In this document: piece after piece, positions 1-63,323 of the stretch | Layout: every line of letters begins with the position of its first letter | Position numbering within the stretch: the stretch's first letter is position 1 | Origin: a virus | Taxonomy: Duplodnaviria; Caudoviricetes | Reading direction: 5' to 3' (one strand) | DNA: 63,323 bases | IMG/VR virus record: IMGVR_UViG_3300047457_000456 | Coordinates: 1-63,323 of that record | Program-made: the position numbers and the translations under genes | Notes under the pieces: model-generated | The model's database searches: none | What the model was told of the DNA's origin: nothing | The model's input: only the letters and a program-made list of their open reading frames with translations

Positions 1-13
1 GGCTTGCCGGGTG
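1..13. repeat. Terminal 13-nt direct repeat (copy at 63311-63323); circular-assembly overlap or short terminal repeat
   Basis: GGCTTGCCGGGTG is both the first and the last 13 nt of the window. Confidence 0.85.
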
Positions 14-325
14 GGGTTGGCTGGGTATCCGGGGGGTGTCTAGGTGGGCGACGGGTCGCATAAGGCTCCCTCTGTATTATTAGGCATGGTTAGGCGATGT
101 CTACCATGTCCTTTGGCTGCCAGCCACGCTGTATCATCCTGAACTGAGCACGGCGATTCTAGTCCGTGAACCGAGCGAGTCGGATACACCCTAATCAACA
201 GTTTGAGCGATACTCCACAACCCTGTGTCGATGTTCTGTGGTTGGTAGCCAAGTTTCTAATCCTAGATAGTCAATCTCCTATTCCCGGAGGTGCGGATGG
301 TTTATTCTGTCCGTGCCATTCCGGG

Positions 326-442
326 GTATCCCTGTCGGTGCCACCAATGTCATATGACCTGCGGTGTCATGGTTCGACTCCATGTAAGGGGTATACCCCA
401 CGCTAAGTGGGGACACGTGGGGTGCGCCTACATATCACGCAC
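326..442 (+). ncRNA. Structured leader of first early gene (T-arm + hairpin + pseudoknot)
   Basis: CATGG-TTCGACT-CCATG (368-384), CCCCAC-GCTAA-GTGGGG (396-412), GTGGG/CCTAC + GTGCG/CGCAC (417-442). Confidence 0.5.
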
Positions 443-460
443 ATTTCATAGGAGTCTAAA

Positions 461-820
461 ATGACTACACAAACTCTTCTCGCCGCTTCCATCGACCGCA
501 TCGTCCTCGGACGAGAGAAGGTCAAGTTCGGAACGGTTTACACCCTCCTCTACACGACGGCTAAGGCCATCGAGGGTGGCCGTATCGAAGACGTTAAGCG
601 TGCAAACGCTCTCATTGAGCGTTCTATCGCTGACGGAAGCATCGAACTCCTCTGCACCGACGAGCAGATGGAAATGCTTGAGTGGGGATTGGACCAGCTC
701 GCTAAGTTCACAACTGGCGAATGCATGGCCATCAAGGAGCGCAAGCAACTGGATGCGGTTGCTCTGCGTGTTGCTGACTTCAACCGTAAGGTTGCCCAGT
801 CGGCACAGTACGAGTTCTAA
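461..820 (+). CDS. Hypothetical early protein (119 aa)
   Basis: AGGAG RBS, ATG, strongly biased C/G-ending codons. Confidence 0.85.
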   Translation: MTTQTLLAASIDRIVLGREKVKFGTVYTLLYTTAKAIEGGRIEDVKRANALIERSIADGSIELLCTDEQMEMLEWGLDQLAKFTTGECMAIKERKQLDAVALRVADFNRKVAQSAQYEF

Positions 821-841
821 GAACTCACGATTGACAATCTG

Positions 842-873
842 GGAGTTTGGTGCATCTCCGGCAAAATGCACCA
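842..873 (+). ncRNA. H-type pseudoknot element, divergent copy
   Basis: GGAG(842-845)/CTCC(856-859) and TGGTGCAT(848-855)/ATGCACCA(866-873), upstream of AAGGAG RBS. Confidence 0.55.
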
Positions 874-900
874 CTATCTAGTTCCAAGGAGAAACGACAA

Positions 901-1071
901 ATGGTAAGCAAGCAACTGTATCTCGCCCTCTGCATTAAGATGCGCCTTCAATCGGCGCATTTCCAGATCAAACTGGACAACAATGGTGAGACACCAAGTT
1001 GGTATGTCCGCCGTATCCTCTTCCTAAACCGGGTAATCCGCAAGGAAGAGGCCAAAGCGTTTGGCCGGTAG
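901..1071 (+). CDS. Hypothetical basic protein (56 aa)
   Basis: AAGGAG RBS before ATG 901 (start revised from ORF track 847). Confidence 0.75.
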   Translation: MVSKQLYLALCIKMRLQSAHFQIKLDNNGETPSWYVRRILFLNRVIRKEEAKAFGR

Positions 1072-1123
1072 GCTGGTGCCTTGTAGGGGTTCGATTCCCC
1101 TACTACCTTTTTCCCAATAGGGA
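1067..1123 (+). ncRNA. Mini-tRNA-like element copy 1 + downstream hairpin
   Basis: GGTAG/CTACC + TAGGGG-TTCGATT-CCCCTA; linker GCTGGT; then TCCC-AATA-GGGA. Confidence 0.8.
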
Positions 1124-1141
1124 TGTTTGAAGGAGAAACCG

Positions 1142-1537
1142 ATGAATACTCATCAATTGGCAATGCTGAGGACCTTGGCCCTGATGTCTAAGGAAGAGCT
1201 TAGTAAGCTCAACATCAAAGGTCGTGACATCCACGACGTGACACGGAAGGTCACCTATCGTGACCAGAAGGGTGTCGAGACGGACTTCCTCGTTGACCTC
1301 AAATTCGCAATGAGGCATCACCGAGACCCCGAATGGAAGGGCTATTTAGTTGCACCATCGACGTGCGACAACCCTAGCTGTCCATTCCATACGGGACGCA
1401 CATTCGTGTACGTCTTTGATTACAAGGGATGGGGGAAGACGGAATGGATGTGGGATGCCCCCGATGGTGAGGGGGTTGACAGTGGTTGCGGAGACCACTC
1501 TTGGCTGACCGACGACATGAAGGTCGAGGTCAAGTAG
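1142..1537 (+). CDS. Hypothetical early protein
   Basis: AAGGAG RBS, ATG 1142; contains a CxxxxCxxH segment. Confidence 0.8.
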   Translation: MNTHQLAMLRTLALMSKEELSKLNIKGRDIHDVTRKVTYRDQKGVETDFLVDLKFAMRHHRDPEWKGYLVAPSTCDNPSCPFHTGRTFVYVFDYKGWGKTEWMWDAPDGEGVDSGCGDHSWLTDDMKVEVK

Positions 1538-1589
1538 ATAGACTGGGAAACCGGGGTTCGATTCCCCGGCTATCTTTCCCCAACAGGGG
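1536..1589 (+). ncRNA. Mini-tRNA-like element copy 2 + downstream hairpin
   Basis: AGATAG/CTATCT + CCGGGG-TTCGATT-CCCCGG; linker ACTGGG; then CCCC-AACA-GGGG. Confidence 0.8.
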
Positions 1590-1609
1590 TTTGTTTGAGG
1601 AGAAAGACA

Positions 1610-2098
1610 ATGATTACATTGATGTTTGACCACCCGACATTGGAAGCCACCATCAACGCAGGAATCACCACGTTCTGCCAGCGTGGCAACATCGCCATGC
1701 CGAAGAACGGCGATACCGTTGCATTGGCGTATGCCATTGCAAAAGATGTGCGCCCATATGGAATGATGTTCACTCACCAGATCCACCTTACGGACGATTT
1801 ATTTATTCAGCCGAAACACATTGACGACGAGCGCCACACATGTGAGTGGCTCGTATACCGTCACTGCCGAGTGGTGATTGACGGAGTTACAGTGGACGCA
1901 CCTGTCCACGTGGCCAACTTTGGCTGGTCGTCTGATTCATACAAACATGAGCCAGCCGAATATGGCAAGTATTGCTATCTAGCTGTCATGAGGGGGAATG
2001 AGAATACCCCCACGTGGGAGCAGATGTACTACGACCGAGAGTTGTTCTATGTAGAGTTTGAACGACAGAACATTGAGAAGATCAACGCTGGACGGTAG
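1610..2098 (+). CDS. Hypothetical early protein
   Basis: GAGGAG RBS, ATG 1610. Confidence 0.8.
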   Translation: MITLMFDHPTLEATINAGITTFCQRGNIAMPKNGDTVALAYAIAKDVRPYGMMFTHQIHLTDDLFIQPKHIDDERHTCEWLVYRHCRVVIDGVTVDAPVHVANFGWSSDSYKHEPAEYGKYCYLAVMRGNENTPTWEQMYYDRELFYVEFERQNIEKINAGR

Positions 2099-2150
2099 AG
2101 CTGGTGCTAAGCCGGGGTTCGATTCCACGGCTACCTTTCCCCAATAGGGG
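2094..2150 (+). ncRNA. Mini-tRNA-like element copy 3 + downstream hairpin
   Basis: GGTAG/CTACC + CCGGGG-TTCGATT-CCACGG (one mismatch); then CCCC-AATA-GGGG. Confidence 0.78.
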
Positions 2151-2176
2151 TTTGTTTGAGAAGGAGAATGGGAACT

Positions 2177-2395
2177 ATGTTTGAAGGATGGTTTACAGCT
2201 CACGGCTTCACATGTCGATGGTGGCCAGCAGAACACAACAACACATGGATATGCATTTCGACCAGCAATGGTCTCAATAAGCAGAAGGTGTACGTTGTTT
2301 CGCAGTCTCAACTGCGAGACAGGCTGTCTGATGCAGCCAAGACCTTGCCAAATGGCGAGGTCATAATCCCGCAAATCAAAATGATTGGCAACTAG
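2177..2395 (+). CDS. Hypothetical early protein
   Basis: AAGGAG RBS; ATG 2177 has better spacing than 2168. Confidence 0.7.
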   Translation: MFEGWFTAHGFTCRWWPAEHNNTWICISTSNGLNKQKVYVVSQSQLRDRLSDAAKTLPNGEVIIPQIKMIGN

Positions 2396-2454
2396 GTAGG
2401 CTGGTGCTAGGCTGGGGTTCGATTCCCCAGCTACCTTTTCTCCCTAGTGGAGAA
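2394..2454 (+). ncRNA. Mini-tRNA-like element copy 4 + downstream hairpin
   Basis: AGGTAG/CTACCT + CTGGGG-TTCGATT-CCCCAG; then TTCTCC-CTAGT-GGAGAA. Confidence 0.8.
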
Positions 2455-2472
2455 GTTTGAAGGAGAAAGACA

Positions 2473-2652
2473 ATGACGGAAAGAGAAAAAAGAATAGCTG
2501 CAATCAATGCAAAAATGCCAGAAGGCCAACAACTGCCAGCTGATTATTGCGTGGCAGATACGGTGGCTATGGTCATTAACTTGTTGCTTGCAAGCCTCGT
2601 CGTTGGCACGATTATGTATGACATGATCGTCACACTTATGTCGAAAGGGTAA
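2473..2652 (+). CDS. Small membrane protein (59 aa, not in ORF track)
   Basis: AAGGAG RBS; MTEREKRIAAINAK...AMVINLLLASLVVGTIMYDMIVTLMSKG, hydrophobic C-half. Confidence 0.7.
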   Translation: MTEREKRIAAINAKMPEGQQLPADYCVADTVAMVINLLLASLVVGTIMYDMIVTLMSKG

Positions 2653-2656
2653 TCTA

Positions 2657-2842
2657 ATGCAGAATCTCGTAAATCGTAATCGTAAATTGGTTGATGCCAA
2701 CACTGGCCTCACCATGCTCTGCGTGGCACTGGCAATCATGTGCCTCGCATGTTTCACGCAGAACATCAAGCTGCGTGAGAAGAACGCACACCTTGATGAC
2801 AGAATCGCTAACGCAGAGGCAGTCTGCGGACAGAAGTTCTAA
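2657..2842 (+). CDS. Small membrane protein
   Basis: One hydrophobic helix followed by a coiled-coil-like segment. Confidence 0.65.
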   Translation: MQNLVNRNRKLVDANTGLTMLCVALAIMCLACFTQNIKLREKNAHLDDRIANAEAVCGQKF

Positions 2843-2877
2843 TCACTATGGGGGATGCGCATCCTACACGCATACTA
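2843..2877 (+). repeat. 35-nt exact intergenic repeat, pseudoknot-family variant (copy A)
   Basis: TCACTATGGGGGATGCGCATCCTACACGCATACTA identical to 3037-3071. Confidence 0.9.
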
Positions 2878-2895
2878 GAAAGGAGATTAAATAGC

Positions 2896-3036
2896 ATGAA
2901 TATTCAAGACATCATTGCCACTGTCTGCTTAGTGCCAGTTGCCTTTGTTGCTATTGGGTCAGCAATATGTTTGCTCTGTATGCCTTTTCACTACCTTTCA
3001 GATTATATGCATTTAATCTGTAGGAAAAAGTCTTAG
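2896..3036 (+). CDS. Small membrane protein (46 aa)
   Basis: AAGGAG RBS, hydrophobic helix; flanked by the 35-nt repeats. Confidence 0.65.
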   Translation: MNIQDIIATVCLVPVAFVAIGSAICLLCMPFHYLSDYMHLICRKKS

Positions 3037-3071
3037 TCACTATGGGGGATGCGCATCCTACACGCATACTA
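3037..3071 (+). repeat. 35-nt exact intergenic repeat, pseudoknot-family variant (copy B)
   Basis: Identical to 2843-2877, begins right after TAG. Confidence 0.9.
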
Positions 3072-3085
3072 CAAAGGAGATAGAG

Positions 3086-3301
3086 ATGAAGAAAGAACAA
3101 GAAGCCCACGACAAGGCATTGCAAGCCATGCATGAGTTCTTCTGGAACCGCAAGCCTACCGATCCGTTGGTAGAAACCATGCGTAGACAGAAGGAACTGG
3201 TTGAAGCATGGCATCAGGCCGAGAAGGCATACAAAGCAGCATACGCAGAAGCTATGCGTAAGAAGTTCCTCGACTTAGGAGATACAAATGAAGCAGTATG
3301 A
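3086..3301 (+). CDS. Hypothetical helical protein
   Basis: AAGGAG RBS; overlaps next gene. Confidence 0.75.
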   Translation: MKKEQEAHDKALQAMHEFFWNRKPTDPLVETMRRQKELVEAWHQAEKAYKAAYAEAMRKKFLDLGDTNEAV

Positions 3302-3707
3302 ATGTGGTTTCGGTAACAAGCGTGTTGATATAGGATTTCACACGTACTACGCAGTGTGTGCTGACACACCTGAAGCAATCAGCTACAAACTTGATCTACT
3401 CAAAGACAGCTTACGGCATCGATTTGAGTTTACGCATCAAGATACAGGAGCACTTTGGTCTTTTGATGTAAAGAAGATACATGTGTACACAGTCACCAAA
3501 AAGTACAGTCTGAATCGTGGGTCAATCAAAGAATGTCTGTCTGTACCACCTGACATTTCTTTCAGTATCGCTCTCGAAGGCAGGTGCGCCCTGCATACAG
3601 AGGGCAAGGCAAGTTGTCCCGATGATGCTTGCCAATACTTAAGGGCAGCTCTTGATAGGGCTATCCCTGAATCAATCGGAATAAACTTTTTTGAGGTAAT
3701 CAAATGA
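3288..3707 (+). CDS. Hypothetical protein
   Basis: AGGAG RBS; ATGA coupling to next gene. Confidence 0.75.
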   Translation: MKQYECGFGNKRVDIGFHTYYAVCADTPEAISYKLDLLKDSLRHRFEFTHQDTGALWSFDVKKIHVYTVTKKYSLNRGSIKECLSVPPDISFSIALEGRCALHTEGKASCPDDACQYLRAALDRAIPESIGINFFEVIK

Positions 3708-4027
3708 ACACACAACCAATCTACACAGCTAAAGAACTCGCACAGATCGAGAAGATTCGTCAACGTGCTATCGATCGGGCTAACCGAAAGCCTAAGCCTA
3801 AGATCTTCACGACTCGCCTAAACAAGTCCGAATACAAGTACCTTGTGTCGGCTGTTGGGCGTGACATCCTGTGCAAGGCTGTAGATACTACACAAGCACA
3901 GACCTACACATCAGAAGCTGCTGCTGAGAAGATGCTATTGGCTCTGGCTGTAAGCCCACAAGAGCATGGTGTACTACTACGCTTTGCCAAAATGGTAGCC
4001 GACAAGAAGGCACAACTCAGCCAGTAG
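3704..4027 (+). CDS. Hypothetical protein
   Basis: GAGGT RBS, translational coupling. Confidence 0.75.
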   Translation: MNTQPIYTAKELAQIEKIRQRAIDRANRKPKPKIFTTRLNKSEYKYLVSAVGRDILCKAVDTTQAQTYTSEAAAEKMLLALAVSPQEHGVLLRFAKMVADKKAQLSQ

Positions 4028-4105
4028 GGGTGTAAATAAAGAGGGGTGTAAAATTTATACCCCTCAATTTTTACTAGGGGGGAGGGTGTAAAATTTACTA
4101 CCCTC
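4026..4105. repeat. Triple GGGTGTAAA repeat; two copies inside inverted repeats
   Basis: GAGGGGT-GTAAAATTTAT-ACCCCTC (4041-4065) and GAGGGT-GTAAAATTTACT-ACCCTC (4082-4105), partial copy 4026-4036. Confidence 0.75.
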
Positions 4106-4141
4106 ATTACATTGAAGGAAAAGCAATAAGGAACTATAGTA

Positions 4142-4369
4142 ATGGCACGTGAGAAGAAGGTAGAGAGAGATATCCGCATTGAGTATCCATCAAGGAAGAC
4201 AACGGATGATTCATACAAAGCCAAGTGGGGCGTGTATGAGTACATTGTCAAGGAAGATGGCACTGTAGACCGCAGGTTCCTGCAAGACTTTGATTACCGT
4301 GACATGGCAGTCGAGGCTTACCCTGAAGCCACATTCAAGCCGAGCGGATATGTGAACCCAGAACTATGA
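4142..4369 (+). CDS. Hypothetical protein
   Basis: TAAGGA RBS, ATGA coupling. Confidence 0.75.
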   Translation: MAREKKVERDIRIEYPSRKTTDDSYKAKWGVYEYIVKEDGTVDRRFLQDFDYRDMAVEAYPEATFKPSGYVNPEL

Positions 4370-4686
4370 GATTCCAAGTAGGCTCGCGAGTACGTAATGT
4401 ACGACGACCAGATGTGATTGGTGTGGTGACATCACTTGATGCACCCGCCAATCAGTGGAAGGTGCGACCAGAAGACTTTCGCATCACCGTCAAGTACCCA
4501 CGGGTAACTAAGACGAGCAATGGCAAGTGGAAAGGAGGCGAACTGGACGAGTTGCCAGCTGACCTTCTCCTCACAGGAGAAAAGCCACATGAGGCATACA
4601 CAGAACTACTCAAGAAGAATGCCTACGGTGTTGTAGCAAACATCGGGGCATGGGACAAGAAGAAAGCTAACGAGAGAAAGACATGA
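4366..4686 (+). CDS. Hypothetical protein with SH3/KOW-like N-terminus
   Basis: MRFQVGSRV...IGVV pattern typical of small beta-barrel phage proteins. Confidence 0.65.
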   Translation: MRFQVGSRVRNVRRPDVIGVVTSLDAPANQWKVRPEDFRITVKYPRVTKTSNGKWKGGELDELPADLLLTGEKPHEAYTELLKKNAYGVVANIGAWDKKKANERKT

Positions 4687-4799
4687 CAGCGATAGTAATA
4701 TGCTCATGCATAGCCATCCTTTCAATCATCGGTTTGATCGGATGGTTTTTTAATTCAATAGAAGAAGCACAGAAAAGGATAGACGACAGAGATGAATAA
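4683..4799 (+). CDS. Small membrane peptide (38 aa, not in ORF track)
   Basis: MTAIVICSCIAILSIIGLIGWFF...; fills the gap and overlaps both neighbours. Confidence 0.55.
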   Translation: MTAIVICSCIAILSIIGLIGWFFNSIEEAQKRIDDRDE

Positions 4800-5178
4800 C
4801 ATTATCGAGCCACACATTCTCGCAACTCAAGTTCTCCGCGCTTACAGTAAGCACGAAGAGATCACTAACATCGAGTTCCACAATGACTTCAACATGCGGT
4901 CTAAGCACCGCTGTAACCTCAATGGGACAATCAACATCACACTTATCATGCAGTATGAACGCATGACTAACGCCGTATACAGGCTCAACCTTTCCATCCA
5001 CGACAAGACGTGGCGCATCAAGAGTGACGGTTACATCAAAGATGTCAACGTTGCATACGACCAATCATGCCCGGATTGCCAGCCAACATACATGATGATG
5101 CGAATGTACGCTGAGACATTCGTAGATACTGTACTCAAGCTCAAGACCGTTGAAGGTCATGGGTTCCTCGTAGACTAA
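4792..5178 (+). CDS. Hypothetical protein
   Basis: ORF in operon; CxxC near C-terminus. Confidence 0.75.
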   Translation: MNNIIEPHILATQVLRAYSKHEEITNIEFHNDFNMRSKHRCNLNGTINITLIMQYERMTNAVYRLNLSIHDKTWRIKSDGYIKDVNVAYDQSCPDCQPTYMMMRMYAETFVDTVLKLKTVEGHGFLVD

Positions 5179-5213
5179 TCACTACTGAGGGGTGCGTCTC
5201 AGTGACAACGCAC
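5179..5213 (+). ncRNA. H-type pseudoknot element
   Basis: CTGAG/CTCAG and GTGCGT/ACGCAC, starting right after TAA. Confidence 0.75.
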
Positions 5214-5229
5214 AAGAAAGAGAAAACAA

Positions 5230-5538
5230 ATGCTTACACACTACCTTAACCTCATCCTTAACTACGCCTATCGTCGCATCCATCCCGGCGGTGCGTTTGA
5301 GGCATTCATCAAGCAACAGCCTGATGCCATTTACAGACTGGATAAAGATGCACAGCGCAACCTTGCAGAGATCTGGAAGTTTGCATATCAGCATCTTGAC
5401 CACAGTTCATGGGGCGCACAAGGCTTTGAGAACTGGGTGGCAGGTACACCTACAGAAGCAGAGCTTACAGACTACTACAAATACTACAACGACTTAATCA
5501 AAACAGATTGGACACAGGTGGATACAAGTCATGGCTAA
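5230..5538 (+). CDS. Hypothetical phage protein
   Basis: PGG.F.A...WG..NW pattern resembling other small phage proteins. Confidence 0.75.
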   Translation: MLTHYLNLILNYAYRRIHPGGAFEAFIKQQPDAIYRLDKDAQRNLAEIWKFAYQHLDHSSWGAQGFENWVAGTPTEAELTDYYKYYNDLIKTDWTQVDTSHG

Positions 5539-5803
5539 CTACCCGTATATTTACACTTGCCAGTGTTATGACTTTGAGGGTCGAGAATTCGGCCCTCCTA
5601 TTGTTTGGAGAACTGCAGCATGGGCTAAAACGTGGTCTCGATACAGAGTTATTATTCAAGAAGAAACCACACCCGTAATGAATGTACGGATAACACGTAG
5701 AAGGAATGGAGCATACATCGATGAGCCGTTCATGCTAGTCTGGTTTGATAACAAAACTGGACAACCAACACAGACACGAAAGAAGGAACATTTAATCAAA
5801 TGA
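5531..5803 (+). CDS. Hypothetical protein
   Basis: Overlap-coupled ORF. Confidence 0.7.
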   Translation: MANYPYIYTCQCYDFEGREFGPPIVWRTAAWAKTWSRYRVIIQEETTPVMNVRITRRRNGAYIDEPFMLVWFDNKTGQPTQTRKKEHLIK

Positions 5804-6138
5804 TTTACACAGAACGAGAAATAGTAACCACGTTGTATGACATCCAACGTGCTATACAAAAAATCGATCCAGTGATGTTTGGATGCCTTAACGAAGATCA
5901 TATTCTTAAGATCATGCAGAGTTCGCTTGGTCGCAAAATCAAAATAGATAAAGAGTTATACGGCACAGTTATGTTTCTTAATGAAGTCATAGTCCTGTTG
6001 TACAACGCTAAACAGAAAGACATACCAGAAGATCTGAATGTCTATCTTGAAACATGGAGATTAGCAATCTATCCCCTGTTCAAACATTATGTTGAAGAAC
6101 GTGCTGGCCGATTCATCTTTGTTCGCGTAAAGAAATAA
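5800..6138 (+). CDS. Hypothetical protein
   Basis: ATGA-coupled ORF. Confidence 0.7.
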   Translation: MIYTEREIVTTLYDIQRAIQKIDPVMFGCLNEDHILKIMQSSLGRKIKIDKELYGTVMFLNEVIVLLYNAKQKDIPEDLNVYLETWRLAIYPLFKHYVEERAGRFIFVRVKK

Positions 6139-6173
6139 CTAGATGTGAGGGGTGCGTCTCACTAACAACGCAC
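6139..6173 (+). ncRNA. H-type pseudoknot element
   Basis: GTGAG/CTCAC and GTGCGT/ACGCAC, right after TAA. Confidence 0.75.
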
Positions 6174-6188
6174 AGAAAGAGAAACAAA

Positions 6189-6692
6189 ATGTCAACAATT
6201 AATATTCACTCCGATTACTTCAAGTCTAGCTTGCTCGCCCTCAAGGGCAAGATCGATGATGGCATTGCAAGGTCATATGATTACTACCAAGTTTGTTATC
6301 ATGACGACACTCAGTTCATTAACAATCACAGAATCAATGCTGCATATCGGTTGCGCTTTAATGCCGCAAGTGTAGACGATAATGGCGTTATGACAATGCT
6401 TGATAAACCAGTAGCGTTGATAACTGCTGAACTTGAGTATCGTGAGTCAAAAGATAGTACTGATAGTTGTGCATCAAAGAAGAAGGCATACGATGTCATA
6501 CTTCCTGATGGCACACTGGAAGAACAAATAGATTACGCCATTGAGGTATTCAAGACCGTGATTACTGAGAATCAGATACCACAAATCCCACTGGACTTTT
6601 GGAGGTTTGCATCGGAAGGTATGGCAAAGTGGGAAAAGGCATACGAAGTCACACTCAAGGCTCATCAACTAACTCTGTCCGCTAAGGACTAA
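6189..6692 (+). CDS. Hypothetical protein
   Basis: 167-aa ORF bounded by pseudoknot elements. Confidence 0.8.
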   Translation: MSTINIHSDYFKSSLLALKGKIDDGIARSYDYYQVCYHDDTQFINNHRINAAYRLRFNAASVDDNGVMTMLDKPVALITAELEYRESKDSTDSCASKKKAYDVILPDGTLEEQIDYAIEVFKTVITENQIPQIPLDFWRFASEGMAKWEKAYEVTLKAHQLTLSAKD

Positions 6693-6727
6693 CTGGATGT
6701 GAGGGGTGCGTCTCACCGACAACGCAC
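6693..6727 (+). ncRNA. H-type pseudoknot element
   Basis: GTGAG/CTCAC and GTGCGT/ACGCAC, right after TAA. Confidence 0.75.
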
Positions 6728-6749
6728 AACCACACACTAAGGAAACACT

Positions 6750-7013
6750 ATGAAGTACACAATACACACATTTCGTTCTCTCGTTGACGAGATGATGATT
6801 GATCACGTTGGATTAACAACCAATGACCTACCAGACGTAAGCCTGTGGGATTACTTTGATCCAGATGAAGACTATACACAAGAAGAAATATCTGAAGCTG
6901 CAATGCAAGCTGTCATGGCAGTACTTGAAGAGGGAGATTGTCCACAAGACATCATCGACTCTATTGTTTCCGCTGTTACAAGCATGGAAGCACGAACACT
7001 GAGAGGAATATAA
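6750..7013 (+). CDS. Small acidic protein
   Basis: TAAGGA RBS; D/E-rich. Confidence 0.75.
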   Translation: MKYTIHTFRSLVDEMMIDHVGLTTNDLPDVSLWDYFDPDEDYTQEEISEAAMQAVMAVLEEGDCPQDIIDSIVSAVTSMEARTLRGI

Positions 7014-7019
7014 ATAACA

Positions 7020-7487
7020 ATGCCACTTACATACGACACAACTAACTGCCACCCATTAGTTCGCGAAGAACTTGCTGGCATCACAGAATCAATCATCTTT
7101 ATAACCATGAATACAAGACATGGATGGGAGTTGAACAAAAAGACAATGCCCGTTTTCATTCGCAGGTTCAATCTCTTAAATAAAACATGGAGGTATTTAT
7201 GTATGGCTGACACAACGCATATGCGACGAACACATGACCGTATATGGCTTGACAAGTTTGGACTGCAATGGATTGGCGATGAGTATCCTCACCTTGTTCT
7301 GACTGAAGACTCAGTGCAGACGTATTGGTTCGGACTCAAAACTAATTGTGGTCAAGACACAGATGCAAAATGGAACAAGAACTTCTTGGAGAACCAATAT
7401 CGTGAGTCTTTTGAGCAGAGTCCGTTTTATCTGCGATACAGAACGATTGAACAAGTAAAGGATTTATTCAATGAGCTTTGTATTTAG
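7020..7487 (+). CDS. Hypothetical protein
   Basis: ORF in operon. Confidence 0.75.
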   Translation: MPLTYDTTNCHPLVREELAGITESIIFITMNTRHGWELNKKTMPVFIRRFNLLNKTWRYLCMADTTHMRRTHDRIWLDKFGLQWIGDEYPHLVLTEDSVQTYWFGLKTNCGQDTDAKWNKNFLENQYRESFEQSPFYLRYRTIEQVKDLFNELCI

Positions 7488-7788
7488 GCCTATTGTGTAC
7501 ACATTCTGGAGCACGTTCGGGGATAACACCCCGAACGACTTCATCGCTCGTTATATCGAACCAAGGTATGGCAATGCTGACGGTGTAGCAATACGCCGTA
7601 GACTTGCCCGTGAGATTGGTTGTACTGGACTACGGCGTGGTGTTGAGTACTACGTCACTGATGTCTATCACAGCATGTTCAGTGAACGTCACTGCATGGT
7701 GGGTTTTGCTGAAGTGCTTGCACCTATAACCGTTGAGTCCAAGAAAGAAGCACAAGAAATCTGTGCAAATATGGAGTTAAAGCAATGA
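7471..7788 (+). CDS. Hypothetical protein
   Basis: Overlap-coupled ORF. Confidence 0.7.
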   Translation: MSFVFRPIVYTFWSTFGDNTPNDFIARYIEPRYGNADGVAIRRRLAREIGCTGLRRGVEYYVTDVYHSMFSERHCMVGFAEVLAPITVESKKEAQEICANMELKQ

Positions 7789-8168
7789 GTGAATGGTTCA
7801 GTCTAGAAGACCGCAACTATCAGAACGACCACCGTGTACGCGGTGGTCGTGATCGTTGGTGGATTGCAATTGATGAACGCAAGATGCTAGTGAGGCACAA
7901 GTATGACAGTAAAAACAATAAACAAGTTTGGTACAAGTTTAAATATGAAGCTTGTGATACATGTGATGGCAAAGGTCATCATGTTAATCCTTCTGTTGAC
8001 TGCGACGGTCTAACAGCTGAGGATATGTATTATGGCGGTTACGAAGAAGATTATTTTTCTGGCGTGTACGACGTTGCTTGCTACAAATGCCATGGTGAAC
8101 GAGTCATGCCAGTAAAGTTCGGAAAAGCAATATACAAAAAATCAAATGAGGAGAATCGTTATGAGTGA
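7785..8168 (+). CDS. DnaJ-type zinc-finger-like protein
   Basis: CDTCDGKG ... CYKCHGER (CxxCxGxG-type repeats). Confidence 0.65.
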   Translation: MSEWFSLEDRNYQNDHRVRGGRDRWWIAIDERKMLVRHKYDSKNNKQVWYKFKYEACDTCDGKGHHVNPSVDCDGLTAEDMYYGGYEEDYFSGVYDVACYKCHGERVMPVKFGKAIYKKSNEENRYE

Positions 8169-8559
8169 TGACATATTTTTAAAAGCATGGAATGAATGCA
8201 TTGAAGATAGTGAGGTAGCACAAGAGTGCTACCTTTCTCTTTATCAATGCGAATCTTACTACGGTGGACCAGAGGAAGGAGGATGGTGGGGTTATCTACA
8301 CATACTAAAAGAGTATTGCAAATGTTCATCATATGCACAAGCAGAAATGTTAATGGGAAAATTACAAAATTACTGCAAAGAACTTACAGAAGAAGCAAAG
8401 AAAGCTGATGGAGGAGATTGTCTGCGTCACATGGAACGCGCTGATCGGCGTGGTGAAGACGTTAGTGATGACGGATATGACGGACCATCAACGTATTACA
8501 TGACAATAGAATCGATGCCGGGGCAAAACCAAATCACAGAAAAGAGTCATTATGAATAA
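8161..8559 (+). CDS. Hypothetical acidic phage protein
   Basis: GAGGAG RBS; YYGGPEEGGWW motif. Confidence 0.75.
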   Translation: MSDDIFLKAWNECIEDSEVAQECYLSLYQCESYYGGPEEGGWWGYLHILKEYCKCSSYAQAEMLMGKLQNYCKELTEEAKKADGGDCLRHMERADRRGEDVSDDGYDGPSTYYMTIESMPGQNQITEKSHYE

Positions 8560-8932
8560 AAGATACAAAGAAGAGTATTACCATGCAGCTGCTGAGTTTA
8601 TTATGCAGACTGCAGCAACCATCTGGGAATTACAGTGGCACAACAGCGAGTGGAAAGACTGTCCTGTCAATGCACACCGCACATACAGTATCGATGTACT
8701 CGACGAGGTAGATCCACATTACACGTGGACATTTCGCATTGAATGTGGTTTTGCACTGGACTGCGTGGGCAAAAAGTGTGAGGGCGAATGCGATGACCTT
8801 AGCACCGTCGGTGTAAACATTGGCTGGGATGGAATTAGCGAAGAGGAGGCGCATTACATATGTGACATTATAGACAAAGACGATAACAAATACAGTAAAT
8901 ATTGGTTTTGGAATGACGGAGTAACTAAATGA
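8552..8932 (+). CDS. Hypothetical acidic protein
   Basis: Overlap-coupled ORF. Confidence 0.7.
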   Translation: MNKRYKEEYYHAAAEFIMQTAATIWELQWHNSEWKDCPVNAHRTYSIDVLDEVDPHYTWTFRIECGFALDCVGKKCEGECDDLSTVGVNIGWDGISEEEAHYICDIIDKDDNKYSKYWFWNDGVTK

Positions 8933-9183
8933 GTACATACAATGGCTGGACTAATCACGCAACATGGTTGTTTTATCTACATCATCAGGAGGATGTAGAG
9001 AACTGGTATCGGGAACAGGACGAAGGCATTAAGCTGTATCCCGGTGAGTTGCAAGCATACTTTGAGGAGATCTACTTAGAATTAATTAATGGTGTCAACA
9101 ATATTTACATTACTGACATCGTAAATCACGAGCTACGTGATGTCGATTGGGCAGAGATACTTAAGACAGTAACAGAGGAGTAA
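8929..9183 (+). CDS. Small acidic phage protein (YNGWTNxxTW family)
   Basis: MSTYNGWTNHATW N-terminus. Confidence 0.75.
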   Translation: MSTYNGWTNHATWLFYLHHQEDVENWYREQDEGIKLYPGELQAYFEEIYLELINGVNNIYITDIVNHELRDVDWAEILKTVTEE

Positions 9184-9185
9184 CA

Positions 9186-10079
9186 ATGACAGCAAGAGAA
9201 TACCTAAACAAGTTTGGGCTGGATGCAAATCCAGCCCTTTTTACTAACGTAACCAATGGCAAAGACATGAAGCCCAAGTACAACTCGTACTGCTTTTATG
9301 ACGGGGCATCGCAGCTTGATAGGCGACATCCTATCATCGCTGTAATGTCCAATTGCCAATACAACCCAGAGGATTACAACATCAAGACTGGTGATATGCT
9401 GCAGACCTACATCATCATGCGTAACATTCACCCTCAGCATGCCATTGACTTTATGATTGATGACTGCATTTGTGGTCAATGCATACATCGAAAGAGTTGG
9501 AAGGTACACATTGTCAATGGCAAGCGTAAGCTTGTACGTACTTGTTATGTCAACATTGGCAAGGGTGTCACTGCAATTTGGGAATCATTCCAGAAAGGTA
9601 AGATACCAATTGTGTCTAGTACTGTTGCTGCAACAATACAAGTTGTTGCTGGCAAGCAGACTCGTATGGGTTCATATGGTGATCCTGTAGCCGTGCCATT
9701 CCCAATATGGGGTGACCTATTACGTTACAGTCTAGGTCATCGTGGTTATACACATCAATGGCGTAGCAAACTAGCTCAACCATTCAAGGGCATACTCCAA
9801 GCATCATGTGATAGTTACACTGATCAAGAAGATGCAGAGCGAGCTGGATGGGGTACGTTCACTGTGCTGCCTCAACATGACTACGTCAATCGTAGGCATG
9901 TAGCGTACAGCAAGGGCATGAAGCAATGCCCTAGTGATCCATTCATCAATGAGATGCGAGCGTATCGCAATATGCTACCGATGCATACAACCTGTGTTGG
10001 TTGTCCTGCATCTCTTCAATGTGATGGCGACAGTCATGTTGTCATCCGTGCCCATGGCAGTGCAGCTGCTTGGGTTTAA
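9186..10079 (+). CDS. Cys-rich putative Fe-S protein (Gp88/DUF7227-like)
   Basis: NxKTG, CGxC, CYV, RxGxYGDP, GYTHQW, CP, CxxC..C, AHG motifs. Confidence 0.65.
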   Translation: MTAREYLNKFGLDANPALFTNVTNGKDMKPKYNSYCFYDGASQLDRRHPIIAVMSNCQYNPEDYNIKTGDMLQTYIIMRNIHPQHAIDFMIDDCICGQCIHRKSWKVHIVNGKRKLVRTCYVNIGKGVTAIWESFQKGKIPIVSSTVAATIQVVAGKQTRMGSYGDPVAVPFPIWGDLLRYSLGHRGYTHQWRSKLAQPFKGILQASCDSYTDQEDAERAGWGTFTVLPQHDYVNRRHVAYSKGMKQCPSDPFINEMRAYRNMLPMHTTCVGCPASLQCDGDSHVVIRAHGSAAAWV

Positions 10080-10112
10080 TTAAACAAACAAATAAACACG
10101 AGGTAACACAAT

Positions 10113-10535
10113 ATGTTTTATTCAGTATGCGAAGAAGAAGAATGGTCAACTGACCATTACGATTATGCACGTGACCAGCACTACACAGAAGACGGGGAGT
10201 TCCTCTCCCCGTGCGTTGGTGTAGAGTTGATGTCGCGTGTAGGCAAGATGATATTTACAGATGTCAGCGTTGTCTACGAAGACAGGCGTGTCATTGAGTT
10301 CATTGATGAGGCTGTCAAACAGATGAAGATTGACAGACCAACAAGCGATGAGATCGAGAAGTTCTGTGCTCTCGTTTCGTCTACATACCATGAGTCAGAC
10401 ATTGACGAGTTCAATAACGCAATGTTTGAGTTTATATATGACTGCACATACAGCGAGTGGACAGACATGTACAGTGGGCAAGACTTGTACGATGATTGCT
10501 CACTACTACAACCATATGGATGGGGAGAAGACTGA
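10113..10535 (+). CDS. Highly acidic protein
   Basis: GAGGT RBS; D/E-rich. Confidence 0.75.
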   Translation: MFYSVCEEEEWSTDHYDYARDQHYTEDGEFLSPCVGVELMSRVGKMIFTDVSVVYEDRRVIEFIDEAVKQMKIDRPTSDEIEKFCALVSSTYHESDIDEFNNAMFEFIYDCTYSEWTDMYSGQDLYDDCSLLQPYGWGED

Positions 10536-10852
10536 TGACAGAAGAAAATTGGGATGATCATAATATAGCATTTGAAATCGCGCTACGTAAACTCCGGGAG
10601 GACTTCCCGGAGTTTTATGTTGAAGCATGGGGTCCGTGGGATTACTGTGTTGGTTTCAACAACGATGAGTTTCATAGTCATGACGAATTAGAAGCTCAGA
10701 TAATGGACGACATAGATATGTGGCCAAATGTAGTTGAGATACTACACGACACATTCGACGCTAATTACGGAACCAATTGGGACAGGCTGCGTAGTGCAGT
10801 AATCGAAGCAAGACGTACAGTACAGGAGTTAAAAAACAATGCAAGCAAGTGA
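10535..10852 (+). CDS. Acidic hypothetical protein
   Basis: TGATG coupling; start revised to 10535. Confidence 0.75.
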   Translation: MTEENWDDHNIAFEIALRKLREDFPEFYVEAWGPWDYCVGFNNDEFHSHDELEAQIMDDIDMWPNVVEILHDTFDANYGTNWDRLRSAVIEARRTVQELKNNASK

Positions 10853-11168
10853 CACACACATTAAGTGGATAGTAGGCGATATTAATCGAGAGTTTTGGTA
10901 TGACCAGATTTATGAAGGCGCACGTCATTGCGAATGGATTAATAGTTGGACTATCAATTGGCTTGGCAACGCAAAAGATTATTTCCATGTTGACATTCAA
11001 GATGATGAAGGCAAAATGCACTGCGTTTCGTCAGTAGATGTATTGTTGTGGTTGCGAAAAGCATGGATGCTTGGAGATCGCTCGTTTGAGGAGGAGCAAG
11101 ATGTAGATCAAGACGTTATTGACACAATGCTACAAGAGATATGTTTCGGTGAATTAGTTTACGGATAA
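10839..11168 (+). CDS. Hypothetical acidic phage protein
   Basis: AGGAG RBS; C-terminal Q.ICFGELVYG motif. Confidence 0.75.
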   Translation: MQASDTHIKWIVGDINREFWYDQIYEGARHCEWINSWTINWLGNAKDYFHVDIQDDEGKMHCVSSVDVLLWLRKAWMLGDRSFEEEQDVDQDVIDTMLQEICFGELVYG

Positions 11169-11179
11169 GGAATAACACA

Positions 11180-11677
11180 ATGCCTAATTGGTGTATGAAT
11201 GAACTGACAATCACTGGCCCCGCAGACAAAGTGTCTGCTTGGGCTGAGTTACACACAACTAAATATGAGACAAGCACATCAGTACTGGACTTCAACAAGT
11301 CTGTGCCTGAGCCACTAGATGAGAATGGTAATGGCAATGTTGATTGGCAGTATAACAACTGGGGCACTAAGTGGGGAGCTTGCGACACATGCTACTTAGA
11401 CTTCAAAGAAGGTCACATTGTTATTGGTTTTGATACAGCATGGGGTCCAGCTGACACATGGCTACACACTATGTCAGATATGTTTCCCGACCTTGAGTTT
11501 CATTGTCGGTATGCAGAACCCGGCATGATGTTTGCTGGTGATATCTATGCAGGGTCAAGAGGATACAGTCACGAGCAACGCTCCGGTGATGACCTTGAAG
11601 ATGATGACCTACATCTTATGGGAGCAGAGACCTGCAATGAGTGCCAGAATTGGGAACACAAGTGTACCTGTGAGTAG
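11180..11677 (+). CDS. YubB/DUF1281-like ferredoxin-fold protein
   Basis: MPNWCxN...WxxxNWGTKW...FDTAWxP...YxEPG signature. Confidence 0.8.
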   Translation: MPNWCMNELTITGPADKVSAWAELHTTKYETSTSVLDFNKSVPEPLDENGNGNVDWQYNNWGTKWGACDTCYLDFKEGHIVIGFDTAWGPADTWLHTMSDMFPDLEFHCRYAEPGMMFAGDIYAGSRGYSHEQRSGDDLEDDDLHLMGAETCNECQNWEHKCTCE

Positions 11678-11694
11678 ATTACCTACGGTATAAT
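11678..11694 (+). promoter_or_regulatory. Phage promoter/operator motif
   Basis: ATTACCTACGGTATAAT; identical copies at 59361 and 61513 on - strand. Confidence 0.75.
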
Positions 11695-11714
11695 CAATAG
11701 GGGAACTTACCATA

Positions 11715-11757
11715 TTTGTGGAGCGTGAACTGCATTTCAGGCTCCACAAACTTTTTT
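11715..11757 (+). terminator. Intrinsic terminator/attenuator-like hairpin
   Basis: TTTGTGGAGC...GCTCCACAAA followed by CTTTTTT. Confidence 0.6.
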
Positions 11758-11770
11758 ACTAAGGAGATAC

Positions 11771-12178
11771 ATGTTAGAAACTTTATCAAAGCTTGTTGAT
11801 GCAATGTCAGAGACAAGCGAATACCGCAATGGATGGAAGCAGATCGAGACTACTATTGGTGTTAATGGCATCGTCACGCTGAACTGGCCAAAGCTTAAGC
11901 TTAAAATCATCTCATTCAAAATGCCAGACAACTGGAATGGATCTATAGAAGATGCTGAGGCTATCATTACAATCGACACGTTGTACTACACAGATGACAC
12001 TGAGTCAGAGATTGTGTGGAGAACTAATAGTAATCATGTTCAGCATGAGTGGGACAAACTAGTAAGAGCGCGTGTTTCAGATATTGTTGATAGATTTTTT
12101 GATGGTTCATGGACACCACCATGGAAATGCGGGTTCTGTTCGAGCCGTCATGCTGGCAAGCTCAAGCCTAAGTTCTGA
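11771..12178 (+). CDS. Hypothetical protein with C-terminal CxxC..H
   Basis: TAAGGAG RBS. Confidence 0.8.
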   Translation: MLETLSKLVDAMSETSEYRNGWKQIETTIGVNGIVTLNWPKLKLKIISFKMPDNWNGSIEDAEAIITIDTLYYTDDTESEIVWRTNSNHVQHEWDKLVRARVSDIVDRFFDGSWTPPWKCGFCSSRHAGKLKPKF

Positions 12179-12759
12179 TGTCTCGATCAACAGCTAAAGC
12201 AAACAGGCCTGTACTTTATGAGTTAGAGTATGGGCCAAACTCTTTGTATATTCGCAGCAGTGAAACAGCAATCGCTATATACAAAGAATGGGTGGCTCAA
12301 GCAATTACTCGTAAAGCTACATGCAAACTTACTTTGTATGCCTTACTTAGCCCAACGACTGCCAAAATGTACAGCACTACACAACTAAGCCTGTTGTTAA
12401 ATGGTGGATGGGAGTCTGCTAAGATGCAACATTACACAATACAAGATGGCAATGTTGTAGATTTCTACATTGGCAAGAGAGCATATAGGTATGAGTATGG
12501 TCATTACAAATACAGAAAAACAAGGAGGATGAATAAAGATTTTGCAGAGGTATTTAGTTTGTTTTGCTCAGACAAAAGTCTGGTTGAATCTTGTATAAGA
12601 TCTCCTAACTACGGCATCTTTTATGGTGCGCTTACATTGGAGAATCAAACAGATGAAATGCAAAGAATCAAAAAATACTCAAGACAACTCTACAATTTGT
12701 GCAATAGGACTGGGAAGTATATTGAATCCAAAACCCCTATACCAATGCGGGTGCGATAA
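12178..12759 (+). CDS. Hypothetical protein
   Basis: TGATG coupling. Confidence 0.7.
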   Translation: MSRSTAKANRPVLYELEYGPNSLYIRSSETAIAIYKEWVAQAITRKATCKLTLYALLSPTTAKMYSTTQLSLLLNGGWESAKMQHYTIQDGNVVDFYIGKRAYRYEYGHYKYRKTRRMNKDFAEVFSLFCSDKSLVESCIRSPNYGIFYGALTLENQTDEMQRIKKYSRQLYNLCNRTGKYIESKTPIPMRVR

Positions 12760-12843
12760 CTGTAAATGTTCCTATCAACTGTACAAAACATTAGGTGCGT
12801 TTGTGCGTTTAGGCATTAAGCTTCTTGGGTACATCATTATTAT

Positions 12844-13248
12844 ATGGCTGTACAAATAACAGAAAAAGACCTACAGAAACAAGTGCTTTCCGTGCTTATC
12901 AATCTTGGATATCACGTCTTTGAAACTGGTAAAGCTCGGTCACTACAGAAATGTAAATCATGTGGGTCAAAGCAATACGCAACAGGATGGCAGGGAAATA
13001 CTCCCGGCCTTCCTGATTTGTACATTCATAGTAAACAATGGCATCGCGGTACAGCAGTAGCCATTGAACTTAAAACTGAGAAAGGAGCGGTTAGAGATAC
13101 ACAGAAGACATTAAATGATTTAGGATACACGTTCATATGCAGGTCAGTTGGATGCGTATTGAGGTCAATACTCTCCATTGAAATGCAGATGAACAATGAC
13201 GCAAAGGTTGATCAATTAAAAAAGGTAATAGATATAAATGGATTTTGA
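12844..13248 (+). CDS. VRR-NUC (PD-(D/E)xK) nuclease with inserted CxxC
   Basis: EKDLQ...GLPDL...IELKTEKG...Q motif. Confidence 0.85.
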   Translation: MAVQITEKDLQKQVLSVLINLGYHVFETGKARSLQKCKSCGSKQYATGWQGNTPGLPDLYIHSKQWHRGTAVAIELKTEKGAVRDTQKTLNDLGYTFICRSVGCVLRSILSIEMQMNNDAKVDQLKKVIDINGF

Positions 13249-13903
13249 CGTATGTCGTTTAGACAACACTGACTACATCTTCAAGCAGAACCACTGTGAC
13301 TTGCTTTACGTTGGTGTTATTGAGGTTAATGAGTCAGACCAGTATGCAATACTTACAAATTCATATTGGAAATACTTGTTTGTTGGCGACAATGAGCAAT
13401 CAATACTAGATGACATGAACAAGTATGGTGTTCCTATTGTTCCTCAGAAATACCAACAGATTCCTCTTGTCCAAGTTATGCGGACATGGCGATCTGTTGT
13501 ATATCGTGGACATAGGTTACTTGTACTTGGATGTAATGATGACATGGCTAGTTCATTTCTGGCTTATCCATCTGGACCAATCTATCCGTCGGTTCATCAA
13601 GGTGTTTTGTATGTTCGCATGCAACCCGGAGATGACGCATCTATCTACATACATAATGGGCATCCATTAGTAGCTGGATCGTATGATGATTTGATTGCTC
13701 AGACAATTCAAATTAGCCACGACATTGCGCTTGGTATTTACAATGGCACACACGAGGTTGTTGCCGTTGATCTTTATCGATTCTGGAAACGTCACAAGAC
13801 GGCTATCTATTTCGATAATGTATTAGACTTAGTGCTCAGCATAAAGAACAGTGCTGCGTACCGAGAGATTCAAAACAAGAAAGAGAAAGAGAAAGATGTT
13901 TAA
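13238..13903 (+). CDS. Hypothetical protein
   Basis: 221-aa overlap-coupled ORF. Confidence 0.7.
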   Translation: MDFDVCRLDNTDYIFKQNHCDLLYVGVIEVNESDQYAILTNSYWKYLFVGDNEQSILDDMNKYGVPIVPQKYQQIPLVQVMRTWRSVVYRGHRLLVLGCNDDMASSFLAYPSGPIYPSVHQGVLYVRMQPGDDASIYIHNGHPLVAGSYDDLIAQTIQISHDIALGIYNGTHEVVAVDLYRFWKRHKTAIYFDNVLDLVLSIKNSAAYREIQNKKEKEKDV

Positions 13904-14501
13904 TCCTAGAGACCATTTCCTAAACCTTAAAGGCAAACAGTACTTGCCTGTCGCTCCACGTATTGCATGGTTCCGAGAGGACCATGCAGACTGGACAATC
14001 AATACATATCCAGTCCCAGAACTATCTGGTTCTGATTATGTTACGTTTGCGGCAGAGATACTTGATGGTGAGGGGAGACTAATTGCCAAAGCACACAAAA
14101 CAGAACACGAAAAACATTTCCCTGACTTCCGCGAGAAGGCAGAGACAGGTGCTATTGGACGTGCTCTTGCACTATGCGGATACGGTACGCTGTTTGCTCA
14201 GGAACTAGAAGAACCAGTTACACCAGCTGGTGACATACGTATCGTTGATGCACCACAACAAGCTAAAGCATCTACACTTACTGCTGGCAAACAGTTTGCC
14301 TTTGAGTGTAAGCGGATATGGGGAAAGGACATTACACCAGCAGACATGAAGCGTGTGTTTGAACGACTTGCTGGACATACCAATACTACAGAAGAAAACT
14401 TAAAGTTAGTTATTGAAGTACTACAAGGATTCAATAAACCAGAAGAAGCAGAAGCTGTATTCTTAGCAATAGAGGAAGAGGGACTTAATGGACACGACTA
14501 A
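13896..14501 (+). CDS. Rad52/Sak-like single-strand annealing protein
   Basis: YLPVAPRIAWFR...EKAETGAIGRALALCG; start revised to ATG 13896. Confidence 0.7.
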   Translation: MFNPRDHFLNLKGKQYLPVAPRIAWFREDHADWTINTYPVPELSGSDYVTFAAEILDGEGRLIAKAHKTEHEKHFPDFREKAETGAIGRALALCGYGTLFAQELEEPVTPAGDIRIVDAPQQAKASTLTAGKQFAFECKRIWGKDITPADMKRVFERLAGHTNTTEENLKLVIEVLQGFNKPEEAEAVFLAIEEEGLNGHD

Positions 14502-15051
14502 GTTTGATATTATCGGCGATAGTTATTGGGACAAGGAGACCGGCGAGTATGCCGGTCCCATTGATGGCTGGCTTGGGGATGAACTTAAAACAGAAGATGA
14601 CGTTCTTTTAGCAATGCAGCGTTTGCTAAAATACGAGACCGAACTTAAGGCTGAGCAACTTGCTATGCAGTCTGTAGTTGATCGATGCAAGCAGATGGTC
14701 AAGGATAAAGAGCGTAAAGTTCAATGGCTACAAGCTCGATATGGTGCGCAGATTGCTGACTTTGCTAAGAAGCAACTCGTTGGTAAAGCTAAGACATGGA
14801 AATGTCCTTGGGGTCAAGTTGCTTTCCGTAACTCGCAACCAACATTTACAATACACGATGAAGAAAAAGCAGCACTTGTTATTCCAATAGACACTGGTGC
14901 TGTACAAGTGGCATACAAGTTATACAAAAGCAAGATACCGAAAGAGGTCCAGCTTACTCTTGTTGAGCAGTACCCGGACATATTCTCTGTAACAGAAGCT
15001 ACAGAGAATGTATCTATTAAGGCATTGACAGCAAGCGATACCGAGGAGTAA
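14488..15051 (+). CDS. Mu Gam-like host-nuclease inhibitor / DNA end-binding protein
   Basis: Long coiled coil then KTWKCPWGQVAFR motif; next to the annealase. Confidence 0.7.
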   Translation: MDTTKFDIIGDSYWDKETGEYAGPIDGWLGDELKTEDDVLLAMQRLLKYETELKAEQLAMQSVVDRCKQMVKDKERKVQWLQARYGAQIADFAKKQLVGKAKTWKCPWGQVAFRNSQPTFTIHDEEKAALVIPIDTGAVQVAYKLYKSKIPKEVQLTLVEQYPDIFSVTEATENVSIKALTASDTEE

Positions 15052-15157
15052 GATTGCAGTGCCCCTGAAACTATATCAACACAGGGGAAAACAACTACCA
15101 AATGGGAGGTCACGGAAATCAACGCCGTGGCCTCTTTGTTCCCAATAAGGATTGAGA

Positions 15158-15769
15158 ATGAGCGATCAATTAGTTTACATAAACAACATCTCCAACTCAG
15201 TAAACATCTCAGAAGTTGGAATGTTGTTTAGTTCAGACCTTGAATATGATGAGTGGTATCGGTTGATGCAAACTCTTGGTCGATTAGAGACTGCATTTCA
15301 GTTTGCAATAGGTGATGCTTTGAACTATGGAATGGCAAAGTATGGAGAGAAATACTCAAATGCTATTGATGCAACAGGATTTGCTTATCAATCTCTAGCT
15401 AACTGGACGTGGGTTAGTAAGAGCGTTCCAATTGAGAATCGCGTATCTGGATTGTCATGGTCGCATCATCGAGCAGTGGCGACTTGTCATCAATCAGAAC
15501 AACAATCACTACTGTTGTCTGCACAAGCACGAGGTATCAGTGCATCAGATTTGTTGGCTGAGATACAGGGTGAGACTGAAGAAAAGAAACCAGCTAAATC
15601 AATTACAGTCCCACCCGGCTGGACTGTTGATGATGTAAACAAGGCGCTGGAAATTATAAGTAGTTCAGCAATACCTGTCCAAGACGTGTATGACGCTGGA
15701 TTATCTACATTGATGAAGGAGGATGTTGAAAGAATAAGATATTGCGATCAATGCCCATACAACAACTAG
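15158..15769 (+). CDS. LmbU-like HTH regulator
   Basis: FAIGDALNYG..KYGEKY..A...TG..YQSL.N..WV...LSWSHH pattern. Confidence 0.65.
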   Translation: MSDQLVYINNISNSVNISEVGMLFSSDLEYDEWYRLMQTLGRLETAFQFAIGDALNYGMAKYGEKYSNAIDATGFAYQSLANWTWVSKSVPIENRVSGLSWSHHRAVATCHQSEQQSLLLSAQARGISASDLLAEIQGETEEKKPAKSITVPPGWTVDDVNKALEIISSSAIPVQDVYDAGLSTLMKEDVERIRYCDQCPYNN

Positions 15770-15778
15770 GAGAGAGAG

Positions 15779-16501
15779 ATGATTTCAATATTCAATGGTG
15801 TGCAACACACACTTGGTGGGGCACGTGACACTACATACATTCAAGTGCAGAGAGTCTTGCGCGATTACATGCACAACTTTACGCCGAGCGGATTTGTTGT
15901 GTTCATGGCTATCTGTTTGTTCATAGACAAAGACAACTACTGTTGGCCAAGCATAGGCAAACTTACAGAATGCACTGGCTTATCAGAGTCAACTGTTAGG
16001 TCTTCAATCAAACATCTGTGCTCGATGAGGATTGACGGACATGTAATCCTTGAGGTTACAAGCCGTACTTCTCCCAACGGGAGAACAAGTTCAAACGGAT
16101 ACCGGATATTCCCCGGTGTTGCAAATGAGCCGAAACCACATGATGTAAAGGTTACGTTGATTAAGCAAGAACGAAAGGAAACAGCAAAGGAAGATGACCC
16201 AGCATTCATCTTGTACAAGCAGTTCAAGATAGCTAGATATAAATTGCCAACACTTGAGTTGTTAAATATTACAGATAAAGAATGGAAAGATGTGCGACTT
16301 ATTGTGTGGCAAATGCACAAAGCCGGAGTAACAAGTGATGATGTATATGTTCGCACTAAAGAGTTGTTAGGTAAGTGGAAGCCAGAAATGGTAACGGTAC
16401 GGTCACTATGGAAACACTGGGATACGCATGCTAAACCAGTGGTTATTTCCGACAACATAAAGAAGAAAGTAGAGGCGTGGTTCGATGACGACGACAGATA
16501 A
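15779..16501 (+). CDS. Replication initiator with N-terminal winged HTH
   Basis: CWPSIGKL..CTGLSESTVRSSIKHL...SNGY; lies upstream of loader and DnaB. Confidence 0.75.
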   Translation: MISIFNGVQHTLGGARDTTYIQVQRVLRDYMHNFTPSGFVVFMAICLFIDKDNYCWPSIGKLTECTGLSESTVRSSIKHLCSMRIDGHVILEVTSRTSPNGRTSSNGYRIFPGVANEPKPHDVKVTLIKQERKETAKEDDPAFILYKQFKIARYKLPTLELLNITDKEWKDVRLIVWQMHKAGVTSDDVYVRTKELLGKWKPEMVTVRSLWKHWDTHAKPVVISDNIKKKVEAWFDDDDR

Positions 16502-16919
16502 ATTACTAGCAATCCTGTCACAACTACCAAGTTCAATTCCTTGGAATGAAACAAGCGAGACTGTTTACCGTGTAGCCATTCACGGATTAACAGATGACGA
16601 CATTAAGCGTGGGATGCAACGAATACTTACACGTTCTAAGTTCAGGCCTACACCTTCAGAGGTTCTGCTTAGCGTCGCTATTGAAAAGTATGGCGATTAT
16701 CAGCCTCAAGGTGTAACAAATGAGATCAGCGATGCGATTAGAGTAGGTACTCCAGTAAATAAGTTACACCCCACAGTCCAGCTTGTTATTCACAAGACAG
16801 GTGGCATGAAGGCATGGCGAGTTGAGCCACCAGTCAAAGGCCAACAACTCGCAGAGATTACACATGATGTATTACTAACTAGATTGACGGAGTATATGAG
16901 TGAGCAACGAGGTAGCTAG
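16485..16919 (+). CDS. Putative helicase loader/inhibitor
   Basis: SKFRPTPSEV motif; position between initiator and DnaB. Confidence 0.6.
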   Translation: MTTTDKLLAILSQLPSSIPWNETSETVYRVAIHGLTDDDIKRGMQRILTRSKFRPTPSEVLLSVAIEKYGDYQPQGVTNEISDAIRVGTPVNKLHPTVQLVIHKTGGMKAWRVEPPVKGQQLAEITHDVLLTRLTEYMSEQRGS

Positions 16920-18282
16920 AAGCTTAGGCTTTAACATTGAGATTCCAGCGGATGTTATGAGTGAGCAATCACTCATAGCATCTATTCTTTTAGGTGGGAA
17001 TAAGTTATACAAATCCATGCAACGCATAGACAAGTCAATGTTCTATCGTGTTGCCCACAGCCTTATATGGGATGCATATGGTGCCATTGATAAAGCTGGC
17101 ATGGAGATTGATATCGTTACGGTTAACGAGGAGTTAGTAAAGCGTAATGCACTTGAAGCATGTGGTGGACTTAGCTACATCATGCAGTGTGCTGAACTAC
17201 TACCAACAACGGGACACTGCAACAGTTATGCCGATCTTGTATGGGAATACCACAAGCGTAGAGAGATTATCTTTGCGTCAGAGTATGCAAGTAAGCGAGC
17301 ATCCATTGGTGATGAAAGCACAGAAAATATAATCACTGATTTAAATAAATCTGTTACATTCATCCAATCCGGAAAGGCTGTAGACGATTTATCTGCATTA
17401 ATTTCTGACATTACAGACGAGGCTATTCATAGGACTGAAGACAAAATAGACTTCAGTGTTTCTAGTGGATTCATAGAGGTTGATAGTATTACTGGTGGCT
17501 GGCGTGACGGAGAGTTGATAATTGTCGGTGGTCGCCCATCAATGGGTAAGTCCAGTCTCGGTCTTCAGTATGCATGGAATGCAGCTCTGGCATTACGCAA
17601 GGAAGAGAAGCGTACCGGGGTTCTGATAGTTAGTGCAGAAATGTCTAAGGCTATGGTCACTGCTAGGATGCTAAGCATATACAGCGGTGTTGATAGTCAA
17701 GCTATTCAGTCAAAGAAGTTATCTAATCATGATAAGGACAGCCTGTCTGTCATAGCTAGAACTGCAAAGAGTTTAACCATACAAGTTGTTGCTGATCAAA
17801 CGGTTACACTGCAGTCAATCAGGGAAGCAGCGAACAGCATGAAGAAGACTGCTGAGGTTGGCGTGATTGTAGTGGATTACCTGCAGATGATAACTATGCC
17901 ATCCAATGTCAAGTCAGAGAATAGAACTAGGGACATCGGCGTAATCAGCCGTGGGTTGAAGGATATTGCCCGTGAGTTCAACTGTCCCGTGATCGCTCTG
18001 TCTTCACTATCTCGTGCAGTAGAGCAACGTCAGGACAAGCGACCTATGATGTCAGACTTACGTGAATCTGGCGACATTGAATCAGATGCAGACGTAATCC
18101 AGTTTATCTATAGAGCTGGATACTACGAGAAGAAGCAAGCCGATGACCACATGGATGATATTGACAAGGCAGAAATTATAACAGCCAAAAATCGTAATGG
18201 TAGAACGGGCGTATCACTGCTCAACTTTGAGAGTAAGTACGCCCGGTTTACAGACTTTAGTTCAGACGACCTGTTTCTTTAA
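16900..18282 (+). CDS. dnaB: Replicative DNA helicase
   Basis: GGRPSMGKS Walker A, VVDYLQ, SSLSRAVEQR, DLRESGDIE.DAD, KNRNG. Confidence 0.97.
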   Translation: MSNEVARSLGFNIEIPADVMSEQSLIASILLGGNKLYKSMQRIDKSMFYRVAHSLIWDAYGAIDKAGMEIDIVTVNEELVKRNALEACGGLSYIMQCAELLPTTGHCNSYADLVWEYHKRREIIFASEYASKRASIGDESTENIITDLNKSVTFIQSGKAVDDLSALISDITDEAIHRTEDKIDFSVSSGFIEVDSITGGWRDGELIIVGGRPSMGKSSLGLQYAWNAALALRKEEKRTGVLIVSAEMSKAMVTARMLSIYSGVDSQAIQSKKLSNHDKDSLSVIARTAKSLTIQVVADQTVTLQSIREAANSMKKTAEVGVIVVDYLQMITMPSNVKSENRTRDIGVISRGLKDIAREFNCPVIALSSLSRAVEQRQDKRPMMSDLRESGDIESDADVIQFIYRAGYYEKKQADDHMDDIDKAEIITAKNRNGRTGVSLLNFESKYARFTDFSSDDLFL

Positions 18283-19047
18283 GTAGACTTTCTTTTGGTC
18301 ACTATTGACGATGCAATCAAAACCAAGGCTCCGAGCAACATCTCGGACAGGCGCATATGATTTGCCATCTCGTAGAATACATTGAACGGCCAGTACTTCA
18401 CCGTTAAGTACTGGCCCATCTTCCCAAGCCAATACAAAGTTATCCCCAAGGACAAGCCGAACAAAGTCTCTGACAGGAGCATACGTCTTGCCATTTTGTA
18501 ATAACGCGACAATGTGATTTTCTCCATTGACAATCTTCCAGTCCTGTCCAGACTGGATTAACGACCAAGGGCGGATGAAGTAAACTAAATCCTTCTTTCT
18601 ATTTCCAAATAAAGGTCTGTGTGCAACCTCATAACCATTCCTGCTACCATCATTGTTGCTATTGCCTTCAATAGATTTCCAAATACCGTTTTCATCTGCA
18701 CCTTCAACAACACCAATGTGAAACGCATCTTGCTGTCCATTACTTAACGTCTTGACTAAAATCATTAAGTCGCCAGCCTGTGGAGATCGATGTAATACAC
18801 CATTTCTTTTTGCAACCGCAAGCCACACATCACAGTCCGCGCTGAAACAGAGTGGCCAATCCAAGCCACTCTTGGTTTCCCATTCAAGCGCAATACCACT
18901 AACAAATGATGCGCACCAGAAACTACCAATCGGCGCATTGACATTTGTATTCCACCTGTCAATCAGTGGACCACGATTACTTCCAATTGGTTGTTCTTCA
19001 GTACCTATGTACTTTCTGGCTATGTCTACAAAAAGTTCTTTGCTCAC
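18262..19047 (-). CDS. Endolysin: CHAP amidase + C-terminal copper-amine-oxidase-N-like envelope-binding repeats
   Basis: WCASFV (Cys), HIGVV (His), SIEGN; two GK(T/S)YAPVRD repeats. Confidence 0.85.
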   Translation of the reverse strand: MSKELFVDIARKYIGTEEQPIGSNRGPLIDRWNTNVNAPIGSFWCASFVSGIALEWETKSGLDWPLCFSADCDVWLAVAKRNGVLHRSPQAGDLMILVKTLSNGQQDAFHIGVVEGADENGIWKSIEGNSNNDGSRNGYEVAHRPLFGNRKKDLVYFIRPWSLIQSGQDWKIVNGENHIVALLQNGKTYAPVRDFVRLVLGDNFVLAWEDGPVLNGEVLAVQCILRDGKSYAPVRDVARSLGFDCIVNSDQKKVYLKKQVV

Positions 19048-22000
19048 TATTTATTCACTCCACCTTCTCCAAAACCAGTTAGTACACCGCTGACACCAGA
19101 GTCACCAAGTACATCAATAATATTTCTATACTTAGCACTCTTCCTCATTTCTTTTAACTTACTTCTATTCGTCCCGCCGTCTGACCTTGCGTCTAACCAA
19201 GCCTTCTCATATTGATCAGTTACATTTAAGTTAAGTCCAATCAAGTTAGCAGCTGCAAGTGCTGGCATGGATTCATAGTTTTTATCATCAATAAAGTACA
19301 ACTCTTCTCCCATAATAGCCCTCTGAAGATCAATGTCGTCTTCAATAGAATTCATCTGAGATAACTCGTTAATGGTAAACACAAGCTCTGTTGCAAAGCG
19401 TGATATTTCAGGTGGAGACATACGCAATATCTCACCAACAAGTGGTATGTTTCCATAACTTTCTAAAGCCTTCTTGCGCATTTCTCGGTAGCCTAAACTA
19501 TTTTCAAATGCAGCTCTACCTATATAGTCTTTGCCAGAAATTCCAGTTTTTAACAAACTCAGCAATGGACTCATTGCATTCTCTACATATTGAGTTAGAT
19601 ACCATTGCATAGTAGTGGCTATACCAGCATCACCAATCTTTGTTGGCCTAAGTGTTTGTCTAGTCATGCGACCCAATGCACCCGGCATAGATGAAGAATA
19701 TGTTTTTCCTTTATGTTCAAATGTCATCATTCCACTTAATGCGTCAGTTGCAGTATCTGCAATAAACTTAAACTTGTCAGGTTTTTCGTCTGAGTCTTCA
19801 AGTACAGTTGCAACTGCTTTACCAAATGCTAAAAGCTTTAACAAACGCCAGCCAAGTGGACCAACAAGTGACGATGCAAAACCAGTGTAGAACTTACGTT
19901 TAATATAGGCATTTGCGTAACCACTAAATTCTGGCGACCCCATTAATACACGTTGTTCTGTCTGAGTGTTAATGCGAGTATTAGAACCAGATAACTCAAA
20001 ACCCTTATTAACTAATTGTTTAGCTCCTAACAAAATGTGGCCAACACCCGGAGTTAATACCATTCGAGTTTTTGTATATGGCGCAGAAAAGAATAACTTT
20101 GAGAATGCTGACTGCACTTTGTTTAGCTGATCACTATTACTAAACTGACCTTGATCATTACCGCCAAGTAAGTTTACTGACCAAGCTATATCTTTCAGTA
20201 ATCGTTGTTGGAATTGCTCCTGTGTACCAACAAAGTCAGCAGGTCTTCCAACTTTAATTACATTTTGATATTCATCTTGGAACGCCATGATTTTTGCAAG
20301 GTCCTTGTAAATCACGTTGGTTCGTTCAAAAGCTGACAATCCCGGCGCAATCTTTTTGAATACTGCGGTAATGTGACCTTCACCAAGCATGTCATCAAAT
20401 CGTGAGTTTAAAGGTATATCTTCCTTACGGATGTCTGGATTTTCACCCAACGCTTCCTTGAATAAATTAAAGTGTTTTAGATAATCAAGGCTTAAACCAT
20501 ATGCTTGCATATCTTCAAGTGATAAGTCAGGCACAAAGTTTAGTACAGTCTCTATAGCAAGATGTACAGCCTTATCACCAAATGCTGTATCTCCAGCTTG
20601 CGCTAAAGCATGCCTTGGATTAGCAATAGATTGCTTTAAACTTGGAAGGTTTGGAGCCATTCCGATTATTGAAAGTGCAACACTACTCATCATTGGTGGC
20701 CGTTTACCAGACGCTAATGACATAAAGTCACCTAACCAGTTAGCATTCAAGTAGCTTTGGTTTGCCATAGCTGATAAGTCGCGTGATAACTTTGCAATGC
20801 GAACAAGAGAGTCAATCTCAAGCAAGCCTTGACCAATGCCATTTGCAGCAACCTGTGCTCCTTTGCCAAGTTTTGTAATAGTTTTTGCTGCATTACTGCC
20901 AGCTTTAATATTCTTTGCCCCATTTGCATCTACAGATACTTCAATGCGATCTGGGTCCATCGATGGGTCTTCATCTAGTAAGTTAGCAAAATCTACGTCT
21001 GGATCTGGTTCCATTGCTTCTTTGACAAGTTGCCCGATGTCATCTGGGTTAGGATTATTACGCAACATTTCAATATCGCGTTGACTAAATCCGTTGGAGA
21101 ATAACGTTAATCCCCATGTTTCATCTGCATCATCAAGTTTAGAGGCGATAGTTCTGCCCTTACTCAATACCTTTCCGTTAGCGCCTTTACGCTCTTGTCC
21201 TGTTACTGTACGTAACTTTTCTGCAATCGGTGCATTCTCATTCATTGCTTTCTTTACAAGTATCTTAGCAATGTGAACTTCAGGTAATGATATGCCAGCT
21301 GCGTTTGATTGATCAGACGCAAGTAGTCCACCAAGACCTAACTTTCGGTTCATGACTGCATCTTCCGTAAATGGAATACCTCGATCACGAATACGCCAAG
21401 CATCTTGGTTTTTATCCCAAAGAACCTCAAGCGTTCTAAGCGTAACTAATTCACCCGGAACAGGATTTTTAAATGCTGACAAAATGTCATTTAAGTTCCT
21501 GAACTTAGATGGCATATCGACCTTGCCTCCAACATATTCATTTCTATGTGGTAGTGCAATGGTTATGATTTGACTATCAGGCTGATTAGGATCTTGTGTG
21601 CTTTTCATTGCAGCAGATAAGGCAGTCAGTGATTCGGAACCACCAACTAGCAAGTTTGTTTTTGGGTCTAAGAAGTCTTTTGGCAATATAGAATGTGGCT
21701 TAGTTGTGTCCTGTGGACTCAAGTAAACATATGTTTCCGTTGGATAGTATTCTCCATCTTGTGTTTGAGATACTGCACCAAACAAACGTTCGTCATCTGA
21801 TAATTGACCATACTTACCAGCACTGTCCGAAATCATAGCAGTTGCTTTAAAAAGACTTGTTCCAGTTTCAGACGTTTTTGATAATGGCCTATCACTGAAA
21901 ACCCACGATCCATCAACTTGATTGCGCTCAGCTAGTACAACGCGTCCATCATCTGGATTAACTGCGTAGTATGGTTTTAAACCTTCTGGTTTTTTAACAG

Positions 22001-25000
22001 TTGCTAATGCTGCACGTTGTTCTGGGCTAAGATTGGCATCAGAAACCTCGCTGATAATTAACCAAGGAGTTGTCCCGCGCTTTTGTGTTACATCAACAAG
22101 TTCATACTTTCTCCATTCACGTAATGCACGAGCACGGAATGCAGCATCAGCATTCATTCTTTGAGCAAATGAAACAAAGTCTTTGTATACGGAGGAGTCT
22201 TGACCTAAAGGATTCTGTAACTTTGTAAGCAAATCAGTCATTGACGTAACGCCAGTTTGCTGACCTAAGTCAATATAACGTTTCATGATGTGAGACAAGA
22301 TTATGTTTTGATTACGGACGTTAGCTAAGTTAGTATCATCCGACTCAGTAAGTCTTGACAGGTAATCAAATATTTGCCGACCGTCAATAGGACCATTAAT
22401 GGTTTCTGAATATCCAAACGGAAGGTTGTTCTGTAATAGTTCTTTAATAGCTGCAAAGTTATCAATGACTTTGAATACTCTATTACCTGAAGTAACAACA
22501 CCTTCTTTTCGATAATCAATACTACGAGATTGAAGTAATGCATCAAGATCAGCAGCATCAACACCAAGTGCAATCATTCTGTTTGTAAAATCTTGGATTC
22601 CCCTTGACTCACGCGCAGCTTTACTCATCAGCGCTAATCCATTAGCTACATTGCCATTGCCTAAACCGTCAGCTAAAAGTAATAAATCTCCAGCAATTTG
22701 CTGTCTAAAACCAATTCGTACATCACTTTGCCCATTGCCAACTAAGTAAATATCTGGTGTTGAAAGATATCCATTACTGTCTTTACGACCATAGAAAGTA
22801 GCGTTGGTTTTATTTGAGCCACCAGATAAAGCCATTCCATCTGCACTTCCACCAAATAGGCTAAGGCGTAAATTATTAAATGTATTCTGCAAAGCTATAA
22901 ACTGAGGTCTAACATCTGCACCTTGCGCATCTTTCAATCCTTCAATTAAAGCATTGCCCCACTCTAACTCGTTTGTAATTCCATCTTTATATATTTGCTG
23001 TCGTGCATTTACACCAGATGCTTCGACTGCAGGATCATTGAAATCCTCTGGGTCAAACCCCTTTGATGCTGCACGTGGTTTCCCACCAAGTACATTATCC
23101 ATATCGACAATGTCTGAGTTTAATGTAGCCGCAAGCATTGCTTCTGCAGTCGCAACCTCATCATATGCTGAGCGTCCAGCAAGCGCGTCAACCATCTTTC
23201 GTGTGCCACCGTAAAGTGAATAGATGATTGCTGATGATTGTTTTGAAAAAGCTTCATTGCTATATCCAGAAACACGTGTTCCAAATCCAGCCAAAGCTTC
23301 TGGTTTCAGCAAGAACTTATAGACTTTGTCTCCATCTTTCATTGATACGACATATGCAAAGTTGCCTTTGTTCATATCAACATTTCGAGTCACAACTTTT
23401 CCATCTTCAAGAACGCGATATTTAAGCTGAACTCCATTGTCAACAACTTGTTCTACAGCTGAATAGTTTATGTTCTGCACATTTGAAATGTCCGTAATTT
23501 TTGTTGGACTTGCCTCAACTAATCGTACATTTCTAACTGCTGTTTGATATTTGCTCGGTGGAGCATAAACCAATTCTTCAACTTCAACAGAAACATCTCT
23601 GTAACTCTTGCCGAATGCCCTGTTAAAGATAGATGCAAATCGTGTTCCGCTTACATCAATACGATCTGTTTTAGTAAGGGAGCCAGCGGTTTTAAATTGA
23701 CCATTAGCTTCCGTTAATGGAGTTAGATATTTAGACATTTCTGTCTCATCACCAACTGCAAGACGTATTAACCAACCCTTTTCTAAGGGCTGATGTGACA
23801 CCCTGCCTTTGTCATCTCTTCCATAGAACGAATCTCCACCTAAAGTCCATCGTGCTATAACGTTTGATCGCGTTACATCAACAGCTCCGTAATCAAGAGT
23901 CTCGTTCATAAATCGTATTGCAGCACCAAGCCTGTTGCCAAAACTACGGAATGCAGATGATGCAGCTGCACTATAAGCCCAGTTATCTGTACCAGCAAAA
24001 ACTTGCGGTGAAGACAACGCCATATTGGTAAGGTACGCAACAACAATTTCGTTAATTACAGGGTCAGAATACGTAACACTGTCTCTATCAGCAATGTCTA
24101 CCTCATAACGTAATTCGTAATCGGACTTTGACATTGTCTCCTTTGCCTCTGCAACAACAGCAGCTTCATCCTTAAGTGCTTTGTATGCTCTACGGATTGC
24201 GCCGTCTTTACCTTGGCTTTTTAATTTATAGTTTTCAGTAGCCCATGCCAAAGCGTTATTGGCAAGCTCATACTTCTGTTTCCAAGGCATTGTGTGATAA
24301 ACACCATGGGTTACTTCGTGAGCAAGTGCAAACGCATTACGTCCAGCATTAGAAGTTCTATTTAAGTGTAGAACCATATTAACAACGTTACGGCTTACAT
24401 CTTCTGAAATAGGATGAACCCTATGTATAAATGCCTCAGCTCCACGAATATTTGACCCAACAGTAAAATCCGCTGGATTTACTCCACTAGAAAGTAGACG
24501 AGCATTCAATGTGTAAAAATCATTTGTAAGCTGTGCAAGTCTGTGGGTCTGTAAAAACTCAGACAGATTATCACCAAATGCTCCATTAATTCCTGAGAAC
24601 AAACGCTTTACAATTGATTTTGGATTACCCTTGCCGTCAAACTCAAGGAGTGTATGGTTTGCTTTAACGTAATCAATTATCTGATCAATGATTGCTGCAT
24701 CATTAGGGTTTGTCGCAGAATCACGAACAGCTTTTAAAACACGGGCGTAAAAATCACCAGCTTCTACATTACCAAACTGGAGTTCGTGATCCATGACACG
24801 CATTGCATAACTACGTGCATTCATATCCCACAACAACGCTAAGTCTTCAGCCATAGATGACACAAGCGCACGTGCTTGATCACTTGCATTGGATGCAAGG
24901 CCAAGTGTTTTCTTAAATACCTGTGCCATGCCAACGCGGTTAGTTGCTCCCCACTTTGTAAGAACAACCTCACCATCTGGTCCAACTCGCCATGTCTCTC

Positions 25001-28000
25001 TGTCTCCGGATATACGTGCAGAATCTGCAATGCTTCCTTCTAAGAATGCAGCTCCACCTCTTGCTTTACCGGGCAATGGCAGAATAAAGTCGAGTGCTGA
25101 AATGTTTGTATTGCCATACTGACGTAACCACTGCGCTGTTTCGCGTAAGCTCTTACGCATTGCTACTACATCTTCTTTAGATACAGTGGCAGGTGGGCGT
25201 TTAGTATCAACATTATCTACTGCAATTTCCGCAAGCTTTGTAATAGCTTCCTGCATCTCAGCAAAATCACTACGTCTTGTTTGTGGGGCTGGGCGTTCGT
25301 TTCCTAATCCAGTTTCGTTATCAGCCAATACGGCTTCAGTGCCACCATCAATTTTTTCTAAAACACTCATCCGCTTGGCTTGATTAGCGTTGACCATTTC
25401 AAAAGTTTTCTTTGCTTGATCTCTTGCTGTTTCAGCAAGTGCAGCAACAGATTCATTTTTCATTGCGTCAGATTTAAACACGTTAGTTAAATCTTCAATG
25501 AAAGTCGCCATAAACTCGCCAAAGCCATTTTGCTCTAACTCTTGGGCGTATTTATCTCTGTTACTTACCAACATCTCTTGTAGTTCAGTGTTGTTAAAGT
25601 AATCAGGAACTTCCTCTAAAACATCAAACCATTCATTAAAACTAGCCAATCCAGTATCTGTATCAAGGTTATCTGTTCTAGCTGACCGCATTGATGCTAT
25701 CTGTGCAGTAACACCACGAGCTAAAGCATCGGCAGCATTTTGTAAGTCTGTAAGGTTACGTAATTTATTTGTTTTTGCAAAGTCAATCAAGTCTTTCAGT
25801 GATAGGTCACCAGATATCTTGTTTGTTTCTGTTAGATAGGTTCCAATCTGTTCTCTTGCACCATCAGATAATCCACCAAGTAATCTGTTTACAAACTGTA
25901 TCCTCTCTGCTTCAGGTAAGTTGTCAACAAAATACTTAACTGCTTGGCTATCAATTGTTGCTGGGTCACGGTCAGCCGAATATGTATTGGCAGAATCAAC
26001 AAGCATACGCTGAGCTACCTTAGCTCGGCTATCTACTGTTGTTCGCACAATATCCATATAGGAACCAGACTTTATTGCTGGCATACTCTTGAATGTGGGT
26101 TCACCAGCAATAGCCTTAATGGCAGTGTTGAACGTTTCAATGCTTTGATTCATCTCAGACTTAGGATCAAAGAACTGTTCTGATTCTGTAAGTCGCACTA
26201 ATAAATCAAGCTGCTGGTCGGTTGATAACTTAGATACATACTTCCACGCATTATCATTTTGTTTTGGAAGACGTTGCAAGATGGCACTAAGACCGACATC
26301 GATAGAACCCATTTGCTTTACGCGTAAAATAATACGCTCAGCTATTGGCTTCTGTACATCTGGTGCTAATCCAGCATATGACCTAGTGTTCTTAAGAACA
26401 TTTCCTACATGTGTTTCTAACTTGCCAGTCTTCCATGTACGTAAGGCATAGTTGGCAACTGTATTGATATCAGAAAGCGTTAACTCTCTTTGTATCTGTG
26501 TTCGTGGCACAGGGTTAGAGAATAAAATTTCAGATGCGTCATCAGCAATGAAACCAATTTCACCTGCAGTTAACCACCGTCGCAATCCATTGATGGCCTC
26601 ATTCTGCCTAATGACCGACGATGTATTAGTAACATCCGTTGCTGGTTCTGATAATACTGCTTGAACGATATGATCGTGACTATCAAGAGTGGAGTTCTGC
26701 AAAGCAGTAAAGATAATGTCCCCGTATTGGCGTGGAGTTAATCTTCTGCGTTCTTGAATGCGACGCAATATGACAGATGCTTCTTCTGCTGAATTGACAC
26801 GAGTCAGCTTATCAGCACTTGATGCAGCAAATACTTCATCAATATCAGCAATCTGAGATAAGAACTCATTTGCTTTCTGTTGTTCAGTACGTTCTTTACT
26901 GCGAGCTTCATCAGCTGCTCGCATTTCTTCGTTAGCTTTTCGTTGTTCCGCAGTCTGTCTTTTAAATGGGCCAGCAGTAGCTAACGCTTCATCATCTAGG
27001 TTAGCTAAATTAAAAACGTCATCTGTACTAAGCCGTTGTACATCTGCTGGTACTAATAGGCTGCTATGAATTAACGACGTAGGATCATCAAATCGACCAG
27101 CAAGTTTTACACCAACACCGTTCTCACTAACTGATACAACTACAGCACGTTTTGACTCTTCACGCAGAGGAGTTACACGTTTAAGGTCAGTGCCTTCCTG
27201 ATATGAACGAATAAGAACTACATCACCAACTTTAATTGGTTGTTCCATGCCTAAGTAATTTATAGTAGGCTCATCGCTTCCTTGTTTATTTAACTTTAAA
27301 ATGTAATTTCTAATTTTGTCTTCATATTTTTTACGTAAGTCGTCTGGATTTGGCGCTCTCTTACCTTGTTCTGGAATTAATTCTGAGTTGTAATTTTCGC
27401 GTAATCGTTTAATAGCTTTTTGATCAACGTCAGTTAAATGAATACGAACTAATGACGTAACATCTTTTTTATTCAGAAGCACATCTAAGTAATCAGGAAT
27501 AGTATTGCGAGCTTGATCTAATAATGTAGCACTCCAGCCATAAATACGGGCACTACTACTAAGTCCAGTAAGTGGCTCAAGTGGTTTATCTCGCATAATA
27601 GCACCAGCTCTTGATGCTTTTATCTGTCGAATAACTGCACCTGATGGTAGCTGGAACCAAGTAAAGTCGCCTTCTTGTCCTAAGTAACGTGCGTTGAATT
27701 GCTTGCCATTAATATTGACACTCTGTGGGAAGTCTCGAACATCTGCTCGTTTTTGCGCAGCATCAAGAAGAACTGCGTCAACTCTGTCTTGAAGTGGATT
27801 TCCTCCAGCTGTCATCGCTGATTCCACTTCTTGTAATATTCTAGTGCCTAACTCGCTCTTAGGTAAAATTTTCTGCAGTGGCTCTCGGCCAAGTAAAACA
27901 GTACGCGCAGTAGATGGGTCTTGGCTACCAATTGGCTGCGCCATAACATAAACGCCACCAACATCAAAACCCTTCACCGAATAACGCATACCAGCTTTCA

Positions 28001-30272
28001 CATCATTCCACGTAAGTTGTTTATTAAATCCCTTAATTGTCTTAGGTATTAACTCAACATCAACACTAGTCTTTTTAATACCTGACGTAGTTGCGTCAAT
28101 TGTAACTGCAGCTTCTGCATCAACATCAGTAATGTCAATGGCAAATAACAATTCCGGATCAAGGCCAATTCGTCTGATGTTTCCATTTTCATCTTCAGTT
28201 ATGACTTCAGGAATCTGTAATCGCTGAACACGCCTATTTGCTTCATCAAGTACATCATCTTTAGACGGACTAGTGGCCTTAATCATTTGAGCCATAATCG
28301 TCTTGACATTATCGCGAGCTAAATTCTTTTCAGTGACACGGCTGTATTTTTCCATGCCAGACTTGGCTAAGATGTTATGCATAGCCTCATCATGTTTATT
28401 AGGTACAGGCATGCCAGCAGTATCTTGCTCGTCTGTGTCAAATCGTTTGGTACTTTGAATTTGTTTAATTAATTGAGGATCCCAAATTGGAGGTATCTTA
28501 CCCATTTGCTGATACGTTGGATTACCCTCAGCGTCAAATGCAAATGGTAACTCCGCGTCCGCATTGAATTTGCTTTTTTGATAATCCTCGAATGTAACAC
28601 CAGAGCGTGGATCCCAATCTGCTTTAGGAGCAGTCAACTTTTGTAATACTGTTATGTCGGAAGCAGAGGAAATTGGGCGACCAACGTTTTTCTCAAACCA
28701 CAAATTTAAATACGCAATAGCTTCGTCTTTGCTAAGTCCAGTTCTGTCTTGAACTGTTTTAAGTATTGGCAAATCGGTATATAACCCATCTAACGCAGCA
28801 TTATAAACTTTTTTAGCAGTGTAAATAGACTGAGCTTGCGCTGATAATTCTGGAAAAGCATTTGCAGCTTTGGCAATAATACTATTTTCAGCTGGCTTTA
28901 AAATTGCAGCACCAGCTAATACCTGTAACCATTCACCAGCATCAGGGGCTTCGTAACCTTCACCTGTTTTTGGATCGTATGGTTTGTATTTTGCCATTCC
29001 AGCTTTAACAACAGTCGGAACAGTGTTATATAAAGCCCACCCAATGTTTGACGGGACTTGACCTGATGTGTCCATTGCGTCAAGAGTTGATTTGACTGCA
29101 GACTTAAATGACTGTGTGACCGCAGAAGATGCAGGTAAACCAACCTGTGTAGCTGTAGCTTTTGCTGCAATTTGATTAGCTTTAATATTACGAATAGCAT
29201 CACGCCCCTGCTTTAAAGCAGCAACACCTTCGTTTAAAAAACCTTTAGTTCCAAATGCGCCAGCCTGAAATACGTTTCCAACTACGTTGACACCAGCGCG
29301 AGTAACTGGAGCTTTTTGTCTAGATACAGATTCTGCTTCTAAAAGTCTTTGTTTTAATGGGGAATCAGGTTGCCACGCTAATCCTGCTGATAGCGGATCA
29401 AACAAGTTATAACGCTGATCTTTTGTAAGCGTACTTGCAATCCCGCCAACAACTGGCATTGATTGAACAAGGCCACTTCCAAGAACTGGTTTTATGCCTA
29501 ACTTTGCAAAACGCTTAGAGGCAACACCACCAACACCACCTAAACCTAGCATGGTCAACGGATTAACCGCAACGTCAACTAAACCTGCGCCAAGTTCGGA
29601 TCCAACTGCTTCTGACTCTGTCTCTGGAGCTTGTATGTTTTTAGCCACATCTTCAACTGGTACATACTCAGTTGGCGCTGGGGTCATATCATCTGGATCA
29701 CGTATACCAAATGGTGCAATGACTTGTTGATCTTTAGGGAATAAGTTAGTAGGTGTAGCAACTCCCTTGATAGTTTTAGTTGGACCAAGAGCCTGTACTT
29801 TTATCCCAGTATTGACAAGACCTTTACCTAATCCAGACCAAATTTCAGAGCCTAATTCAGGTACTGCTTTAAATCCTTCAATAATTGGATTAGCAGGAGC
29901 TTGCGCCATAGCTGTCTTGGCAGTTTGCCGTCGTAGATTTAATGATTCAAGAACATTTTCAACGTCACTAGATGGCTTATAGATTCCCTGCTGAACAAAC
30001 TCAATGTGAGTAAGTGGCTTACCATTAGGCTTAGTTAATGCAATGCCGTTACGCGTAACAGGTGTGCGAGATAGAGATGTAAGAGCTTTCTGATAATCAG
30101 CTAATCGTTCTGCATATCCACGGTCGTCAATAAGTCCACTTTTACGAGCTTCATTTAAGACAGTAGGAGTGTTATTAACGATGGATGCCATCTGCCGTAT
30201 GCCCTTACGTTTGAGCTTACGAGCAGTATCATAGTTAGCCAACCATCGTTTGAGATTAGGGTCTACTGCCAT
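19047..30272 (-). CDS. Giant (3741 aa) putative internal virion/ejection protein with zincin-like HExxH
   Basis: Uninterrupted ORF, last of the morphogenesis cluster; HEVTH at 24306-24320. Confidence 0.7.
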   Translation of the reverse strand: MAVDPNLKRWLANYDTARKLKRKGIRQMASIVNNTPTVLNEARKSGLIDDRGYAERLADYQKALTSLSRTPVTRNGIALTKPNGKPLTHIEFVQQGIYKPSSDVENVLESLNLRRQTAKTAMAQAPANPIIEGFKAVPELGSEIWSGLGKGLVNTGIKVQALGPTKTIKGVATPTNLFPKDQQVIAPFGIRDPDDMTPAPTEYVPVEDVAKNIQAPETESEAVGSELGAGLVDVAVNPLTMLGLGGVGGVASKRFAKLGIKPVLGSGLVQSMPVVGGIASTLTKDQRYNLFDPLSAGLAWQPDSPLKQRLLEAESVSRQKAPVTRAGVNVVGNVFQAGAFGTKGFLNEGVAALKQGRDAIRNIKANQIAAKATATQVGLPASSAVTQSFKSAVKSTLDAMDTSGQVPSNIGWALYNTVPTVVKAGMAKYKPYDPKTGEGYEAPDAGEWLQVLAGAAILKPAENSIIAKAANAFPELSAQAQSIYTAKKVYNAALDGLYTDLPILKTVQDRTGLSKDEAIAYLNLWFEKNVGRPISSASDITVLQKLTAPKADWDPRSGVTFEDYQKSKFNADAELPFAFDAEGNPTYQQMGKIPPIWDPQLIKQIQSTKRFDTDEQDTAGMPVPNKHDEAMHNILAKSGMEKYSRVTEKNLARDNVKTIMAQMIKATSPSKDDVLDEANRRVQRLQIPEVITEDENGNIRRIGLDPELLFAIDITDVDAEAAVTIDATTSGIKKTSVDVELIPKTIKGFNKQLTWNDVKAGMRYSVKGFDVGGVYVMAQPIGSQDPSTARTVLLGREPLQKILPKSELGTRILQEVESAMTAGGNPLQDRVDAVLLDAAQKRADVRDFPQSVNINGKQFNARYLGQEGDFTWFQLPSGAVIRQIKASRAGAIMRDKPLEPLTGLSSSARIYGWSATLLDQARNTIPDYLDVLLNKKDVTSLVRIHLTDVDQKAIKRLRENYNSELIPEQGKRAPNPDDLRKKYEDKIRNYILKLNKQGSDEPTINYLGMEQPIKVGDVVLIRSYQEGTDLKRVTPLREESKRAVVVSVSENGVGVKLAGRFDDPTSLIHSSLLVPADVQRLSTDDVFNLANLDDEALATAGPFKRQTAEQRKANEEMRAADEARSKERTEQQKANEFLSQIADIDEVFAASSADKLTRVNSAEEASVILRRIQERRRLTPRQYGDIIFTALQNSTLDSHDHIVQAVLSEPATDVTNTSSVIRQNEAINGLRRWLTAGEIGFIADDASEILFSNPVPRTQIQRELTLSDINTVANYALRTWKTGKLETHVGNVLKNTRSYAGLAPDVQKPIAERIILRVKQMGSIDVGLSAILQRLPKQNDNAWKYVSKLSTDQQLDLLVRLTESEQFFDPKSEMNQSIETFNTAIKAIAGEPTFKSMPAIKSGSYMDIVRTTVDSRAKVAQRMLVDSANTYSADRDPATIDSQAVKYFVDNLPEAERIQFVNRLLGGLSDGAREQIGTYLTETNKISGDLSLKDLIDFAKTNKLRNLTDLQNAADALARGVTAQIASMRSARTDNLDTDTGLASFNEWFDVLEEVPDYFNNTELQEMLVSNRDKYAQELEQNGFGEFMATFIEDLTNVFKSDAMKNESVAALAETARDQAKKTFEMVNANQAKRMSVLEKIDGGTEAVLADNETGLGNERPAPQTRRSDFAEMQEAITKLAEIAVDNVDTKRPPATVSKEDVVAMRKSLRETAQWLRQYGNTNISALDFILPLPGKARGGAAFLEGSIADSARISGDRETWRVGPDGEVVLTKWGATNRVGMAQVFKKTLGLASNASDQARALVSSMAEDLALLWDMNARSYAMRVMDHELQFGNVEAGDFYARVLKAVRDSATNPNDAAIIDQIIDYVKANHTLLEFDGKGNPKSIVKRLFSGINGAFGDNLSEFLQTHRLAQLTNDFYTLNARLLSSGVNPADFTVGSNIRGAEAFIHRVHPISEDVSRNVVNMVLHLNRTSNAGRNAFALAHEVTHGVYHTMPWKQKYELANNALAWATENYKLKSQGKDGAIRRAYKALKDEAAVVAEAKETMSKSDYELRYEVDIADRDSVTYSDPVINEIVVAYLTNMALSSPQVFAGTDNWAYSAAASSAFRSFGNRLGAAIRFMNETLDYGAVDVTRSNVIARWTLGGDSFYGRDDKGRVSHQPLEKGWLIRLAVGDETEMSKYLTPLTEANGQFKTAGSLTKTDRIDVSGTRFASIFNRAFGKSYRDVSVEVEELVYAPPSKYQTAVRNVRLVEASPTKITDISNVQNINYSAVEQVVDNGVQLKYRVLEDGKVVTRNVDMNKGNFAYVVSMKDGDKVYKFLLKPEALAGFGTRVSGYSNEAFSKQSSAIIYSLYGGTRKMVDALAGRSAYDEVATAEAMLAATLNSDIVDMDNVLGGKPRAASKGFDPEDFNDPAVEASGVNARQQIYKDGITNELEWGNALIEGLKDAQGADVRPQFIALQNTFNNLRLSLFGGSADGMALSGGSNKTNATFYGRKDSNGYLSTPDIYLVGNGQSDVRIGFRQQIAGDLLLLADGLGNGNVANGLALMSKAARESRGIQDFTNRMIALGVDAADLDALLQSRSIDYRKEGVVTSGNRVFKVIDNFAAIKELLQNNLPFGYSETINGPIDGRQIFDYLSRLTESDDTNLANVRNQNIILSHIMKRYIDLGQQTGVTSMTDLLTKLQNPLGQDSSVYKDFVSFAQRMNADAAFRARALREWRKYELVDVTQKRGTTPWLIISEVSDANLSPEQRAALATVKKPEGLKPYYAVNPDDGRVVLAERNQVDGSWVFSDRPLSKTSETGTSLFKATAMISDSAGKYGQLSDDERLFGAVSQTQDGEYYPTETYVYLSPQDTTKPHSILPKDFLDPKTNLLVGGSESLTALSAAMKSTQDPNQPDSQIITIALPHRNEYVGGKVDMPSKFRNLNDILSAFKNPVPGELVTLRTLEVLWDKNQDAWRIRDRGIPFTEDAVMNRKLGLGGLLASDQSNAAGISLPEVHIAKILVKKAMNENAPIAEKLRTVTGQERKGANGKVLSKGRTIASKLDDADETWGLTLFSNGFSQRDIEMLRNNPNPDDIGQLVKEAMEPDPDVDFANLLDEDPSMDPDRIEVSVDANGAKNIKAGSNAAKTITKLGKGAQVAANGIGQGLLEIDSLVRIAKLSRDLSAMANQSYLNANWLGDFMSLASGKRPPMMSSVALSIIGMAPNLPSLKQSIANPRHALAQAGDTAFGDKAVHLAIETVLNFVPDLSLEDMQAYGLSLDYLKHFNLFKEALGENPDIRKEDIPLNSRFDDMLGEGHITAVFKKIAPGLSAFERTNVIYKDLAKIMAFQDEYQNVIKVGRPADFVGTQEQFQQRLLKDIAWSVNLLGGNDQGQFSNSDQLNKVQSAFSKLFFSAPYTKTRMVLTPGVGHILLGAKQLVNKGFELSGSNTRINTQTEQRVLMGSPEFSGYANAYIKRKFYTGFASSLVGPLGWRLLKLLAFGKAVATVLEDSDEKPDKFKFIADTATDALSGMMTFEHKGKTYSSSMPGALGRMTRQTLRPTKIGDAGIATTMQWYLTQYVENAMSPLLSLLKTGISGKDYIGRAAFENSLGYREMRKKALESYGNIPLVGEILRMSPPEISRFATELVFTINELSQMNSIEDDIDLQRAIMGEELYFIDDKNYESMPALAAANLIGLNLNVTDQYEKAWLDARSDGGTNRSKLKEMRKSAKYRNIIDVLGDSGVSGVLTGFGEGGVNK

Positions 30273-30290
30273 GTATCAAAACTCCATTTA

Positions 30291-32144
30291 TTAAAAACCA
30301 GACGGTGGATCATCTATGCCCGGTGTCGGACTTGCTTCAGGTGACTCATTATTATACGGAATAAAATCTCCAGCCTGTGGGCCAACATTTGCCCTTAACC
30401 GCATAGCAATAATAGGGTTTCTAACAGATGACACTGGATCAAATGAAATAAACGCAGAATAGAATTTACCGGGATCAGGTACTAGTTTACGCAACGAACT
30501 TTGTTGTGACAATATTTTAGCTCTTATCTGTCGTGCTTCGTCAACTATCTGTTGTTGTTTATATGTTTCCGTTGCCGAATTGCCAGCCCATTCTTTCCAT
30601 TTGACAGGATAATCTTTTTTAGTTTTTCGTAGCGCTGTTTCGTTTTCCTGTATAAGCTTGTCTAATTCAATAAGTTCACCTCTACCAAATTGCGTTACAG
30701 CAGATACGCGTCCACCTATTCCTTTAAACGGATCTACTGTTTTATTTCCGCGAGATCCACCACTTTGATAGTATGCAATCTTAGCCTTAAGTTCACTAAT
30801 AGTAAGTGGTCGGTATGTCTTCTTGTATGCTGCTTCCTCCTTAGCCTCAACTAAGGCAGCTTTCTTTGTTTCTGCATCCATTAATGCTGTGCGTAATGCT
30901 GTCGGAACATCAGCCTTATCACCAATTGATCCAAGTAACATGCTTTCCGTAGATGCAAGAATAGACGCTGCTGATTCAGGACTAGAAATTGCAAGTTGCC
31001 TAGCATATCTATCAGTAAATCTTTTAAACACATTTGGATCTGATATATACCGATAATATTTTTCATTAAAATTAGCATCTAATGGATCAACATTAAAAGT
31101 ACGCGTTACGTAATCTTCATATGCAGTAAGCATCTTTCCTGCAGCTTCTTGTTCATCAGCAGTCAAGAACATATCAGGGGATTCTGGATAAACTCTTTGC
31201 CGTACTCCACGCGGAGGTAAAACAGGTGGTTTATACGGAGGAGGTAATGGTTTGCCGTCTTTGCCAAGCATTACTTTTCCGTTTTTATCTACTCTTATAG
31301 TCTGACTAAGCGGATAATCATTTGGGTTTCTACTTGGTGGTTTAACTGCTCCAATGCCAGCAGAAGCAGTTACACCTACACCTAATGAAGCAGGTGCCAG
31401 TAAACGTAATGGATCAATGCCAGCTGGCTCGGCTGCAGCCACTTGTGTTGCTGGTGCAACTGGACCAGCTTGCATGCCAACTTTTGTTGGTTCTTCACCC
31501 GGAGGAGGTGGAGGTGGAGCTGGCTTAGTACCTTTACTCCCAGCTTGTGCATCTTTCAGCGCCTTAATAGCATCTGCCTGTGATAGCGGAGCTGTAAATT
31601 CTATAGGCGCACCAAATATTGTTTCGTCAAATCCATACGATGGATCTACATACTTCAATAATGTTTTTTGCTTTGCTAATTCTTGTTCATATTCTGTCTG
31701 AGCTTTAGTGAGATCGTTAGTAATTTTTAAGTAATCAGCACGGCTGTATGCTGCTGGACGCGACTTAGCTGTGTTATAGGCTGTCTGGGCTGCAGTATAT
31801 GCTGATTTAGCTTTAGCAACAGGATCTAAAAATCCTTTTGCAGCATCAGTTTTTGCGCCAGACAACTGCAAGTCTTGTATTCTTTTTGCTCGTTCTTCGG
31901 CAGCCTTTGCTCTTTCGTTAGCTTCCTTTTCTAAATCAAATCGAACACCAGCTCGCTCTGCTTCTTTTCTCTGAATACCTAATTGCTCACCTTGTAATTG
32001 ACGAGCATTAATAAGAGCCTCATTTTCACGAGCCTGATTCATTTGTTGCATACGCATCTGCTGGACTTGTTGTTGTGCTTGCTGTTGTGGAGTAAGTAGC
32101 GATTGCATTCCAGCGATAAACGCTTGTGGGTTAAATCTTGCCAT
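30291..32144 (-). CDS. Putative internal virion/ejection protein
   Basis: Q/A-rich coiled-coil N-terminus, Pro-rich linker; lies between pilot-like and giant genes. Confidence 0.6.
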   Translation of the reverse strand: MARFNPQAFIAGMQSLLTPQQQAQQQVQQMRMQQMNQARENEALINARQLQGEQLGIQRKEAERAGVRFDLEKEANERAKAAEERAKRIQDLQLSGAKTDAAKGFLDPVAKAKSAYTAAQTAYNTAKSRPAAYSRADYLKITNDLTKAQTEYEQELAKQKTLLKYVDPSYGFDETIFGAPIEFTAPLSQADAIKALKDAQAGSKGTKPAPPPPPPGEEPTKVGMQAGPVAPATQVAAAEPAGIDPLRLLAPASLGVGVTASAGIGAVKPPSRNPNDYPLSQTIRVDKNGKVMLGKDGKPLPPPYKPPVLPPRGVRQRVYPESPDMFLTADEQEAAGKMLTAYEDYVTRTFNVDPLDANFNEKYYRYISDPNVFKRFTDRYARQLAISSPESAASILASTESMLLGSIGDKADVPTALRTALMDAETKKAALVEAKEEAAYKKTYRPLTISELKAKIAYYQSGGSRGNKTVDPFKGIGGRVSAVTQFGRGELIELDKLIQENETALRKTKKDYPVKWKEWAGNSATETYKQQQIVDEARQIRAKILSQQSSLRKLVPDPGKFYSAFISFDPVSSVRNPIIAMRLRANVGPQAGDFIPYNNESPEASPTPGIDDPPSGF

Positions 32145-32146
32145 TA

Positions 32147-32980
32147 TTATTTCACCTTAAACTGCCCTTGCGGACTTTGGAACAATGCACCATTCCTACT
32201 TCCACCAGTCTGAGGGATATAGCCAATAGCACCAATACTTCCAAGCCTACTCAAGAAGTCACTGTTAGATTTTTCCTGAGCTGCAAGTTGTTTATTAATT
32301 GCACGTTCGCCAGCTTTCTGGCCAAAGTATCCACCGACTGCCTGCCCAAGTCCTGCAGTTAATGCAGTCTGCTCATCTTCTGCTTGCTGATTGAATGCAT
32401 TCATCTGGTTCATAATGTTCATTCGATTAGCAAAGTTTTGATCTTGACCACCCATAGCAGACTGTTGAAGATTAAGGCCTTGGCCATACATTCCACCAGC
32501 AAGCTGTTGCGCTGCAGCAAGACGACCCGGCTGTTGCAACTCGTAGTTACTTGCAAACTGTCCAATGTTTCCAGCAATAGCGTTATCTACAGACCGCTGT
32601 GCTGCACCCGACATACCAGCTTCAATACCACCACCAAGTCCTCGTGCGTTAGCTGCACGTGTAGCAGCTGCCGATGCAGCATCTCCTTGCTGTTGTAATA
32701 TGGAAGACGCAGCACCTGTACCTCTAAAAATATCTGTTGCTGTTAATGGTTTGTTTGCTGCCTCAATAGACATGTCTGTCATCTTCTGCATAGTAGGAGC
32801 ATAGCGATTAGCCATGTCCTCACCACGCTTAAGCATTGAGTCATAGTAACGATCACGTGATCGCGACCTATTTAATGCAGCATACTGCTCGGCTTCAAAT
32901 GGATTGCGACGCTTTTTAACTAATCCACCTAAAAACTGTGAACCTACGTTTGCGATAAGACCTAGTGTTGCGGGATCCAT
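32147..32980 (-). CDS. DNA pilot/ejection-like protein
   Basis: MDPATLGLIA..GG N-terminus; G/A/Q-rich helical; follows nozzle gene. Confidence 0.6.
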   Translation of the reverse strand: MDPATLGLIANVGSQFLGGLVKKRRNPFEAEQYAALNRSRSRDRYYDSMLKRGEDMANRYAPTMQKMTDMSIEAANKPLTATDIFRGTGAASSILQQQGDAASAAATRAANARGLGGGIEAGMSGAAQRSVDNAIAGNIGQFASNYELQQPGRLAAAQQLAGGMYGQGLNLQQSAMGGQDQNFANRMNIMNQMNAFNQQAEDEQTALTAGLGQAVGGYFGQKAGERAINKQLAAQEKSNSDFLSRLGSIGAIGYIPQTGGSRNGALFQSPQGQFKVK

Positions 32981-32995
32981 AGTACCTCCAGTTTA

Positions 32996-33457
32996 CTACA
33001 CAACGGGCTTTGCCAACATGGCAATCCATCGTGGTTGTTTATTGACATCTAATACTGCTAAGAAACGGACTGTTTCCCATTGTTTAGTTAATCCAGTCCA
33101 TGTAGTGTAGTAGTTAATTAAGTCTGATCCAGTTGGTGTAAAGGTAATTGCATTAACTGTAGCATCTACCTTAATACACTCAACAGAACGACCAATACAA
33201 CTAGCTGCCGTTGGTAATGTAATTACAAATGCTGCTGTATTTGCATCACACAATATAATTGCAGGACTTGTTGGCACAGTCATCGCTGCTGTAGCAAAGT
33301 AAGTCCCTGTATAACTTGCTGTATATGGTACAGTTTCTGTCCCACGAAAGTTCTGAGTTACAGTACCAACGGAAGTCTTTCCCGGTCCACGTAATTTTCT
33401 GTCCGGGGGTAAACTGTTGCCTCCTTCAATTGGAGAAAATCCAGAAATAATTGGCAT
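32996..33457 (-). CDS. Small tail-associated beta protein
   Basis: ILCDA...ITLPTAA..GR...IKVD pattern typical of phage fibre beta domains. Confidence 0.55.
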   Translation of the reverse strand: MPIISGFSPIEGGNSLPPDRKLRGPGKTSVGTVTQNFRGTETVPYTASYTGTYFATAAMTVPTSPAIILCDANTAAFVITLPTAASCIGRSVECIKVDATVNAITFTPTGSDLINYYTTWTGLTKQWETVRFLAVLDVNKQPRWIAMLAKPVV

Positions 33458-33459
33458 AC

Positions 33460-36400
33460 TTAACTCCTTGGCGTGTTACCTTCAGTTGTTGTTACATGGA
33501 AGCCATGTATCAAAAATGGAATTTGAGATGCACCACTAAGTTCTACGTTAAACGTTTGCCTATCTGCAGTGCGCGATATTTGCCGCAAAGACACAACTTT
33601 TTCAGAATTGGCTGGCCATACATAAGAAGAGCCAGTAGTGTAGTCGTTCATGCCTCTTAGTAACCAGTTGACATTTAGAGTTGAACTTGCATGTTGGTTT
33701 TCAATGTGTAAGTTTAAGCTGTGAATCTTGTTGGCACTATAGTACATACTGCCTTCAGCAAATGTTTGGCCATAAGCTCGCGATATGACATTCCATTGAA
33801 TATTAGTTAGCGTCCTAGATCCATTAGCTGCACTATAAGTGCCATCTGCAAATCCTTGGAATCGATACAATCGACCATCTCGTCCACCAGCATATAACTC
33901 TTGTGTGTCATCTGCAGCCTCTACTGACACAATGCTTGTAAATGCAGTTGGATTCGTCCAGTTGACCCATCCATTATTTCGTGTATCAAATACGTAACAC
34001 CTAGTACATGTCTGAGATGATGTTTCAGAAACAGTTGGAGCTAACACCATAAGTCGTCGATCGTGCTCATGAAAGACAATGTCAGCATATGCTTGTGGGT
34101 TAATGTAGTTAGCATATCCAGCTGGGGTAAAGTCTTGGCTACGCATATTGAGTAGCCCTTCTAAAGGTAAACCAATTGGGGATAACTTAGTACCAGTCAT
34201 TTCCGCAATACCTGAACTAGTGGTCAACATTAACCGCCCATTGACAGTACACGTTCCTCGCTTGGCTACTAATCCATTTCCTTGACCTTGCAGATATCCT
34301 TGACTTGCAAAGTTAGTTGGATCATCTCCAGTAAGTAAATACAAGCTATGCTCACGCATGATTGCTAATGCGTTAGCTGTGCTTGTGTCACGCATTAATC
34401 CATCACCAGCAATTGGAACCATAGCTTGAATAACTTCTTCGTCATTCTTACTGCTGATAGTAAAACTAGCTCCTTTTATTGATGCCTCAACATCTTCTGG
34501 TAGTACAAGTTCAGTTGTATATAAGCCGTACTCATTACTCCTGTCTAATAACCAAGAAGCGTAAATGGTATTTTCTTTTACAGCAAACAGTCTATTATTG
34601 AATGAAGCTAATACAGAACATCCTACAGGGAATTGATCTCGTCCAGTTTTAAATCTATGACCACGAGTCCCAGCTCCATTATCAAACAATAATGCGGAGT
34701 CCTGCACTTGATCAACAAACGTAATCTCACGTGTCACAGAATCAGTTATAGATGCGGTAGCCCCCGTCCATTTAGTTCCGTCAGTGTACGCATTGCCTGT
34801 ATCTAAATCAATTACAGCAACAAGTCGTGGAATATTGTCACCAAACAACACGTTCTTGCGATAAATAAGTGCGTACTTATATTCACAGTTAGTAACAGGT
34901 CTTCTTAGGTCAGCTGTATGCAGGCGTAATGTAACTTGATTTACAGCTGCGGTTATAGTGACATCAGCACTAAACTGCGTTGGGGCTGTCTCAAATCCGT
35001 TATTTCCCGGAAACTCAGGTGCAGTACTCCATGCGTTACCAGTAGTTGCCGTTGGTGCGCTTGGTAAAGTGTATGGCTTCCAAAGCGTGTACATGTATGA
35101 GTACTTGCTATTCGGAGTTAATGCACCCTGCCTTGTAACTTCTCCAAAGCTGATAAACCATTCATCTGTTCTGATGTCAGTTAGATCAAAGTCAACTCTA
35201 AAGTACAGATATCTGACATCCTTGCGGAATGCCTGAGATATAGGAAACAATTGGAATGTCAAGTAACCTTTATCTTTGTCGTATGTACATTGACCAGTCC
35301 ACTCTGTCTTACTACCATTTCTCATTCCTAGACTAAATGGTGGAACGCTTGCATTAATAGACTCTGGGAATGATGCCCGAATACTTAATGATTCAGATTC
35401 AGTAAATTGATAATTTGCCCCAAGGTCAATCTTGATATATTCGTTAGCTAGATATTGAGCATAGTTCTCAACTGGCGCTAAGGCATTAAAAGTCGTGTTC
35501 TCCTGTTTAGCTACGAGCTTTGCTAACTTGTTAGGGTCATCTTGTTGAGACGCTACAGCAACAGTACTGTTAATAGCGTGTAGAGAAACATCTTCAAGTA
35601 AAACATAACTGTCGCCACCACGATGAAATGCTGTGCTGATACGTACCTGCAATCCTGTAAGGATCTTGTCGTATTCTCTAAAATCAACAAGTACCTCAAA
35701 CCGCTGCCAGTCATTAGCTGTTCGAGCAGCGCCGGGTTGACAGTTGTAATAAACCTCCGCACCAGATATTAGGTTAGTTCCAGCAAACGCCGTAGTCGCT
35801 GTTTCCTTCATTCCCTGAATGCGCACATCCATGCTGTTACCGCTAATAAAATTGGTAAGGTCGTCTTCATTCCAAAGGTACAGCGTTAACACGTACATGC
35901 CGCAGTTTCTAATTACTTTGTATGTTTGATTAGATGTTGCGCCAGAAAGAGAAACCACAGATCCGACTAACGTACTATCAGTAGTAATCTTAAACTGCGT
36001 AGCGGAAACTACAGTGTGAACGTAATAAATGACTGTTGTTGATAATCCACCAACAGCAGCCGAGAACATAACCTTTTGACCACGACTTAATCCATGGCCT
36101 CCGGTGACAACGAATGTATCTAATGCGCCAGCAATAACAGAGTATGTAATCAACTCGCTATCGTCTGTAAGATTTATATTACGAACATCAATATCCTGAA
36201 AAACAAAATCTTGTATTTGATCTAACTTAAGACACCTCTGCGTGGCTTGTCCATCACGAGTGATAATCATGTCCTGTGGGTTTTTTGCTGAACTTGCAAA
36301 TACATTAAATGTGTTGCTACCAACAGTCTTTGTACCACTGGTTATATATTGAACATCGGCAGTGTTGTAGTTCCATTGTCCAAATCCAGATGCTGTAGAA

Positions 36401-37104
36401 GATGAAAAATTTCCATTGGTTATTAAAGTCCCAAACAGTGTTGCACTTAATGAACTAAATCCGGACGTTTGAATTGGCGCAGTGTTTGTGTTGCTAATTT
36501 GCGGGTCACTCATGACGCGCAATGGGCTGGTTGTAGCAAGTGGCTTAATATCTTTAAGTTGAGTGTTTGCTAGAACTGGAATTTGTTCTGCCTCTACAGA
36601 AGATCCGTTCATACGTACACGGAACATAGGATTGGAAGCACCACTAACACCATAGATGTATTGTCCGTGTTTCACCATACGAACGTTATTGGCATTACCA
36701 ATGTTTATTGGAGATCCAGTCCACCTATCGTTTAACACAACTGGCTGATTGGCGGTTGTGAGTGGAGTAGATGTATACGCTGATGTGTCGTATGCATACA
36801 CGTTAGACCCACTGGCAAAAATTAAACGACTTGCTTGACCACTGTCTTTTAAAACAGACAACTCTCGTATAAGGTTGCCCGTTGAGTAGTTATAATCTGG
36901 ACCAGACGGATTGAACCAAACGCTTAGCCATCCATTTCGTGGACGCAAAACATTTCCGTAAACAAATAAATTCTGCAATGACTGAAAGAAGTTTTGCTCT
37001 AACTTGTTTGACCTATTGTAAGTGTCAATCCCCGTAAAGGATCTATCTCCAATTGTAAATGCCTGTTGATTGTTTGATACTTGTCGTAATGCCATTATGA
37101 ACAT
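33460..37104 (-). CDS. Tail nozzle / tubular protein B-like with large insertions
   Basis: F.GID N-terminus, propeller-like repeats (FNNRLF, LYLLTG.DP.NF, VFDTR..GW, LYAGG.DG.LY); true start may be 37095. Confidence 0.65.
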   Translation of the reverse strand: MFIMALRQVSNNQQAFTIGDRSFTGIDTYNRSNKLEQNFFQSLQNLFVYGNVLRPRNGWLSVWFNPSGPDYNYSTGNLIRELSVLKDSGQASRLIFASGSNVYAYDTSAYTSTPLTTANQPVVLNDRWTGSPINIGNANNVRMVKHGQYIYGVSGASNPMFRVRMNGSSVEAEQIPVLANTQLKDIKPLATTSPLRVMSDPQISNTNTAPIQTSGFSSLSATLFGTLITNGNFSSSTASGFGQWNYNTADVQYITSGTKTVGSNTFNVFASSAKNPQDMIITRDGQATQRCLKLDQIQDFVFQDIDVRNINLTDDSELITYSVIAGALDTFVVTGGHGLSRGQKVMFSAAVGGLSTTVIYYVHTVVSATQFKITTDSTLVGSVVSLSGATSNQTYKVIRNCGMYVLTLYLWNEDDLTNFISGNSMDVRIQGMKETATTAFAGTNLISGAEVYYNCQPGAARTANDWQRFEVLVDFREYDKILTGLQVRISTAFHRGGDSYVLLEDVSLHAINSTVAVASQQDDPNKLAKLVAKQENTTFNALAPVENYAQYLANEYIKIDLGANYQFTESESLSIRASFPESINASVPPFSLGMRNGSKTEWTGQCTYDKDKGYLTFQLFPISQAFRKDVRYLYFRVDFDLTDIRTDEWFISFGEVTRQGALTPNSKYSYMYTLWKPYTLPSAPTATTGNAWSTAPEFPGNNGFETAPTQFSADVTITAAVNQVTLRLHTADLRRPVTNCEYKYALIYRKNVLFGDNIPRLVAVIDLDTGNAYTDGTKWTGATASITDSVTREITFVDQVQDSALLFDNGAGTRGHRFKTGRDQFPVGCSVLASFNNRLFAVKENTIYASWLLDRSNEYGLYTTELVLPEDVEASIKGASFTISSKNDEEVIQAMVPIAGDGLMRDTSTANALAIMREHSLYLLTGDDPTNFASQGYLQGQGNGLVAKRGTCTVNGRLMLTTSSGIAEMTGTKLSPIGLPLEGLLNMRSQDFTPAGYANYINPQAYADIVFHEHDRRLMVLAPTVSETSSQTCTRCYVFDTRNNGWVNWTNPTAFTSIVSVEAADDTQELYAGGRDGRLYRFQGFADGTYSAANGSRTLTNIQWNVISRAYGQTFAEGSMYYSANKIHSLNLHIENQHASSTLNVNWLLRGMNDYTTGSSYVWPANSEKVVSLRQISRTADRQTFNVELSGASQIPFLIHGFHVTTTEGNTPRS

Positions 37105-38441
37105 CCACCTCTCGTAAATGTATTTACAAGACTAGCTTCCTTATTATATGTTGTTACAAGAGAAGGATTAACTACATATGCCACACACTGCTGTTCATCT
37201 ACTTGATACAACTCTGTAACAACAGCGCCAAGTGATAGCGATTGTGCTAGTAGATGCATGCGGAAAACTGGAAGTGTAAATGGTACGTTATACTGTCCAA
37301 CACCTGTAGTTGAAACGGAGCATATTTGAGTATCAGCAACGTCCCAGTTACAAGTTGTTTGATCATCATATAAATAATCAGGACATGGACACAGTCCGGG
37401 AATGTACCCATTAGCAGAAAGACTTGCTATACCATGTATGTTTGCAAATAAAGGTTGTGTTGGTGTATTAGGAGTGAAAGGATAATTATCTATCCGTGCA
37501 ACACCAACGATGCTTGAGGTGCGTACAAAAGAAACACCTGCTTGTATAGACGCTACACCAAGAATAGAACTATTTAAATATAAAGGATTAGCTACGGTAC
37601 CAGATGACGCTAACTGCGCTATGCCAACTATAGAAGATTGTAACTGGGTTGACGTTTGCGCCGTAACCGTTGCAATGCCATTTATTGATGACTGAACTTG
37701 GGTTGACCGCAATGCACTCAGAGATGCAATGCCATTAATAGCCGATTGCGCCTGTGTAGACGTAACTGCGGTAAGTTGTGCTATTCCTGCAATGTTTGAC
37801 GCAGCCGGTATAGCAGATGCTGTAGTACCAGTAGCTGAAAGGTTAGCTATACCAATGAGTTGACTGGTAATAGAATATTGTGGTGTTGCCGAAATACTGG
37901 CAATGCCAGTCATAGAAGATGCAGCACTACCAGTAGCCGTTGCCACTACCGTTGCAATGCCTTGTATGTCAGACGTAATGCTATACGTTGGAGCTGCAGT
38001 TAAACCAGCAATACCAGTAAGTTGTGACGACCTGTTAAATTGTATTGACGACTGCAGAGATGCAATGCCATTTATGTCCGCTGATCTAGGAAAGGATACA
38101 GACGTATCAACTTGTGCAATGCCAAGTATTTGTGCAGTTCTTGGGAATGATGGATTAGCAGTTAAACTGGCAATGCCAATACTAGAGACTTGACCAACAA
38201 ATGCAGACGATGCAGAAAGTTGCGCAACACCAGCTATATCGGATGATCTAACAAAGGATATGTTAGACGTAACATTTGCAATGCCATTTACTGATGCGCT
38301 TGCTTGTATGGATGGTAATGCCGTAAGCGTAGCAATACCAGTAAGACTTGCTGCTCCAGCGGTTGGTGCCAGTGAAGGTGCAGCAAGTCTTGCAGCAATA
38401 AAGGCTACTGTTATATAGCCAGCGCCAAGTGGTAGTGCCAT
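37095..38441 (-). CDS. Repeat-rich virion fibre protein
   Basis: About 20 tandem ~15-aa (S)SIxGIAxL(S/T)A repeats. Confidence 0.65.
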   Translation of the reverse strand: MALPLGAGYITVAFIAARLAAPSLAPTAGAASLTGIATLTALPSIQASASVNGIANVTSNISFVRSSDIAGVAQLSASSAFVGQVSSIGIASLTANPSFPRTAQILGIAQVDTSVSFPRSADINGIASLQSSIQFNRSSQLTGIAGLTAAPTYSITSDIQGIATVVATATGSAASSMTGIASISATPQYSITSQLIGIANLSATGTTASAIPAASNIAGIAQLTAVTSTQAQSAINGIASLSALRSTQVQSSINGIATVTAQTSTQLQSSIVGIAQLASSGTVANPLYLNSSILGVASIQAGVSFVRTSSIVGVARIDNYPFTPNTPTQPLFANIHGIASLSANGYIPGLCPCPDYLYDDQTTCNWDVADTQICSVSTTGVGQYNVPFTLPVFRMHLLAQSLSLGAVVTELYQVDEQQCVAYVVNPSLVTTYNKEASLVNTFTRGGCS

Positions 38442-38445
38442 TACA

Positions 38446-38910
38446 TTAGTTTAAGGTAACAGAAATTGCACCTGCAGCAAACGTAATAGATTGACCAGCA
38501 GTTAAAGTAACTGATCCACCTGTAAGGTCCCCATAATACAAAGCCGTCGATTCAAGAGATGACCCCACAGTTGATCCAGTACAAATAGCAATGCCAACAA
38601 TTCCAGTATGCGTTGCTGTAGCAGTAAATGTAATTGCTTGTGCATTTACTAAAGCTGCTCCAGCACTAGAAGCAGTGTTTGTACCAGCGGTTGTTGAAAA
38701 TTGCTGGCCAGCTGTACCATTAAACTGAGGTCGTCCACTAACACCAGTGTAACTACCACCAGCAGCCAACTCAGTAATTGATGCATCATCAGTCGAGTTA
38801 GTTAAAAATGCTAAATACAATGTAGTAGCACCTTTTGCTGTAAATGCTGCTCCACGCAATGTGGAATTTAATATCTCAGATTCGAGAGTATTTGTGAATG
38901 CCTTCGACAT
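38446..38910 (-). CDS. Virion structural/fibre-associated protein
   Basis: LExEILN..L...LYLAF.T...ITF...G.AI...YYGDL....T...G.SITF..GAI family pattern. Confidence 0.65.
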   Translation of the reverse strand: MSKAFTNTLESEILNSTLRGAAFTAKGATTLYLAFLTNSTDDASITELAAGGSYTGVSGRPQFNGTAGQQFSTTAGTNTASSAGAALVNAQAITFTATATHTGIVGIAICTGSTVGSSLESTALYYGDLTGGSVTLTAGQSITFAAGAISVTLN

Positions 38911-38911
38911 A

Positions 38912-39838
38912 TTACGTACCTACCTTTACAATCGGATCAGCGCTAACACTTGTTGTGATCGCTTGAGACCATATAACAGATGTGTCCGCTTCATTGTACA
39001 CATCAACCTGCGTTCCAGAACTTGCATCAACTTTATTGCGCAAGATGCGTAACGCATTTCGTACCGTCCTGCCACTTGATGTGGTGGACACTTCATTACC
39101 AGAACTGTCTAGATTACGCGCGAGAATAGCATCTGCTATCTCGGCTGTAGCACTAGCAGCTAATTCATCTGATCCAATAGCATCTGTCGCTATGGCTGCA
39201 GCGTTTATTGCGCCAGCAGCAAACGAACCTGAAGTAATACCACCGGACGCTACAGATCCAACGGATCCAGTTACGTTGCCACTTACGTTTCCTGTAACGG
39301 ATCCAACTGAACCAGTGACGTTACCGGAAACGTTTCCTGTGACACTACCTACTGACCCAGATACGGATGTAATTGTCTGACCTGTAGAAATAGTAGTAGC
39401 TGATAAGTTAAGTGTAGTGGTAGGTGAGGATACGTTTGCCCAGTCAATGCCAGCATTTCCAGCTGCACTAACATCAAGCGTAGTAGCATGAGTAGTTGGA
39501 TACAAGCAAGCTTGATCTCTCATTGTAAAACGCCCGACACATGAACCTACAACGCTAACTGAGTCAACCGTCCCAGTTGTAATGACGCACTCGTACGATG
39601 AACCATCAACATAGAACGCACCTGTGGTTGCTATAGAAACAAAGTTAAGCCCTGTCACGCCATCGTAGTTTGTAGTTAATGTGACTCCAGCAGTGTCTTG
39701 CGTCAGGTTGTTGTCCTTATACACAGACACAACTGGTGTACCTGCAAGCGCAAACGGCGCACCTGTAGATGGACGAAACGTCGTAAACATAAACGTGATG
39801 GTGTCGTTCTTGCCATAGTCGCCGATATATTTACTCAT
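38912..39838 (-). CDS. Structural protein, cassette 2 gene C (paralog of 41180-42115)
   Basis: YIGDY N-terminus, GNVTGSVGSV repeats, RTVRNALRILRNKV. Confidence 0.7.
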   Translation of the reverse strand: MSKYIGDYGKNDTITFMFTTFRPSTGAPFALAGTPVVSVYKDNNLTQDTAGVTLTTNYDGVTGLNFVSIATTGAFYVDGSSYECVITTGTVDSVSVVGSCVGRFTMRDQACLYPTTHATTLDVSAAGNAGIDWANVSSPTTTLNLSATTISTGQTITSVSGSVGSVTGNVSGNVTGSVGSVTGNVSGNVTGSVGSVASGGITSGSFAAGAINAAAIATDAIGSDELAASATAEIADAILARNLDSSGNEVSTTSSGRTVRNALRILRNKVDASSGTQVDVYNEADTSVIWSQAITTSVSADPIVKVGT

Positions 39839-40926
39839 CGTACATACCCCGCTAACGGATTAGCTGCTAAACCACCACCACCTGTTGGTGCGGTAATGTC
39901 AATTATCAATGCTTGCATAGCCCACAGTCGCGTATTTGTTTCAGTCCATGCACCTGCTCCAGTTCGCTCTGTTGCAGATATATCCGCAGCATCACCAATG
40001 AAACATATTCTGTCTGCTGCTGTATCTAAATCCCATGCATAAGTAACACCAGTGGCAGTTGCTGTTGTAGGTGCAATTGCAATTCGATAATAACTACCAG
40101 CGTTTAATGTAGCTAAAGTTGCGTCTTCCCAATATATAAGAGAAGGATAAACAGTACCCATAGACACTTCGTCTTTATCAACAATTGCTTCTTGTAATAC
40201 GGTTGTGCCATCAGTGTCATACAATCGCAATCGCCAGTCACCAGATGTGAGCTGCCCAGCAATCCTTACACCCTGTATTTTAAATGTTGAACACACCCCG
40301 GACGGAATACGAAAGTACAGTCCATATTCGTTTGGCGAACTACCTGTACCTGCACTTCTAGTTGTGATCGTCTTTATAGGATTGCCATAAGTTCGAGTTG
40401 CCGTATTAATTATAAATACTGGATTTTGGTTTGTTGACTTCACTCCATTGTCATTAACGTATGGTCCACGATGACCATAGGCAACATTAGCAATAGTTCT
40501 ACTTACGTTTAAAAAATCGCCAGCATCCCATCCAGCACCACCACCACCACCAGAAACTGGTTGTAACACCATAGCGACAACTTGACCACGTGTTAGTGTT
40601 ACCGATGTCGGCAATGTAGCAGTTACGAATGCGCCGTTATTAGCAGAGGTAACCGTCAATGCTTGGTAATTAGATACACCGCCTATCCATGTACCATTGT
40701 GTATACCAGTAGCAGCATCAACATCTTGCAATCCTACGCGTAATGCATCGGGATTACCTGTCACTGTTAGTTGTCGGAATTTAACCGATGTAACAGTCAT
40801 AGGCTCTTCGGCGCGAAACACATAAGAAACACTATCAGTTGTTGCGTCTATCGTTGCAGTTTGAAATGCTGGCGCACCACCGTTTGGAACAGGTATGTCT
40901 GGATATGAAAATTGAAACGCAGCCAT
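39835..40926 (-). CDS. Structural/receptor-binding candidate, cassette 2 gene B (paralog of 42112-43209)
   Basis: VF.AEE.MT.T, TLTRG, ATRTYG.P, RLY, WTE, poly-Gly C-terminus. Confidence 0.7.
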   Translation of the reverse strand: MAAFQFSYPDIPVPNGGAPAFQTATIDATTDSVSYVFRAEEPMTVTSVKFRQLTVTGNPDALRVGLQDVDAATGIHNGTWIGGVSNYQALTVTSANNGAFVTATLPTSVTLTRGQVVAMVLQPVSGGGGGAGWDAGDFLNVSRTIANVAYGHRGPYVNDNGVKSTNQNPVFIINTATRTYGNPIKTITTRSAGTGSSPNEYGLYFRIPSGVCSTFKIQGVRIAGQLTSGDWRLRLYDTDGTTVLQEAIVDKDEVSMGTVYPSLIYWEDATLATLNAGSYYRIAIAPTTATATGVTYAWDLDTAADRICFIGDAADISATERTGAGAWTETNTRLWAMQALIIDITAPTGGGGLAANPLAGYVR

Positions 40927-41177
40927 TAACTCACCTTAACCACGTTACCTGATGATTCATTGATGTCAAATGTTGCTACAGCAGTCTCATTGTTAAACTT
41001 GCGTACAGCAGTGACGCGACGCAATGATTCTATTGCAACAATATCAATATATTGATCGCTACAATAACTTAGAAAAGAGTCTTCGTCTGAAAACTCAATG
41101 CCAGACCCATCACTGAAAGTAAGAATCCAAACACCATCAACGTTCTGTCCTGCAAAGGTGCATTCTAGTTGAACCAT
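40926..41177 (-). CDS. Small protein, cassette 2 gene A (paralog of 43206-43466)
   Basis: DG...FSDEDSFLSYC..IESL. Confidence 0.7.
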   Translation of the reverse strand: MVQLECTFAGQNVDGVWILTFSDGSGIEFSDEDSFLSYCSDQYIDIVAIESLRRVTAVRKFNNETAVATFDINESSGNVVKVS

Positions 41178-41179
41178 TA

Positions 41180-42115
41180 TTATGAACCTCCATCAGGATT
41201 TACTGTCACATTAGCTGTATTACTTACAGTGCCTTCCCACGCAGCATCCGCATCATTCTCTTTGTATACAGCTATTGTGCCATTATTTACGACTACTTTG
41301 TTACGCATTGCACGTAACGCAGATCGTACTGTTCTTTCATTAAATACATCGACACTACTAGCACTGCTGTCTAACACTCTGTTAAGTAGCCCATCAGCCA
41401 TTTCCGCAATACCGTGTACGTGATATGGAAGAATTACAAATTCATCTCCAGTTTGCGGATAGTTAGTAAAGTCTGTCTCTACAGTAATTACCCCACCAGA
41501 TTGCGTGTACTGTAATACAGGTTTTGATTCACCCGTTAAAGTGCCAGTCAAAAACAGTAGCGTCTGATTATTAAAGGCCTCGTCTATATTGGTGAGGTTT
41601 GTACTAAAAGTTGTTGGTGTTGGTAATAACGTTGCTGTAACTTGCCCATCAGTTACATAGTTTGCTTTACGCAAGATGTCCATCAATTTACCAAACGTGC
41701 CAGCGGTAGTATGAGCAGCATATGCCTCATCCCACACGGAATCAGCAATTGCGTTACGCATAATCAACGCTGGGCTTCTATTCTCTATACTAAACTGAAA
41801 TAGAGGTACGTTGACAGTTTGCGTGTCTACAACTGCGCCAAACAGCACGACGACATAATCATTGCCAGCTGCATAGAATCCTGCATCAGTATTGTTACTA
41901 AGGTCAATAGATACGGCGTTTAAACCTGTAACACTGTCGAATCCACTTGTGTCTGTAATACCAGCAGTGGATGTGCGTTCAGTTACAGACGTATTCTTGT
42001 ACACGCGGATTGAACCAGCAGTAGTTCGGTTTACTGATGCACCAGCAGAAGCGTTAGTCCCAAAGAAATAACGTACAGTTGAATTGACTACAAAGTCACC
42101 AATGTATGGAATCAA
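41180..42115 (-). CDS. Structural protein, cassette 1 gene C
   Basis: TTG start at 42115 overlapping upstream TGA, with GGGAGG RBS; YIGDF...RTVRSALRAMRNKV. Confidence 0.7.
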   Translation of the reverse strand: MIPYIGDFVVNSTVRYFFGTNASAGASVNRTTAGSIRVYKNTSVTERTSTAGITDTSGFDSVTGLNAVSIDLSNNTDAGFYAAGNDYVVVLFGAVVDTQTVNVPLFQFSIENRSPALIMRNAIADSVWDEAYAAHTTAGTFGKLMDILRKANYVTDGQVTATLLPTPTTFSTNLTNIDEAFNNQTLLFLTGTLTGESKPVLQYTQSGGVITVETDFTNYPQTGDEFVILPYHVHGIAEMADGLLNRVLDSSASSVDVFNERTVRSALRAMRNKVVVNNGTIAVYKENDADAAWEGTVSNTANVTVNPDGGS

Positions 42116-43209
42116 TTGACTAACCTCCCGCCAACCACTGGGCCACCACCAGACGATCCTACTGTTGGAGTAAACTCTGTAACATCTAATCCCATAACCC
42201 ATCTAAATGTTTCAGACTCAGTCCACGTGTTTGCTGTAAGGTCACCATCTACACCTGCTGTTGGCATATCAGCTAAGCATTGAGCATCCTGCGCTCTAGC
42301 AAATGTAATACGCGATAAAGACAATGGGTTGCCAGAATTCTGAAATCCTACTAGATATTTTATGCCTGTCGTTAATGTTTGCGGTGAATTAAAAGGAAAA
42401 TACACCTGTCCGTTATCGTAAAACATTGCACGATTCCATGATGGTGTTCCGCCATCAGCTAACACTCTAGTTGTTATTATTGATGGCGGGTATGACGTTG
42501 CATTGTAAAGGCGCATATCTGCTGTTACAAAGTTGCCAGTATTGTCAGATGATAAGGGGATTAAAACGCCGTTTAACTTGCACGTAGCCCCCATTGATGT
42601 TGGTATGGTAAATGAGTTGCCAGCAAACATATTGGTCTGAAAACCGCCTACGTTATTTACAGTCTGAGTCTGCGTTGGGTAACCATACGTTTTTGTTGCT
42701 GAAGCTATGCCCCATCGAAATGCTGATCTGTTTGCCGTGCCACCCAAGTTAGAAAATGAAAACGGCAAACCAGAGATTGATAATGGGTCTCTTTTGTTTT
42801 GATCATGCACTTGTGCTACAGACAATCCACCAGACCATGTGCCATACGTTTCAATACCAATAGCATAAGTATTTCCACGCGTAATTGTTTGCGGTGTTGT
42901 TAAATTCCACCACGTAAATGTAGGTGCGGATATTCCCGGAGTAGTACTAATGTCGTTTGCATCGGTATACGTTTTTGTTGTTGGTGGATTTGGCATAAAA
43001 TACCCCTTAACGTACTGCCACATTGCAATTCGTATTGGAGGCGTTCCACTTGAACTAGTTACACACATTCCAAATTGTGTAATAGTCATATCTTCTTCTG
43101 CAGTAAATACCTGCATAATATATTGCCCAGTCCCACTAAAAGCCCAGTTAGCATAACTGAATGCCTGTTGAAACCCAGCGGTGAATCTACCAAGATTATT
43201 AAGTATCAC
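42112..43209 (-). CDS. Structural/receptor-binding candidate, cassette 1 gene B
   Basis: VFTAEEDMTIT, TITRG, ATKTYGYP, RLY, WTE, GGG C-terminus. Confidence 0.7.
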   Translation of the reverse strand: MILNNLGRFTAGFQQAFSYANWAFSGTGQYIMQVFTAEEDMTITQFGMCVTSSSGTPPIRIAMWQYVKGYFMPNPPTTKTYTDANDISTTPGISAPTFTWWNLTTPQTITRGNTYAIGIETYGTWSGGLSVAQVHDQNKRDPLSISGLPFSFSNLGGTANRSAFRWGIASATKTYGYPTQTQTVNNVGGFQTNMFAGNSFTIPTSMGATCKLNGVLIPLSSDNTGNFVTADMRLYNATSYPPSIITTRVLADGGTPSWNRAMFYDNGQVYFPFNSPQTLTTGIKYLVGFQNSGNPLSLSRITFARAQDAQCLADMPTAGVDGDLTANTWTESETFRWVMGLDVTEFTPTVGSSGGGPVVGGRLVN

Positions 43210-43466
43210 GTTACGACCACCCAGTTATTATCTGGATCACTAATAGACAACGATGCTGTTTTGCCAGCAACGCGCTGCTCTGAATAATCCATCAATAACA
43301 ACGTACGCAATAGTGATTCAATTTCTGAGGACATCACATAGCAATATCTTTGAAACGAATCTTCATTTTCAAATACTAATGACTCGGATCCGTTCCACCA
43401 AATAACAATACGTCCATCTGGTAGTTCTTCTGCGTTTAATATCTGTGCTGATGCTGAATACGTCAT
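43206..43466 (-). CDS. Small protein, cassette 1 gene A
   Basis: DG...FENEDSFQRYC..IESL. Confidence 0.7.
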   Translation of the reverse strand: MTYSASAQILNAEELPDGRIVIWWNGSESLVFENEDSFQRYCYVMSSEIESLLRTLLLMDYSEQRVAGKTASLSISDPDNNWVVVT

Positions 43467-43744
43467 TACACTTCAATCTTTTTAATTAACTTTTCAGCTA
43501 TAGCATTTACTAGTTGAACAGATCTAAGACCTAAAATCCCAACTGCAAATGCAACGCCTACAACTTGATCTGGCGTATTCCATCCTACTTGCTTAGCAAT
43601 AATTGGAGTTAAATAAACCGCTGAGAAGGTGCCAGCAACAACACCAGATAAACCATGCCAAATATTTTTGACTTTAGTTTTATCCCACCAGTCTGTACCT
43701 GCAACCGCTCCAACAGCACCTGCAATAAGTTGCTCTTTATCCAT
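43466..43744 (-). CDS. Putative holin
   Basis: 2-3 hydrophobic helices, charged C-terminus; start revised to MDKEQ. Confidence 0.6.
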   Translation of the reverse strand: MDKEQLIAGAVGAVAGTDWWDKTKVKNIWHGLSGVVAGTFSAVYLTPIIAKQVGWNTPDQVVGVAFAVGILGLRSVQLVNAIAEKLIKKIEV

Positions 43745-44033
43745 CGATGTCCCTCGTCGTTTCACTGACTTTTCTCACCTCCGGTAATTTTAATGAAAAA
43801 ACTGGGAGGTTGCTATCTTGTCGCATGAAGAAGGCAATCAACGCAGTTGTCATTGCTGGTATACCAGCCCTTATACCTTCTATGCTACTTAAAAGTAGTG
43901 CACGAGTCACCGTCCCATAAGACGCTGTGTCAGGAACATGTTGCGCTTTCCAAGCTGCATCAAACTCAGGAGCAGCGCTGGCAGTAAATGCAGCAAGTGC
44001 AATTAGTATCAATCTGCCCCATGAGACATTCAT
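43737..44033 (-). CDS. Membrane/secreted protein (lysis-associated candidate)
   Basis: N-terminal hydrophobic helix plus a second hydrophobic segment. Confidence 0.5.
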   Translation of the reverse strand: MNVSWGRLILIALAAFTASAAPEFDAAWKAQHVPDTASYGTVTRALLLSSIEGIRAGIPAMTTALIAFFMRQDSNLPVFSLKLPEVRKVSETTRDIDG

Positions 44034-44728
44034 TACTTGCCTCCACCTGCATTTACAGGCGGTATTGCAAACGGACCACCCGGTGCCTTATACGATGTAT
44101 CTAGTTGCGCCCAAAGAGTCATACGCGTAATGTCATACCAGTCTTTCCAGAATGCACGACCAACTAACGATGGGTCGTCATAGTTTTTCATTGCAAGCTT
44201 AGCTGCTACATATGACGGTATTGCCTTAAGTAAAATGTCATCTGGAGCAAAACTAAAAGCCCCAGATCCAGCAGTAATAGGTGAAGCAGTAACAGCCCCA
44301 ACAACATCAACTGAAACAGCAACCGTAGGCTTTGGATATAAACCAATTTGATATGGACCATTACGATACCAGTGAGTTGGTGTTCCATTTGTAATTAAAT
44401 ATGCCTGATTAAACGCTGATAGCTCTTGTTCACCACAGTGTATTAATAATGATCCACCTATAGATGCTATTTGTGGATACCACAAGGCAGTCCCAGCAAA
44501 CGAATTAACTCGACTAGTGGTTGAACTAAAAGTGTGTGTTCCCTGTTCATAACAACAGGTTCGTGTCATTTCATCTGCTGCTTCATTAATGTAGTCAAGT
44601 ATTGTGTTTTCGGAAGAAACTGTTGCTGCTCCGCCGACACCACTGGCTAGTTCACCAACTACACTAGCATTTGTTTCGTTAAGGAGTTTGAGTGTTTCGT
44701 CACGTAATACTGAAAACCCTAATGGCAT
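44033..44728 (-). CDS. Head-tail adaptor / tubular protein A-like
   Basis: I.DYINEA..E..R, G.P..WY, IGLYPKP, AI.SYVA pattern. Confidence 0.7.
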   Translation of the reverse strand: MPLGFSVLRDETLKLLNETNASVVGELASGVGGAATVSSENTILDYINEAADEMTRTCCYEQGTHTFSSTTSRVNSFAGTALWYPQIASIGGSLLIHCGEQELSAFNQAYLITNGTPTHWYRNGPYQIGLYPKPTVAVSVDVVGAVTASPITAGSGAFSFAPDDILLKAIPSYVAAKLAMKNYDDPSLVGRAFWKDWYDITRMTLWAQLDTSYKAPGGPFAIPPVNAGGGK

Positions 44729-45375
44729 TAGACTGTCCTCCGTGCATAAATTGCTGCATTGGATTCGACATGACCTAATCTATCTAGATACTCATTCTTA
44801 TAAATTGTCATTCCATCAATATCTCGCAACTGCATTGCGCGTAAATAAAGAACGTTATAGACAAGGCAATCATGAGACATCTCTGGAAGAGGACATTCAG
44901 ATGCATCTGTGTTTGGCAATGGGTTTCCATTAGTGTCGTAATGCCAGATATCTCCGGGCTGTGCGTAACCCTCTATTAATAAAGCATTGGTAACAGATTG
45001 ACTTGGCGGAGGAAGTAAAACAATTTTATTCATTCCGTGAACAGCACAGTATTCAGGAACATATTCTGCTTGTTGGTTTCTGTAATCTTCTAATATCTGA
45101 TCACTGAATGAAACAATTTTGATTGGCGTATAATCACCAGCTTCATCTTTGATTTGGATAACTCTAATTTTATAAATGTCAGGGGAACAATAATCACTTG
45201 TTCCCCCGACGGTAGATAAATAACGTCGCCCTACTAAACAATCAGTTTTTCGAGCAATGTCATTTGCAGCTTCAATGATTAAGTAATCTAGGCCAAACGG
45301 ATCTCGGTCATGATCACTACCAAAATAGTGGCGACCAAGCATTCTGACCCTTTGTTTAATTTGACCTAGATTCAT
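44728..45375 (-). CDS. Head-tail adaptor-like paralog
   Basis: MNLGQIKQRVR..., I.EA..DIAR, I.L.PPP, LPE.SH..LVY..LY. Confidence 0.7.
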   Translation of the reverse strand: MNLGQIKQRVRMLGRHYFGSDHDRDPFGLDYLIIEAANDIARKTDCLVGRRYLSTVGGTSDYCSPDIYKIRVIQIKDEAGDYTPIKIVSFSDQILEDYRNQQAEYVPEYCAVHGMNKIVLLPPPSQSVTNALLIEGYAQPGDIWHYDTNGNPLPNTDASECPLPEMSHDCLVYNVLYLRAMQLRDIDGMTIYKNEYLDRLGHVESNAAIYARRTV

Positions 45376-45385
45376 AACTTAATCC

Positions 45386-46237
45386 TTAAACAACTGCACC
45401 AAGACGGGCGTTTGCAATGTATGCATCACGAATAATAATGATGCCTCCTGCAGATCCGTTGCTTGTACATGCTAAGCGCAAGTATGGACGAGCTGTTGGT
45501 GCAATTGGAATTGTAAACTGACGGCCAAGGTCAGATGTACGTACCTTAGTAAACTGCATGGTTGCAGTTCCGTTAGATGCATATGTTCCAGATACCAATT
45601 GTGAGTTATTCAAAATTGGTAGTGGCTGACCACTATATGGACGCAACGTAAATGTTGTAGCAGATGGAACTGAAGCAACTTCAACAACCTGCCCAACAAC
45701 TGGTGCAGCAAGGAAGTTTGCAGGTCCATAGGTACCCGTGCCTATGTTGTTAACATACAAAATGTCACCAACTGCAAAGCTGTGCGCACCACTAGTAAAT
45801 ACACCAGCTGTAGTAGCAGCAGAAGTAGTTACAGCAGCACCTGCAGCAACAGTAGTTGTTGGTACGTTAGTATCAGCAGTTCCAACAGTAACCCAGTTTG
45901 TCAAGTCACTTGATGCCTGAACGCTAAATGTTTGTGATGTAACAGTTGCACAAATTGTTGCATCAACGATAGCAAATAGATCGTTACGCGAACTTTGTCC
46001 GGGAAGAACAATACCGCCAACATCAGGAGTGTCTTCAGCATACTGTGGGCGACCAACAATTGCCGTCTTGCTCCAACCGCCGTAAGCAAGTGGGCAGGAT
46101 ACAACTGATGTTGCTGAAGCACCCGGAGTAAATCCGCCATAATAACTTACAACAGAAGCACCCGGCGATGCAGCAATAGTAGATGCACCTAATGTACCTG
46201 CTCCAAAAAGGAACGATAATTTCATATCTCTAGCCAT
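45386..46237 (-). CDS. Capsid decoration/cement-like protein with inserted beta domain
   Basis: Directly downstream of MCP; VQASSD..NW..V...YLRL; insert HSFAVGD...SATTFTL. Confidence 0.6.
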   Translation of the reverse strand: MARDMKLSFLFGAGTLGASTIAASPGASVVSYYGGFTPGASATSVVSCPLAYGGWSKTAIVGRPQYAEDTPDVGGIVLPGQSSRNDLFAIVDATICATVTSQTFSVQASSDLTNWVTVGTADTNVPTTTVAAGAAVTTSAATTAGVFTSGAHSFAVGDILYVNNIGTGTYGPANFLAAPVVGQVVEVASVPSATTFTLRPYSGQPLPILNNSQLVSGTYASNGTATMQFTKVRTSDLGRQFTIPIAPTARPYLRLACTSNGSAGGIIIIRDAYIANARLGAVV

Positions 46238-46248
46238 AATAATCCTCC

Positions 46249-47313
46249 TTACGCGATCTTAACCGCAAGGCGACCAATTGAGCGAGTGTTCTGTGCCATG
46301 AGACCACAACCCCACTCAAACAGAACATTGTGCATAACGCCATTTTCCTGCGACTTACCAAGGTAGTCAGGCTTCAATGGCTTTGGCTGCCAGCCTTCAA
46401 GGTAACCCTTGCCGTATCGAACAGCGTAAATAGTTGTGGCATTAGCTACAGATGCGGTAGTTGCATCTGGAAGAACCCACGAAACAGTTACGTTTGTTGG
46501 AATAACTGGAGTTAATCCATCTGACTTACGTCCAACGACACGGACCTTAGCGTTTTTAAACTGCTCTACAGGACGATCAAAGTTGTCCTGTGTAACATCA
46601 AATCCAGAACCAAGTCCCATTACGCGAATAGCCATTTCAAAATGACGCTTCGTTTGCTCATTCATGTAGAGAACAATGCCATCTCCATCTGGGGAAGACA
46701 TGTTATCGAACAAGTTCTGGATATCGTGCATTAAGCGGTTAGCTGCACCAGAACCAGCAGTAGCAGTGCTTGCTGCAAGGATGTTTGCAAACGACAGGTC
46801 TGCACTCGATGCAATATTCATATCAGATGCAATATCAAACTGTGCCCAGTTATCAAGACGGTACTTGAGTCCGGGGAAACAGTCAGACGAGTTACCAGCA
46901 ACCAACGACGTTGGGTCATTGTTTAAGAATTTATCGTTAAAGTCATATGCAAAGCCTTCCATAAACATCTGGACTTGTGCATCAACTGGATCGACAATTG
47001 CGTCTGGCTGATCAAGGAGAACATGGTCAACTGTAATCATGTTACGCATGATGAACATCTGCTCTTCATACGACTTTGGCTTACCCTTGATTGCTTGTGG
47101 CTGGGAGTTAATACCCGTCCACGTAGGAAGAGGAATACCAGAGTTTGTATAGCGCAGACCAATCTGGCGCAACGATGGAGATGTGTAGAACGGGATGTCC
47201 TTGACTGCGTTCCACGTTTGATGAAGAGATTTGGTGATCTCCTTGACCATAGGATCGTTCGATAAGATCGCCTGATCTGCAAGGGTCAAAGCACCGTTAA
47301 AGTCAATAGCCAT
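46249..47313 (-). CDS. Major capsid protein (HK97 fold)
   Basis: LTLAD...I...L.....KDIPF, F.GL..RL, T.IYAVRYG, W..GL.....RSIGRL; AAAGGAGG RBS; follows scaffold. Confidence 0.85.
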   Translation of the reverse strand: MAIDFNGALTLADQAILSNDPMVKEITKSLHQTWNAVKDIPFYTSPSLRQIGLRYTNSGIPLPTWTGINSQPQAIKGKPKSYEEQMFIMRNMITVDHVLLDQPDAIVDPVDAQVQMFMEGFAYDFNDKFLNNDPTSLVAGNSSDCFPGLKYRLDNWAQFDIASDMNIASSADLSFANILAASTATAGSGAANRLMHDIQNLFDNMSSPDGDGIVLYMNEQTKRHFEMAIRVMGLGSGFDVTQDNFDRPVEQFKNAKVRVVGRKSDGLTPVIPTNVTVSWVLPDATTASVANATTIYAVRYGKGYLEGWQPKPLKPDYLGKSQENGVMHNVLFEWGCGLMAQNTRSIGRLAVKIA

Positions 47314-47325
47314 TTAAGGCCTCCT

Positions 47326-48207
47326 TTATCGAATACCAAGCATTCTTGAGAATATGCCACTTGAACTCTGTCGAACAGGTTCAGTTGGTCGGACTACGGG
47401 TTGAGCTGAATCAGCTGTACTAATTGGAGTAGGCGCACGACGCTGTTTGGCAACCATTTCTGCCAGCTCAGGCACCATGCTTTCAATTAGGCCTTCGACT
47501 TGGTTATGTACATGCTCGGCTGCTTCTCGTGGAGACATACCTGCATTCATCAGGTTATCTACCATCTGCATTGCTCTACGAGCATATGGGAATTCTGTAA
47601 GAGCAGCATTGCGCTGCTGTTGCATTAAAACCCCATTGACTTGCTGGTTTAGTTTGTCGTATCTATATTTCGTAATTTCAGCTTCAGCTTGTGCTTCAGC
47701 GAGTTGTGGATCAAGATACTGATCGGTTTGTGCAGCTAACCATTTGTCGCGAATCTGTTGTTCGTACTGTTGTTCTTGTTGTGCCTCTAAAGCTTTTCGT
47801 ACATCTTCAGCTGAGTTAAAACCATTTTCCTCAAACTGTCGAATAACATCTGCCCATTGGTCAAACTTAGATTGAACTTCGCGTCCAACTTTGGCTTGCT
47901 CATTAACTTCCCTGAATCTTTCGTAAGGAACAGCTTCAGGCTCAGTCCTACCTAGATTATCCATCAGTCGCTGGCGAACTTCTTCTTCAGCGCTGTACAG
48001 ATCTAAAGCAGCATTCCACTCTTCGTCATAACCGTCGTCACCATCGGCTTCTGCGTATGTTTCACCTTCAGAATCGTTTAACGCCCATTCCTGATTATCG
48101 CCAGTGGCGGCCTGACGTACATGATCAACTAGTGCAGAACCAACGCTTGTTTCGCCCGTCGCCGCTGCTGGTGAGTCAGCGGTTCGCATCACCATCTCTT
48201 CGGACAT
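47326..48207 (-). CDS. Capsid scaffolding protein
   Basis: Acidic N-terminus, VPYERFREVN motif, coiled coil; between portal and MCP. Confidence 0.8.
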   Translation of the reverse strand: MSEEMVMRTADSPAAATGETSVGSALVDHVRQAATGDNQEWALNDSEGETYAEADGDDGYDEEWNAALDLYSAEEEVRQRLMDNLGRTEPEAVPYERFREVNEQAKVGREVQSKFDQWADVIRQFEENGFNSAEDVRKALEAQQEQQYEQQIRDKWLAAQTDQYLDPQLAEAQAEAEITKYRYDKLNQQVNGVLMQQQRNAALTEFPYARRAMQMVDNLMNAGMSPREAAEHVHNQVEGLIESMVPELAEMVAKQRRAPTPISTADSAQPVVRPTEPVRQSSSGIFSRMLGIR

Positions 48208-50574
48208 TTACAATATACCCTCATCTTCTTGCATTGTGCCAACATCTTGCATAGGCATAGCTTCTTCCATTGGCATTTGACCTCCTTGTTGTCGTTGCAT
48301 AATTGCTTGACGTGCAGCATCTGGATTAAACATTTCCTCTTCAGGTTGTTCCATTTCCATTTCTGGCATAGGAGGTCGTAGCTGTGGTTCAGCCATACCC
48401 ATCATCCCACTCGTGCTATCTAAACCAGATGGCATTTCACCTGATTCATCTTGCGACTCAAGACCAGCCTTGGCTGTTAGCAGAGTAATTTCTGCTTCAA
48501 GCTTTGCCTGTATCTCTGCACGTTTCTTCGCAATATCGATTTCAGCCTTTGCCTGTTCAGCTTCAATATCAAATGATGGTTGCTGTTTCTGCTGAGACTG
48601 CGCTTGCATTTGCATTTGCGCTTGCATCATTTCTTGTTGCTGCATCTGCGCTTGCTTAATTTTGTTTTGTTGTTCCTCTAAATGATTAAGTATTTTAGAG
48701 GCTTCCGGCATATTTACTAATTCAATAAATAACCTATTTGTATCTGGATCTGCTGGGTCACCAAATACACCCATTTGCCGTAGGGTTGCATATTTTTGTA
48801 ATCTAGCTTCTGGGCCATCATCCATTGCAGATCCCGGTACATATACAATCCTAAATTGACCACCGTTGCGAATAGCATCAAAGCGCATAACGCCTTGCTT
48901 AAGCTGATCGCTAGGAGCACCTTCTTCCTGCATGTTTCCTACAAATGGAACAATGGCAAATTGCTGTACAAGAGAAACTTCCCACTCTTTAATTTTGTAG
49001 TTGCTGATTTCAATGTCAGCTCTTACATACGAGTGTTGAGTGTTATCTGCCTTTTGTAATAATCGAACAGCTTCTGCTGGTGTACCTGCTTGAGCCATAC
49101 CTTGGCTAACATCATGCAATCCAGCTACGTCTGCCATATCTTTTTCAATAAACTGAAGGACAGGAAATATGTCACTACCTACGCCGGGTGCTCTAACAAT
49201 TTGTGGTGGTTGTGATCCACGGTCGTAGTAAATTTTTCGATAGACTCGATTTGCGTCATCGACAGTGTCACTTTTATTGTCAAATGCATCAGCGCCAATT
49301 TTACTTAAACGCTCAACCATGATGTAGTCTTTTTGTCCCTCAAATTGTTCAAGGAGCTTTGACCACAATCTGTTGTACATCAACTGTAATTGCGTAAGGT
49401 CAAAACCTAAACTGTATCCATATGGAGTACCAGCTCTTGGTTGCCATCGTAGTGGAATAAATGGAAATGAGTCACGCTTTTCATATGGCCATATACCAGC
49501 ATAGAGTAACTGACTATTTGTGGAAACTATGTAACGACCTTTAGGATAAAGAGCACTAGGCTTTTCCCAATATTCGTACACAGTTGCAGCATGTTTTCTT
49601 GCATCGTAACTTGACTGTCTTGCTGGTGTTGGATTTGTGTATCCGAATCCGCTTCCTGCTGCGCCATCAAGATAATTGTCCACATAACTAGCATTGTGTC
49701 CGGTGAGTGCATCTGCTTTTACTCGCTTTCCGATATCACCGTATGAGTCAACAAACCAACTCAACGGCTTAACCATTGCATGAATGAGCCAGCGCACGTC
49801 ATCGTCTTGCTTAGCTGTAGGGTCTAGATAAACATCAAATGCTGGAAGAATCTGTTCTACAACATCACCAGCATCAAACTGCTTGTGACCTATTACTTCC
49901 TTACCAGACACATCGTAAAGTGGAACAACCTGACTTTTATTACTATCCCAAAATATTTTTAAGTAACTAGTCCCACATACACAAGCCCATCGAACACGTT
50001 CTTTTAACTGCGTTTCTCGTCCAAACTTTTTAGCGTAATGTTTAATGATAAAGTTTGCCTCATCTGCTGCCATCCTATCGCGATCGCTTTCAGATAGAGG
50101 GACAGCACTAGCATCCGGACTGCCTTGAGTTAGCTTTCCTACAACACCGTCAATAAGTGGACGCATCTTATTTACTACAACATATCGTGTAGGTTCTTTA
50201 TGATTCTGCAACTTAACAAGATTGCGAGCATTGCTATTAATTCTAAACCACTGCCGTCCTTCAAAGAATGCAACGGAAAGTGCCCACTCGGTTTCCATTT
50301 CCTGCCTTGCACGTTGAGCAGTTTCAAATTGACCTTTGACAAAATCGCAAACTTTCATTGCCTCAGCTGGTGTTTCAGCAGGTAATACTTGCCAATCTTT
50401 TTCTTCTTGATCTAACTCAAGGTTTTCTGATTCATTTAACCGAGGGTCGCTAAGTTTCAATGCTCCAATAGTGCCCTCGTGCTCTGGCACCTTAAATGCT
50501 GTCATTGACGCATTAGGCGCACCACCTCGCAGCATGTTTGCCAACTTACTAGGATTGATCATCGGTTTTCTCAT
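48208..50574 (-). CDS. Portal protein (P22-like) with long Q/M-rich tail
   Basis: W....AFFEGRQW, NKMRP.I, VYLDP.A, FPFIP, D.AG...V.QG, coiled-coil tail. Confidence 0.88.
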   Translation of the reverse strand: MRKPMINPSKLANMLRGGAPNASMTAFKVPEHEGTIGALKLSDPRLNESENLELDQEEKDWQVLPAETPAEAMKVCDFVKGQFETAQRARQEMETEWALSVAFFEGRQWFRINSNARNLVKLQNHKEPTRYVVVNKMRPLIDGVVGKLTQGSPDASAVPLSESDRDRMAADEANFIIKHYAKKFGRETQLKERVRWACVCGTSYLKIFWDSNKSQVVPLYDVSGKEVIGHKQFDAGDVVEQILPAFDVYLDPTAKQDDDVRWLIHAMVKPLSWFVDSYGDIGKRVKADALTGHNASYVDNYLDGAAGSGFGYTNPTPARQSSYDARKHAATVYEYWEKPSALYPKGRYIVSTNSQLLYAGIWPYEKRDSFPFIPLRWQPRAGTPYGYSLGFDLTQLQLMYNRLWSKLLEQFEGQKDYIMVERLSKIGADAFDNKSDTVDDANRVYRKIYYDRGSQPPQIVRAPGVGSDIFPVLQFIEKDMADVAGLHDVSQGMAQAGTPAEAVRLLQKADNTQHSYVRADIEISNYKIKEWEVSLVQQFAIVPFVGNMQEEGAPSDQLKQGVMRFDAIRNGGQFRIVYVPGSAMDDGPEARLQKYATLRQMGVFGDPADPDTNRLFIELVNMPEASKILNHLEEQQNKIKQAQMQQQEMMQAQMQMQAQSQQKQQPSFDIEAEQAKAEIDIAKKRAEIQAKLEAEITLLTAKAGLESQDESGEMPSGLDSTSGMMGMAEPQLRPPMPEMEMEQPEEEMFNPDAARQAIMQRQQGGQMPMEEAMPMQDVGTMQEDEGIL

Positions 50575-50708
50575 AGCCAGTCACCTGTCTTCTTTATTTC
50601 GTTTAAGATTTTCTCAGCTCTCTGGTTTTTAAGTTCTTTTAAAACCTCAGTCATCCATACAAGCATAAGTATCCCAAATAAAGCTTCAGCTACATCACGA
50701 ACACTCAT
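50571..50708 (-). CDS. Small membrane protein (45 aa, not in ORF track)
   Basis: MSVRDVAEALFGILMLVWMTEVLKELK...; overlap-coupled to TerL and portal. Confidence 0.6.
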   Translation of the reverse strand: MSVRDVAEALFGILMLVWMTEVLKELKNQRAEKILNEIKKTGDWL

Positions 50709-52447
50709 TAGATCCAGTCCTTTTGTTGCCTATTATTTAACCAACTAGGCATGTTCTCACTATTACGAATACGTTCAGATCTAACCTCTGGACATTCTAC
50801 TGGATATTTACGCCACATAGCCCCATACCGCATACTATCAATCGCGTGGTCATTCTTAGTACCATTGTCAATCTCATCTGGATCTCTTGGTGATGCCATT
50901 GTTTTCTCTAACTGTTTAATTATGTTTGGGCATTTACTACGTACTATCTGTAACTTTGGCCTACGTTTACCACCAACAAATTCAGATGCATCTAGCATTT
51001 CTTTCATCTGCGCCCATCCAGCTTTTCTATCTTTAACAGCACGTACACAGGGTAGGCCCATATTCCACCAGACCTCAACTGGATATTCACCAATACGTTC
51101 TTCTATTTTTGCTGGAGGAAATGTATTAGCCCAGTCAAATGCTATTGCTTCAAGTTTAGTAGCCCATTGATTACGGTCTTTTGATAAACACGTGGCTAAA
51201 TCAAACTGCTCAAGCATTTGAACTACATGATTTGCCTGACTAGAACTTACATGACCAGCTTCGTACCACTCAGATAATACGTATACGTTTTCTCTTTCAT
51301 CAGACGCAAAAAGTAATGTACAGGCGGGTGCACCAGTACCATAGTCGTGGCTCGCCCAGAATCTCCACCATGGCTGTATTTCTACATGGTCAACTACATG
51401 CCATGGGTTACCTTCATTGTCAATTTCTCTGAACTGAGGGAAGAATCTACCTCCTACGCCAACCTCATGTTGACACTCACGTAGGAAAGACGTTAATCCA
51501 AATGTGTCAATTTCATCTTGACAAACTTCTATGCTCTTATGTTTCCATGCTGGAGTACCACCAGTGATCTTATAACCAACTCTTCCGTTGTCTCGTTCAC
51601 AAGGTTCGTATTTTAAATCCCAAATAGCTGGCACCTTTGGAGACTGAATACGATTCTGCAACATATCAATTTCGCCAGATAGTGTTCGTGTCATTACACT
51701 ATTGCTATGAATAGCGTTCTGCACAAATATGACCGCACAATCAATACTCCTAGCAGGAAGAATAGTTGCGGTCATTGTCTTAATCTTTTTCTCGACACGA
51801 TCAACAGAGTCATCTAATTCGTCTATGTCATCAAAGATAATAATGTCTGGGCGTAAGTGATCTAGCTTAACACCACGAGCGCCTGTGTCGAGACCAAATG
51901 CAAGGACATTAAATCCATTTGCTGTTCGTAATTTACTTGCGCTCCAACCTTTTGAAAAACCATATTGGTTTACAGCTCGCTCAATACCACATTTTTCCAT
52001 AGCACTAGCAATGTCATTGACGTGTCTATTTGCAGCATCTTGAGTGTGACAAACATACAATGCAAATCGCCTTGTAGCTTTTACTGCTAATCTAGAAATG
52101 ATAAGTTCAACTGTAGTTGATTTACCACCACCACGAAACCAACACTCGATTAATGCTGGAGCAGATGCACCGGGCTTAAGTTTTTCTGCCCATTCCCATG
52201 CACGTATATGATGCTCTGCTAAATCAGCGTTAGCTGCATGTCTAGCATAAGAACGTAACCATTGTTTGTAATCTAATTCCGAACCATTAATTGGTATTGC
52301 TTTACCACTATCAAAGTCACCTAGTTGAAGTGTTGTGTCAAGTTCATCTTCTAATGCTTGCAGTAAACTTACTGACAATGACTTGCCAGATTGTATAAAT
52401 GGTTTTAATTTTCGAGGAGTTAGTGATTTGCCAATACTAGCTTTCAT
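50708..52447 (-). CDS. terL: Terminase large subunit
   Basis: RGGGKST Walker A, IIIFDDID Walker B, HDYG, DHAIDSMRY nuclease motif. Confidence 0.92.
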   Translation of the reverse strand: MKASIGKSLTPRKLKPFIQSGKSLSVSLLQALEDELDTTLQLGDFDSGKAIPINGSELDYKQWLRSYARHAANADLAEHHIRAWEWAEKLKPGASAPALIECWFRGGGKSTTVELIISRLAVKATRRFALYVCHTQDAANRHVNDIASAMEKCGIERAVNQYGFSKGWSASKLRTANGFNVLAFGLDTGARGVKLDHLRPDIIIFDDIDELDDSVDRVEKKIKTMTATILPARSIDCAVIFVQNAIHSNSVMTRTLSGEIDMLQNRIQSPKVPAIWDLKYEPCERDNGRVGYKITGGTPAWKHKSIEVCQDEIDTFGLTSFLRECQHEVGVGGRFFPQFREIDNEGNPWHVVDHVEIQPWWRFWASHDYGTGAPACTLLFASDERENVYVLSEWYEAGHVSSSQANHVVQMLEQFDLATCLSKDRNQWATKLEAIAFDWANTFPPAKIEERIGEYPVEVWWNMGLPCVRAVKDRKAGWAQMKEMLDASEFVGGKRRPKLQIVRSKCPNIIKQLEKTMASPRDPDEIDNGTKNDHAIDSMRYGAMWRKYPVECPEVRSERIRNSENMPSWLNNRQQKDWI

Positions 52448-53153
52448 CTATAACCTCCGCATCGATAACGTCTTCTTCCTGATACTGTTTTAATAGTTTG
52501 CTGATTCCAGACTTAATTGCATTCATCTCTTCAGCATCTTTAACACTCTTTTTAATTACATCTAAGACTTGCATAATCAGGCTGTATGCTTGATCAACTT
52601 CAAGAATATACGATTTACTTTGGAGCATTTTCTGTTCAGTCTCCACAATAAATGTTCTTTGTCTAATTAAATCAATAAGGCTATCAGAAGCTTTTGTAGC
52701 ATCAGCACCAGCTGTGACGCTAGAATCCAGTGCATCAATTAACTTGCCAACCTCTTCAAAGTTACTGCTTTTCCATTCAGATTTAAGTGTCTTTACAAGA
52801 CCTTTTATTTCTATATAATGCTCAGTTGTAATACCTTCATTGATTGCTTCTGCACGTAAGTCAAGTAATGCCGTGATATACGCTGCATCATCTTTAAGCG
52901 ACCAGAGTTCTGGATCATCTCTTAACTCGCGTATACGTGTTAATAATTTAGGGGCTACAGATGAAAACCTCTCTCGATTCATCCCATGTAGACCAGTTTT
53001 AAATGTTGGTGAGTTTATATTTCTTGTAGCTTTAGAAACGTGAAATCCACATAAGGTGTGCCCTTCCATTGCGTTTCTTTTACACTGGTGTCTTTCTCCA
53101 TGCCGGGTAAAAGTCGCAATGCATCTTTGATTTACCTTCTGTAATTCATTCAT
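52437..53153 (-). CDS. Terminase small subunit candidate
   Basis: RC.A...QC...LCGFH..FKTG.H zinc-binding N-terminus; directly upstream of TerL. Confidence 0.65.
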   Translation of the reverse strand: MNELQKVNQRCIATFTRHGERHQCKRNAMEGHTLCGFHVSKATRNINSPTFKTGLHGMNRERFSSVAPKLLTRIRELRDDPELWSLKDDAAYITALLDLRAEAINEGITTEHYIEIKGLVKTLKSEWKSSNFEEVGKLIDALDSSVTAGADATKASDSLIDLIRQRTFIVETEQKMLQSKSYILEVDQAYSLIMQVLDVIKKSVKDAEEMNAIKSGISKLLKQYQEEDVIDAEVIDES

Positions 53154-53158
53154 ACTTT

Positions 53159-53175
53159 AGCATACTGTAAGTAAT
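53159..53175 (-). promoter_or_regulatory. Phage promoter/operator motif (leaderless TerS candidate)
   Basis: ATTACTTACAGTATGCT ending 5 nt before ATG. Confidence 0.65.
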
Positions 53176-53753
53176 TACTTTTTAATAGGCTGTTTTTTTG
53201 GCTGTATGTTATTTTGCTGTGGTTTTCCAGTAAATAAGTCAGCTAATGCATGTATAGCTGGGGTTGCGTATTTAACTGGCGTATTTATGATTTCGCCAAA
53301 TTTTGAAACACCACTCATTCCTTTTTCATACATCGGATTTTCTATAATCTGTTTTGCAATAGGTCTTAACAGTGGGCCATACATTTGTAACCACATTGCT
53401 CTGTTACGTGCATCAGTTGTGTTATTTATAAACGAGTCATCATCCTCAATTTGTTTTCTTAATTCGTGATCACCAAAAGCATTATATAAGCTGTCAATGC
53501 CAAGATTTACCAATGGTGCAGCAGCCCCAGTAGATTTCGCAGTTAAATAATCTTGCAGTGCATTTCCACCAATTTGCGACAAACCATACGTAACCGCTTT
53601 TTCTCTATCTGTTGGATCATCAGATGCTAACCCACGTAATGTTGCATCAATGCCACCAACATATGGCATCACTCCCATCAGGTTTGCTGCTAATGGGAGT
53701 TTCTTTCTAATTGTTTTACTTAAAGTAGATTTACTTTTTTGCTGCATTTTCAT
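53175..53753 (-). CDS. Hypothetical protein
   Basis: Overlap-coupled ORF. Confidence 0.65.
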   Translation of the reverse strand: MKMQQKSKSTLSKTIRKKLPLAANLMGVMPYVGGIDATLRGLASDDPTDREKAVTYGLSQIGGNALQDYLTAKSTGAAAPLVNLGIDSLYNAFGDHELRKQIEDDDSFINNTTDARNRAMWLQMYGPLLRPIAKQIIENPMYEKGMSGVSKFGEIINTPVKYATPAIHALADLFTGKPQQNNIQPKKQPIKK

Positions 53754-56700
53754 TTCTCACTTGTTCAGATAGATTACTTCTAACTCGATCTCCAAATACT
53801 CCAGCAGCTGCTGGAATCATTAACATGCCGGGCTTTTTGATTCTGGCAAGTAATCCTTTACCTTTTGCTGCCTGAGCCATATCTCCAATAACGACACCCT
53901 TAGTACGTTTTGGTGACGGCATAGCAGGAGTAGCACCTGCCAGTAAGGATGATCGACCAACTTTAGCTAAGTCAAATTTACTACCAGCTTCAAACCGCAA
54001 GAATGCTAGAGCTGTATCTAAGGCAGCTCTGCTTCCTTCAAATCTAGGACTACGTGTTAATTGATCTATTGTCCTACCAGAAGCAAGTTCTTCGGCAACA
54101 AATCGAATGTCATTTGCTTCCTTAGAAGACACATGTTCTGATCTGCGAGTACTGGCATTCCATTTATCAATATCTGAACGAACTTTCGCAACCCATTCTT
54201 CTGGTTTGAGTTCACCCATAAATTGCTGTGGTACGTAATTGCTACCAGTTGTTTGTCCTGTACCAGTAACAAAACCCTTTCCACGAGGCCCTTTACCTGA
54301 TCCAAGTGGAGTTCCTTTTGGTGTAGTTTCGCCAGTTTCCTCTTGTCGTTCGACATTCTTAATTGCAAGTTCAGCTGTTGGATTTTGGCGACCACGGTTT
54401 TTTGCTGGAGGTTTAGGAATACTTTTTTCAAGTGCTACAGAAACAGCTCTTTGTAGTGATGTTACTTTTCTAATTGCATCTTCAGGCGATGTTGAATTTG
54501 CAATAATAGAAAGTAATCCTCTTTGTCGTGTTGGGTCTTTTAAAAAGTCACTTAAGAGTTCAGCTTGCAATTTAGCTTTTACTTCACCAGAAACATCACG
54601 GGCTTCAATTGCATTGAATTTCTTTTTAAAATCTGGGTTCCAGAATAAAAAGTCTTTACTGTTTGGTCCTAGGCGTTCTGCCATAACATCAATCGCTTGC
54701 CTAGCAACATCAAATAATGCATCTTCACTCATTGTCTGAGCACGAGCAGAACCAGATGCGCCGGATAATTGCTTAGGTAATACTTTACCTTCGCGTAAAC
54801 CTTTGGCAATACCATCAATACCGGCAACTAAACCACCTGTAATACCTTTGGTTGAAACTCCTGATCCAATTAAAGCTTTTGATTGTTCTGGAATGGCTCT
54901 CAAGATGCCTATTAATTCTTTAAAATCAACATCTTCACTTGCTTTGCCATACTCAATCATATTTGCTGCCTGATTTACACCAAGCCCACGTATAGCTCTT
55001 CGTACTGACGTGCCAGCTAACTCATCTGTTAACTGCTGTCGCCCATATGCAACACCAAGTCGTGCAGCGTCTTTAACAAATTTAGCCCATGCTTCTGGAT
55101 TTTTGTTTATTTTCTCCATTAATCCTTCTGGTGAATAAATCTCATAATTTATAGGGCCAGAAGGTAACGTTTTTGCTGGAGTGTAACCGCGAGGACTATC
55201 TTTTCCTACGGTTCCATCTGCGTTTACCATATACGGAGAAACGCCAAACATTTTATAACCACGAACAAAACTTAAAACAGTATCTGGAATATCAACATCC
55301 ATTTCTGTTGCTTTTGACTGTTTAATTAATTCGCCCTGTGTATCTAATAGTAATCTGCGTTGTTTTAAACGTTCTGGAAGACCTTTATTGGATACCTCAG
55401 TTGATGTTGATCCAACATTACCTCCACGCATTCGTTTGAATACTTGAAGAAGTTGCGACTCCTTTGGGGCAAGTCCCATTAGGTCTGTCCAGAATCTAGG
55501 AGTTGATGAGCCGGGATGAGATGCTACTGCAAGCAACTGCTGTTTAAAATCATACGGTGCTTGTTTATTTGCATTGCCTATTTCTGGATTGGCTGCTGCA
55601 AGTGCTTTAAACTTACCAGAAACATAATCTTCAATCTTTTGTGTTTTCAGTTGTCCAATTGCATCATCTAGTAAAAATTCACCTTCTAATCCTGTTGGTG
55701 CAATTTTTATATTTCCTTGTTTATCAACTGAAACCTTTGCTCTAGTTAAACGCGCAAGATTACGCACAAGCGTTTCTTGCAATATACCAGTGCGTTCGTA
55801 GTCACGGGGATATGCTTTGCCCGTTGCTGGGTCAACATCTAACGCCACTGGCTTTCCAGTTGCAGGATCAATTTCTTCTCGCTTAAATGGGCTACGAGCA
55901 ATAGTCTTACCAACGGTTGCTGGAAGCATTAACTTTAACTGATCTGGTGTCGCGTATGGGGATATTTTTTTTGCAAATACACCCCAGTCAGGTGGAGTTT
56001 GCAATAACGCAGCTGTTGCTTGTTTAACACGAGCTTCAAAAGCACGAGCAGATGCTGAATTTGGATCTTTGTCAGTGCCACTACCGAACCAATCCAATTT
56101 TGTAATTTGCTCTACGGCATTTGCTACATCAAGTCTTTGTGCTGCTGCTACAGCTGGTCCGGAAATAGGTTTTCCAGAAACCGGATCAATTAAAGCACCG
56201 CCTTTACCAACTTGCGTACCTGTTTTCATTGATTCCATTAACTTAATGGCACTTTGATTTCCGGAACCAAGTGTCTGGGACAACAAACCTTTTTTTGCTA
56301 AATCTCCAACATTCTCTTCTATTACCGTCATGAATGGTGACTTAGCTTTAAATAATGCTTCTACTAAACCAAGGACTGCTTGTTGCTTTCCACCAATTGC
56401 TGTGCCAGCATATTTTTTATCAAAGTCTTCGCCGATACGTTTAAGTACAATGCCTCTGGCTGCCCCAATTACTTGCTGTTTAAATTTATTTGTTACATCT
56501 TGTACTGTTACGCGACCTTCTTCGGCCCATGCTTCCAGATCTTTATTGGCTACTTTTAAATTTTTCCACTCATCATATGTATTTCCATTTTGTAACCAAG
56601 CGGGTAATCCAAGTCGCATTAAGTTTGCGAGGGTATCCTGCCCTTTTAATTTAGATGTAAGTTGTTTACCAGCACCATAATTACCAGCACTACGTAAAAC

Positions 56701-57948
56701 GTCATCAAACATTTCTTGTGCTTTAGTTAGATATTGATCCTGAATATCTTTAGGCACACCATTGGAAGGATCTGACAAAAGTCCATTTAATGTAACTAAA
56801 TTACCAAATCCATCTGCAATTGCAGTTCGTGTTGCTCCACTTGCACTGCTGTAAACTTGCGCTACACCTTCAAGATAACGTGCTGCATCTACAGCAAATT
56901 GAGCATCTTGTTTAGTACCACCTAGTCCACCCGCAGTTCTAGTAATAACGTTCGTGCGGTCAATTGACGGTTTATTTAAGTATGTTCGCAAAAACGAACC
57001 AGCTGATTGATTACCAATAGATCTCGCAATAATTCCAAGTAATGCTGGACTACCCTTTTGTGTGCGAGATATGTCAATTGTAGATTCTAAACTTTTGGCA
57101 CCACCTACGTTGCCTGACTCTACAACATCAAACTTTCCTCTTTGCTCACCCGATGCTCGTTGCGCAATTACTTCAGATAGAAGTTTGTCATACGCAGCAG
57201 AAGCTTTTGCTGGTGCTTCACGAGTACCTGCAATCTTCGACTTAATGTCTTCAATGACTACATCAACTGGCCTACCAGTTCGTTCAGCAATACTTGTAAT
57301 CTGTGGTGTAGCGCGTTCAATGAACGCATCGATATCCATTGACCCTGAAAATGATGATGTTCCACTTACGGCTGGTCTTGTATTACCACCAGCTTTGCCA
57401 CCAGTACGTACCTTTTGAACTGGTGTATAAATATTAGGGGAGACTGTTTCACCAGTTGCTGTTAATCCACGCGTTACCAGATCTTCTGTGTCAACCTGCC
57501 CAATACGTTGTTGTTCTTGTCGGTCTTCTATTTTTTCGGCTTGAAATGCTTTTGGGCCAGGCATTGATGGTGTGGTAGCTTTTAAAAACTCAAACGGGTC
57601 TACAGAAGTAGTTGCAAATTTAGCAATACCAAGCCTTTGGAATATAGGCATGGCAATCTTGTTGACTTCTTCTTTTGGTGCTCCAGATGCTATTAAATCC
57701 CTTAATTGTTTTTCTTCGTCTGGATTCTTTCCTAATACGTTGTCTATGCGGGCTTTTACTAGGCGAGGCACACCTCCCGGAGATACGTTAATATCACCCT
57801 TCATTTGTGGGTCAACGGCTGGCGCAGGAGGAATTGGTCTAGTACTAGCAGCTGGTGTAGGAGCACCCTGACCAGCCATAGCTTGATCAACCTTTTGCTT
57901 ATCTGTATCTGCTGGATTACCTAGTAATAACGAACGAAATGATGCCAT
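53731..57948 (-). CDS. Large (1405 aa) hypothetical protein, possible internal virion protein
   Basis: GGAG RBS; A/G/K-rich; no catalytic motif recognised. Confidence 0.65.
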   Translation of the reverse strand: MASFRSLLLGNPADTDKQKVDQAMAGQGAPTPAASTRPIPPAPAVDPQMKGDINVSPGGVPRLVKARIDNVLGKNPDEEKQLRDLIASGAPKEEVNKIAMPIFQRLGIAKFATTSVDPFEFLKATTPSMPGPKAFQAEKIEDRQEQQRIGQVDTEDLVTRGLTATGETVSPNIYTPVQKVRTGGKAGGNTRPAVSGTSSFSGSMDIDAFIERATPQITSIAERTGRPVDVVIEDIKSKIAGTREAPAKASAAYDKLLSEVIAQRASGEQRGKFDVVESGNVGGAKSLESTIDISRTQKGSPALLGIIARSIGNQSAGSFLRTYLNKPSIDRTNVITRTAGGLGGTKQDAQFAVDAARYLEGVAQVYSSASGATRTAIADGFGNLVTLNGLLSDPSNGVPKDIQDQYLTKAQEMFDDVLRSAGNYGAGKQLTSKLKGQDTLANLMRLGLPAWLQNGNTYDEWKNLKVANKDLEAWAEEGRVTVQDVTNKFKQQVIGAARGIVLKRIGEDFDKKYAGTAIGGKQQAVLGLVEALFKAKSPFMTVIEENVGDLAKKGLLSQTLGSGNQSAIKLMESMKTGTQVGKGGALIDPVSGKPISGPAVAAAQRLDVANAVEQITKLDWFGSGTDKDPNSASARAFEARVKQATAALLQTPPDWGVFAKKISPYATPDQLKLMLPATVGKTIARSPFKREEIDPATGKPVALDVDPATGKAYPRDYERTGILQETLVRNLARLTRAKVSVDKQGNIKIAPTGLEGEFLLDDAIGQLKTQKIEDYVSGKFKALAAANPEIGNANKQAPYDFKQQLLAVASHPGSSTPRFWTDLMGLAPKESQLLQVFKRMRGGNVGSTSTEVSNKGLPERLKQRRLLLDTQGELIKQSKATEMDVDIPDTVLSFVRGYKMFGVSPYMVNADGTVGKDSPRGYTPAKTLPSGPINYEIYSPEGLMEKINKNPEAWAKFVKDAARLGVAYGRQQLTDELAGTSVRRAIRGLGVNQAANMIEYGKASEDVDFKELIGILRAIPEQSKALIGSGVSTKGITGGLVAGIDGIAKGLREGKVLPKQLSGASGSARAQTMSEDALFDVARQAIDVMAERLGPNSKDFLFWNPDFKKKFNAIEARDVSGEVKAKLQAELLSDFLKDPTRQRGLLSIIANSTSPEDAIRKVTSLQRAVSVALEKSIPKPPAKNRGRQNPTAELAIKNVERQEETGETTPKGTPLGSGKGPRGKGFVTGTGQTTGSNYVPQQFMGELKPEEWVAKVRSDIDKWNASTRRSEHVSSKEANDIRFVAEELASGRTIDQLTRSPRFEGSRAALDTALAFLRFEAGSKFDLAKVGRSSLLAGATPAMPSPKRTKGVVIGDMAQAAKGKGLLARIKKPGMLMIPAAAGVFGDRVRSNLSEQVRNENAAKK

Positions 57949-57962
57949 GACTTACTCCACTG

Positions 57963-58124
57963 TTACTTTACTCGTAAAAGCCTTGGGTTAGCTTTCTTTG
58001 CTTTGGCCGATGCTTTACGTGTAGCAGAAGCCAAGATGGCACCAGCAGCTTTGCTACTGATGCCTTGTTTCTTTGCAATGCTATTTTGCACTGCTTTAAA
58101 TCCCGGATGAAATTTACTGTTCAT
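57963..58124 (-). CDS. Small basic protein (53 aa, not in ORF track)
   Basis: MNSKFHPGFKAVQNSIAKKQGISSKAAGAILASATRKASAKAKKANPRLLRVK; TAATG coupling. Confidence 0.75.
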   Translation of the reverse strand: MNSKFHPGFKAVQNSIAKKQGISSKAAGAILASATRKASAKAKKANPRLLRVK

Positions 58125-58402
58125 TACTTTCTTTTAATACCAAGCATTTGTCTCATTGACGATGGCTTCTTGTAGCCCGGCATCAATTCACGTGGAACTC
58201 GATCGCCTGTTTTTAAACCGATTGCCGACGCACCCGTTGTTGGCTCTGCTGATGATGGCTTTGGAGCTGGCTTAGCTTTTGGTTTTTGCTTTGGGCTACC
58301 ATATCCCATTTCCGCATATGGGACCTTGTCACCAGTTTTCAAACCAAGTGCAGCAGCACCAGTTGTAGGATCCGATGTCGAACTCTTTTTACCTTTTTGC
58401 AT
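58124..58402 (-). CDS. Small basic protein with internal duplication
   Basis: PTTGA.A.GLKTGD.VP twice; GGAGG RBS. Confidence 0.75.
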   Translation of the reverse strand: MQKGKKSSTSDPTTGAAALGLKTGDKVPYAEMGYGSPKQKPKAKPAPKPSSAEPTTGASAIGLKTGDRVPRELMPGYKKPSSMRQMLGIKRK

Positions 58403-58414
58403 TACAAGCCTCCA

Positions 58415-58663
58415 CTAACAATTCCACGCACGTAAAGATTTATTGATTCTGCTATTTGGATCGTTAGCCGTTTTAGCAGATGTGCGACTACGTTTCATGC
58501 CCTCCATGCGAGCACAAAATGATTTACGCCTACCAGCATCTTTAGCCGTCTTTGGATTTGGAGCTGGTGGTTTTAAGTTAGAACCTGTAGTGCGGTTAAA
58601 GTGCGCTCGTCCAGCAGCATTTAATCCACCTTTAGGGTTTTGATACTTTTTTATAACGCCCAT
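58415..58663 (-). CDS. Small basic phage protein (DUF6321-like)
   Basis: NPKGGLN..GR, RRKSFCARM, SLRAW.C. Confidence 0.75.
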   Translation of the reverse strand: MGVIKKYQNPKGGLNAAGRAHFNRTTGSNLKPPAPNPKTAKDAGRRKSFCARMEGMKRSRTSAKTANDPNSRINKSLRAWNC

Positions 58664-58720
58664 GTAGTACCGCCAATGTTCACAAGTTAATGCATAATAC
58701 TATAACTAGTCAACACTAAC

Positions 58721-58737
58721 ATTACTTACAGTACAAT
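58721..58737 (+). promoter_or_regulatory. Phage promoter/operator motif (leaderless LuxR-type gene)
   Basis: ATTACTTACAGTACAAT ending 6 nt before ATG 58744. Confidence 0.7.
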
Positions 58738-58743
58738 GTAAAC

Positions 58744-58950
58744 ATGCATCAATTGACCAAACGCGAAAAAGAGGTCATTATTGCAATAGGCAATAAAATG
58801 ACCTCTAAACAAATAGCTACCACATTGGATTTAAGTCCACGCACAATCCATGCCTATCTAGAGAATATCTATTGGAAGCTTGGGGTTAGTGGGCCAAGGG
58901 CTAGATATGAAGCATATGCAGTAGCTCTTAAGAACAATTTACTAGACTAA
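58744..58950 (+). CDS. Stand-alone LuxR/GerE-type HTH regulator
   Basis: LTKREKEV......MTSKQIA..LDLSPRTI..Y..NIY.KLGV. Confidence 0.9.
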   Translation: MHQLTKREKEVIIAIGNKMTSKQIATTLDLSPRTIHAYLENIYWKLGVSGPRARYEAYAVALKNNLLD

Positions 58951-59342
58951 TCTGCAAACGGATCATCAATGTCATCTACCTGCAATGCGCCAGCAGGGCG
59001 TGGATTAGGTGGTGTTACTTGTGCATCTTGCTCCTTGCGTGAGTCAAGTAACGTCCATTGATCAATAAGAACTTTTAACCCCTGTCGCTTTACACCATCT
59101 TTATCTGTGTAGTTATCAATCTGTATCTTGCCTGTGATTGCAATAAGGCGACCCTTCTGCGCGTATGTACTTAATGCATCAGCCGTCTGTCCAAATGCTG
59201 TACAACTAAAGAAATCTGTTTCTTTCTCGCGTCCCTTGCGATCCACAGCAATGCGAATATTGCACAATCCCTTACCGTTGCTAGATTGTTTATGCTCCGG
59301 ATCTGCAACAAGACGGCCAATTAATGTAACATGATTCAACAT
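58947..59342 (-). CDS. ssb: Single-stranded DNA-binding protein
   Basis: LNHVTLIGRLVADPE, IAVDR, KGRLI.I.G, acidic DDPFAD tail; start revised. Confidence 0.95.
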   Translation of the reverse strand: MLNHVTLIGRLVADPEHKQSSNGKGLCNIRIAVDRKGREKETDFFSCTAFGQTADALSTYAQKGRLIAITGKIQIDNYTDKDGVKRQGLKVLIDQWTLLDSRKEQDAQVTPPNPRPAGALQVDDIDDPFAD

Positions 59343-59360
59343 ATTGTTTTCTCCGTATGC

Positions 59361-59377
59361 ATTATACCGTAGGTAAT
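59361..59377 (-). promoter_or_regulatory. Phage promoter/operator motif upstream of ssb
   Basis: ATTACCTACGGTATAAT on - strand. Confidence 0.75.
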
Positions 59378-59393
59378 ACACAGGAGGTGTACA

Positions 59394-59603
59394 TTGAGCA
59401 TTGTTTCTGCGTTTCTTAAGAAGTTGTCTGGTGGTGCTGTCCCTGAGATTGATCTATCTAAGTACCCACTTGCCCAGTTAATTATTGAGGGGCAGTTTAA
59501 AAGCCTTGTTAAAAATCTGTCTGATGACGACTTGTCTCAAGCATTTTCAATGATTGCCATTGAGCTGCGTCGTCGCAAGCGTGAGTCTAAAACAAAAGTA
59601 TAA
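59394..59603 (+). CDS. Hypothetical protein
   Basis: AGGAGGT RBS with TTG start. Confidence 0.65.
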   Translation: MSIVSAFLKKLSGGAVPEIDLSKYPLAQLIIEGQFKSLVKNLSDDDLSQAFSMIAIELRRRKRESKTKV

Positions 59604-59621
59604 TCGCAATGGAGGTGTGTT

Positions 59622-59771
59622 ATGTTACGACAAATGATTGAACAAGGTATGTATAAGGGTAAGACCAAGATGAAGCAGGGAATGTCCAAGGGTATGAAGA
59701 AGGGCAAGTCAGTTCCTCGCAAAGAAGAAAAAGCTTGCCCGTATTGCAAATCTAAACCTTGCAAGTGCTAG
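59622..59771 (+). CDS. Small basic Cys-tailed protein (49 aa, not in ORF track)
   Basis: GGAGGT RBS; MLRQMIEQG...ACPYCKSKPCKC. Confidence 0.65.
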   Translation: MLRQMIEQGMYKGKTKMKQGMSKGMKKGKSVPRKEEKACPYCKSKPCKC

Positions 59772-60043
59772 TGACTAGCGTCAATTTCTAACGGCGTTAT
59801 TTCACTTGATAGAAGCCCAGATGCAAATTCCTGTAACTTCTGGGCTTTATGTCTATCTTTAAACAATGCTGCTCCAAGAAACCATATTGCTTTGAGTATG
59901 TCATTGTTATATGTGTTACCCGGCTTATCTCCAGCTCGTTCAATATACTTGACTGCTGAGAACTCTTCTGGTGTAAGATCCCATTCCCATGCAACCTCAA
60001 TTGCTTGAATGCGGTGCTTGCCATAATGCCTATTATCAATCAC
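59768..60043 (-). CDS. DUF3310/SaV-like protein
   Basis: HY....IQAIE...VKYI.RAG.K....D..KAIWFL. Confidence 0.8.
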   Translation of the reverse strand: MIDNRHYGKHRIQAIEVAWEWDLTPEEFSAVKYIERAGDKPGNTYNNDILKAIWFLGAALFKDRHKAQKLQEFASGLLSSEITPLEIDASH

Positions 60044-60516
60044 TAATAATCACCAGTGCTTCCAAATCCACCTGCGCCACGTTGCTTAGGCGCAGTGTCT
60101 ACATCAAATAAAGTTCCTGTACGTACATCTACAGGCTGAACAATAGCCACAGGAGCAAGTACTAGTTGAGCAATCGCCATTCCATTCAGGACAATAAATT
60201 CTTCCTGCGATGCGTTTTGTAGGATTACTTTGATGTTCCCTTGGTAGTCACGATCAATAGTTCCGGGTGAATTAAGTACAAATAACCCGTATTTGTACGC
60301 CATTCCAGAGCGTGATCGCACTTGCGCTTCATATCCTTCCGGGATTTTAATTGCCCATCCAGTGTCAATCAGTGCTCTTGCACCCGGTTTAATTACAACG
60401 CGCTTGTCAATGTAGGCCTTCAGGTCTAACCCACTGGACAAATCTGTTTTACGAATAGGAAGTACGCCTTCTCCTTCTTTTCCATTCCAAATAAACTCAA
60501 CTTGCAGCATTCGCAC
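60043..60516 (-). CDS. dut: Trimeric dUTPase
   Basis: GLDL, RSRSG, PGTIDRDYQG, IAQLV, RGAGGFGSTG motifs. Confidence 0.97.
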   Translation of the reverse strand: MRMLQVEFIWNGKEGEGVLPIRKTDLSSGLDLKAYIDKRVVIKPGARALIDTGWAIKIPEGYEAQVRSRSGMAYKYGLFVLNSPGTIDRDYQGNIKVILQNASQEEFIVLNGMAIAQLVLAPVAIVQPVDVRTGTLFDVDTAPKQRGAGGFGSTGDY

Positions 60517-60748
60517 TGCTCATTTCTTCAAGTTTTTCAACAAGCTCGCCAATAACGTGGTTTTGAAAGTCAATAAACCACTTGTTTGGAACCTTAACTC
60601 CGGATCGCATGGCTGTTGTCAGGTAAGAAATTGCTCCAATGTTCTCACACGTTGTTGTTGTTCCGTTTTTATCTGTAATTACGTAGCCTTTTGAAGGTGT
60701 AAGCTCTACAGAAACATCACTATCGCGACCAATACGCAGCATATACAT
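60497..60748 (-). CDS. Hypothetical protein
   Basis: ORF between thyX and dut. Confidence 0.65.
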   Translation of the reverse strand: MYMLRIGRDSDVSVELTPSKGYVITDKNGTTTTCENIGAISYLTTAMRSGVKVPNKWFIDFQNHVIGELVEKLEEMSSANAAS

Positions 60749-60753
60749 GTTAA

Positions 60754-61413
60754 TTACTCTAACCCTTTCACTTCATCATCTGTCATGTGGTACTTTTCAA
60801 ACGCACCAGTAGTCACAGGTAGTACTTCTTTCAGTACGTTCCAGCAATCTGTGGCAATTTCCCTGTGTTCTGCCTGTGTGTGTGGTGTCATGCGCACTCT
60901 ACAGTAATGCATCCAGTCACGCACGGTGCCCTTCATATACAGTCGAGTTCCTACACACATGGGTAATATCAACCTAGCAGACTCTAGGGCAACGCCGCTA
61001 TCTACAAGGTCCTGATATGTACGCACTGAGTAAAGAACGGATGCCAATGCCTTGTTATCCATAGAAAATTGCATTTCAGGGTCTGTGTAAGGCAAACTAC
61101 TTTGCCTATTGCTGGCACCCTTCTTACGCATCTTTGGTAAATCCATTTCAATCTTAGATGGATCAGCATAACGTTGGCTGAATTCTTGAAAATGAAAGCT
61201 TCTATGGCGAAGTATTTGAGCTGACACAGCTCTGGACGTATAAATCTCCATAACTACGTCAACCATTTCAAACACAGACCAGTGTCCATGTTTCATGCAG
61301 TAGGTTAATAACCGCTCATACTCTGGATTGTCTTGATTGTCAGAGGATACACGTGCAACGTGAATCATAAACTGTTCTGCATCGGGCTGAATATACTTAA
61401 GTGTTGCTGCCAT
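60754..61413 (-). CDS. thyX: Flavin-dependent thymidylate synthase
   Basis: HWSVFE, QILRHRSFHFQEFSQRY, AR..LP, Q.EHR; start revised to 61413. Confidence 0.95.
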   Translation of the reverse strand: MAATLKYIQPDAEQFMIHVARVSSDNQDNPEYERLLTYCMKHGHWSVFEMVDVVMEIYTSRAVSAQILRHRSFHFQEFSQRYADPSKIEMDLPKMRKKGASNRQSSLPYTDPEMQFSMDNKALASVLYSVRTYQDLVDSGVALESARLILPMCVGTRLYMKGTVRDWMHYCRVRMTPHTQAEHREIATDCWNVLKEVLPVTTGAFEKYHMTDDEVKGLE

Positions 61414-61424
61414 CTCTTCTCCCA

Positions 61425-61505
61425 TACCCCAGACGGGACTCGAACCCGTACACCTTGCGGTAACAGATTTTAAGTCTGTCGTGTCTACCATTCCACCACC
61501 GGGGC
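61425..61505 (-). tRNA. tRNA-Leu(UAA), CCA not encoded
   Basis: GCCCCGG/CTGGGGT acceptor, TGGTA D-loop, ACAGA-CTTAAAA-TCTGT anticodon arm, long variable arm, ACGGG-TTCGAGT-CCCGT. Confidence 0.93.
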
Positions 61506-61512
61506 CTGACCT

Positions 61513-61529
61513 ATTATACCGTAGGTAAT
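61513..61529 (-). promoter_or_regulatory. Phage promoter/operator motif upstream of tRNA-Leu
   Basis: ATTACCTACGGTATAAT; -10 ends 7 nt before tRNA +1. Confidence 0.75.
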
Positions 61530-61631
61530 TATGATAGAATATGGGCAAGACGCGATGAAAACTTAAAAGTCCGCCCATCATGCCTAGAGAATTTTAAGTC
61601 GAGCGAATTATAAGCCCCTTCACAGAGGGGT

Positions 61632-61853
61632 TTATTCTTTTTTGACTTCTTCTATTTCAATGTTAGGTAATTTACTGAGTTGCCATAGTGTGTAGTACTT
61701 AGCAAACTCAGCCTTTTCCATACCTTCTGGATCTACGTCTTTAATGCGTAGCCATTCACGCATTTCCCTATAGCGTATATACGCCATAAGGGTCTCATAC
61801 ACATAGATGCATGCTGACGTAGCTGCAATGCCAAGTAGAAATCCATAGATCAA
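61632..61853 (-). CDS. Small membrane-anchored protein
   Basis: N-terminal hydrophobic helix; TTGA coupling. Confidence 0.65.
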   Translation of the reverse strand: MIYGFLLGIAATSACIYVYETLMAYIRYREMREWLRIKDVDPEGMEKAEFAKYYTLWQLSKLPNIEIEEVKKE

Positions 61854-62233
61854 TCTGTAACCTCTGCTACTGCAGTCACTTTTTTGCGCTTAGTACCACC
61901 AAAGTATTCGTAAGATCCCATTGTTTTCATTACTTCTACATTTAGCGTTGATGGAGACCTGTCTGTTTTTACGTGTACTAATCGTCGTCCGTACTTATCT
62001 GCTTTTTGTAGTACTTGAATGCTAAATCGTTCAGCTGTATTTTGCCTTGATGTAAACCATTCTTTTGCTGTTTCCGCAGCTGCCTTACCTTCTTCAGTGT
62101 TTTTCTCTGGTGTATCCACGCCAAAGAGACGACAGTGCTGATCCACAAGCCAGATACCAAAGCCAAGATCAATATCGCAAACGAAAGTATCTCCGTCGAT
62201 GAGTCGCTTAAAACGAATGCCATATTCATACAT
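61850..62233 (-). CDS. Thermonuclease (SNase-like)
   Basis: IDGDT...DLGF...RL.GVDTPE...DKYGR.L. Confidence 0.9.
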   Translation of the reverse strand: MYEYGIRFKRLIDGDTFVCDIDLGFGIWLVDQHCRLFGVDTPEKNTEEGKAAAETAKEWFTSRQNTAERFSIQVLQKADKYGRRLVHVKTDRSPSTLNVEVMKTMGSYEYFGGTKRKKVTAVAEVTD

Positions 62234-62619
62234 TAACGATGCCTAGCCGCCTTCTTTGCAATAGTTTTAGGTTGTGCTACGAACTGTTTACCTGCGCGGT
62301 TACCAGCTGCTTTTGCTCTATTGGTGGCTGCTACCTCGCCCTTTGTTAATGAACCCCAAGCCTTATCTGGTAAGTACCGCTTCTTGCCTTCACTGGGAGT
62401 GCCATCACTAGTACGCCACTTTTGGTCTGTCCATTTAGCTAGACTATTATCACTAGTCTTAGGGCCAACATATGTGCCACCAGATTTCTTGTATTGCTGT
62501 GTAGCAAGCTGTGCTTTACGAGCAGACCATTCGCCGGGATCGCCACCTTTAGTCCCAGCTTTTACACTAGCGACGATGCGTTTCCATTTAGCTGGATCTC
62601 TTTTGGTTGCTGTAGCCAT
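62233..62619 (-). CDS. Small basic phage protein (DUF5872-like)
   Basis: WSARKAQL...YKK.GG.Y...SL.KW..QKW...YLP; TATAAT 5 nt before ATG. Confidence 0.75.
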   Translation of the reverse strand: MATATKRDPAKWKRIVASVKAGTKGGDPGEWSARKAQLATQQYKKSGGTYVGPKTSDNSLAKWTDQKWRTSDGTPSEGKKRYLPDKAWGSLTKGEVAATNRAKAAGNRAGKQFVAQPKTIAKKAARHR

Positions 62620-62633
62620 ACGCCATTATAACC

Positions 62634-62668
62634 AAAAAAAGCCAACGTAGGAGTCGTTGGCTTTCTTT
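62634..62668. terminator. Intrinsic terminator (potentially bidirectional)
   Basis: A7-GCCAACG-TAGGAGT-CGTTGGC-TTTCTTT. Confidence 0.75.
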
Positions 62669-62766
62669 GTATGCAGAGTTTGCGTATGTCGGGCAGTAAG
62701 CTGGAGTCTTCTGCTTTCTATACATGCTCACCTTTCAGTGGCACGTTAGTATAACATATTACTGTC

Positions 62767-63048
62767 CTACTTTTTCTTGGCCTTTGCAGCAGCTTGTCGC
62801 CTATTATATTGATAAGTGTTTTCATTTTCCTTGTACGCTGCAAATCCTTGTGGATCATAATTTCCACCAAGCGCTGTATGCCCATATGCATTTTGCTTAT
62901 ACTGTTTGTCTGCTGCATCAATCTTCTTGCGCAGCTCTGATGTTCGGTCAATACTTTTCATAAGACCAGCAACTTGGTCACGGCCATAAGCCTTTTTACT
63001 ACCTGTGGCCATTTGTTTCTGCAAATCAGCGATATTGTCTTTTGGCAT
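62767..63048 (-). CDS. Small basic protein
   Basis: GAGGT RBS before ATG 63048 (MPKDN); start revised. Confidence 0.7.
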   Translation of the reverse strand: MPKDNIADLQKQMATGSKKAYGRDQVAGLMKSIDRTSELRKKIDAADKQYKQNAYGHTALGGNYDPQGFAAYKENENTYQYNRRQAAAKAKKK

Positions 63049-63090
63049 AACGTTTACCTCAGCGTAAGTGTACACCAACATAGCATGGCA

Positions 63091-63133
63091 AAGCCACCGT
63101 ACCGGAGAAAGAGAAAGGACGATACGGCGGCTT
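63091..63133 (-). ncRNA. 14-bp hairpin with 15-nt pure-pyrimidine loop (candidate antisense sRNA/leader)
   Basis: AAGCCGCCGUAUCG-UCCUUUCUCUUUCUC-CGGUACGGUGGCUU; two G-U pairs work only on the - strand. Confidence 0.6.
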
Positions 63134-63172
63134 CACACCTGCCGAACGTTTGCATGCATAGCAGGTACAAGG

Positions 63173-63189
63173 ATACTACCGTAAGTAAT
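63173..63189 (-). promoter_or_regulatory. Phage promoter/operator motif at start of the leftward arm
   Basis: ATTACTTACGGTAGTAT. Confidence 0.65.
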
Positions 63190-63323
63190 AGTATGTGTCA
63201 AGACGAGCTGTAGTAGGTGGGGAGATTATTTCTGTGTCGGGAGAAGTTATTTGGAAGAAAGAGTTTATGGGTAGTGGTGGCCCCAACGGGTCGGATAGGA
63301 GGGGGGCAGGGGCTTGCCGGGTG

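Follow-up and report, generated by a model that had tools for sequence, protein, structure and literature searches.

A conserved 29-base RNA pseudoknot repeated between early genes of an uncultivated freshwater phage

An H-type RNA pseudoknot of 29 bases is repeated between the early genes of an uncultivated freshwater phage, the DNA of which was analysed as one stretch of 63,323 nucleotides (the window). The pseudoknot is a real structure of the sense-strand RNA, maintained by compensatory changes in many uncultivated phages, and it matches no family catalogued in Rfam 15, including preQ1-I/II/III, SAM-II, guanidine-III and tmRNA. Based on the sequence context of the copies, we tentatively hypothesize, with somewhat less than even confidence, that the knot may cap and insulate segments of the polycistronic early mRNA in cis, acting as a punctuation module. 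A preceding sequence-only reading had proposed a family of H-type pseudoknots between stop codons and ribosome binding sites (RBSs) of early genes; this family can be read directly in the window and is kept in relatives. The structure, location, compensation and novelty given in that reading are borne out, while its alternative outer pairing register is not.

Architecture and copies of the pseudoknot

The window contains three near-identical (canonical) copies and four looser ones, all on the + strand and all fitting one H-type fold. Stem P1 comprises 3–5 bp of free sequence and is followed by L1 of 1–2 nt, which is GG in the canonical copies and most others. P2 of the canonical copies is a nearly fixed 5-bp stem (GUGCG/CGCAC), extended to 8 bp in the copy at 842. 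The junction between P2 and P1' measures 0–2 nt (one base in the canonical form), and the A-rich L3 measures 4–6 nt, with 6 nt in the canonical form with 5-bp P1 and 4 nt in the 4-bp-P1 variants seen (e.g. L192, L197). These lengths satisfy H-type geometry, in which L1 is short, crossing the deep groove of stem 2, and L3, which runs alongside stem 1, is longer. Given interleaved stems, compensatory changes in both of them and fitting loop lengths, the element reads as a classical (H-type) RNA pseudoknot.

Canonical copy 1 (5185–5213, +; P1 CUGAG/CUCAG; 50.3 bits, E 3.8e-13) is composed of CTGAG (5185–5189), GG (5190–5191), GTGCG (5192–5196), T (5197), CTCAG (5198–5202), TGACAA (5203–5208) and CGCAC (5209–5213). 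Copy 2 (6145–6173, +; 61.4 bits, E 1.1e-16) and copy 3 (6699–6727, +; 52.6 bits, E 7e-14) share this layout with P1 GUGAG/CUCAC, so that the covariance-model scores of the three span 50–61 bits (E 1e-13 to 1e-16). Applied to the two strands of the window, a strict descriptor yielded 5 matches, of which 3 are the family itself; 30 shuffles averaged 1.4 matches and never exceeded 4.

Two of the looser copies had been recognized before as fitting the fold. The leader copy (417–442, +) pairs GTGG (417–420) with CTAC (428–431), including one G-U, as P1, and GTGCG (422–426) with CGCAC (438–442) as P2, with L1 G (421) and L3 ATATCA. It is weakly matched by model R2 at 411–446 (17.6 bits, E 0.086). 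Relatives display better-formed knots with P1 of CGAG/CTCG or GCGAG/CTCGT and a similar upstream flank, followed by an RBS and ATG (L132 at 2820, L161 at 51, L155 at 2475). The divergent copy (842–873, +), described earlier as GGAG/CTCC plus TGGTGCAT/ATGCACCA, was found exactly so (P1 GGAG/CTCC, L1 UU, P2 UGGUGCAU/AUGCACCA, L3 GGCAAA). It is conserved in relatives: an identical copy is present in L122 (347–378), and in the related knots of L135/L136 and L160 the second P2 pair changes from G-C to G-U to A-U.

The remaining two copies (2850–2873 and 3044–3067, both +) lie inside an exact 35-nt repeat (2843–2877 and 3037–3071), for which a looser and ambiguous variant is indeed the fitting description. 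P1 is GGG/UCC with one G-U, L1 GG, P2 AUGCG/CGCAU and L3 UACA. The fit of this short variant is weak; at 2850–2873 a GGAU/AUCC hairpin competes, and the nested fold is ambiguous. The repeat variants were matched by neither covariance model (R1, R2), and a search of 33 relatives displayed no homologue.

Rfam 15, applied to the window at gathering thresholds, matched tRNA-Leu (61425–61505) alone. Positions 1–7500 at E≤10 gave five weak matches, none of them on a knot, and in seven loci from other phages no knot was matched at E≤1.

Conservation and covariation in other phages

Via the neighbouring 167-aa protein (25–37% identical), 33 relatives were found, with 83 further pseudoknot copies. In the window and the 33 relatives together, every one of the 86 strong matches, i.e. 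those of 30.5 bits or more, lies in gene sense. Although the neighbouring protein is so divergent, one 29-nt core recurs unchanged in 26 of the 86 copies and just 23 variants occur overall, which speaks for selection. Little or no variation is seen in L1 (GG), in P2 (GUGCG/CGCAC), in the ACAA that closes L3 and in the A that follows P2', while P1 varies freely. The positions homologous to 6145–6173 and to 6699–6727 are each filled in 33/33 relatives.

Covariation was scored on 103 sequences, 73 of them distinct; 17 of these rows had been collected with patterns in which P2 was fixed, and the covariance models were built from seeds with invariant P2. Standard pairs occupy 730/730 pair cells, in comparison to 18–55% in slid controls of this GG-type alignment, i.e. 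the homologs conserve pairing and not sequence alone. Both-sided changes occur at 4/5 pairs of P1. GG-type P2 covaries at 1/5 pairs, namely the closing pair (GC 50, AU 13, GU 10, A-C 0). The covariation score of 0.220, versus 0.078 in shuffles, was reached in 0/500. G-U pairs occur in 13 distinct sequences and A-C in none; G-U pairs would be A-C mismatches on the opposite strand, which supports the sense-strand RNA. Since the pairing covaries and all copies lie in gene sense, the element is a structure of the sense-strand RNA rather than a DNA site.

Two details of the sequence-only reading had to be given up. The sixth pair of a six-pair P2 (GTGCGT/ACGCAC) is not kept, its 5' column being T, C or A against an invariant A; hence P2 comprises 5 bp plus a 1-nt junction. 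In the alternative outer register all three pairs form in just 11/67 distinct sequences, and 102/201 cells pair, in comparison to 106/201 with the partner slid by one column.

The GG-type knot also occurs in a second, unrelated phage group, between a DUF669 SSB-like gene and a primase gene, where it stands a few nucleotides before a tRNA-like RNA and not an RBS. A sister knot of different sequence (CU type) fills the same slot there and is interchangeable with the GG type. In two CU-type alignments, anchored on flanks and not on structure, 99.3% and 99.2% of cells pair, with P2 covarying at 5/6 and 2/5 pairs and P1 at 1/4 and 2/4; slid controls of GG and CU types together give 11–55%. Compensation is thus observed in both stems, as had been claimed: at 4/5 pairs of P1, at the closing pair of P2 and in the CU-type P2. 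The knot follows the stop codon by approximately 10–14 nt in the three second-group examples read, and a conserved AAUGGGCA precedes it in most of the second-group loci listed.

A DNA-level site could be an N4-like hairpin promoter used by a virion RNA polymerase, a site bound by a protein, or a repeat that acts as a recombination linker in gene shuffling; it is in our estimation the most remote of the explanations. A short, highly conserved repeat at gene boundaries of the early region would suit it, the phage encodes a 3741-aa ORF, and contigs of other runs join across copies (6181>6697, 6181>7019; shorter side 28–30 letters), joins that may be repeat-induced only. However, both stems covary, G-U without any A-C fits the sense-strand RNA only, 86/86 copies are in gene sense, and no sigma-70-like promoter lies on the knots. 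The 3741-aa ORF displays no PHROG or PDB-sequence match and just a sub-threshold Pfam RepB match, although it is possibly a very distant polymerase. The knot is moreover found in another type of phage, and among the five replication-module genes examined there, none was seen to encode an RNA polymerase. The N4-type promoter in particular was rejected, as G-U pairing fits the sense strand only and there are two interleaved stems, not one hairpin.

Position between genes and possible function

The knot starts 5–8 nt past the upstream stop codon in 85/86 copies; the spacer to P1 is 5 nt in 4, 6 nt in 38, 7 nt in 29, 8 nt in 14 and 11 nt in 1. The distance from the knot to the next start codon varies between 8 and 26 nt, with a second class of copies ending 24–26 nt ahead of it. 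In the window, each canonical copy begins 6 nt after a TAA: copy 1 follows 5176–5178 and ends 16 nt before ATG 5230, copy 2 follows 6136–6138 and ends 15 nt before ATG 6189 (the 167-aa gene), and copy 3 follows 6690–6692 and ends 22 nt before ATG 6750. These copies divide blocks of overlapping genes (4142–5178, 5230–6138, 6189–6692, 6750 onward). The copy at 842–873 lies 21 nt after the stop 818–820, ahead of the RBS of the gene starting at 901. The leader copy lies 18 nt before the first gene (ATG 461), with a T-arm and hairpins but no ORF upstream. In the first 7.1 kb of the phage, no intergenic gap of 40 nt or more is without a structured element.

Most copies are directly abutted by a purine-rich RBS (e.g. 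CGCAC-AGAAAGAG or CGCAC-AGGAGG). Copies preceding RBSs that lack GGAG had been pointed out before, and all three canonical copies do so, their RBSs being purine-rich. These three are without an adjoining tRNA-like element, whereas such elements are frequent neighbours elsewhere. The knot of L051 ends 4 nt before a real tRNA-Asn, and in 5 relatives (including L135/L136 and L160) the 842-type knot has a tRNA-like element 4–7 nt downstream. In the second group a T-loop follows the knot by 35–95 nt in 74/80 loci, and an acceptor-like stem begins approximately 3–5 nt after the knot in 29/41 scored loci, the register being ambiguous in the rest. The anatomy of these elements is a T-arm (GGTTCGANTCC) stacked on an acceptor-like stem; ARAGORN did not call them as tRNAs. 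They are candidate recruiters of RNase P.

With its location 5–8 nt after a stop codon and before an RBS or tRNA-like element, the knot may be a punctuation module that protects RNA ends and insulates neighbouring segments. According to this model, the knot would form in the sense-strand RNA of the polycistronic early transcript, immediately beyond the footprint of a ribosome halted at the preceding stop codon. The next functional RNA follows directly, which in this phage is the RBS and in relatives a tRNA-like element or tRNA. Endonucleolytic processing would come first, in relatives possibly by RNase P cutting at the adjoining tRNA-like element. The knot with its tail of a few bases would then block 3'-to-5' exonucleases, sparing the upstream cistron and its stop codon. 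In addition, it would let the RBS or tRNA-like element downstream fold without influence from translation upstream. Several points speak against end protection. The leader copy has no upstream ORF to protect, and the three canonical copies adjoin no tRNA-like element at which RNase P could create the protected end. L1, P2 and L3 hardly vary even between unrelated phages, which is more than a mere roadblock needs and would suit binding by a host factor or a ligand. Genome compaction may explain part of the tight spacing to the stop codon.

Phage translational operators include those of T4 gene 32 and regA and the coat-protein operators of MS2 and PP7. An operator bound by a host protein, the ribosome or a phage protein (e.g. 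the 167-aa product), repressing or enhancing translation of the next gene, appears rather unlikely here. The near-invariant parts beside a free P1, the abutting RBS and the bracketing of the 167-aa gene by knots in 33/33 relatives would agree with such a role. On the other hand, the GG-type knot of the second group precedes a tRNA-like RNA and is swappable with the CU-type knot of different sequence, no protein common to the two phage groups was found, and the second class of copies ends well short of the start codon. The 167-aa protein has no PHROG match, and comparison of its model with known folds gave nothing convincing (best Z 6.5, Foldseek E at least 4e-3; ssRNA-phage coat proteins reached only Z 3.6).

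Protection of mRNA by 5'-terminal structures is established for ompA-type leaders. If the transcript were cut in the short spacer between stop codon and knot, the downstream segment would begin with the knot, which might hinder 5'-end-dependent entry of RNase E or a 5'-3' exonuclease such as RNase J; we consider such a 5' stabiliser, one of the roles suggested in the sequence-only reading, a little less probable still than an operator. It would agree with the knot always lying 5' of a functional RNA (RBS, tRNA-like element or tRNA), and with the leader copy downstream of its T-arm and hairpins. However, RNase P would be expected to detach the knot wherever a tRNA or tRNA-like element adjoins, and the knot would therefore protect nothing downstream there. 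The tight spacing is to the stop codon and not to the downstream start, and nothing points to a ring-like fold such as known xrRNAs possess. The position facts, i.e. stop spacing and tRNA-like neighbours, suggest a relation to the upstream side at least equally.

Recoding pseudoknots typically stand behind a spacer of 5–8 nt, a geometry matched in 85/86 copies. A ribosome-directed element, either a barrier to post-termination sliding or re-initiation, or a stimulator of re-initiation, readthrough or frameshifting, is nevertheless improbable. The frame of the downstream gene is closed between stop and start in 81/86 copies, relative frames 0/1/2 are evenly spread (27/31/28), and readthrough past window copies 1 and 2 meets a stop within 9 codons. 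The second-group knot lies further from the stop, ahead of non-coding RNA. A recoding stimulator (readthrough or frameshift) requires an open extension frame and was set aside as unlikely, the frame being closed in those 81/86 copies.

We regard a small-molecule riboswitch aptamer of the preQ1-I size class, in which ligand-stabilised folding would alter access to the adjoining RBS, as very improbable. Its conservation is aptamer-like, with a variable P1 beside fixed loops and P2, and in many copies P2' is directly followed by the RBS. But no Rfam riboswitch family matches at E≤10, several copies per genome precede unrelated small genes, the same knot precedes tRNA-like RNAs, and no second pairing exists by which the RBS could be hidden. 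Nor does P2' form part of the RBS.

Comparison with known systems

The T4 gene 32 operator and the xrRNAs, both named in the sequence-only reading, are analogies only. Like the knot, the T4 operator is a pseudoknot of H type that lies in the leader of a phage mRNA, ahead of an RBS. The phage knot differs from it in being multi-copy, without sequence likeness and without an evident adjoining unstructured operator tract. An operator of this type was rejected, as the genes after the window copies (5230–5538, 6189–6692, 6750–7013) were not identified as SSB, and the second-group knot follows rather than precedes the DUF669 SSB-like gene. The preQ1-I aptamer (RF00522) resembles the knot in size (approximately 30–34 nt), a variable P1 of 5 bp, an A-rich 3' loop along P1, conserved loops and an adjacent RBS. 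It is distinguished by the missing match at E≤10 and by a knot P2 of five G-C-rich pairs, 2 nt past the 5' strand of P1 and 0–1 nt before P1'; the gene context of the knot is unrelated to queuosine, and the knot also stands before tRNA-like RNAs.

Recoding pseudoknots, such as that of MuLV readthrough and the −1 frameshift stimulators, share the H-type knot 5–8 nt downstream of the A-site codon, whereas in the phages the extension frame is closed in 81/86 copies and downstream frames are evenly spread. The exoribonuclease-resistant RNAs (xrRNAs) of flaviviruses and plant viruses share the mechanical block to an exonuclease, which for the knot is proposed by analogy. The knot is much smaller (29 nt), displays no three-way junction and no evident ring topology, and its block would act mainly 3'-to-5'.

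The tRNA-like structures of the plant viruses TMV and TYMV possess an upstream pseudoknot domain. The likeness lies in pseudoknots immediately 5' of a tRNA-like structure, and the coaxial P1+P2 of approximately 10–11 bp resembles an acceptor/T minihelix. Unlike TMV and TYMV, the phages have DNA genomes, and the knot is internal to mRNA instead of at the genome 3' end and has no CCA end. According to PMC12710915, a pseudoknot substrate is cleaved by RNase P only if it carries a 3' RCCA. The phage knots are missing a 3' RCCA, except for ACCA in L051.

Intercistronic stabilisers and punctuation are represented by REP hairpins, RNase III sites between T7 early genes, RNase P cuts in operons and mitochondrial tRNA punctuation. 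In comparison to these, the phage element is a sequence-conserved H-type pseudoknot and not a simple hairpin, it stands at a nearly fixed 5–8 nt from the stop codon, and its cleavage is a proposal made here. In common with them, the phage knots are short structured RNAs between cistrons of a polycistronic transcript and they are combined in relatives with tRNA-like elements that are candidate RNase P recruiters.

Copies of the knot and their comparison

The early genes of the window phage are separated in places by an H-type RNA pseudoknot (knot), built in the order P1, L1, P2, junction, P1', L3 and P2'. Three canonical copies, located on the plus strand at 5185-5213, 6145-6173 and 6699-6727, part blocks of overlapping genes and consist of P1 (CUGAG or GUGAG), GG, GUGCG, 1 base, P1', a 6-nt A-rich loop and CGCAC. 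A strict descriptor applied to both strands of the window returns 5 matches, 3 of which are the family; 30 shuffled sequences gave 1.4 on average and never more than 4. Looser copies proposed by a sequence-only reading largely hold: the divergent copy at 842-873 retains the topology with different letters (GGAG/CUCC, UGGUGCAU/AUGCACCA), and the copy at 417-442 fits with a P1 of 4 bp including one G-U. The exact 35-nt repeat (2843, 3037), which the same reading took for a looser variant of ambiguous fold, can be fitted only as a weak short variant, with which a simple hairpin competes. When six copies are folded with nested pairs only, one of the two hairpins forms, P1 or P2, and z-scores lie between -1.33 and +0.07. 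Such pseudoknot-free thermodynamics supports the knot neither way, and the case for it therefore rests on comparison.

The gene between the second and third canonical copies encodes a protein of 167 amino acids (6189-6692, plus strand), the homologues of which are 25-37% identical. Relatives were selected without regard to the knot, via an alignment of homologues of this protein, which led to 33 IMG/VR loci; the single sequence as query returned 0 relatives, and an alignment of 16 sequences was required. From 31 seeds, a pair of covariance models was constructed, the structure being P1 in the first and P2 in the second. On the window and the 33 loci both models report the identical 86 strong matches, all on the gene-sense strand and with 23 distinct cores. 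The knot flanks the 167-aa gene on either side in all 33 loci, and a third one is found about 0.9-1.1 kb upstream in most of them.

The closing pair of P2 is G-C, G-U or A-U and never A-C in these 86 copies. The second P2 pair of the 842-type copy follows the same path across relatives, from G-C to G-U to A-U. A sixth P2 pair, assumed in the sequence-only reading, does not exist as such, the position opposite the invariant A being T, C or A. In a pooled alignment including copies from other phages (103 rows, 73 distinct; 17 of the 103 stem from patterns that fix P2), standard pairs occupy 730 of 730 pair cells. Double changes are displayed at 4 of 5 pairs in P1 (forms GUGAG, CUGAG, ACGAG, ACGUG, AGCAG, AGGAG, CAGAG, CGCAG, and GCGAG with G-U) and at 1 of 5 pairs in P2. 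The covariation score is 0.220 versus 0.078 for shuffled alignments, the observed value being reached by 0 of 500 shuffles, and 18-55% of cells pair in slid controls. The alternative outer register suggested earlier pairs no better than such a slid control and is abandoned. Judged by this comparison, the knot is a small structured RNA with strong conservation and good support from covariation.

The first pattern scan also matched phages with an exonuclease, Sak4, a DUF669 SSB-like gene and a DUF3987 primase module. This second group is unrelated to the window phage, and uncultivated phages from no fewer than two unrelated lineages carry the knot. By descriptor, 74 of the 80 loci collected via the primase have a knot and, downstream of it, a T-loop (L1 being GG in 29 and CU in 45), a count in which a few picks are likely spurious (e.g. 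L189, L190/L191, L229/L230, L247), the true knot being visible by eye elsewhere; two of the 6 misses are truncated upstream. Knots of the CU type share architecture and slot with the GG type, and their P2 varies freely (GAGAUA, GAGACA, GAGCCA, AAGCCA, GGAACA, GGGGUA, GAGCA, GGCCA and others). In two gap-free, flank-anchored alignments of the CU type, 99.3% and 99.2% of cells pair, and both bases have changed at 5 of 6 P2 pairs in the first and at 2 of 5 in the second; the pseudoknot fold is therefore supported in both stems. The G-U pairs place the knot in sense RNA. A reading at the DNA level does not fit, since both stems covary, G-U is present and A-C never is, and one orientation is kept throughout.

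Placement and neighbouring RNA elements

Counted from the upstream stop codon, the knot begins after 5 nt in 4 copies, 6 nt in 38, 7 nt in 29 and 8 nt in 14, which places 85 of the 86 copies within 5-8 nt; the remaining one begins after 11 nt. From the end of the knot it is 8-26 nt to the next start codon, and the downstream leaders fall into two classes, AGAAAGAG... and ACUACACAAUACAAAGG... Recoding is unlikely: 81 of the 86 copies have a closed downstream frame, and the three relative frames occur about equally often. No sigma-70-like site was found on the knots.

Several knots adjoin tRNA-like RNA. A tRNA-like element lies 4-7 nt downstream of the 842-type knot in relatives, and in one locus from another genome (L051) a GG-type knot ends 4 nt upstream of a real tRNA-Asn. 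For the second group, 41 loci were scored, and in 29 of them a tRNA-like RNA has its acceptor-like stem beginning about 3-5 nt past the knot; this spacing was measured automatically and is imprecise, the other loci are ambiguous as to register, and offsets of 8-9 nt in 11 of the 41 are probably register errors.

The tRNA-like RNA of the second group (L168-L247) lies about 30-110 nt past each knot (e.g. 1412-1478 in L225), and is composed of an acceptor-like stem, a small D-like element, a T-arm and an enlarged anticodon-like loop with the anti-Shine-Dalgarno-like motif CUCCUUU. In 45 of 53 loci, 6 nt or more of this loop are complementary to the RBS of the primase gene, with a mean of 7.4 nt for own pairs versus 6.5 nt for non-own pairs. 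Real tRNA genes often follow, and AAUGGGCA is conserved 5' of the knot in most of the second-group loci listed. Another phage locus, L117, contains at 9433-9503 on the minus strand a hammerhead ribozyme of type II (40.6 bits against a gathering score of 37), which shares its strand with the knot of that locus and is another self-processing RNA between phage genes.

In the window, four tRNA-like minihelices lie between early genes on the plus strand (1067-1107, 1537-1574, 2094-2135 and 2395-2435), and a T-arm at 368-384 is grouped with them. Their acceptor-like stem overlaps the upstream stop codon, a bulge of 9-12 nt (GCUGGUGC...) and a T-arm with the loop UUCGAUU are present, an anticodon arm is lacking, and a small C/G hairpin, a U-run and an RBS follow. 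Neither ARAGORN nor Rfam calls them, apart from tmRNA T-arm fragments of 12-13 bits. The stems covary between copies. These minihelices could be signals for RNase P or RNase Z, or terminators. Past the tRNA-like element, a pyrimidine tract (UUUUCUCC; 2436-2472 and equivalents) has two potential pairing partners, a neighbouring GGAGAA and the real RBS (GGAGAAAG), and may constitute an anti-SD/SD switch. Twin hairpins with a common loop (GUAAAAUUUA) are found at 4041-4065 and 4082-4105 (plus strand), in the gap of 114 nt upstream of the gene that starts at 4142; AAUUUUU follows the first, which resembles a terminator, and the pair may mark a boundary between transcription units. Up to 7.1 kb, each intergenic gap of at least 40 nt holds a knot, a tRNA-like minihelix or twin hairpins.

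The window phage and novelty of the knot

The window spans an entire IMG/VR virus record (63,323 bp), for which the ratings are 100% completeness and linear topology. Small genes on the plus strand extend to about 18.3 kb, the last one encoding a DnaB-like helicase, and the structural genes (terminase, portal, major head protein and an ORF of 3741 amino acids) are located on the minus strand. The 3741-aa ORF (19047-30272) at the end of the structural block matches no PHROG family and no PDB sequence, displays only a sub-threshold RepB hit in Pfam, and gives no polymerase signal. The GenBank phage collection contains no match to window positions 1-8000 (megablast, blastn) or to the major head protein (tblastn). 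The 22 sequencing runs listed as containing the phage are mostly freshwater and riverine DNA metagenomes, and none is RNA; no window sequence was recovered from two RNA-labelled runs of the source study (X21, X22), and X20 is probably DNA.

The 167-aa protein yields a confident AF2 model (pLDDT 87.3), in which an antiparallel sheet of four strands stands between two helices at the N terminus and two at the C terminus. Foldseek against the PDB gives nothing at E<=0.001, and the best hit of a wide fold comparison, actin capping protein (CapZ-like, Z 6.5), is within the range of chance; the Z against coat proteins of ssRNA phages is 3.6. Contig joints 6181>6697 and 6181>7019 in other runs span knot copies and omit the 167-aa gene, or that gene and the next, with a shorter side of 28-30 letters. 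They may be assembly artefacts of the repeats, or may reflect loss of a cassette via knot-knot recombination. In the middle region, a three-copy repeat (ATATGT.TT...G.GAAGA; 8023-8050, 10111-10138 and 11036-11063, plus strand; 71-75% alike) may be a promoter-like or regulatory site.

The novelty anticipated from sequence agrees with Rfam 15, where the knot has no match at gathering thresholds or at E<=10. A scan of 185,579 representative bacterial and archaeal genomes with a strict 19-base pattern returned 6 stretches, one of them convincing; only this one, in a Gammaproteobacteria MAG (L164), has a complementary P1. Searching the published literature yielded no description. The knot is a new structured-RNA family of the H-type mRNA pseudoknot kind. 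A published article (PMC10690425) describes an IMG/VR catalogue of 10,006 candidate structured viral RNAs, in which the knot may sit as an unnamed candidate.

Possible function

As a self-contained fold, the knot precedes an RBS or a tRNA-like processing signal, and it appears to be placed as near to the stop codon as a terminating ribosome permits. We favour the interpretation that it acts as an end-protecting, insulating punctuation module. An endonuclease would cut the message downstream of the knot, this being RNase P where a tRNA-like element adjoins, and the knot with its tail of a few bases would halt 3' exonucleases short of the stop codon. It may also shield downstream folding from upstream translation. 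However, the leader copy (417-442) has no upstream ORF, and L1, P2 and L3 hardly vary between unrelated phages, a pattern suggestive of a host factor or ligand that recognises them. Because both points weigh against punctuation, a role as operator is kept as a candidate. It is likewise possible that the knot serves as a 5' stabiliser or as a barrier to ribosomes.

The knot makes it possible to test how crowded early transcripts are partitioned, stabilised and translated in phages. To our knowledge, almost nothing is known about the handling of such transcripts beyond T4, T7 and lambda. Synthetic operons would also gain a useful 29-nt part, should the knot turn out to be portable and to protect ends or insulate. 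Together with the minimal tRNA-like elements, and with the anti-SD tRNA-like RNAs of the second group, it points to a wider, undescribed RNA-based gene control in phages.

Extending the punctuation module, we tentatively hypothesize, and consider rather improbable, a modular RNA "punctuation code" in the polycistronic mRNAs of at least two unrelated phage lineages. The knot would sit at the edge of the footprint of the terminating ribosome, often a few bases 5' of a minimal tRNA-like element whose task would be to bring in host RNase P for cleavage of the message. Left almost flush with the new 3' end as a cap, the knot would then keep the upstream cistron and its stop codon intact, and in the second lineage the anti-Shine-Dalgarno loop of the tRNA-like part could control the next gene. 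If true, such a code would be the bacterial-virus counterpart of mitochondrial tRNA punctuation, from which it would differ by the addition of a cap that blocks exonucleases.

Follow-up and report, generated by a model that had tools for sequence, protein, structure and literature searches.

The repeats that separate the small early genes of this phage appear, on comparative sequence evidence, to combine genuine t-element punctuation, in a variant form carried by a phage, with an undescribed pseudoknot motif. On a fuller reading, to which we give a probability of roughly 0.55, the early operon is built of RNA modules placed between cistrons, with tRNA-type processing at the t-elements, protection or insulation by pseudoknots, and recombination of the gene cassettes in between. 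In the window, by which we mean the whole 63,323-nt stretch of DNA analysed, 20 small early ORFs of 38-167 aa lie on the + strand between 461 and 7013 in two transcription units, and every feature described below is on this strand. The initial annotation had noticed a structured repeat at almost every early junction that is neither overlapping nor abutting, an observation that is confirmed here, and had read the region as a modular, RNA-punctuated operon, an interpretation that is partly supported.

Structured elements at the early gene junctions

A repeat or inverted repeat occupies all 11 of the non-abutting junctions between 820 and 6750. By ORF placement across 461-7013, the spacers at these junctions measure 49-114 nt, and at the remaining 9 junctions the ORFs overlap or abut. 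Junction 821-900 holds pseudoknot B''; junctions 1072-1141, 1538-1609, 2099-2176 and 2396-2472 hold one mini-tRNA (t-element) apiece; B' repeats lie at 2843-2895 and 3037-3084, a double inverted repeat at 4028-4141, and B pseudoknots at 5179-5229, 6139-6188 and 6693-6749. A repeat search returned the families D1 (4 copies), D2 (3 copies) and D3 (2 copies, 86% over 65 nt), and no copy of the early-junction repeats was found outside the early region when the 63-kb phage genome was searched. The final strand of the last pseudoknot reaches to 6727, exactly where the repeats had been said to cease. The proposed start of the system at 326 was not confirmed: covariance model R1 has no match in 326-460, the stretch is without relatives, and its folding z-score is 0.00. 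These same results leave unconfirmed two candidates within it, a hairpin resembling a T-arm (about 369-385) and a proposed 'leader pseudoknot' (420-442). Folding z-scores from single-sequence energies are unremarkable for most elements (0.32 to -1.86), the exception being 4028-4141 at -2.65; the backing for the early-region structures is comparative, not thermodynamic.

The double inverted repeat is present as annotated but proved to be an ordinary terminator and promoter, outside the repeat system. It comprises an intrinsic terminator at 4041-4075 (11-bp stem, 3-nt loop, then AAUUUUUAC) that is conserved in 22 relatives, a second conserved, GC-rich hairpin at 4082-4105 just upstream of the promoter, and a sigma-70-like promoter at 4112-4140 (TTGAAG-17-TATAGT), which in relatives mostly reads TTGAAT or TTGAAC with a TATAAT-like -10 box. 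No gene for a phage RNA polymerase was recognised. Host RNA polymerase would transcribe the left 7 kb into two or more polycistronic early mRNAs, a step that is partly shown, with the conserved terminator and promoter at 4041-4140 presumably separating them.

Comparative evidence for t-elements and pseudoknots

In each of the four t-elements a GCUGGUG linker joins an acceptor-like stem to a canonical T-arm, and the anticodon arm is missing. T-element 1 (1066-1107; R1 44.8 bits; T-arm 1083-1103) carries the g2 TAG stop within its 5' strand and is followed, 5 nt downstream, by a hairpin (1113-1122) and then by GUUUGA and the g3 Shine-Dalgarno sequence. T-element 2 (1536-1575; 45.3 bits; acceptor AGAUAG/CUAUCU, 6+6 bp) starts within the g3 TAG stop (1535-1537), and t-element 3 (2094-2135; 67 bits; a single G-A mismatch, in the T-stem) has the g4 TAG stop within its 5' strand; CCCC/GGGG hairpins stand 2 nt past the former (1578-1589) and 3 nt past the latter (2139-2150). 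The 5' start of t-element 4 (2394-2436; 58.8 bits; 5+7 bp) falls inside the g5 TAG stop (2393-2395), and the UUCUCC/GGAGAA hairpin 1 nt past it (2438-2454) is compensatory relative to the CCCC/GGGG hairpins. In the wider family, hairpins after the t-element are not enriched (39/76 versus 29/76 and 34/76 in controls). The T-loop 11-mer occurs four times, always on the + strand within 1088-2426, with 0.00 occurrences expected (100 shuffles), and a search of the window with R1, a model built from phage t-element copies, found no further t-element.

Strong covariation together with the R1 matches bears out the four annotated mini-tRNAs. Pairing reaches 98.3% in 21 copies from this lineage (35-59% in slid controls) and 99.4% in 46 distinct copies from unrelated viral contigs, with 166 double-changed cells in the latter; alignments A5 and A6 were fitted to the model, which biases them towards pairing. 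Nine of 11 pairs in the lineage copies show changes on both sides, with six G-U cells, and none of 500 shuffles reached the observed value. An acceptor stem of at least 4 bp is present in 70/102 pattern matches versus 10/102 in a displaced control, and T-stem and acceptor stack to 11-13 bp in 68/102, the acceptor-like stem itself being short (4-6 bp only). A joint change of linker GG to GA and T-loop C to U would fit a G19:C56 elbow pair, and represents one evolutionary event in two related copies. Relative to flanking genes, the elements are sense in 45 cases and antisense in 7, with 13 ties. The architecture has no match in Rfam. It recurs in many unrelated viral contigs. The element is missing from 15 of 23 relatives with at least 6.5 kb of upstream sequence, although their far-left ends may lie outside the 10 kb examined.

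Up to seven pseudoknots had been proposed; four, of the H type, have comparative support, the two B' copies are plausible and one is unsupported. Pseudoknot B'' (841-872) pairs GGGAG (841-845) with CUCC (856-859) as stem S1 and GGUGCAU (849-855) with AUGCACC (866-872) as S2; it is present in 5 relatives, where a G-C pair of S2 is replaced by A-U, a compensatory change, with G-U as an intermediate. B1 (5185-5213) has S1 CUGAG/CUCAG and S2 GUGCGU (5192-5197)/ACGCAC (5208-5213), B2 (6145-6173) has S1 GUGAG (6145-6149)/CUCAC (6158-6162) and S2 6152-6157/6168-6173, and B3 spans 6699-6727. For the B' repeats, of which no relatives were found, a similar fold is plausible by analogy: copy 1 could pair AUG (2848-2850) with CAU (2860-2862) and AUGCG (2855-2859) with CGCAU (2869-2873), a first stem of just 3 bp.

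The pseudoknot 15-mer occurs three times against 0.04 expected. An S1 of at least 4 bp stands at the predicted place in 62/149 S2-only pattern matches versus 5/149 controls, and one S1 pair takes four pair types. Pseudoknots with S1 are sense in 21 cases and antisense in 3, and 23/26 lie outside ORFs, compared with 23/81 pattern matches without S1; they sit about 5-9 nt past a stop codon and about 16-26 nt ahead of the next start. S2 in the main family is sequence-invariant (a scan for a compensated variant gave 1 versus 1), so its conserved letters may reflect a protein or ribosome contact and not the helix alone. The H-type pseudoknot is an intercistronic motif in varied phages; no Rfam family matched it, and we regard it as undescribed. 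Covariation with G-U pairs, together with the strand bias, supports the reading of the elements as sense-strand intercistronic RNA structures.

Gene cassettes between the elements

The genes between the elements are hypervariable ORFans. Genes g1-g11 (461-4027) are nearly private to this phage genome, being present in 0-1 of 23 relatives except for g3 (7/23); g12-g20 are partly conserved, with g13, g14, g16, g17 and g19 in 17-23 of the 23. None of 10 early ORFs tested had a PHROG match. Conserved DNA islands among relatives are mostly the elements themselves, and because these modules are conserved and the ORFs between them are not, the modules may in addition provide the short homology at which recombination inserts, deletes or exchanges ORFan cassettes.

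Two joints in metagenome contigs (one contig each, library type not given, X2 and X3 from the same study) fall exactly in register with the repeats, in line with the suggestion that cassettes are gained and lost there. The joint 1584->2146, seen in two runs, skips 561 nt, the spacing of t-element copies 2 and 3, over a shared stretch of just 15 nt. The joint 2842->3037 skips exactly the 194 nt of the B' spacing and removes g8, a hydrophobic ORF of 46 aa (2896-3036) that is bracketed, as had been annotated, by exact 35-nt repeats (2843-2877 and 3037-3071). These contigs were presumably assembled on 31-letter words; the B' repeat is longer than such a word, and the second joint could therefore be an assembly artefact. 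The synteny of relatives, proposed earlier as a check, adds a further case, in that B'' abuts a t-element there, whereas in the window g2 sits between them. In T4-type phages, PeSLs are likewise conserved short intergenic motifs flanking variable ORFans in hyperplastic early regions, and are proposed mediators of modular shuffling (PMC2839356, PMC4122927). A PeSL combines a promoter with a terminator stem-loop, whereas the phage repeats have other RNA folds and no sigma-70-like promoter, and the promoter part of the analogy drawn initially is lost.

Proposed processing, its precedents and its alternatives

As we picture it, the t-elements would be tRNA mimics without an anticodon arm, with acceptor and T-stem stacked over 11-12 bp, a canonical T-loop and, in the GCUGGUG linker, what may be the D-loop GG of the elbow. 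Host tRNA 3' processing (RNase Z type, or RNase E plus trimming) probably cuts just past each element, leaving the upstream cistron with a stable tRNA-like cap and its own stop codon in the 5' strand, and the downstream cistron beginning 0-4 nt ahead of the small hairpin and Shine-Dalgarno sequence. The early region turned up in none of the sequencing runs recorded as RNA. RNase P may additionally cut on the 5' side; a canonical cut there would delete the stop codon, which makes the 3'-side cut the more sensible productive event. The pseudoknots would act as 3'-end protectors, as insulators of the downstream ribosome-binding site, or as both, and we infer such stabilisation and insulation for the early-region elements generally. 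In T7, a polycistronic early transcript is cut between genes at RNase III sites, the remaining structure stabilising the pieces. RNase III requires long double-stranded stems, and the T7 analogy offered earlier fails structurally on the repeats, whose stems are at most 7 bp and whose shape is tRNA-like or pseudoknotted.

A closer precedent comes from haloarchaea, where the same architecture stands directly upstream of 5S rRNA, after 23S, and is matched by R1 despite that model's phage origin. The t-element of Haloferax volcanii and other haloarchaea, like that of the phage, has a 5' strand, a GCUGGUG-containing linker, a T-arm with GGUUCGAUUCC and a 3' strand, forming a stack of about 12 bp without an anticodon arm. 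It occurs once per operon, in archaeal rRNA operons; the phage elements stand between protein genes, up to four per 1.4 kb, with the upstream stop inside. The haloarchaeal element is reported to be cut by tRNase Z, making the 5S 5' end (Holzle 2008, 2012, cited in PMC4326828), and an RNA with t-elements on both sides is set free in vivo by RNase P and tRNase Z (PMC4326828, PMC3296008). The downstream RNA begins a few nt past the element, as is proposed for the phage. The phage t-elements match a class of structure that is an established target of tRNA-processing nucleases in other systems.

Plant mitochondrial t-elements are also tRNA-like and lie inside polycistronic transcripts, and the same T-arm motif, GGTTCRANYCC, is used to find them. 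RNase Z and RNase P produce mRNA 5' and 3' termini that match the boundaries of these elements, and in nad6 and ccmC there are mRNA 3' ends that precede the stop codon (PMC1920247, Forner 2007). They differ in being organellar and mostly fuller cloverleaf remnants, and do not form a repeat family around variable gene cassettes. In animal mitochondria, as with mascRNA at the MALAT1 3' end, tRNA-shaped signals likewise mark cuts by tRNA-processing enzymes, but these cases are eukaryotic and involve real tRNAs or a full cloverleaf-like mimic. The tRNA-like domain of the bacterial Y RNA YrlA is another non-tRNA with T-arm and D-loop features, and in M. smegmatis it is processed by RNase P and acquires CCA; YrlA is a stand-alone small RNA beside Ro60 genes, with a Ro-binding stem (PMC4201824).

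The t-elements could instead remain uncut, as intact mimics within the mRNA that block 3' exonucleases wherever decay starts, couple the stop to re-initiation 30-38 nt downstream, or recruit a host tRNA-binding factor (CCA-adding enzyme, TruB/TrmA, EF-Tu or ribosomal elbow contacts). In 13 of the 21 lineage copies the stop codon of the upstream gene is found in or at the 5' acceptor strand, and in 13 of 21 the next ATG follows the element by 30-38 nt; structure and elbow are both conserved, and the short acceptor stems disfavour RNase P, all of which would suit such a role. We nonetheless consider it unlikely, since no factor is pinned as partner, in Haloferax an element built the same way is demonstrably cut by tRNase Z/RNase P, and the trailer is A/U, then U-rich, with CCA in 0/76, as in the tRNA-Leu of the same phage, which likewise lacks an encoded CCA. 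RNase Z-type enzymes accept U-rich, CCA-less trailers.

Processing at the t-elements is also preferred over two readings at the DNA level. It is improbable that the repeats are transcription signals, with t-elements and hairpins as weak intrinsic terminators or attenuators and the pseudoknot sequence as a promoter or regulator-binding site. A terminator scan did flag three T-arm hairpins with T-rich tails, but the U-runs, 3-5 nt long, do not adjoin the flagged hairpin, the G-U pairs of the t-elements are strand-specific, a -35/-10 pair scan found no sigma-70-like promoter within the repeats (11 promoter-like sites versus 15.0 expected), and the real terminator and promoter are those at 4041-4140. 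The pseudoknot core is nearly invariant among relatives whose flanking proteins are 25-90% identical, as a DNA site might be; S1, however, covaries with pairing kept, and carriers include phages of GC 0.33-0.61, with and without Shine-Dalgarno sequences, making a single DNA-binding partner unlikely. Least credible of all, to the point of being a marginal option, is that the repeats are primarily att-like, Chi-like or cassette-border recombination sites with incidental RNA folds. The in-register deletions and hypervariable ORFs would agree with this, as would the Chi-likeness of GCTGGTG, which has 7/8 letters of the E. coli Chi site, but the compensatory changes and G-U pairs keep an RNA helix and not a DNA word, the ORFs scanned included no recognised integrase or recombinase, the same element is an RNA signal in rRNA operons, and the eighth letter after GCTGGTG is mostly C or T, not G.

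Structured repeats at the early gene junctions

The record is a complete, linear genome of 63,323 bp whose genes run rightward up to 18.3 kb and leftward beyond, with recognisable genes for a portal, large terminase, major head protein, DnaB-type helicase, O-like replication initiator, Gam-like protein, endolysin and thymidylate synthase. The reference phage collection held neither a DNA match nor a capsid-protein match to this phage; among the 69 loci found altogether, about 37 are metagenomic IMG/VR relatives in which a 297-aa protein is 72-94% identical. Placing the early ORFs by start codon and ribosome-binding site yielded 20 small genes (g1-g20, 461-7013, + strand). Nine early gene junctions overlap or abut, and the other 11 have spacers of 49-114 nt, every one of which (11/11) holds a repeat: one pseudoknot termed B'' (841-872), four mini-tRNAs (1066-1107, 1536-1575, 2094-2135 and 2394-2436, + strand), two copies of a repeat termed B' (2843-2877 and 3037-3071), one double inverted repeat and three pseudoknots termed B (5185-5213, 6145-6173 and 6699-6727). 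The initial annotation, which had placed a repeat at almost every non-abutting early junction, an exact 35-nt repeat around the ORF at 2896-3036 and no repeats beyond 6727, is borne out in these respects. The T-loop 11-mer of the mini-tRNAs occurs four times, on the + strand only (1088-2426), against 0.00 expected, and the B 15-mer three times in the window against 0.04. The finding holds and reaches further than was first recognised: it comprises two widespread, sense-strand, intercistronic RNA motifs, one of which falls structurally in the t-element class. Single-sequence MFE folding of the repeats (z from 0.32 to -1.86) gave no support from energies.

The conserved sigma-70-type promoter together with strong Shine-Dalgarno sequences indicates the host polymerase as the reader of the early region. 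No RNA polymerase gene was found among the ORFs scanned in the window. A 3741-aa ORF (19047-30272, - strand) was considered as a phage RNA polymerase reading the conserved motifs and rejected, as it gave only sub-threshold Pfam likenesses to RepB/ParB (residues 1632-1710) and M78 peptidase (1957-2009) and no PHROG or PDB relative; a possible identity is that of a giant protein, polyvalent or injected. The same role was rejected for a 1405-aa ORF (no PHROG or PDB match) and for ORFs of 1214 aa and 617 aa (no PHROG match), and a search for a D.D.D triad returned one unconvincing site. The idea of an N4-like phage was dropped because of the O-like initiator, DnaB and Gam-like replication genes. 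The left end (1-330) is non-coding and GC-rich (0.52 in the first 2 kb versus about 0.42 elsewhere), and no promoter-like site was flagged on its + strand.

The double inverted repeat had been counted among the punctuating repeats and does occupy a spacer, but it is an ordinary terminator and promoter. In 22 relatives it consists of a GC-rich hairpin followed by a U-run, then another hairpin and a promoter with, where recognisable, a -35 element of TTGAAT or TTGAAC and a TATAAT-like -10 box; the promoter in the window reads TTGAAG-17-TATAGT. The GC-rich hairpin and U-run, conserved at the boundary, identify an intrinsic terminator at 4041-4075, and the repeat is an ordinary operon boundary between a left unit, comprising g1-g11, and a right unit. 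At 4135-4144 in the window the g12 ATG begins 1 nt past the -10 box and in relatives L012 and L014 (near 5500-5730) it overlaps the box, so that no g12 leader can arise from this promoter. Many other relatives have an ATG 4-5 nt past TATAAT, which suggests a leaderless first gene.

A tRNA-like element between early cistrons

Each mini-tRNA has a 5' strand of 4-6 nt, a linker of (A/G)GCUGGUGC plus 3-5 nt, a T-stem of 6-7 bp with the loop UUCGAUU and, directly after this T-arm, a 3' strand complementary to the 5' strand. All four window copies carry GGTTCGATTCC, which conforms to the canonical T-loop motif GGTTCRANYCC, the T-arm motif used by Forner 2007 (PMC1920247). The acceptor-like helix and T-stem form a stack of 11, 12 and 12 bp by script, and of 11-12 bp by reading in t-element 3, where a G-A mismatch halted the script; this is the length of a tRNA acceptor/T minihelix. 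The window copies lack an anticodon arm, and ARAGORN calls only a tRNA-Leu (61425-61505) in the window; with neither an anticodon arm nor a cloverleaf, and with none called, the mini-tRNAs were rejected as genuine tRNA genes. In window 1-8000, Rfam 15 placed no family on any element even at E up to 10, the only hits being 17-nt T-arm fragments of tmRNA models, and nothing at Rfam gathering score overlapped mini-tRNAs in 14 other viral loci.

Support for the fold comes from covariation. A covariance model of the mini-tRNA (R1), built from the copies of nine relatives, recovers 21 distinct copies in the window and these relatives, all in gene-sense orientation. In their alignment 98.3% of cells are paired, both sides change in 9/11 pairs and six cells are G-U; no shuffle reaches this score, slid partners pair in 35-59%, and the fitting of this alignment to R1 favours pairing. 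The same compensations can be read from the raw sequences (GGTAG/CTACC, GGACG/CGTCC, GGCAG/CTGCC and AGATAG/CTATCT). The linker GG is invariant in 19/21 copies, and the two related exceptions (L120:7719 and L036:2145), which count as one event, change GG to GA jointly with C to U in the T-loop. This single joint change is what a tRNA G19:C56 elbow pair would predict. The linker GCTGGTG (1072-1078, 2100-2106 and 2400-2406) matches 7/8 letters of the E. coli Chi site, and the letter that follows it is mostly C or T; we regard the Chi likeness as coincidence and the linker as a probable D-loop substitute. Two relatives (L023:4060-4130 and L025:3820-3890) carry a variant t-element with an extra 8-bp arm, GAGGGUGA/UCACCCUC, between linker and T-arm, in a position that resembles a retained anticodon arm.

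The element extends well beyond this phage, as a search with the linker word plus T-loop matched at least 118 viral contigs. Among the matches listed, 116/117 viral ones are not tRNAs according to ARAGORN, an acceptor-like helix of at least 4 bp lies at the right place in 70/102 distinct matches versus 10/102 in a displaced control, and 68/102 distinct viral matches form an 11-13-bp stack. Restricted to unrelated contigs, the matches listed include 46 distinct copies with 99.4% of cells paired and 166 double-changed. In a count of orientation relative to flanking genes, elements in unrelated contigs are sense in 45 cases and antisense in 7, with 13 ties. The 3' strand is followed by A or U and then a U-rich run, with CCA in 0/76 of the matches listed. 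In three cyanophage-like contigs (L162:3580-3879, L177:1117-1417 and L182:695-1001) a glutamine-II riboswitch precedes the mini-tRNA by about 200 nt and shares its strand. In cellular genomes the pattern falls mostly in coding sequence, by chance, with the full architecture in 14/121 matches. These 14 include haloarchaeal 23S-5S rRNA sites, where about 9 nt separate the end of the matched part from the 5S match, and sites between tRNA-Ala and 23S rRNA in some Bacteroidota; the phage-built R1 scores both groups. A mini-tRNA of the same architecture lies between tRNA-Ala and 23S rRNA in Draconibacterium, Maribellus and Mariniphaga (L467, L471, L491, L507 and L517).

The haloarchaeal 23S-5S element is the t-element of Haloferax, whose class the phage mini-tRNAs share structurally. 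Cleavage of the Haloferax element by tRNase Z is reported to make the 5' end of 5S rRNA (PMC4326828); RNase P and tRNase Z are described as acting on t-elements in general, and RNA flanked by two of them is released in vivo (PMC4326828, PMC3296008). Plant mitochondrial t-elements, located by the same T-arm motif, are reported to define both 5' and 3' ends of mRNAs, some of the 3' ends lying ahead of the stop codon (PMC1920247). All copies in the phage lineage are gene-sense and their spacers lack a promoter, placing them on the sense strand inside a longer transcript. A processing model in which the phage elements would be handled as t-elements is well motivated.

The position of the stop codon bears on where such a cut would fall. 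The upstream stop overlaps or lies inside the 5' strand in 13/21 lineage copies and 4/4 window copies, so that a canonical RNase P cut would leave a stop-less mRNA; in the wider family a stop triplet near the 5' strand occurs in 42/76 of the matches listed, not clearly above rough expectation. On CCA-less precursors RNase Z cuts one nucleotide past the 3' strand. A cut of this type would spare the upstream cistron and give it a tRNA-like 3' cap, and the downstream RNA would begin 0-4 nt ahead of a small hairpin (1113-1122, 1578-1589, 2139-2150 and 2438-2454, + strand). This hairpin shows compensatory variants (CCCC/GGGG, UUCUCC/GGAGAA and CCUC/GAGG) and is present in 12/13 of the lineage copies listed; a 5'-terminal stem-loop stabilises mRNA in E. 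coli. It is not enriched among the wider-family matches listed (39/76 versus 29/76 and 34/76 in controls) and is therefore a feature of this phage lineage. The phage tRNA-Leu(UAA), on the - strand, has no encoded CCA, so the host must process CCA-less 3' ends. We infer the cut-side scheme throughout.

A compact pseudoknot with an invariant core

The three B pseudoknots share the layout S1a-GG-S2a-S1b-L3-S2b, as in 6145-6173 (GUGAG GG GUGCGU CUCAC UAACA ACGCAC). Of the 149 distinct matches obtained when just the two S2 words were fixed, 62 form an S1 of at least 4 bp exactly at the predicted place, versus 5/149 in the control. S1 takes the forms CAAG/CUUG, UCAG/CUGA, AGAG/CUCU, CGAG/CUCG, GCAG/CUGC and others, with one pair represented by four pair types. 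In the B family S2 is invariant except for G-U in 6/44, and looking for S2 variants with a compensated G-C to A-U change turned up only two hits with S1, one compensated and one uncompensated. The S2 helix is supported by relatives of B'', in which S2 occurs as GGUGCAU/AUGCACC and GAUGCAU/AUGCAUC with a G-U intermediate. Up to seven pseudoknots had been proposed for the early region. The three B copies and B'' stand; the two B' copies can adopt the B scheme only if S1 is reduced to 3 bp, and they lack relatives; and the proposed leader structure at 326-460, as a pseudoknot or as a fifth mini-tRNA, found no support in the R1 search, the relatives or folding.

The pseudoknot occurs in phage contigs with a GC content of 0.33-0.61, many of them without Shine-Dalgarno sequences. 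It is oriented in the sense direction in 21 cases versus 3 antisense, and lies outside long ORFs in 23/26 versus 23/81 for pattern hits without S1. Across 109 contexts, many of them related, the median distance is 7 nt from the upstream stop to the start of the pseudoknot and 17 nt from its end to the next ATG; in unrelated phages these distances mostly fall within 5-12 nt and 15-36 nt, and outliers reach 53 nt and 110 nt. Recoding pseudoknots lie 5-9 nt after the recoding site, and the stop-pseudoknot spacing fits such a role; a readthrough or -1 frameshift function was nevertheless rejected because the in-frame extension stops after only 8 (g15), 8 (g18) and 14 (g19) codons. We favour a role for the pseudoknot as 3'-end protector and/or insulator of the downstream ribosome-binding site, and a conserved protein or ribosome contact would explain its invariant letters. 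No Rfam family matches it in window 1-8000. In some unrelated phages (L076:3522-3620, L087 and L302) two or three short hairpins with GUAAGCA in their loops come after the pseudoknot, and the next ATG lies about 65 nt downstream of the pseudoknot, past these hairpins.

Cassette exchange and known punctuation signals

Gene content around the repeats is highly variable. Across the 23 relatives whose sequence extends 6.5 kb or more upstream of the 297-aa gene, each of g1-g11 occurs in 0-1/23, with the exception of g3 (7/23), versus 17-23/23 for g13, g14, g16, g17 and g19. Conserved DNA islands in 1-7000 are mostly the elements themselves, and 0/10 early proteins tested had a PHROG match. R1 finds a t-element in only 8/23 relatives, two of these being partial matches to a variant copy. 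Four relatives carry a t-element directly after B'', where the window has g2 in between, and the relatives' copy most like t-element 4 lies upstream rather than downstream of the g5 homologue. Metagenome contigs (DNA or unknown type) aligned to 300-7000 provided joints in register with the repeats; the one run recorded as RNA yielded no alignment to this stretch. One joint (1584 to 2146), present in two runs of one study, skips 561 nt, the exact spacing of t-elements 2 and 3, and shares 15 nt, too few for assembly collapse at a word size of 31 letters, which we take to be that of the assemblies. Another (2842 to 3037) skips 194 nt, the B' spacing, and shares 35 nt, so that an assembly artefact is possible; two further joints on 300-7000 are weak. 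These joints support recombination at the repeats, or cassette insertion together with a repeat, in natural populations, and the earlier suggestion that the repeats serve as recombination points for cassettes thus gains direct but thin population support.

The analogies first drawn for the repeats fare differently. Cleavage as in the RNase III processing of T7 early mRNA requires a long stem of about 20 bp, whereas the repeat helices in the window reach at most 5-7 bp, and this comparison fails. The T4-like PeSL cassettes agree with the window in that a conserved motif flanks variable ORFs with indels at the motif; however, PeSL repeats carry an early promoter, and the window repeats have no + strand sigma-70-like site, the only intergenic one being at 4112-4140. 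Punctuation by tRNA processing is known from organelles and from an archaeal rRNA operon; in full-text literature searches we found neither tRNA-like punctuation of phage mRNAs nor a B-type pseudoknot described. A 2023 catalogue that lists about 10,000 candidate viral RNAs refers to tRNA-like structures (PMC10690425), and both motifs may already figure in it with no function assigned; three tRNA-like RNA families in a 2026 preprint are different motifs.

If cleavage is real, host tRNA-processing machinery punctuates phage early mRNAs. This would explain mechanistically how regions of hypervariable ORFans withstand continual gene exchange, with each cassette bringing or meeting a standard RNA module that sets mRNA ends and shields the ribosome-binding site. 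A broader proposal, which we consider rather improbable, is that many phage lineages carry an intercistronic RNA toolkit, in which t-elements cut by host tRNA-processing enzymes and the compact invariant pseudoknot would free the expression of each ORFan cassette from the influence of neighbouring ones; the mini-tRNAs, once cut out at 40-45 nt, might then accumulate as stable small RNAs with possible effects in trans, for instance by occupying, as decoys or sponges, the host enzymes or defence nucleases that recognise the acceptor, T-arm or elbow. Both motifs are useful annotation markers for the early regions of uncultured phages and, being short, widespread and host-independent, are candidate parts for engineered operons, a use to which t-elements have already been put in Haloferax (PMC4326828). 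Within the leftward genes, the Shine-Dalgarno sequence and ATG of the next leftward gene fall within about 12 nt of the tRNA-Leu(UAA), so that a real tRNA also punctuates a late operon.
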